Made by a program: the position numbers and the translations under genes. A DNA stretch of 20,000 bases from an uncultured virus (IMG/VR IMGVR_UViG_3300037961_001397). Its lineage: Duplodnaviria; Heunggongvirae; Uroviricota; Caudoviricetes. Below, one piece after another: positions 1-20,000 of the stretch. The first letter of the stretch is position 1, and every line of letters begins with the position of its first letter. Where the stretch lies: IMG/VR virus record IMGVR_UViG_3300037961_001397; one strand, written 5' to 3'. The notes under the pieces are model-generated. The model made no database searches. It was not told the DNA's origin and was given only the letters and a program-made list of their open reading frames with translations.

Positions 1-1
1 T

Positions 2-2334
2 TCTATTGCTGTAGAAGAACTTGCATTAGCTGGTGCAACAGTGCTAACAGGTGGTGGTGCAGCCCCAGTTGCAGCAACAAGAACTGGTTATAATGTTTTA
101 AGACTTGGTAAGCTTGGCTTACAAGTACCTAAATTCTTTTCTAAGAGTAGAGAGTTCTTAAATACACTAAGAAATGTAGATGCAGCTAAAGATTTCTGGT
201 CTGCTGCAAGTACAGGTGGTAAAGTATTAGGGCAGATGTTTACTCCAAACACAATTTATGCAATTAAAAATTTAAAGACAACAAAGAATACAGTTCAAAA
301 TGGTTTTAACTTAGCTAAGATGAGAGCCGGTTTTGGTGGCTTTTATAGAGATCTAAGAGCTGTAAATCTTGCCGTAGCTGAAAGTAAGCTAGAAGGTGGT
401 ATGGTTTACAATGAAATTGTAAGAGAAGGGGTTGATATAATGCAAAACAAATCAGGTGGCACAGTTACTCCTGATGAAATGGCTACTATACAAAGTAAAG
501 CTGCTAAAGGTGCATACTATACATCATTAGCTAATGCACCTATTATTTATGCTAGTAACTGGTTTGTACTAGGAAATGCATTAGGAGGTTTTAATAGATC
601 ACTAGGTAGAGTATTTAATGATAGCTTTAGAAAAGGCTTTGCTGGTAGAATTATAAAAACAAAAGCAACAAGAGATGCTGCAGGTAAATTAAATAAAAAT
701 GTATTTAGTGATGCAGGAGCAGGATTTAAGGGCTGGTTAAAGAAAGTTAGAGCAGGCGGCATAAAAGGTAATGCTGGTATGGCTGCTGCTGCAACTTTAA
801 GATATTTTGCTGCTAATGTTGCTGAGGGTATACAAGAAGTATCACAAGAAGCTGTGTCATCAGCAACAAGAGGTTACTTTACAACTGTACTTGAAGACCC
901 AATGGCTGGTGGTATAGAGTTACAAAATGATATGATCCTATCTGGTATGGGTGATCAGCTTAGTGGAGAAGGTTTTAGTGTATTTATGTCTGGATTCTTG
1001 ATGGGTGGTATTGTACAAGGACCACAAAAATTATTTTTTCAGGGTGTTCCAGCAATCTATGATTACGGTCTTAATCCTTTAGGTATAAATGTTGGTACGC
1101 AAAAACAAAAAGATGCTTTTGCAGAATATAAAAAGAACAAAGAAGAGTTAATCAAGAGTCTTGTAGAAACACATAACAATGCATGGAATAGTCAAGTAGA
1201 TGATCCAACAGCTATGTTTGATCCTAATAAGTTAAACTTTATGGTTCAAAAGCAAGTAGCAGACGCTATGAAGAGCAATGTATTTGATCAAGATAAGTTT
1301 GGTTTTATAGATCAAAAAGACTTTGCTAAGTTTCAGCAGATGTATACTATATTCCAAATGGGTACATCTAATATATTCAGAGGTCAGTTACAAGACTACT
1401 TAACTATGACTGATGAAGAATTAGCAGAAGCATTCCCATCATCTAAAACAGATATTAAACAGGGTAAAATTAGAAGTAGGATTCAGGATATGATCAACAA
1501 CATAGATAAGGTTGAGGATCAATATAATGAAGCTAAGAATAGATTCCAAAACCCTTTTGATAGAACTCAATATAAAAAAGGTACAAGAGAGTATATACAA
1601 GAAGCACTTAAAGAATCAGCATATGAACATGCTAGATATCTTTATATGTTCACTCAAGATGGATTTACACGTGCATTAGAAAGATCTAATTCTATATTTC
1701 AGAATCTTGCAAATGATCCACTATTTGAGAACATGGCGGCTAGTGATATGACAGTGTTGTTAGATCTAGATGCTATAGATAATGAGTTAAGGTTACTTGC
1801 TACTGAGATTATAATCAATGAAGGTGATAATGCTACAACTAGAAAGGATAAAAAGAAAAAAGAAGAAAAGTTAAAAAGACTTACAGCTATCAAAGCTATT
1901 CTTACAGATCCTAAGAACTTAACAAAGAGTGGTGCTTTTGATAGAAGAAAGATTAGCACTCTTAGAAAAGAGTTTTATAACTATGTAAGATATATGGCAT
2001 CTTCTGCTGGATCTTTTGTAGATAATACAAAGATAGATGAGGCACTAAAAGAAGTGGTAGATTATCATGCATTAAAAGATAGAGCTAAGGTTTATGATAA
2101 AGCTATTGAGTATTTACAAAACCCAGAAAGATTTAATGAGATTGTTGATAGACAATTAGAAATCAACAAAGAAATATATAAAAATCTTCAAAAGAGACAC
2201 AAACAAAATATTGAAAAGTATATAGAAATTGTTGAGGCAAATCAATTAGTAAATGAATTAGCTGAGCTTGGTGTCTATGGAGATCCTACAGAAGTCAAGA
2301 ATTTCTTGATGAGTGGTAATGCAAACTATCTAAA
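2..2334 (+). CDS. N-terminal portion (5'-truncated) of giant virion protein; probably the same gene as the RNAP ending at 12673
   Basis: The frame is open from position 2 (SIAVEELALAGATVLTGGGAAPV), so GTG at 41 is probably not the true start. It runs stop-free into the N-gap at 2335. The TAG at 2357-2359 lies after the gap, in a frame that depends on the nominal gap length. Gly/Ala-rich hydrophobic segments and AEGIQEVSQE are followed by a charged helical region. Confidence 0.8.
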
Positions 2335-2344
2335 NNNNNNNNNN
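2335..2344. other. Assembly gap (10 N), causes an artefactual frame change
   Basis: N run with open coding frames on both sides, offset relative to each other. Confidence 0.95.
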
Positions 2345-2346
2345 CA

Positions 2347-3454
2347 GAGCAAGGTTTAGTTGATAAGAGAGTTGATAAAGCAAAGTATGAGCAAATTCAA
2401 AGAAAACTTGATACATATAGAAAGGCTACTGAAGTTGATACAACAGAAGCAACAGAAACTAGTGAGAAACAAGCTCAGGTTGATGCACAAGAAACAAAAA
2501 ATACCCAAGACCAAATCTTAGAAGATAATGAGGTTGATGTAATATTACCTGAAACTAATAATACTCCTATGCTTAATGAGTTATTAGAGAGAAGATATAA
2601 AAGGTATGCATCTACACAGGCTGTAATTGGAGAAAAGGTATTACCATTTGAAGAGTGGAGAAATACAGAAGAAGGCCTTACATTACAAAATACATTTAAT
2701 GCTATAAAGAAAGTATGGGCACAAGGATACTATACTACTGATGCAAAAGGTAATGCAGTATTTGTAGAAGTATCAGAAGCAGATTTAAAATCAGAAAAAG
2801 GGTTTAAGGAATATTTAAATTCAAGAGAGGCTAGAGAAAGTGATTTAATAGCTAGTGTTTTAAAATCTGCTGGTTTAGAAATTTCTGATATTGTAGAGCA
2901 AGAAGAGACATTACCAGAAGAAGGTGATATAGTAAAAGGTGATAAGAATAAAACTATCTATAAGAAAGGTATAATTGCTAATGTTGTTAAGATTACTACA
3001 ATAGATCCTGTATCAGGAGATGCAGTAGCTTTATTCAAATTAGTAGATAGCCAAGGTAATAATTTACCATCAGCATTGTTAGACCTAGTTAGTTCCCAAT
3101 ATGGTACATTTGATAATGCTAGTTCTGCAGTAGCAGCACTTAAGAAGATAGAAAAGACAGCACCGGACTCAGCAGACTTTTTGTTTGATGATGTTGTACT
3201 AAATCAAGGTATGCTTGTATATGACAAGAATGGTAAAGAATTTGTTGTATTAAGCACACCAAAGCAAATACAAGGTGGTTACTTACGTTTAGTTGCATCA
3301 GAAGACAACATTGCTAACGTAAAAGAAAGAGAGAAAAAAGTAATCAAGTTACAAGAGGGTCAGTTTGCAAATAACTATTCTGTACAGGAACTTAAGTTTG
3401 AGGTACTACCTAAGAATGTATCTAGACTGAACATCAGTGAGCCTATTACGCCAT
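2347..3454 (+). CDS. Internal fragment of the giant virion protein (between two gaps)
   Basis: The frame of track ORF 2569..3543 is open upstream to the gap (EQGLVDKRVDKAKYEQIQRKLDTYRKATEVDTTE...) and downstream to the second gap. There is no stop or evident gene start between the gaps. Confidence 0.75.
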
Positions 3455-3529
3455 NNNNNNNNNNNNNNNNNNNNNNNNNNNNNNNNNNNNNNNNNNNNNN
3501 NNNNNNNNNNNNNNNNNNNNNNNNNNNNN
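3455..3529. other. Assembly gap (75 N), causes an artefactual frame change
   Basis: N run with open coding frames on both sides. Confidence 0.95.
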
Positions 3530-6500
3530 ACTATACCCGGTAACCCTTCTAATCCTTATATAAAGATTAAAAGAAGTAAGTATGTTATTGGTCTTAGGAT
3601 AAATAACCCAGATACTCAAGCAAGAGTTAATTTAGTTCTTGAAAGAAATGGTATACCACAAGTAGATAGTGATCAAAATATATTTGCATACCTACCAAAT
3701 CAAAATGTTGAGATGGTAGATCCGCAAGGTAATATTATAGATCCTAGAAACATGTCTAGAGATCAAGCTAATAATACAATATTTGTAAGCAACACACTTA
3801 GTCAACAGATGAGTAAGCCAGATATATTAAAACTTGCTCAAAACAATTTTGCACTAAATGCACTATTAGTATCTACACTTGACTCCCTAGGTATTACATC
3901 AGAAACTACAGCTGTTTTATCTGCTAATGATTTACCGTTTAGTATGTCTATTATTATAGAGGGCGGTGTAATGGATTATGATAATAGTTCTACAAGGTCT
4001 CTAAGAGATTTAAATTATCAGTCTGCAGATAACCAAGGTAACTTCTTAGTCTATGATTTAAAGATGGGCAAGGATGGTAAGAGAACAGAACAATCAATAA
4101 CTAATCTAGAAGGCTCTGAGGCACGTGCTTTAAGAGATCAGGTAGAAGCAGGATTGAAAGCTCAAGGTTTATGGAATCAAATGATAGAAGGTACAGACAG
4201 ATATGTAGCTGCTGTATTATTACCAAATGGTACATATGGTTTAGTAAACTTAAAGGCAGAACAGTTTAGTGCAGAAGACTTGACTGGTTTAGCTACAGAC
4301 TTGGTAGAAAGAGCACAGCTTACACAAAAAGAAAATCTTGATGATAAAGGGAAAGAAAAAGATTTAGCTTATAATAGTGAATATAATGCACAGTTAGGAG
4401 AAAGTTTATTTATTAGTACTATCCCTGGATATACAGTACAATTACAAGTTAATCCTTTTGGTAAAATACAGATGCAGCTCTTTGATAAGACAAGCCAGCA
4501 GCAAGTTGGTAAGACTGTAGAGCTATCTAAGGATAAGATCAATGATACATCTTTAAGTGTATCTGATAAGATGCAAACATTAATTGATTCATTTAATGAA
4601 GAAGCTGACATCAAAGCATCAGGTGTAAGTATCAGTGGTAAGAACTTCAGAAACTCATTTCCTGATGGAACTACGGTAGAAGAAATTATTAGTAAAACAA
4701 GCACTAATGTTACACCGCAGGTTATCAAGCAACAGAAATTAAGACTTACTGCTGACTCAGCAGCAATACAAGCATCAAGAGATGTTGATGCAAATACAGA
4801 TAGAAAAGTAGAGCCTATTGCAAGACCAGAGCCAACAGTAACTATTGCTGAAGAAGCTGAAGAAAGTATATTAGATCTTAGTGAAGAAGAGTTTAATGAT
4901 TATGCAGCTGATGACTTTGTTAATATGCCATCAGAGTTTATGGAGCATATTGTAAATAAAAAGCTAAGAGGTGAAGAACTTAATGATAGAGAAAAACAAG
5001 TAGAAAGAATAAAGCTTAGTGAAATTACACTGGCTGTTGCTAAACGTGGTGGTGAAGGTTCAGTTACTATTGAGACTGAGACAGAAACAGTTGAGAAAAA
5101 AGATTCTCTATCACAAGTTATTAGGCAACTTGATGAGTTAAAAGCTCAATTACTTGAAGGAGTTGATGGTAGAAGTAGAAACAAAGTACTAAGAGAAAAT
5201 AAAGAGTACCAAGATCTTTTAAAGATACGGAAGGCACTTGAGAAAGAAGCAAACAAAGTATTGCCAGCTGAACTATCTAATGAAGATATAGAAGACATAA
5301 ATGCATTTACAGTATGGGCAAGTGATAACTTACCAGACTATATAGATATACAAGACATTGCTACTTTAGGTAATAATCTTAAGGCAGGTGGTGTACGTGT
5401 AGGTGCATTTGTTCTTGGTTTAAATAATATTGCAGGTAATGTAAAAGTATCAGGTACAATATATACAGGTGCAAGAAGCCCATTTAAATATCATGAGGCT
5501 TTCCACGGTGTATTTAGAATGTTGTTATCTGATCAAGATATAGCAAGGTACCGTAGCATTGCTAGAAAAGAAGTACGTGCAAAACTCAGAGCAGAAGGTA
5601 AAAGTTTTGAGAAAGAACTACAAAGATTTAGAAACTCTGCTGATACATATACTAATATGAGCAGAAAGGAACTTGAGAATGAGTACTATGAAGAGTATAT
5701 GGCAGATGAGTTTGAGAAGTTTAAGACAAATCCAAAGAGCACTAAGACAGATGCTAGTATCAAGTCTTTATTTACTAGGATTTTGGATTGGATTAGATCT
5801 GTATTTAGTTCATATAACAAGAACGAGTTACAAACATTATTTGAAAAAATTGACTCAGGTAAATTTAAGGGTGCGTCAATAGCGTCAAATGAGTTTACTG
5901 CACCATTGGTAGAAGGTATAAGTGTAGAAGCAAATGCATTGATACCTTACGCATCAGAAAGATCAGGTGATAAAGTTGGTTATATTTATTTAGATAGTGA
6001 TATAGCAGATCCAATGATCCGTAGTATAGCAGCAATGTTTTTAAATAGAACATCAGCTATAGAAGGAGCATATAATCCACAAGCTGTTTTAAATGAGCTT
6101 ATGGATGATTTTGCTTGGTTATATAGTCCTGACAACCCAACTAACCAAAACAAAGATGAGTTACAAAAGAAAAGACTATCTGAAATAGAATTAGCTTTTG
6201 ATAATTACTCACAAGAAATATTAGAAGAAACTGTTAAGCTTTTAAATATTATTAGTGATCAAGATGTAGATCAAGAATTTACAGTTGATGAATTCCAAGA
6301 TGATACAGGTCTAAGAACTACATCTCAGTATGACAAGGATGCATCACTAATTGGAGGATTTAGATCATTATCTTCTAAATTAAGAGCTTATATTGCAACA
6401 ACAACTGTTGCGTCAACAGACTACTTTGGTAATGAAGAGCTGGTTGATGGTGAAAAATTAATTGTAGCTGTCAACTTTGTAGATGCATATAATGGATTAT

Positions 6501-9500
6501 TAAAATCTGTAAAAAGTATAGAGGATCCATTGAAGATCTTACAGAGCATGTACTTCTTTGGTCAAGACAATCCACAAGCTGGAGCTGTTGTAAATAGAAT
6601 TTTACAAGATGTAGGAATATCAGAAGAAGAATTACTATCTGGTGCTTCATTACCAGTAGAGTTGAAAAATGCACCATTATTACAGTCTATTCTAAAAGGT
6701 TTTGAAAACTTTAGAGTTGACTATATATTTAATGAAAGAGATTCACAAGGTAATATAAGAATCTACAGTGCATCTGAAAGAGATGATATTAACTCACAAC
6801 TTGATAGATGGAGCCAAGCTTTTATTAGTAAAAGAAAACAACTGGTATCTAACCCAAAAAGAAAGAGAGCAACAAAGAACTTATTAGAAGATATATCATC
6901 TGATCTACAAGTATCTGAAAAAGCAATTACTAATGTTAGAATGGAAAATGACTCTAAAAAATACTCAGAGTTATTATTTGATTTAGTTGGTATAAAGCTT
7001 AGTCCTATGTATTTGCAGTTTAGTATGGTGGCTAATAGACCATCTAATAAACTTACTGTAAAACAAAAAGCATTAGTTAATTTATATGCACAAGAAACAC
7101 CTTTATCTGTAGATGATGTAAATCAGTTAAACTTATTACTGCAACAAGATCAGAATATTTTTGCAACAGATGACTCAGGAATGAGCTCAAGACTAAAAGT
7201 AATGAGTATAAATAATGCTCCTTTTGATGAAACAATTGGTGCATCAGTATTTAAAAATCCAAATGGTGATTTGGTATATGCACATCAGCTGCCTACATAC
7301 CATCTTAAAAAAGTAGCATCATTAAATAACCAGGTTGAGTTAGAAAAAATCAAAGACTCTGACCCATATATGGACAACAATTACCTGCTTAATAATAGTG
7401 CCTTTAATAAAATGTCTGAAGAGAATAGACTAAAAGTAACTAGAGTTGCTGGTAGTAAAGTAGGACAGTCATTACAGAGTGAGTCTGATATTAATGATAA
7501 TATATCTGGTGTTACATCAACATCTACATATGGTGATTTTACTCCACAAGAGTTTGCACTTAGTATTATAAATAATTACACTGCTTTATTCAATACAAAA
7601 AGTAATAGAGTACAAACTGTAGAAAGCTTAGATGAAGAGGGTAAAGCTATTGTTACGGCACTAGCTCCTGTATTAATTAGAGTTATGGAAGCTTCTAACA
7701 CAGGGGATATGATTAATCTTCCTGTGATCAAAGCTGTTGAGTTTGTAAATGGTGAAGCGGTATTAACAGAGGAAGCTGTAGATGTATATGTAAATCAAAT
7801 AAGAACTGAATTCTCTAGAATAAATAGAGAATCAAATGAAGCAACACTTACGGGTGAAGAGATACTTGGTTATAATAGTATTGATGGTAGAGCTTATAAG
7901 CTTCACAATACTAGACTTCTATTAAGTAATGAAACTAAAACAAAATTAGAAGGTATTGCAGTATCACAAGGTAAAGATGGGAATCCTATAACTCTTGATG
8001 AGTCACTAAAGTTTGCAGGTATTACTATGACACAACTAAGAAAAGAAGTTGTAGATAATTTAGAAATACAATTTAATGAGTTTCAAGAACTAATTACAGA
8101 ACTTAAGATAAAAGATCAGATATCTAAAAACATAACAGATGGTTTAGTTGTTGCACAAGGTGTATCTAGAAAGAATACTATAGCATCTGCAAAGGCACTG
8201 AACCTAAACTTTGATGAGACACATAACCTAAAACAGATATTCTTTAATGATTGGATTAATAGTAATGCAATAAATGAAATACTGCTTGGTGATCAGGCTG
8301 TATCTCTAAAAGATTCTGTTGATCAAGTTAAAAGAGCTAAGATGCAAAATGCATCATACTATAGTGCATATAGTGCTGTTACTGCTCCTGAACTAGGTGT
8401 AACTCATCCAGTAGAAGATATTAGTTTAGTTACATTAGAAGAGCCTAAGTCTGGTAATATAGATGTTGCAGATGCACAAATGTATATTACTACTAAAGCA
8501 TTTAGATATATGTTCTTTGGTTTTGGTAAGTTAAGTCCAGCACAAGCAAAGCTGATAACAGATGTAGAAAATGGTATACCAATTAGCTCTGATAGAATAT
8601 TTGGTACCGCTGAATCACCTGAAGGTTTAGCTAAAATGCAGGCTATGCTTAACTCTAAAAAGCTTGTTTATGGTGATGGTAGTACATTCTTAAAGATGTC
8701 TGCTTTTGTGCTTACACCTGACTATACTTCAAACTGGGATGGTTCTAAATGGGTTGCTAAACCTAATAGAGTAGCACTTCATAATCTAAGAGTAAAGCTT
8801 GAGGCAATTGAGGATACAAAAGACACTATAAGTATTGCAGCTCCATTGAGTGCAATTAAAATGAAAAAGCAACGTATCAATTCTCTTGATGACCTTAAAA
8901 CAGATAGTCCATTTAGTAATGGTCATACTACACTAGATGCAAGATTTATGGGATTACAAGTTCTGAATCCATCTAATAAGTTAGAAATAGTAGATCCTAC
9001 ACAGATAAAAGAAATTGCAACATCAGAGCAAAAAGATGATGTGTTTGTTGATGGACTTAATATGACTGTTGGAGAAATCAGACAAGCATATAATGATGCT
9101 GTCTCAAGAAGAGTTGTACTAAAATATAAAAACAAAAGAAATTTAATCTTCAGTTTGGATACCGCTCTTGATGAGTTTAGAGTATCTAAAAAAGAAGGAG
9201 CTATTACTCCAAATCTTTCTGCATTCTTAAACTATGCAGTTGCTGGATTAAAAGCATCACAAGCTAGTAGTAACTTATTAGAGTTCTTTTCTACTACAGA
9301 TGGTGTTCAAAATTACAATCTTAATAACCCTATTACTATTAAGAAGTTTGAGCAGTTGTTTTTTAGTTACTTCAGTAGAGGTGTATTATCTGAAAGAACA
9401 CCAGGTGTTTCATTAACTCTTGTTTCTGACTTTGGTAATAGTGTATATAGAAGAGTATTTGAAATAGATGAGAATGGAGTACCAGTAAGATCAGAAGTTA

Positions 9501-12500
9501 TAAGACAAGATGTTTGGGAAAGAATGGCTAATAAGCCTGAGCTTTCTAACATAGAAGATCTTACAAATAACAATATACCTAAAGAAGGTGTGGTTGTATT
9601 AGATAGATTAAGATCTGGCCTTATGGAGTATGATGCACAAGGAAAACCTACAGGGCAAAGATATACTGAGATGATGATGCCAGCTCACCAAAAAGAGGTT
9701 ATGGACTTAATACAAGATACTGATGCACCTATTCCTGATGTAGTAGCTAAAATGTTTGGTGTCAGAATACCATCACAAGATAATCATTCTACAGTAAATA
9801 TGAAGATGGTTGACTTTTTACCAGTATATTTTGGATCATCAGCAATGTTTGCAGAAGAGCTAATAGAAATATCAGGTGCTGACTTTGATATTGATAAAGT
9901 ATTTGCACAGATAAAAGAGTTCTATGTAAAAGATGATCAGTTTATTGAGTATGGTAAAGGTAAAAATGTAAGTGAAAAATATAGTGAGTATGTACAATAT
10001 GTAAATAACAAAGTAGAACAAAAAGGAACTCAGTACTCAGAAGCATTAGGTATCTATAATAATAGAGAAGGAGCTGCAAGAATTCAAAACTCAGTTGATG
10101 ATGTTGAACAAGATATTGCAACTGATGCAGGTTTATCAGAAAATGCATTAAATGCATTAAAGATTCTTGGCCTACCTATTACACAAAAACAGTATGGGGA
10201 GTATGTAGCTAAACATGGAGAGCCATATGAGGCACCTATGAATAATGATGTACTTGACTATAGATATGCACTTATGGGCAACCGTGGTGTTACAGAAGGA
10301 AGTAATCCTATATCATATCAACCAGCAACAACAGATGTGCTTACAGATACCCTTGACTTCTTAGCAAGTCAGTCTGAAGTTTTTGCTGAAAGAGTTCAAG
10401 AAGACAACGTTGATGTAGATAATTTATCAGGTAAGATAAAAGCATTTAGAGCTAACAAGGGTGCTTCTATTGGTGCTATTGTATTACCTAACTTATATTT
10501 AAGTTTATTAACTGAGTACAACATTAAACTGAATGAAAGTATTAGCATTAATGGTAAATCATATAATGACTTTGGTAGAACGCTAGATGATAATGGTCAA
10601 AGAAAACAAGATACATTATCAGCACTAATTACTATGGCAACAGATAATGCAAAAGATAGGCTTGTTGCTAAGCTAGGATTAAATAGACATGCAATGGGTG
10701 TTGTTGCTAACTTGACAGCATTAGGTGTACCTATACAAACTTCTATATTATTAATTAATCATCCAGTCATACAAGATTTATACTCAGAAGCTCTTAATAA
10801 AAAAGATAAGCTTGATCCTGGTATGGATACTTTAGTAAGAAACAAACTTGCAGAGATTAAGAAAGAAGTTAAGGCAGAGCCTGTCAATGATAGATTCTTG
10901 TTAGATGTTATAGATAATCCACAGGATGAAAGTGCAGGAGAACTTAAAGGTGTTCTTTCATTATTTAGCCAAGTATTGAGAATTAAAAATTATACTGGTA
11001 AGATGGGAGCTGTTACAAGTTTATCTAAAGGTTTAGGTAAAAATGTAGCTAGCATAAGAGAAAAATCTACTGATATAAAATCACTATTTGCTCAAGATGC
11101 ACCTATGGATTTGTCTCCTATATATAAGGGCAAGACTTGGCAAAATCAATACTTAAAAATATTCTATCAGATTACAGATGATTTATTACCTGCAACATTC
11201 TTAACTGCAAGTGCATCTTTTAATAGTATATTATCAAGTGTTCTAGACAATATGGATACTAGAGGTATTAGTTTTAATGAAGAGGTAATAGAAAGTATTT
11301 CTACAGATCTATTGTCTTACTTAACAATAAAAGCATACCAACAAAATCAATTAGAGAATGATCAACAAAGGGTTGCTACACTAAGTAATGATATATTATA
11401 TCCAACAGATTATGAATCTATAAATGATATAATAAATAGATTAAAGGGTACAGAAGAAGGTGCAAACAACTTCTTCCTAGACAACTTTATAATTAGCCTG
11501 CGTGCTAATGAAGTTGATAACCAAACAGGTCTTAATCTTGCAAATGCAAATACCTTTAGAAATCTATCAGCTGCACAAAAAGTTGACTTACAAAGTGACT
11601 TTGCAAAACTGTTTGGCTCAGTAAAAACTAAGAATGATGCAATGTCAATTGTAAACTATATAATGGTTAAAGATGGATTGCAAGTTAAATATGCATCACT
11701 TTTAGAAGCTATCAGTCCTTTTGTTATAGGTAATTACCTTGATCAAATTAACAGTGTAGAGAAGGCCCTAAGAGGTGAAGCAAGTTTTGAGTCTGTATTT
11801 GGTATGAGCCAAGAAGAATTACAACAAGAGTTTGAGAATGGATATCTTTTGTCTAATGTTTCTGGTGCAAAGTTATACACGTTTGTACGTAATGAAGTTA
11901 CTGGTAGTTTACCTCAAGGTGTATCAGTAAAAGATGATGTTGTAACTGTAGCTTGGGAAAAAATGGGAATAGAAAACCCACCAAAATATTTAAGAGTAGG
12001 TGTTACAAATATTTTATCAGGTGTTACAAATTATAAAACCTATGGTAGAATAGAGGAATCAAATAAGTATGAGGTTGTAGAGACTATGGGATCAAATCAA
12101 CAAACTGCTATTGGGTTTATGTTTGGTGATAGACCTACTTATAAGAGTGTAAGAGACTATGTAAAAAAGAAGAACCAAGATACTTCTGTAACAGATATAA
12201 CAGATAGCATTGCTATTGATGAAACCAAAGGTATCCAAGAGCAGGTTCTTAAAAATGATAACAGTAATATTGAAGCAACAGAAAGTTCAGTAGAAGTACA
12301 ATTAGATCCTGAAGCAGAAGCTGTAAACTTAGCTAATACAGCAGCATTACTTGAACAACTTGGCATGGATACTGAAGCACAAGATAGAGGTGAGGCAGAG
12401 GCCAATGTTATTGATGATGTTGATCAGTCATTACCAGAAGTCAGTCAAGTTGAAGAACAGCTTATGCTTGATTTTGAAACTGAAATAGATGAGCAATATC

Positions 12501-12673
12501 CAGAGATAGCAGATTTTTGGGATGCAAACATCCAAGGAAATAAAGACGCAATGAGATTGCTAAGAGCTCAAAAAATATTATCTTTAGAAGACTTTATAGG
12601 AAAATATGAAGAAGGCGTTTATGATAATACAGAACAATATTTAGACTTTATTAAGTCTTGTATATTAAAATAA
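3530..12673 (+). CDS. Giant virion-associated DNA-dependent RNA polymerase (crAss-like, single-chain two-barrel) with N-proximal zincin-like metallopeptidase domain; track ORF 3437..12673
   Basis: Catalytic motif GADFDIDK (DFDID 9881-9895) is preceded by FGVRIPSQ (9764-9778). Upstream DVADAQMY (8462-8485), SKKLVY, LKMS and SAIK are consistent with the first barrel, and ATDNAKD (10643-10657) lies downstream. HEAFH at 5492-5506 has a downstream EEYMADEF (5690-5713). Ends at TAA TAA. Confidence 0.9.
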   Translation, partial: TIPGNPSNPYIKIKRSKYVIGLRINNPDTQARVNLVLERNGIPQVDSDQNIFAYLPNQNVEMVDPQGNIIDPRNMSRDQANNTIFVSNTLSQQMSKPDILKLAQNNFALNALLVSTLDSLGITSETTAVLSANDLPFSMSIIIEGGVMDYDNSSTRSLRDLNYQSADNQGNFLVYDLKMGKDGKRTEQSITNLEGSEARALRDQVEAGLKAQGLWNQMIEGTDRYVAAVLLPNGTYGLVNLKAEQFSAEDLTGLATDLVERAQLTQKENLDDKGKEKDLAYNSEYNAQLGESLFISTIPGYTVQLQVNPFGKIQMQLFDKTSQQQVGKTVELSKDKINDTSLSVSDKMQTLIDSFNEEADIKASGVSISGKNFRNSFPDGTTVEEIISKTSTNVTPQVIKQQKLRLTADSAAIQASRDVDANTDRKVEPIARPEPTVTIAEEAEESILDLSEEEFNDYAADDFVNMPSEFMEHIVNKKLRGEELNDREKQVERIKLSEITLAVAKRGGEGSVTIETETETVEKKDSLSQVIRQLDELKAQLLEGVDGRSRNKVLRENKEYQDLLKIRKALEKEANKVLPAELSNEDIEDINAFTVWASDNLPDYIDIQDIATLGNNLKAGGVRVGAFVLGLNNIAGNVKVSGTIYTGARSPFKYHEAFHGVFRMLLSDQDIARYRSIARKEVRAKLRAEGKSFEKELQRFRNSADTYTNMSRKELENEYYEEYMADEFEKFKTNPKSTKTDASIKSLFTRILDWIRSVFSSYNKNELQTLFEKIDSGKFKGASIASNEFTAPLVEGISVEANALIPYASERSGDKVGYIYLDSDIADPMIRSIAAMFLNRTSAIEGAYNPQAVLNELMDDFAWLYSPDNPTNQNKDELQKKRLSEIELAFDNYSQEILEETVKLLNIISDQDVDQEFTVDEFQDDTGLRTTSQYDKDASLIGGFRSLSSKLRAYIATTTVASTDYFGNEELVDGEKLIVAVNFVDAYNGLLKSVKSIEDPLKILQSMYFFGQDNPQAGAVVNRILQDVGISEEELLSGASLPVELKNAPLLQSILKGFENFRVDYIFNERDSQGNIRIYSASERDDINSQLDRWSQAFISKRKQLVSNPKRKRATKNLLEDISSDLQVSEKAITNVRMENDSKKYSELLFDLVGIKLSPMYLQFSMVANRPSNKLTVKQKALVNLYAQETPLSVDDVNQLNLLLQQDQNIFATDDSGMSSRLKVMSINNAPFDETIGASVFKNPNGDLVYAHQLPTYHLKKVASLNNQVELEKIKDSDPYMDNNYLLNNSAFNKMSEENRLKVTRVAGSKVGQSLQSESDINDNISGVTSTSTYGDFTPQEFALSIINNYTALFNTKSNRVQTVESLDEEGKAIVTALAPVLIRVMEASNTGDMINLPVIKAVEFVNGEAVLTEEAVDVYVNQIRTEFSRINRESNEATLTGEEILGYNSIDGRAYKLHNTRLLLSNETKTKLEGIAVSQGKDGNPITLDESLKFAGITMTQLRKEVVDNLEIQFNEFQELITELKIKDQISKNITDGLVVAQGVSRKNTIASAKALNLNFDETHNLKQIFFNDWINSNAINEILLGDQAVSLKDSVDQVKRAKMQNASYYSAYSAVTAPELGVTHPVEDISLVTLEEPKSGNIDVADAQMYITTKAFRYMFFGFGKLSPAQAKLITDVENGIPISSDRIFGTAESPEGLAKMQAMLNSKKLVYGDGSTFLKMSAFVLTPDYTSNWDGSKWVAKPNRVALHNLRVKLEAIEDTKDTISIAAPLSAIKMKKQRINSLDDLKTDSPFSNGHTTLDARFMGLQVLNPSNKLEIVDPTQIKEIATSEQKDDVFVDGLNMTVGEIRQAYNDAVSRRVVLKYKNKRNLIFSLDTALDEFRVSKKEGAITPNLSAFLNYAVAGLKASQASSNLLEFFSTTDGVQNYNLNNPITIKKFEQLFFSYFSRGVLSERTPGVSLTLVSDFGNSVYRRVFEIDENGVPVRSEVIRQDVWERMANKPELSNIEDLTNNNIPKEGVVVLDRLRSGLMEYDAQGKPTGQRYTEMMMPAHQKEVMDLIQDTDAPIPDVVAKMFGVRIPSQDNHSTVNMKMVDFLPVYFGSSAMFAEELIEISGADFDIDKVFAQIKEFYVKDDQFIEYGKGKNVSEKYSEYVQYVNNKVEQKGTQYSEALGIYNNREGAARIQNSVDDVEQDIATDAGLSENALNALKILGLPITQKQYGEYVAKHGEPYEAPMNNDVLDYRYALMGNRGVTEGSNPISYQPATTDVLTDTLDFLASQSEVFAERVQEDNVDVDNLSGKIKAFRANKGASIGAIVLPNLYLSLLTEYNIKLNESISINGKSYNDFGRTLDDNGQRKQDTLSALITMATDNAKDRLVAKLGLNRHAMGVVANLTALGVPIQTSILLINHPVIQDLYSEALNKKDKLDPGMDTLVRNKLAEIKKEVKAEPVNDRFLLDVIDNPQDESAGELKGVLSLFSQVLRIKNYTGKMGAVTSLSKGLGKNVASIREKSTDIKSLFAQDAPMDLSPIYKGKTWQNQYLKIFYQITDDLLPATFLTASASFNSILSSVLDNMDTRGISFNEEVIESISTDLLSYLTIKAYQQNQLENDQQRVATLSNDILYPTDYESINDIINRLKGTEEGANNFFLDNFIISLRANEVDNQTGLNLANANTFRNLSAAQKVDLQSDFAKLFGSVKTKNDAMSIVNYIMVKDGLQVKYASLLEAISPFVIGNYLDQINSVEKALRGEASFESVFGMSQEELQQEFENGYLLSNVSGAKLYTFVRNEVTGSLPQGVSVKDDVVTVAWEKMGIENPPKYLRVGVTNILSGVTNYKTYGRIEESNKYEVVETMGSNQQTAIGFMFGDRPTYKSVRDYVKKKNQDTSVTDITDSIAIDETKGIQEQVLKNDNSNIEATESSVEVQLDPEAEAVNLANTAALLEQLGMDTEAQDRGEAEANVIDDVDQSLPEVSQVEEQLMLDFETEIDEQYPEIADFWDANIQGNKDAMRLLRAQKILSLEDFIGKYEEGVYDNTEQYLDFIKSCILK

Positions 12674-12679
12674 TAAGTT

Positions 12680-15600
12680 ATGGCTACGTGTTTAAATGTA
12701 AATTTACCGGAATACAAAGCACTAAAAGATGTGTATAAAACAGATGTTGATACTGCTAATGTTGTAAATAACTGGCAGAAACTCAACAATGTAGATACAT
12801 TCCCTACAGTTTTAGAAGCACAAGACTTTGTTAGTAATCAAAAACTTGCCTTTTCATTAAGACAAAGACAGTTTAGTGATGCATTGCTAAACAACTTGCG
12901 TAGAGAAAGAATTGGTCATAGTTATCAGGGTAGCTTTTATGTTAATAACTCAAACCCAACTACAAGAGAATATGATGAGATGTATTTAGCATCTAATCTA
13001 AAAAGACTCAAGAGATATCTGCAGATAAATAATATACCAGAAAATAGAGTTACACTAGAAAGAACAGCAAAAACATATAGAGTTACTGTAAATGAAGATA
13101 TGTTTTCAGCAAAAGATATGATAGAGTCTTCTAGATCATGGGATACTCCAAGAGCTAGAGCTGTTGTAATGCATCTTAAGAGAATGTTCCCACAGATAAA
13201 TGTACAAATGTTATCTGTAAGTCAGGCAAGACAAATGTATGAGGGCTTTCCTGAGTGGAAGAAAAACAATGTGCCATTTGATCAGATGAGATCTTTTTAT
13301 GTAGATGGCGTAGCATATTTAATAAAAGGAAGAGTAACTGATGAAGTAGCAATAGAAGAAATGTTACACCCTTTTGTGGATGCAATTAAAATAGATAATG
13401 AAGGGTTATTTAATAGTTTACTAGCAGAAGCAAGAAGCAACTTTCCAGAGATGGTTCAAGAAATTGAAGATTCTTATAATGAGGAGAGAAGTTTTAATGA
13501 TGTAGAAAGAGATTTAGAAATTGTAACACAGGCTTTATCTAGACACTTTAATAAAGAGTATGAGAATCAACCAACCAAAAGATTCTTAGATAGAGTTAAG
13601 GAGGTACTTGAGTGGTTTAGGAATATAATAAACAACTTAAATGAATACCTTACTGGTAGAGCTATACCTGTATCAGAGATAAATGCTAATACAAGTATGA
13701 GTGATATTGCCAAACTTCTTAATACAGAAGGAATACAATTTAAACTTGAGAGTAGAGTAAATGGTAAAGTAAGATATAGCTTAAGCCCTGAAAAGAAAAG
13801 AGTTGTTGATGCAGCTCTTGCTGAGGCAAACGGATTACAGGCAGAGATTATAGACAGACTATTTTTCCAAGCAAGATCAAGTGAGCAAGAGATTGATTCT
13901 TTATCAGCTAACTTAAATGATACGTCATCAGGTACAATTGTTACTCTTAATGAAGAAAATCATACATATGTAGATATTACTAATGGTGAAATATATACAT
14001 CAGTAACAACTGCTATCAAAGGTGAGCTTAAGAACCAAGAAGATGTTCAGCTTAATTTAGATATAGGTAATGATGTAGATGCATTGCTAGATGCTATAGT
14101 AACACATAGAAAACTAGAAGATGTTATTCCTGAGATGAAAATTCTTAGTGAAGAAACAGCTAAAGAAACTTATAACAATCTTTCTACAACTCTTGCTAAC
14201 ATAATGCCAGAGGGATCTGTTGCTTTGTCACAGGTTGTAGTATTTGATGAAGCTACAAAACTTGCAGGTACAGCAGACTTAGTAATTATAGATAAGAATG
14301 GTAAGATAAAAATAGTAGATCTTAAGACCACAAAGAATTCATTAAAAACATTGTCTTATACAGATACTATATCTGGCAGAAGACAAAAGAAGTTATATGA
14401 TAAAGAGTGGGACCTTTCAGAGGATAGCTTACTAAAACAAGCTGGTGTTGATACATTATCTACAAGAGGTCAACACAACTTACAAGTCAACTTATACAGG
14501 AGAATGTTTGAGAACATGGGTTATACTGTATATGATGGAGACTATGCTGCATCTACAATACACTTTGTAGCCGGCATTACTGGTAAGGGTAAAAATCAAA
14601 AGTTTGATGGTAACATAAAAGCAGATCAATGGGTAGATCATCCAGCTTCTCAGAATGCTCTTTATGTTGACAAGCTTGTACCAAGAATTACAGATAATGT
14701 TGAGTCAGAGAAATTAGAGAGTGCTATTGAAAATGCAGAAGATGCAATTTACAAAGGAGAAAAAGAATTCCAAGAAGATGAGTTTGTTGCAGACTCTATT
14801 GATCCAAATGAATATCCTGAATACAATACAATCTTAGGTGCTCTAGAAAACTATAGAATTGGTTTATTAGATAGGAAGAAAGCTCTTGAGCAAATTAAGA
14901 GTAGTATTTTTATGGATAGAACAAAGGAACAAACTCAAGAAAATATTGCAAGTACGTTAGCATACATAGGTATTGCAATAAGTGAGGGTCCTATTTCTAG
15001 ATCTCAAGCTTACTCTTCATTATTAAGAGATGCTTTAAAACAAGTTAGATCTTTTTCTGACTATATACAAGATCCTAAAAACTTTGGTAAGTCAGAGTAT
15101 ATTACCTATGCTCTTAACTTTGATAGATTTATTAAAACCTTTGAGGGACTTTATGCTATTGCAGACTCAAAAGAATTAAATGCTACACAAAGATCCTTAG
15201 TACTTTCTTTACAACTAGAACTAAATAAACTAAGCGGTGGTAGTACAAATCAGCCTGGATTAATAGATACAGCAATTGATAACTATGTAAAAGAGATTAT
15301 AAAAACTAGATCTGGTAGAGACTTTGGAGGAGAAGGAAGTGTATTTACCATGGAAGATTTAGATGAGCTTATGAAGATTGCTCCTGATATCAATGGTACA
15401 GAGTATATGACAAGAGATATGGCAACATCTCCTGATGTCATACTTGCACTAATGGATAAGATTTATAAGGCAAAGAAACAAGAATTACTTGACAGGATTG
15501 GTGACAGAGAAGCACTAATTAGAGCAGCTGGAGCAAAGCTTTTAAAACTATCATCAGAGAGTGATGTTGAAAAGCTTTATGATTTTATGCTTGAGAGAGA

Positions 15601-18364
15601 TTCAGAAGGAAACTTTACTGGGTTCTATACACAAAAAATAGGACAGCAGTATTATAATCTACAACAGGAACTAAGAAATGAGTTGTATGATAATGATGGA
15701 CATCCTTATGAGTATAGAGATATAAAGAATCTTGATGAGGCAAGTGAAGAAGATATAAAATACAATAAAGCATTAGCTGAAAAGAAAAGCAGACTATCAG
15801 AATTTTTTAGAGCAGAGACTAAAGATGAGAATGGTGATCTTGCTGACGGAGAATATCATAGATATACAGATGAATTCAAGGCTGAAAGAGATAAGTTTGA
15901 GTTCTGGGTTCCTGGTAGTGAGGCTAGTCCACATGGTACTTGGTATAGAAAGCCTAGAATATCAGATAGAGACTATGCAATTTATGAAGCAAAGTACTAT
16001 GACTTTATTGGATACACAAAAGCAGTTAGAGTAAATGGTCAACCTACTGGTGCTATAGTAAAAGATCAAACATTTAGATCTCCAAAGCCTGAATATAGAG
16101 AAGCAAGAGAAATAACTAGTAAAGGACAAGATATGCGTAATGCAAAGTATGTAGAGATTATGACCCCTACAGATGCATTAGGTCAAGCTAAAAAAGAATT
16201 CTATGAGTTATTTATAGACTTATATGAGAATGATTTACTTAATAAATTACCAGTGGGTGTAAGAACTCAGATGCTTGGGCGTGTGCCTTTAGTTAAAAAT
16301 AATGTTATTGATGATCTTAAAGGTAAACCAAATCTAGTTACTAAACTATATGCTAAGACTATTGGTAGTAATGCATGGAATATGTTTAAGCAAACATCTC
16401 AACAAAAGGGTGTTGTAACTGATGAGAATGGTAATATGATTAGTACTCTTCCTATCTTCTATACAGGTAGACCAAAGGTTGACGGTGAAATGGAAGTTGT
16501 AGAAAAAGAGATTAGTAATCTACAAGCAGAATATAAAAAGGGCAGAATAGTAAAAGAAAAGTATGATAAAGAGTTAGCAATACTTAATGGTAAGATGTCT
16601 AGACTTAGAGCTACACCATCTCTTGGACAGATCAGTACTGATATGACTACAAGTCTTTTGAAGTTTAGTGCTATGGCACAGAACTATGAGACTATGGGTA
16701 CCATTGAAGATACTCTTAATGCTATGATTAAAGTATTAGAGAATAGAGAGTATACTCCTGCTGATACTTCTATAGAGACAGGTAAATGGTTAGATGGTCA
16801 ATTCAAAAAAATTGGTAAGAAAAAAGGAGAGGGTGTTGAAGCAAATGTTGTAAGAAGAGCCAAGAAGTTTATGTCTATGGTTTATTATGACAATGAACTT
16901 GTATCTAAAGGCTTTTTTGATAAACTTGCTGATGGTTTAATTCAGTTATCTTCTTTGTCATATGTTGCATTTAACCCATTTGGTAACTTTAATAACTATG
17001 TTATTGGTAGAATAAACAATAATATAGAACTGCTTGGTGGTAGATTCTTCAGTAAGGCTGCATTCATGAGAGCAAGTTTAGAGTTTAATAAGAGAGCAAT
17101 ACCAGATCTAATAAAAAGAACAAGTTATAATACTACAGATCTTGCTGACATAGCAACATTGGGTGTTATACCAGGTCTAAATAAATCAGATTATGATCCA
17201 AAGAAACCAAACAGTAAGTATGAGGCATTTGTAGATCTATTTAGAATGATGGATAAGATGTCTGATATACGAGAGCAGTCTGCTTCAACTACAGGAGAAA
17301 AGAGTTGGTTTGCACGTGCTGCTGAATGGGGGTATGTTCTTCAGGATTCAGCAGAATACAATGTACAAACTAAGGTGGGTATGGCCCTTCTTATGGATAC
17401 TACAATAAAAAATAGCACAACTGGTGAGACCCTATCTTTATTTGATGCATTTGACTATGATGCCAAGACACATAAGAATGTCCTTAAAGAAGGATATGAT
17501 ACTATTGTCAGGAAGAACGGTACTGAAGTAGAGTATACAGATCAGTTTAGATATGAATTAAGAAATCAAATAAGAGAAGTTAACAAACAAATACATGGTA
17601 ACTATGCAAGAGAAGATAGAATGGTTATGCAAAGCACAACTATTGGTAATCTTGCGGCTCAGTTCCATAAGTGGGTTGCTCCAGCTATTAGAGCAAGATA
17701 CCAAAGAGAATACTTTGATGAGAACTTAGGATGGATGGAAGGTAGATATATATCATTCCTTAAGTTTTTATCTTATATGAAGAATGAAATATCTAAAGGT
17801 AACTTACAGATGAGTAGTTATGGTAAAGGTTTCTTAAAAGAGTATGGCTTCACTGGTGAAGGAGGAAACAGAGATCAGAGAGCAAAGAATAAATTGTTTG
17901 GTTTCTACAGAACTATGGGTGAGATTGGTATTATGTCATCCGTATTCTTGCTGAGTCAGATATTAAACTCAATATTAGCAGGAGAAGATGATGATGATGA
18001 GGTAACTAAGAGATTTAAAAATATGGCCAAGTATCAAGCGGATAGAACATATAAAGAACTTATTATGTTTACGCCACTACCTCCGGGGTTACAGCAACAA
18101 TTCCAGATGTTAAAATCACCTATAGCTTCTACTAGAACATTAGGTGAAATAGGTGAGGCATTATCATTAACTGTAATGACGCCTCTTGCATACATGGTAC
18201 AAAGTGAAAAAGATTTCTATGCTAACTCTGAGTATGTATACCAGAACAAGCCTAGAAAGGGAGAGCTCAAGGTTTATAAGAACTGGAAAGATGCTGTTCC
18301 TATTTTATATACTATTCAGAAGTGGGATGCTTACTTAAACATGGAAGATTTCTTTATTAAGTAA
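12680..18364 (+). CDS. Giant virion/cargo protein (1894 aa) with degenerate zincin-like domain and PD-(D/E)xK nuclease-like domain
   Basis: AIEEMLHPFVDAI (13355-13372) is followed by LEIVTQAL. The motif series HTY...YTSVTT (13961-14011), AGTADLVII...IVDLKT (14264-14329) and LQVNLY (14480-14497) matches RecB/lambda-exonuclease-type nucleases. Adjacent to the RNAP gene, like the large crAss-like virion proteins. Confidence 0.8.
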   Translation: MATCLNVNLPEYKALKDVYKTDVDTANVVNNWQKLNNVDTFPTVLEAQDFVSNQKLAFSLRQRQFSDALLNNLRRERIGHSYQGSFYVNNSNPTTREYDEMYLASNLKRLKRYLQINNIPENRVTLERTAKTYRVTVNEDMFSAKDMIESSRSWDTPRARAVVMHLKRMFPQINVQMLSVSQARQMYEGFPEWKKNNVPFDQMRSFYVDGVAYLIKGRVTDEVAIEEMLHPFVDAIKIDNEGLFNSLLAEARSNFPEMVQEIEDSYNEERSFNDVERDLEIVTQALSRHFNKEYENQPTKRFLDRVKEVLEWFRNIINNLNEYLTGRAIPVSEINANTSMSDIAKLLNTEGIQFKLESRVNGKVRYSLSPEKKRVVDAALAEANGLQAEIIDRLFFQARSSEQEIDSLSANLNDTSSGTIVTLNEENHTYVDITNGEIYTSVTTAIKGELKNQEDVQLNLDIGNDVDALLDAIVTHRKLEDVIPEMKILSEETAKETYNNLSTTLANIMPEGSVALSQVVVFDEATKLAGTADLVIIDKNGKIKIVDLKTTKNSLKTLSYTDTISGRRQKKLYDKEWDLSEDSLLKQAGVDTLSTRGQHNLQVNLYRRMFENMGYTVYDGDYAASTIHFVAGITGKGKNQKFDGNIKADQWVDHPASQNALYVDKLVPRITDNVESEKLESAIENAEDAIYKGEKEFQEDEFVADSIDPNEYPEYNTILGALENYRIGLLDRKKALEQIKSSIFMDRTKEQTQENIASTLAYIGIAISEGPISRSQAYSSLLRDALKQVRSFSDYIQDPKNFGKSEYITYALNFDRFIKTFEGLYAIADSKELNATQRSLVLSLQLELNKLSGGSTNQPGLIDTAIDNYVKEIIKTRSGRDFGGEGSVFTMEDLDELMKIAPDINGTEYMTRDMATSPDVILALMDKIYKAKKQELLDRIGDREALIRAAGAKLLKLSSESDVEKLYDFMLERDSEGNFTGFYTQKIGQQYYNLQQELRNELYDNDGHPYEYRDIKNLDEASEEDIKYNKALAEKKSRLSEFFRAETKDENGDLADGEYHRYTDEFKAERDKFEFWVPGSEASPHGTWYRKPRISDRDYAIYEAKYYDFIGYTKAVRVNGQPTGAIVKDQTFRSPKPEYREAREITSKGQDMRNAKYVEIMTPTDALGQAKKEFYELFIDLYENDLLNKLPVGVRTQMLGRVPLVKNNVIDDLKGKPNLVTKLYAKTIGSNAWNMFKQTSQQKGVVTDENGNMISTLPIFYTGRPKVDGEMEVVEKEISNLQAEYKKGRIVKEKYDKELAILNGKMSRLRATPSLGQISTDMTTSLLKFSAMAQNYETMGTIEDTLNAMIKVLENREYTPADTSIETGKWLDGQFKKIGKKKGEGVEANVVRRAKKFMSMVYYDNELVSKGFFDKLADGLIQLSSLSYVAFNPFGNFNNYVIGRINNNIELLGGRFFSKAAFMRASLEFNKRAIPDLIKRTSYNTTDLADIATLGVIPGLNKSDYDPKKPNSKYEAFVDLFRMMDKMSDIREQSASTTGEKSWFARAAEWGYVLQDSAEYNVQTKVGMALLMDTTIKNSTTGETLSLFDAFDYDAKTHKNVLKEGYDTIVRKNGTEVEYTDQFRYELRNQIREVNKQIHGNYAREDRMVMQSTTIGNLAAQFHKWVAPAIRARYQREYFDENLGWMEGRYISFLKFLSYMKNEISKGNLQMSSYGKGFLKEYGFTGEGGNRDQRAKNKLFGFYRTMGEIGIMSSVFLLSQILNSILAGEDDDDEVTKRFKNMAKYQADRTYKELIMFTPLPPGLQQQFQMLKSPIASTRTLGEIGEALSLTVMTPLAYMVQSEKDFYANSEYVYQNKPRKGELKVYKNWKDAVPILYTIQKWDAYLNMEDFFIK

Positions 18365-18395
18365 GTTTAAACAAGACAAATTTTCATTAAAAAGA

Positions 18396-18434
18396 TTTGT
18401 ACACACCAACAAGAATGGTTATATTATTATATAG
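18396..18434 (+). promoter_or_regulatory. Candidate promoter upstream of the membrane-protein genes
   Basis: TTTG (18396-18399), a 20-nt spacer, then TATATTAT (18420-18427). This resembles the Bacteroidota -33 TTTG / -7 TAnnTTTG geometry with a mismatched -7 box. It lies in the only sizeable intergenic region. Confidence 0.4.
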
Positions 18435-18446
18435 ACCAACAAGAAT
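18405..18446 (+). repeat. 12-bp perfect direct repeat ACCAACAAGAAT x2, 30-bp period
   Basis: Copies at 18405-18416 and 18435-18446; partial AACAAGA at 18370-18376. Confidence 0.85.
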
Positions 18447-18471
18447 TTAGATTAATTATTAAACTTTAAAT

Positions 18472-19713
18472 ATGAAAAACTATTTAAGTCTGTTGGTACT
18501 TATACTTTTATTGTGCATACCAAACTTTTCTTATGGACAGGGAGATAAGGGTAAATTTTTCAAAGCACTATATAAAGATTTCTTACAGTATGGAACTATC
18601 TATGGTGCAGGAGATGCACGTAGTTCATATGAATCAAGCAGACAAGACTTTTTTGTAGAGAGACCAGCAGATGGTGATCTTTACGGCATCCCAAGAGTAA
18701 TTAATGTAACAGAATACTATGACTTTGATTATAGAGTTGGATTTGGAATTAGAAAATTAGCTAGGTTTGACTATGAAAGAAAGCCTAGAAACTGGTATGA
18801 TGGAACAGAACAACAATTAGCATTTACTGCACCTAGCTCAGCACTAGCTGGATTAGAATATCAATTTCATTTTGAAAAAGAAAGATTACGTGGAGAGGAC
18901 TTTGAGAATCACAGATACTTTATTAAACACACAGGTAAACATCATATAATTAAAGCTGAGTCAAGAGAAGTTGGTAGTATAAACTTAAACTATCAATCAG
19001 CAGAAGTAAGACTAAGACTACCAATAGGTAAAAAGTTTAGCATATCTGCGGGTACAATCTTCCGTACTCATGAACGTGCTTATGGATATAACCCAATTGA
19101 GATCTGGTTAAATGAAACTGAAACATTTACAACTCCAGATGGAGAGGTGATAGAGTACCCAGCTAACCCTTGGTATTCTTTAGGATATGAATATGGATTC
19201 TATGATGTAGCTTATGAGTCAACAAGTATTAATCCTAATACAGGAGAAGAGGTACAAAACTTTGATTGGTATTGGTATAATCCACAAGATCAAATAGTAG
19301 CATACTCTGATCTACAGTTTAGAAACACTGTGTTTAGAGATTTAATTAATAGATATAATAATGAACAGTGGGATCTTATTGATGCATTTGGTGAGATTGC
19401 ACCTATTGTAGGATTTGATTTCTATCATTATAAAAGTAATTTCTGGTTACATGCATATGCTAATTATATATTACCATATCATAAATATGTTATGGGTGAT
19501 GAAGACTTCAGCTATTTAAATAGAAATAATTGGGGTAAAGGCGGTCTGAAACAAGATTCAGAACCAGAACAATGGGATGATTATAATCTAGGTGTAAATT
19601 TTGGCTGGAGACTCAGCAAAAACTTTGGATTATTTATAGAAGGTGAATATGGTAAATTTTGGGATAGTGAACTATACCAAAGTAGTGTAGGAGTAAATTA
19701 TACATTTAGATAA
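18472..19713 (+). CDS. Predicted outer-membrane beta-barrel protein (413 aa) with Sec/SPI signal peptide
   Basis: Signal peptide MKNYLSLLVLILLLCIPNFSYG|Q. Alternating amphipathic strands (GLEYQFHFEKER, FSISAGTIFR, PIVGFDFYHY, FWLHAYANY, YNLGVNFGWRL, FGLFIEGEY), a C-terminal beta-signal-like SSVGVNYTFR, and high Tyr/Trp/Phe content. Confidence 0.75.
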   Translation: MKNYLSLLVLILLLCIPNFSYGQGDKGKFFKALYKDFLQYGTIYGAGDARSSYESSRQDFFVERPADGDLYGIPRVINVTEYYDFDYRVGFGIRKLARFDYERKPRNWYDGTEQQLAFTAPSSALAGLEYQFHFEKERLRGEDFENHRYFIKHTGKHHIIKAESREVGSINLNYQSAEVRLRLPIGKKFSISAGTIFRTHERAYGYNPIEIWLNETETFTTPDGEVIEYPANPWYSLGYEYGFYDVAYESTSINPNTGEEVQNFDWYWYNPQDQIVAYSDLQFRNTVFRDLINRYNNEQWDLIDAFGEIAPIVGFDFYHYKSNFWLHAYANYILPYHKYVMGDEDFSYLNRNNWGKGGLKQDSEPEQWDDYNLGVNFGWRLSKNFGLFIEGEYGKFWDSELYQSSVGVNYTFR

Positions 19714-19714
19714 A

Positions 19715-20000
19715 ATGAAAAAATTATTATTACTTATATCTGTTTTCTTTTTGTTAGGTTGTGAAAAAGAAGAAGAGGTTGTATTAGAACAACTGTTTGA
19801 AATAACTTTAGATGGTGAAACATTTGATCCATATGAAAGATATGCTAAAGTAAATTCATTTGCAGGAAGTAAATATGTAGACGGATATCTTAAGAAGATA
19901 TTTATTTTGTATCTGCAAATTGATGATGGTGAAATTAGATTAGATAGACAACACTTTGCATTATACTGTTTAGACTCAGATGCAAATGATGATGGAGAAC
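19715..20000 (+). CDS. Predicted lipoprotein (3'-truncated; not in ORF track)
   Basis: ATG at 19715, 1 nt after the previous stop. Translation MKKLLLLISVFFLLGC-EKEEEVVLEQLFEITLDGETFDPYERY... is open to the window end. Lipobox LLGC (Cys 19760-19762) is followed by an acidic stretch. Confidence 0.8.
   Translation, partial: MKKLLLLISVFFLLGCEKEEEVVLEQLFEITLDGETFDPYERYAKVNSFAGSKYVDGYLKKIFILYLQIDDGEIRLDRQHFALYCLDSDANDDGE

Follow-up and report, generated by a model that had tools for sequence, protein, structure and literature searches.

Crassviruses rank first in abundance among human gut viruses, and how they store some 700 kDa of RNA polymerase (RNAP) with its partners, and pass them through a narrow tail, is the problem on which the locus described here bears. 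The locus lies in a stretch of 20,000 nucleotides from an uncultured member of the Caudoviricetes (IMG/VR IMGVR_UViG_3300037961_001397), the whole of which is referred to below as the window, and all of its features discussed here are on the plus strand. The question it raises is why two giant proteins encoded side by side hold a single cysteine each, placed at the ends at which their genes face one another. The upstream gene, P1, is present as the 3' part of a giant open reading frame (ORF) that bears the virion RNAP (positions 1-12673), and its sole cysteine codon (TGT, 12659-12661) lies within the ending FIKSCILK, fourth from the C-terminus at residue 4488 of 4491, ahead of the stop codon TAA at 12671-12673. 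A double stop with a 6-nt spacer (TAA TAA GTT, 12671-12679) parts it from P2 (12680-18364; 1894 aa), which lies in the same frame and whose sole cysteine codon (TGT, 12689-12691) is residue 4, in the opening MATCLNV.

A first-pass annotation of the letters alone had noticed these two codons, and both readings proved correct: a six-frame count gave exactly one cysteine for the 1894-aa ORF of P2, and the P1 codon was confirmed as TGT and as the only one in that protein. In the window, two short runs of N (10 and 75 bases) shift the P1 frame and are not real gene ends, and the readable pieces contained no cysteine in 785 aa, none in about 400 aa (true frame) and one in 3080 aa (six-frame count). 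The annotation had worried that others might hide in these gaps or in the unseen N-terminus, but they add none, because a complete genome, G003 (113,202 bp, direct terminal repeats), 98-100% identical to the window DNA, has P1 as an uninterrupted 4491-aa ORF with its lone cysteine at residue 4488. P1 and P2 together come to 6385 aa, not the roughly 6100 first estimated, and hold two cysteines where about 82 would be expected, since cysteine makes up 1.28% of the 74 other G003 ORFs. By simple arithmetic, the chance that two randomly placed cysteines would both fall among the eight residues flanking the junction is ~1.4e-6, and the pattern is real, not the product of chance. Seven consecutive G003 ORFs (10,159 aa) hold four cysteines in all, the genome mean being 0.93%.

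P1 and P2 are most likely cargo proteins that this crAss-like phage packs and injects. P1 joins a gp47/g067-like part (blastp E 1.6e-6 to crAss001 gp47) in one fused protein to a gp50/gp66-like virion RNAP, which occupies its C-terminal half, where residues 3476-3889 matched residues 1391-1828 of crAss001 gp50 (E 1.5e-18) and residues 3471-4042 matched 1265-1863 of phi14:2 g066 (E 4.5e-10). Its only DFDxD motif, DFDID (9881-9895; residue 3562), aligned in its local context with those at residue 1361 of phi14:2 gp66 and residue 1483 of crAss001 gp50, a motif given a catalytic role in the crAss-type virion RNAP (Drobysheva 2020 preprint, 10.1101/2020.03.07.982082), and the RNAP label first put on this protein was thereby borne out. 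A phmmer search of the last 3330 aa of P1 against PDB chains returned nothing at E 0.01. The protein ends in a conserved tail module of about 75 aa (12446-12670) that finishes K-x-C-x(1-4), preceded by 225 highly variable residues (alignment A4). P2 lies directly downstream of the RNAP gene, the same gene order as for gp49 and gp65, and matched crAss001 gp49 (blastp E 1.6e-36) and phi14:2 g065 (E 1.1e-5). It contains a PD-(D/E)XK-like segment (GTADL...DLKTTKNS...QHNLQVNLYRRM; 14267-14560), a sub-threshold match to Pfam PDDEXK_1 (E 9.5e-4; 19.6 bits, under the 22-bit cut-off) whose motifs are conserved in alignment A1. There was no match to PDB chains at E 1 with a P2 profile, nor at E 0.001 with Foldseek for its N-terminal domain. 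The homologous trios of crAss001 (gp47/gp50/gp49) and phi14:2 (gp67/gp66/gp65), in which a virion RNAP is accompanied by two associated cargo proteins, have all been reported in virions by mass spectrometry (PMC10172136; 10.1101/2020.03.07.982082); they show the same terminal cysteine pattern, but the window differs in having the first two proteins fused into one of 4491 aa.

A survey of adjacent cargo genes, proposed in the first-pass annotation, found the terminal cysteines to be both conserved and co-occurring. All 77 related IMG/VR junctions (40-100% identity) kept both, with no other cysteine in up to 3331 aa upstream, and that of P2 was invariant in alignments A1, A2, A5 and A6. A set of 100 diverse full-length P2 homologues was assembled from representatives of the best 150 of 2428 clusters (50% identity). 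Of these 100, 96 had a cysteine at residue 3-5 and a 97th gained an N-terminal one once its gene start was corrected; elsewhere in those 96 there were 55 in 183,909 residues (0.030%), with none in the last 12 residues. Retention of the cysteine extended to proteins of about 20% identity. In 14 named phages (five Suoliviridae, three Steigviridae, three Intestiviridae, one of the Crevaviridae, Cellulophaga phage phi17:2 and Leptolyngbya phage Lbo-JY46), cysteines stood on both sides of 18 of 18 protein breaks, and none stood at the outer ends of the chain, where its first protein begins (N-terminus) and its last one finishes (C-terminus). The same ends were bare in larger samples (0/73 gp47-like N-termini; 0/79 gp49-like C-termini). 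The C-terminal cysteine floats within the last nine residues, its N-terminal counterpart between residues 3 and 6. Among the exceptions were the P2 homologues P0133 and P0222, which lack the N-terminal cysteine, one of 75 gp47-like ORFs (L162), which lacks the C-terminal one, and a 674-aa protein of Lbo-JY46, which has a lone Cys5 and no adjoining partner. Conserved readthrough is unsupported, because among relatives the spacer ranges from -1 to 26 nt and the relative frame of the two genes also varies.

It had also been suggested that both cysteines should be lost where the genes are fused, and a pair was found wherever the chain is split and none where it is fused. In crAss001, DAC15 and phi14:2 the gp47-like and gp50-like proteins are separate and an extra cysteine pair appears at the split, even in crAss001 and DAC15, in which those two genes lie on opposite strands. 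Middle proteins can thus carry a cysteine at both ends, as in phi14:2 gp66 (residues 3 and 2179 of 2180) and phi17:2 gp038 (residues 4 and 516 of 517). No internal cysteine marks the joint between the gp47-like and gp50-like parts of P1, and no pair was found at the estimated joints of four fusions of the RNAP with gp49 or of P0248, in which all are fused. As a negative control, ORFs interrupted by a group I intron that contains an HNH endonuclease ORF had no cysteine at the break.

Modelling of the two termini as a complex, another of the checks suggested at the outset, placed the two cysteines in predicted contact, P2 residue 4 touching residue 297 of the 300-aa P1 segment. With the P1 tail and the P2 N-terminal domain as input, ipSAE values were 0.34, 0.62 and 0.69 (median 0.62), and 0.00 was the best of three controls. 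In the calibration, which applies just roughly with custom alignments such as those used here, 116 of 157 solved complexes scored to that mark, as did 2 of 215 mismatched pairs. Contacts common to the runs came to 34% or more, and partner pLDDT did not fall below 66. Counted within the last 300 aa of P1, the predicted interface took in residues 242-298, and no solved relative usable as a template was found.

We consider it probable that an interchain disulfide joins the RNAP-bearing P1 to P2 in the virion as one covalent cargo unit. The two cysteine-purged proteins would be packed in the capsid with the conserved tail of P1 docked on the N-terminal domain of P2, and, once the particle was in an oxidising state, P1 Cys4488 and P2 Cys4 would form the bond, making a single covalent unit of ~6,385 residues. 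Where relatives encode the chain in three or four separate genes, every break would be bridged likewise, and in those with fused genes a peptide bond would replace the disulfide. That the disulfide forms we infer from where the cysteines lie, how they are conserved and covary with gene fusion and splitting, and their predicted contact. The bond may set stoichiometry and order in the assembly of the cargo, or it may let the proteins exit as one thread, and thiol reduction in the host cytoplasm would presumably separate P1 from P2. Several points count against a disulfide: phages assemble in a reducing cytoplasm, the gut relatives live without oxygen, the terminal positions float, the exceptions listed above occur, and one of the three model runs scored as low as 0.34. 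In its favour, disulfides are reported in other proteins of crAss001 virions (Bayfield 2023, PMC10172136).

The first-pass annotation had regarded a covalent link between facing termini as a mechanism without a description. The computational checks proposed there (conservation, split/fusion covariation and the modelled contact) all favoured the link itself, but the claim of novelty fell, as a cryo-EM structure of cyanopodophage A4 (Anabaena phage A-4L, Saffermanviridae) has a disulfide between gp27 Cys1715 and gp26 Cys5 in the pre-ejectosome (PNAS 2025, PMC12002296). As in the window, adjacent genes encode large proteins with exactly one cysteine each, near the C-terminus of the upstream protein (-3 in A-4L, -4 here) and near the N-terminus of the downstream one (residue 5 in A-4L, residue 4 here), and the neighbouring ejection proteins are cysteine-free or nearly so. 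In phage A4 the C-terminal helix of one ejection protein is reported to insert into the next, for which the P1/P2 counterpart is a model, and its disulfide is seen where that of P1 and P2 is deduced. Unlike the chain in the window, that of phage A4 lacks an RNAP, and it contains a single pair. The A4 bond was described as stabilising the pre-ejectosome and a pentameric ring, not as a thread, and the accessible text of that paper contains no cross-phage rule, link to fusion and splitting, or thread model (PMC12002296). Phage A4 is an analogue and not a shown relative, because no sequence or fold similarity to gp26/gp27 was detected; blastp searches with A-4L gp25-gp29, gp31, gp33 and gp35 found nothing at E 0.01 among P1, P2 and the proteins of the crAss phages, Lbo and phi17:2. 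The idea is therefore not wholly new, although we found no published account of such a terminal disulfide in Crassvirales, nor one that states it as a rule across phages. The word "cysteine" occurs nowhere in the accessible text of Bayfield 2023 (PMC10172136) or the Drobysheva preprint (10.1101/2020.03.07.982082), and the former uses "disulfide" there for gp57 and tail proteins only; the cargo proteins were not resolved in its crAss001 map.

Among other explanations of the terminal cysteines, it is unlikely that they act separately, with Cys4 of P2 serving as a "cysteine switch" on a zincin-like zinc, or with either cysteine forming same-protein dimers or links to other virion proteins. P2 does have an invariant EEMLHP (13355-13372) in a candidate zincin-like domain, with weak fold matches to zinc metalloproteases (E 0.06-0.4) and no match to such a domain in Pfam; a zincin-like domain is reported in gp65 orthologues, and the preprint that describes it suggests that the protease cleaves fused forms (10.1101/2020.03.07.982082). 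The partnerless Cys5 protein of Lbo-JY46 fits separate action as well. Such action would nevertheless leave unexplained why cysteines occur on both sides of breaks and on neither outer end, and why RNAP proteins without a zincin motif have both, and in the model Cys4 touches the P1 cysteine while P2 residues 226-231 lie outside the predicted interface. A non-covalent docking of the termini, in which the two thiols share a metal ion (e.g., Zn or Fe), would suit the cysteine pattern, its covariation and the modelled contact no less than a disulfide, and the first-pass annotation had allowed for it, but we judge it rather improbable: each side offers one cysteine, with no conserved His, Asp or second cysteine beside either, His is itself depleted (0.5-0.8%), and in the sole solved analogue, phage A4, the density was modelled as a disulfide (PMC12002296). 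That the cysteines have no function, being purged from a folded or translocated body and tolerated at floppy ends, or that TGT is a nucleotide signal at the junction, is very improbable and, on the counts given here, nearly refuted, for although the positions float by a few residues, every terminal cysteine codon in 38 distinct marine junctions is TGT (and synonymous sites therefore offer no evidence) and the window genes share a frame across TAA TAA GTT, the outer termini are equally free yet bare (the 14 phages and both larger samples above; 0/96 at P2-type C-termini), the cysteines persist at low identity, and the pairs persist with genes on opposite strands and with varying spacer and frame.

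The disulfide reading, extended into a rule, gives a concrete and testable model in which cargo order and connectivity are read from sequence. Tentatively, and with less confidence than we place in the P1-P2 bond, terminal-only cysteines may be the sign of a delivery device, redox-gated and general among large podophage-like viruses, that reaches beyond Crassvirales (phi17:2, Lbo-JY46, A4). In it, two to four giant cargo proteins from separate genes, including a virion RNAP, would be disulfide-joined head to tail into a thread of ~6,000-7,000 residues with fixed 1:1 stoichiometry and fixed exit order, to be cut into its working parts by cytoplasmic thiol reduction, fusion and disulfide being interchangeable. 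Such a rule would account for the fusion of the same three modules in some lineages and their separation in others, would generalise the lone disulfide seen in cyanophage A4, and would make terminal-only cysteine a cheap marker with which to find ejected proteins, and the order in which they stand, in the genomes of uncultured phages. It would also connect the three crass proteins with the single-chain polymerase of N4, whose N-terminal domain, core and C-terminal domain lie in one chain and may, according to a 2026 paper (PMC13434306), correspond to them, although the RNAP fold class differs between the two (PMC13434306). The ejection operon of the Schitoviridae (N4, DEV) encodes a giant vRNAP and two ejection proteins in which cysteine is suppressed (PMC11445570), so that a giant virion RNAP ejected into the host and strong cysteine suppression are shared with P1 and P2. 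The rationale published for that suppression is that it avoids disulfide formation in the periplasm, rather than using it (PMC11445570), and while the N4-type proteins have essentially no cysteine and no terminal pairs, P1 and P2 keep their conserved terminal pair.

P1, the giant open frame that enters the window before base 1 and ends at a TAA (12671-12673, + strand), and P2, the 1894-aa ORF that follows on the same strand (12680-18364), are separated by a second TAA and a GTT directly after the first stop. A six-frame count found one cysteine in the readable frame of P1 and one in P2, upholding the claim of the first-pass annotation that each protein has a lone Cys and that the two lie at facing ends: the P1 codon (TGT, 12659-12661) falls in the terminal ...FIKSCILK and the P2 codon (TGT, 12689-12691) in the opening MATCLNV. 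Runs of 10 and 75 N bases, which are gaps and not gene ends, shift the frame inside P1, and the complete protein was read in G003, a near-identical complete IMG/VR genome (113,202 bp, direct terminal repeats) whose proteins are 98-100% identical to those of the window. There, P1 is an unbroken ORF of 4491 aa with its sole Cys at residue 4488, followed by a 1894-aa ORF with Cys4, so that neither the gaps nor the N-terminus beyond the window add a cysteine.

The two proteins belong to a Cys-poor block of seven consecutive G003 ORFs (476, 557, 705, 956, 1080, 4491 and 1894 aa) in which 10,159 residues include 4 Cys, compared with a mean of 0.93% Cys for the genome and 1.28% on average for 74 control ORFs. 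Histidine and tryptophan are also sparse in the cargo proteins of window 1-18364 (0.5-0.8% and 0.4-0.8%), against about 1-3% in many other G003 ORFs. The five large consecutive ORFs upstream of P1 in G003 (111773-113203 and 184-10201; L092-L097) are Cys-free but for that of 557 aa, which has a close pair, Cys137 and Cys142. Comparable pairs were seen in crAss001 gp45 (390, 398), phi14:2 g069 (369, 378), DAC15 gene 59 (211/219 and 273/281) and A-4L gp28 (1036, 1039), and they may mark a small internal loop or a metal site in a membrane-acting cargo protein.

PHROGs and Pfam scans of the five window ORFs returned no match beyond one sub-threshold PDDEXK_1, and it was pairwise searches that related P1 and P2 to named phages. 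Residues 2064-2226 of P1 matched crAss001 gp47 towards its C-terminus (E 1.6e-6), residues 3476-3889 matched gp50 (E 1.5e-18), and residues 3471-4042 gave a match at E 4.5e-10 to g066 of phi14:2, the virion RNAP that has been crystallised, while P2 matched gp49 (E 1.6e-36) and also g065. Because of these matches, and of the single DFDID motif of P1, which aligns to the DFDxD catalytic motif in gp66 and gp50, P1 is identified from sequence as a fusion of a gp47-like protein with the RNAP, and P2 as the RNAP-associated protein. In crAss001 and phi14:2, all three proteins are virion cargo, and they are fused in some phages, according to the two reports on them (Bayfield 2023, PMC10172136; Drobysheva, 10.1101/2020.03.07.982082). 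The C-terminal 500 aa of P1 had no tblastn match in named phages, P1, P2 and the P2 profile had none among PDB sequences, and Foldseek, queried with a model of the P2 N-terminus (mean pLDDT 80.7), gave none at E 0.001.

A profile of the P2 N-terminus identified 147 IMG/VR relatives. Among the best 80 of these, all 77 loci that contain the junction had exactly one P2 Cys, at residue 3-4, and one P1 Cys 2-5 residues from the end, the sequence upstream of it, as much as 3331 residues, being Cys-free; the remaining 3 lacked the P2 N-terminus and had 0 Cys. An extra "Cys" in one locus (L020) was an artefact at a frameshift edge. More distant homologues were reached with the conserved C-terminal part of P2, which as a profile matched 2428 clusters at 50% identity, and the best 150 of these yielded 100 proteins of at least 1400 aa with an M start. 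Cys lay at residue 3-5 in 96/100; outside those residues, the 96 had 55 Cys in 183,909 residues, 69 had a single Cys in the whole protein, and none (0/96) had one within the last 12 residues. One of the four exceptions, P0259, was rejected as such, its start having been mis-called: in its own locus the corrected protein starts MIDRC, downstream of a protein whose C-terminus reads ...KHCK. Another is an all-fused protein of 4452 aa, leaving P0133 and P0222; no match to any P1 tail was found in the first 900 aa of the former or the first 300 aa of the latter, and locus searches found no locus for P0133. The single longer (fused) P2 relative found, P0271, is truncated at its N-terminus, contains many internal Cys and gave no information. 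Locus scans with single proteins gave 4 loci and 1 locus, and five distant gp49 relatives diverged too far for their alignment to be used in a scan.

The conservation and co-occurrence of the two cysteines, which the first-pass annotation had proposed to survey, extended to 14 named phages, in which both sides of protein breaks bore Cys at 18/18 breaks. These were cr118_1, cr109_1, cr50_1, cr6_1 and cr56_1 (Suoliviridae), crAss001, DAC15 and phi14:2 (Steigviridae), crAss002, cr3_1 and cr11_1 (Intestiviridae), cr127_1 (Crevaviridae) and, beyond Crassvirales, Cellulophaga phage phi17:2 and Leptolyngbya phage Lbo-JY46; the terminal-Cys rule thus holds outside that order. The clearest case is phi14:2: the only Cys of gp67 is its final residue, gp66 carries just two, near its ends (residues 3 and 2179 of 2180), and the only Cys of gp65 is residue 3. 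The Cys of crAss002 falls at position 35 of the ORF as annotated, and at position 3 when translation starts from an internal ATG. Translation of crAss002 gp33 from that ATG (L104 9270-9370) gives MSCTPSNPKL, a match to the N-terminal motif of relatives, and a G+C-rich hairpin precedes the ATG in the 170-nt gap after gp32; the annotated start probably lies 32 codons upstream of the true one. The phi17:2 chain (L108 7303-20807) runs gp039, gp038, gp036, with a 119-aa gene, gp037, between the last two; one member, a link protein of 517 aa, has no Cys except residues 4 and 516. In Lbo-JY46 (L107 2626-21629), a 674-aa protein has a lone Cys5, and its upstream neighbour carries no partner Cys. Stop-codon recoding is known in some crAss-like lineages, and the 26-70 in-frame stops under table 11 in the giant cargo genes of the gut phages cr109_1, cr6_1 and cr56_1 (L098, L100, L101), where the terminal Cys is kept, fit with it.

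The cysteines also followed the splitting and fusion of the genes. At the split between gp47-like protein and RNAP, a Cys pair was present in crAss001, DAC15 and phi14:2, and among 80 crAss001-like loci the gp47-like C-terminal Cys was found in 74/75, the gp50-like N-terminal Cys in 71/71 assessable and the gp49-like N-terminal Cys in 80/80, with none at the outer chain ends (0/73 and 0/79). Of 120 close gp50 homologues, 119 had the N-terminal Cys, the exception being truncated, and all 120 the C-terminal one. Loss on fusion, raised in the first-pass annotation, was borne out: in the window clade, where P1 is a fusion, it has zero internal Cys, and a Cys pair is likewise absent from the joints, as roughly mapped, of four RNAP+gp49 fusions and the all-fused P0248. 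The gp50 ORF is broken in several crAss001-like loci (L125, L142, L157, L166, L176, L180, L182), with no Cys at the break. A 193-codon ORF lies between the gp50 parts in 3/3 loci examined, including L157 and L166, and the L125 insert (6192-7058) matched the Rfam group I intron model Intron_gpI (42.9 bits, E 2.7e-9, a little short of the gathering score of 50 bits), its ORF being an HNH/NUMOD1 homing endonuclease. As the gp50 protein is continuous across the intron, this Cys-free break is a useful negative control. The terminal-Cys pattern is genuine, under strong selection, directional and bound to true protein termini.

The mechanism most likely to explain it, and in our judgement a probable one, is an interchain disulfide that staples the P1 tail to the N-terminal domain of P2. 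Within the highly variable final 300 residues of P1, only a terminal module of about 75 aa is conserved, and a complex model was built from the P1 tail and residues 1-300 of P2, with one 18-row alignment each; PDB sequence searches found no solved relative as a template. The two Cys (P2 residue 4 and residue 297 of the P1 segment) were in predicted contact, as the modelling suggested in the first-pass annotation was meant to examine, with ipSAE of 0.34, 0.62 and 0.69 (median 0.62) versus 0.00 for the best of three controls, partner pLDDT of at least 66 and contact agreement between runs of at least 34%. The ipSAE pass mark is reached by 116/157 solved complexes and 2/215 mismatched pairs, a guide that is only rough with own alignments, and the score is not a measure of binding. 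A signal at the nucleotide level or in translational coupling is excluded, since the gp47-like and RNAP genes that share a Cys pair are on opposite strands in crAss001 and DAC15. Readthrough or frameshift fusion of P1 and P2 was rejected, as the spacer and relative frame vary among relatives, and a CaaX-type reading of CILK was dropped because the number of residues that follow the Cys differs between relatives, from 0 to 8.

An interchain disulfide has a precedent in cyanopodophage A4 (Anabaena phage A-4L), in which cryo-EM revealed a bond from gp27 Cys1715 to gp26 Cys5 (PMC12002296). Our check of the A-4L genome found exactly one Cys each in gp27 (1717 aa) and gp26 (1114 aa), at the disulfide positions, and none in gp29. 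The lone terminal pair is as in P1/P2, but sequence and fold searches found no similarity of gp27 or gp26 to P1 or P2. The suggestion that such a mechanism was undescribed does not hold in general, the A4 disulfide having been seen experimentally; it stands for crass cargo, where the proposed chain spans the order, is tied to gene fusion and contains the virion RNAP, and for which nothing was found in print. The literature search gave no account of terminal cysteines in crass cargo, although supplementary tables may hold relevant data. In the text available, Bayfield 2023 (PMC10172136) describes disulfides in gp57 and tail proteins of crAss001 virions and mass spectrometry of both reduced and unreduced samples, without the word "cysteine" or mention of cargo disulfides, and the accessible part of the phi14:2 preprint (10.1101/2020.03.07.982082) contains neither "cysteine" nor "disulfide". 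The Cys-less virion RNAP of N4, cited in the first-pass annotation, is backed by PMC11445570, which ascribes Cys suppression in ejected proteins of N4-like phages to periplasm passage. The proposed disulfide between P1 and P2 could help to assemble the cargo, set its stoichiometry or let it be ejected as a thread that is then released by reduction.

The C-terminus of P2 (window 18338-18361) ends in [DN]-F-[YFW]-[IV]-K, a motif kept at the end of most distant homologues (representatives P0122-P0269) and a putative second conserved end signal. Downstream, the 413-aa ORF at 18472-19713 has a signal-peptide-like start (MKNYLSLLVLILLLCIPNFSYGQ), its sole Cys at residue 15 and a high content of Tyr, Trp and Gly, and resembles secreted or lipid-anchored proteins rather than members of the Cys-purged block; the G003 ORF that follows it (186 aa) likewise opens MKKLLLLI, with Cys16.
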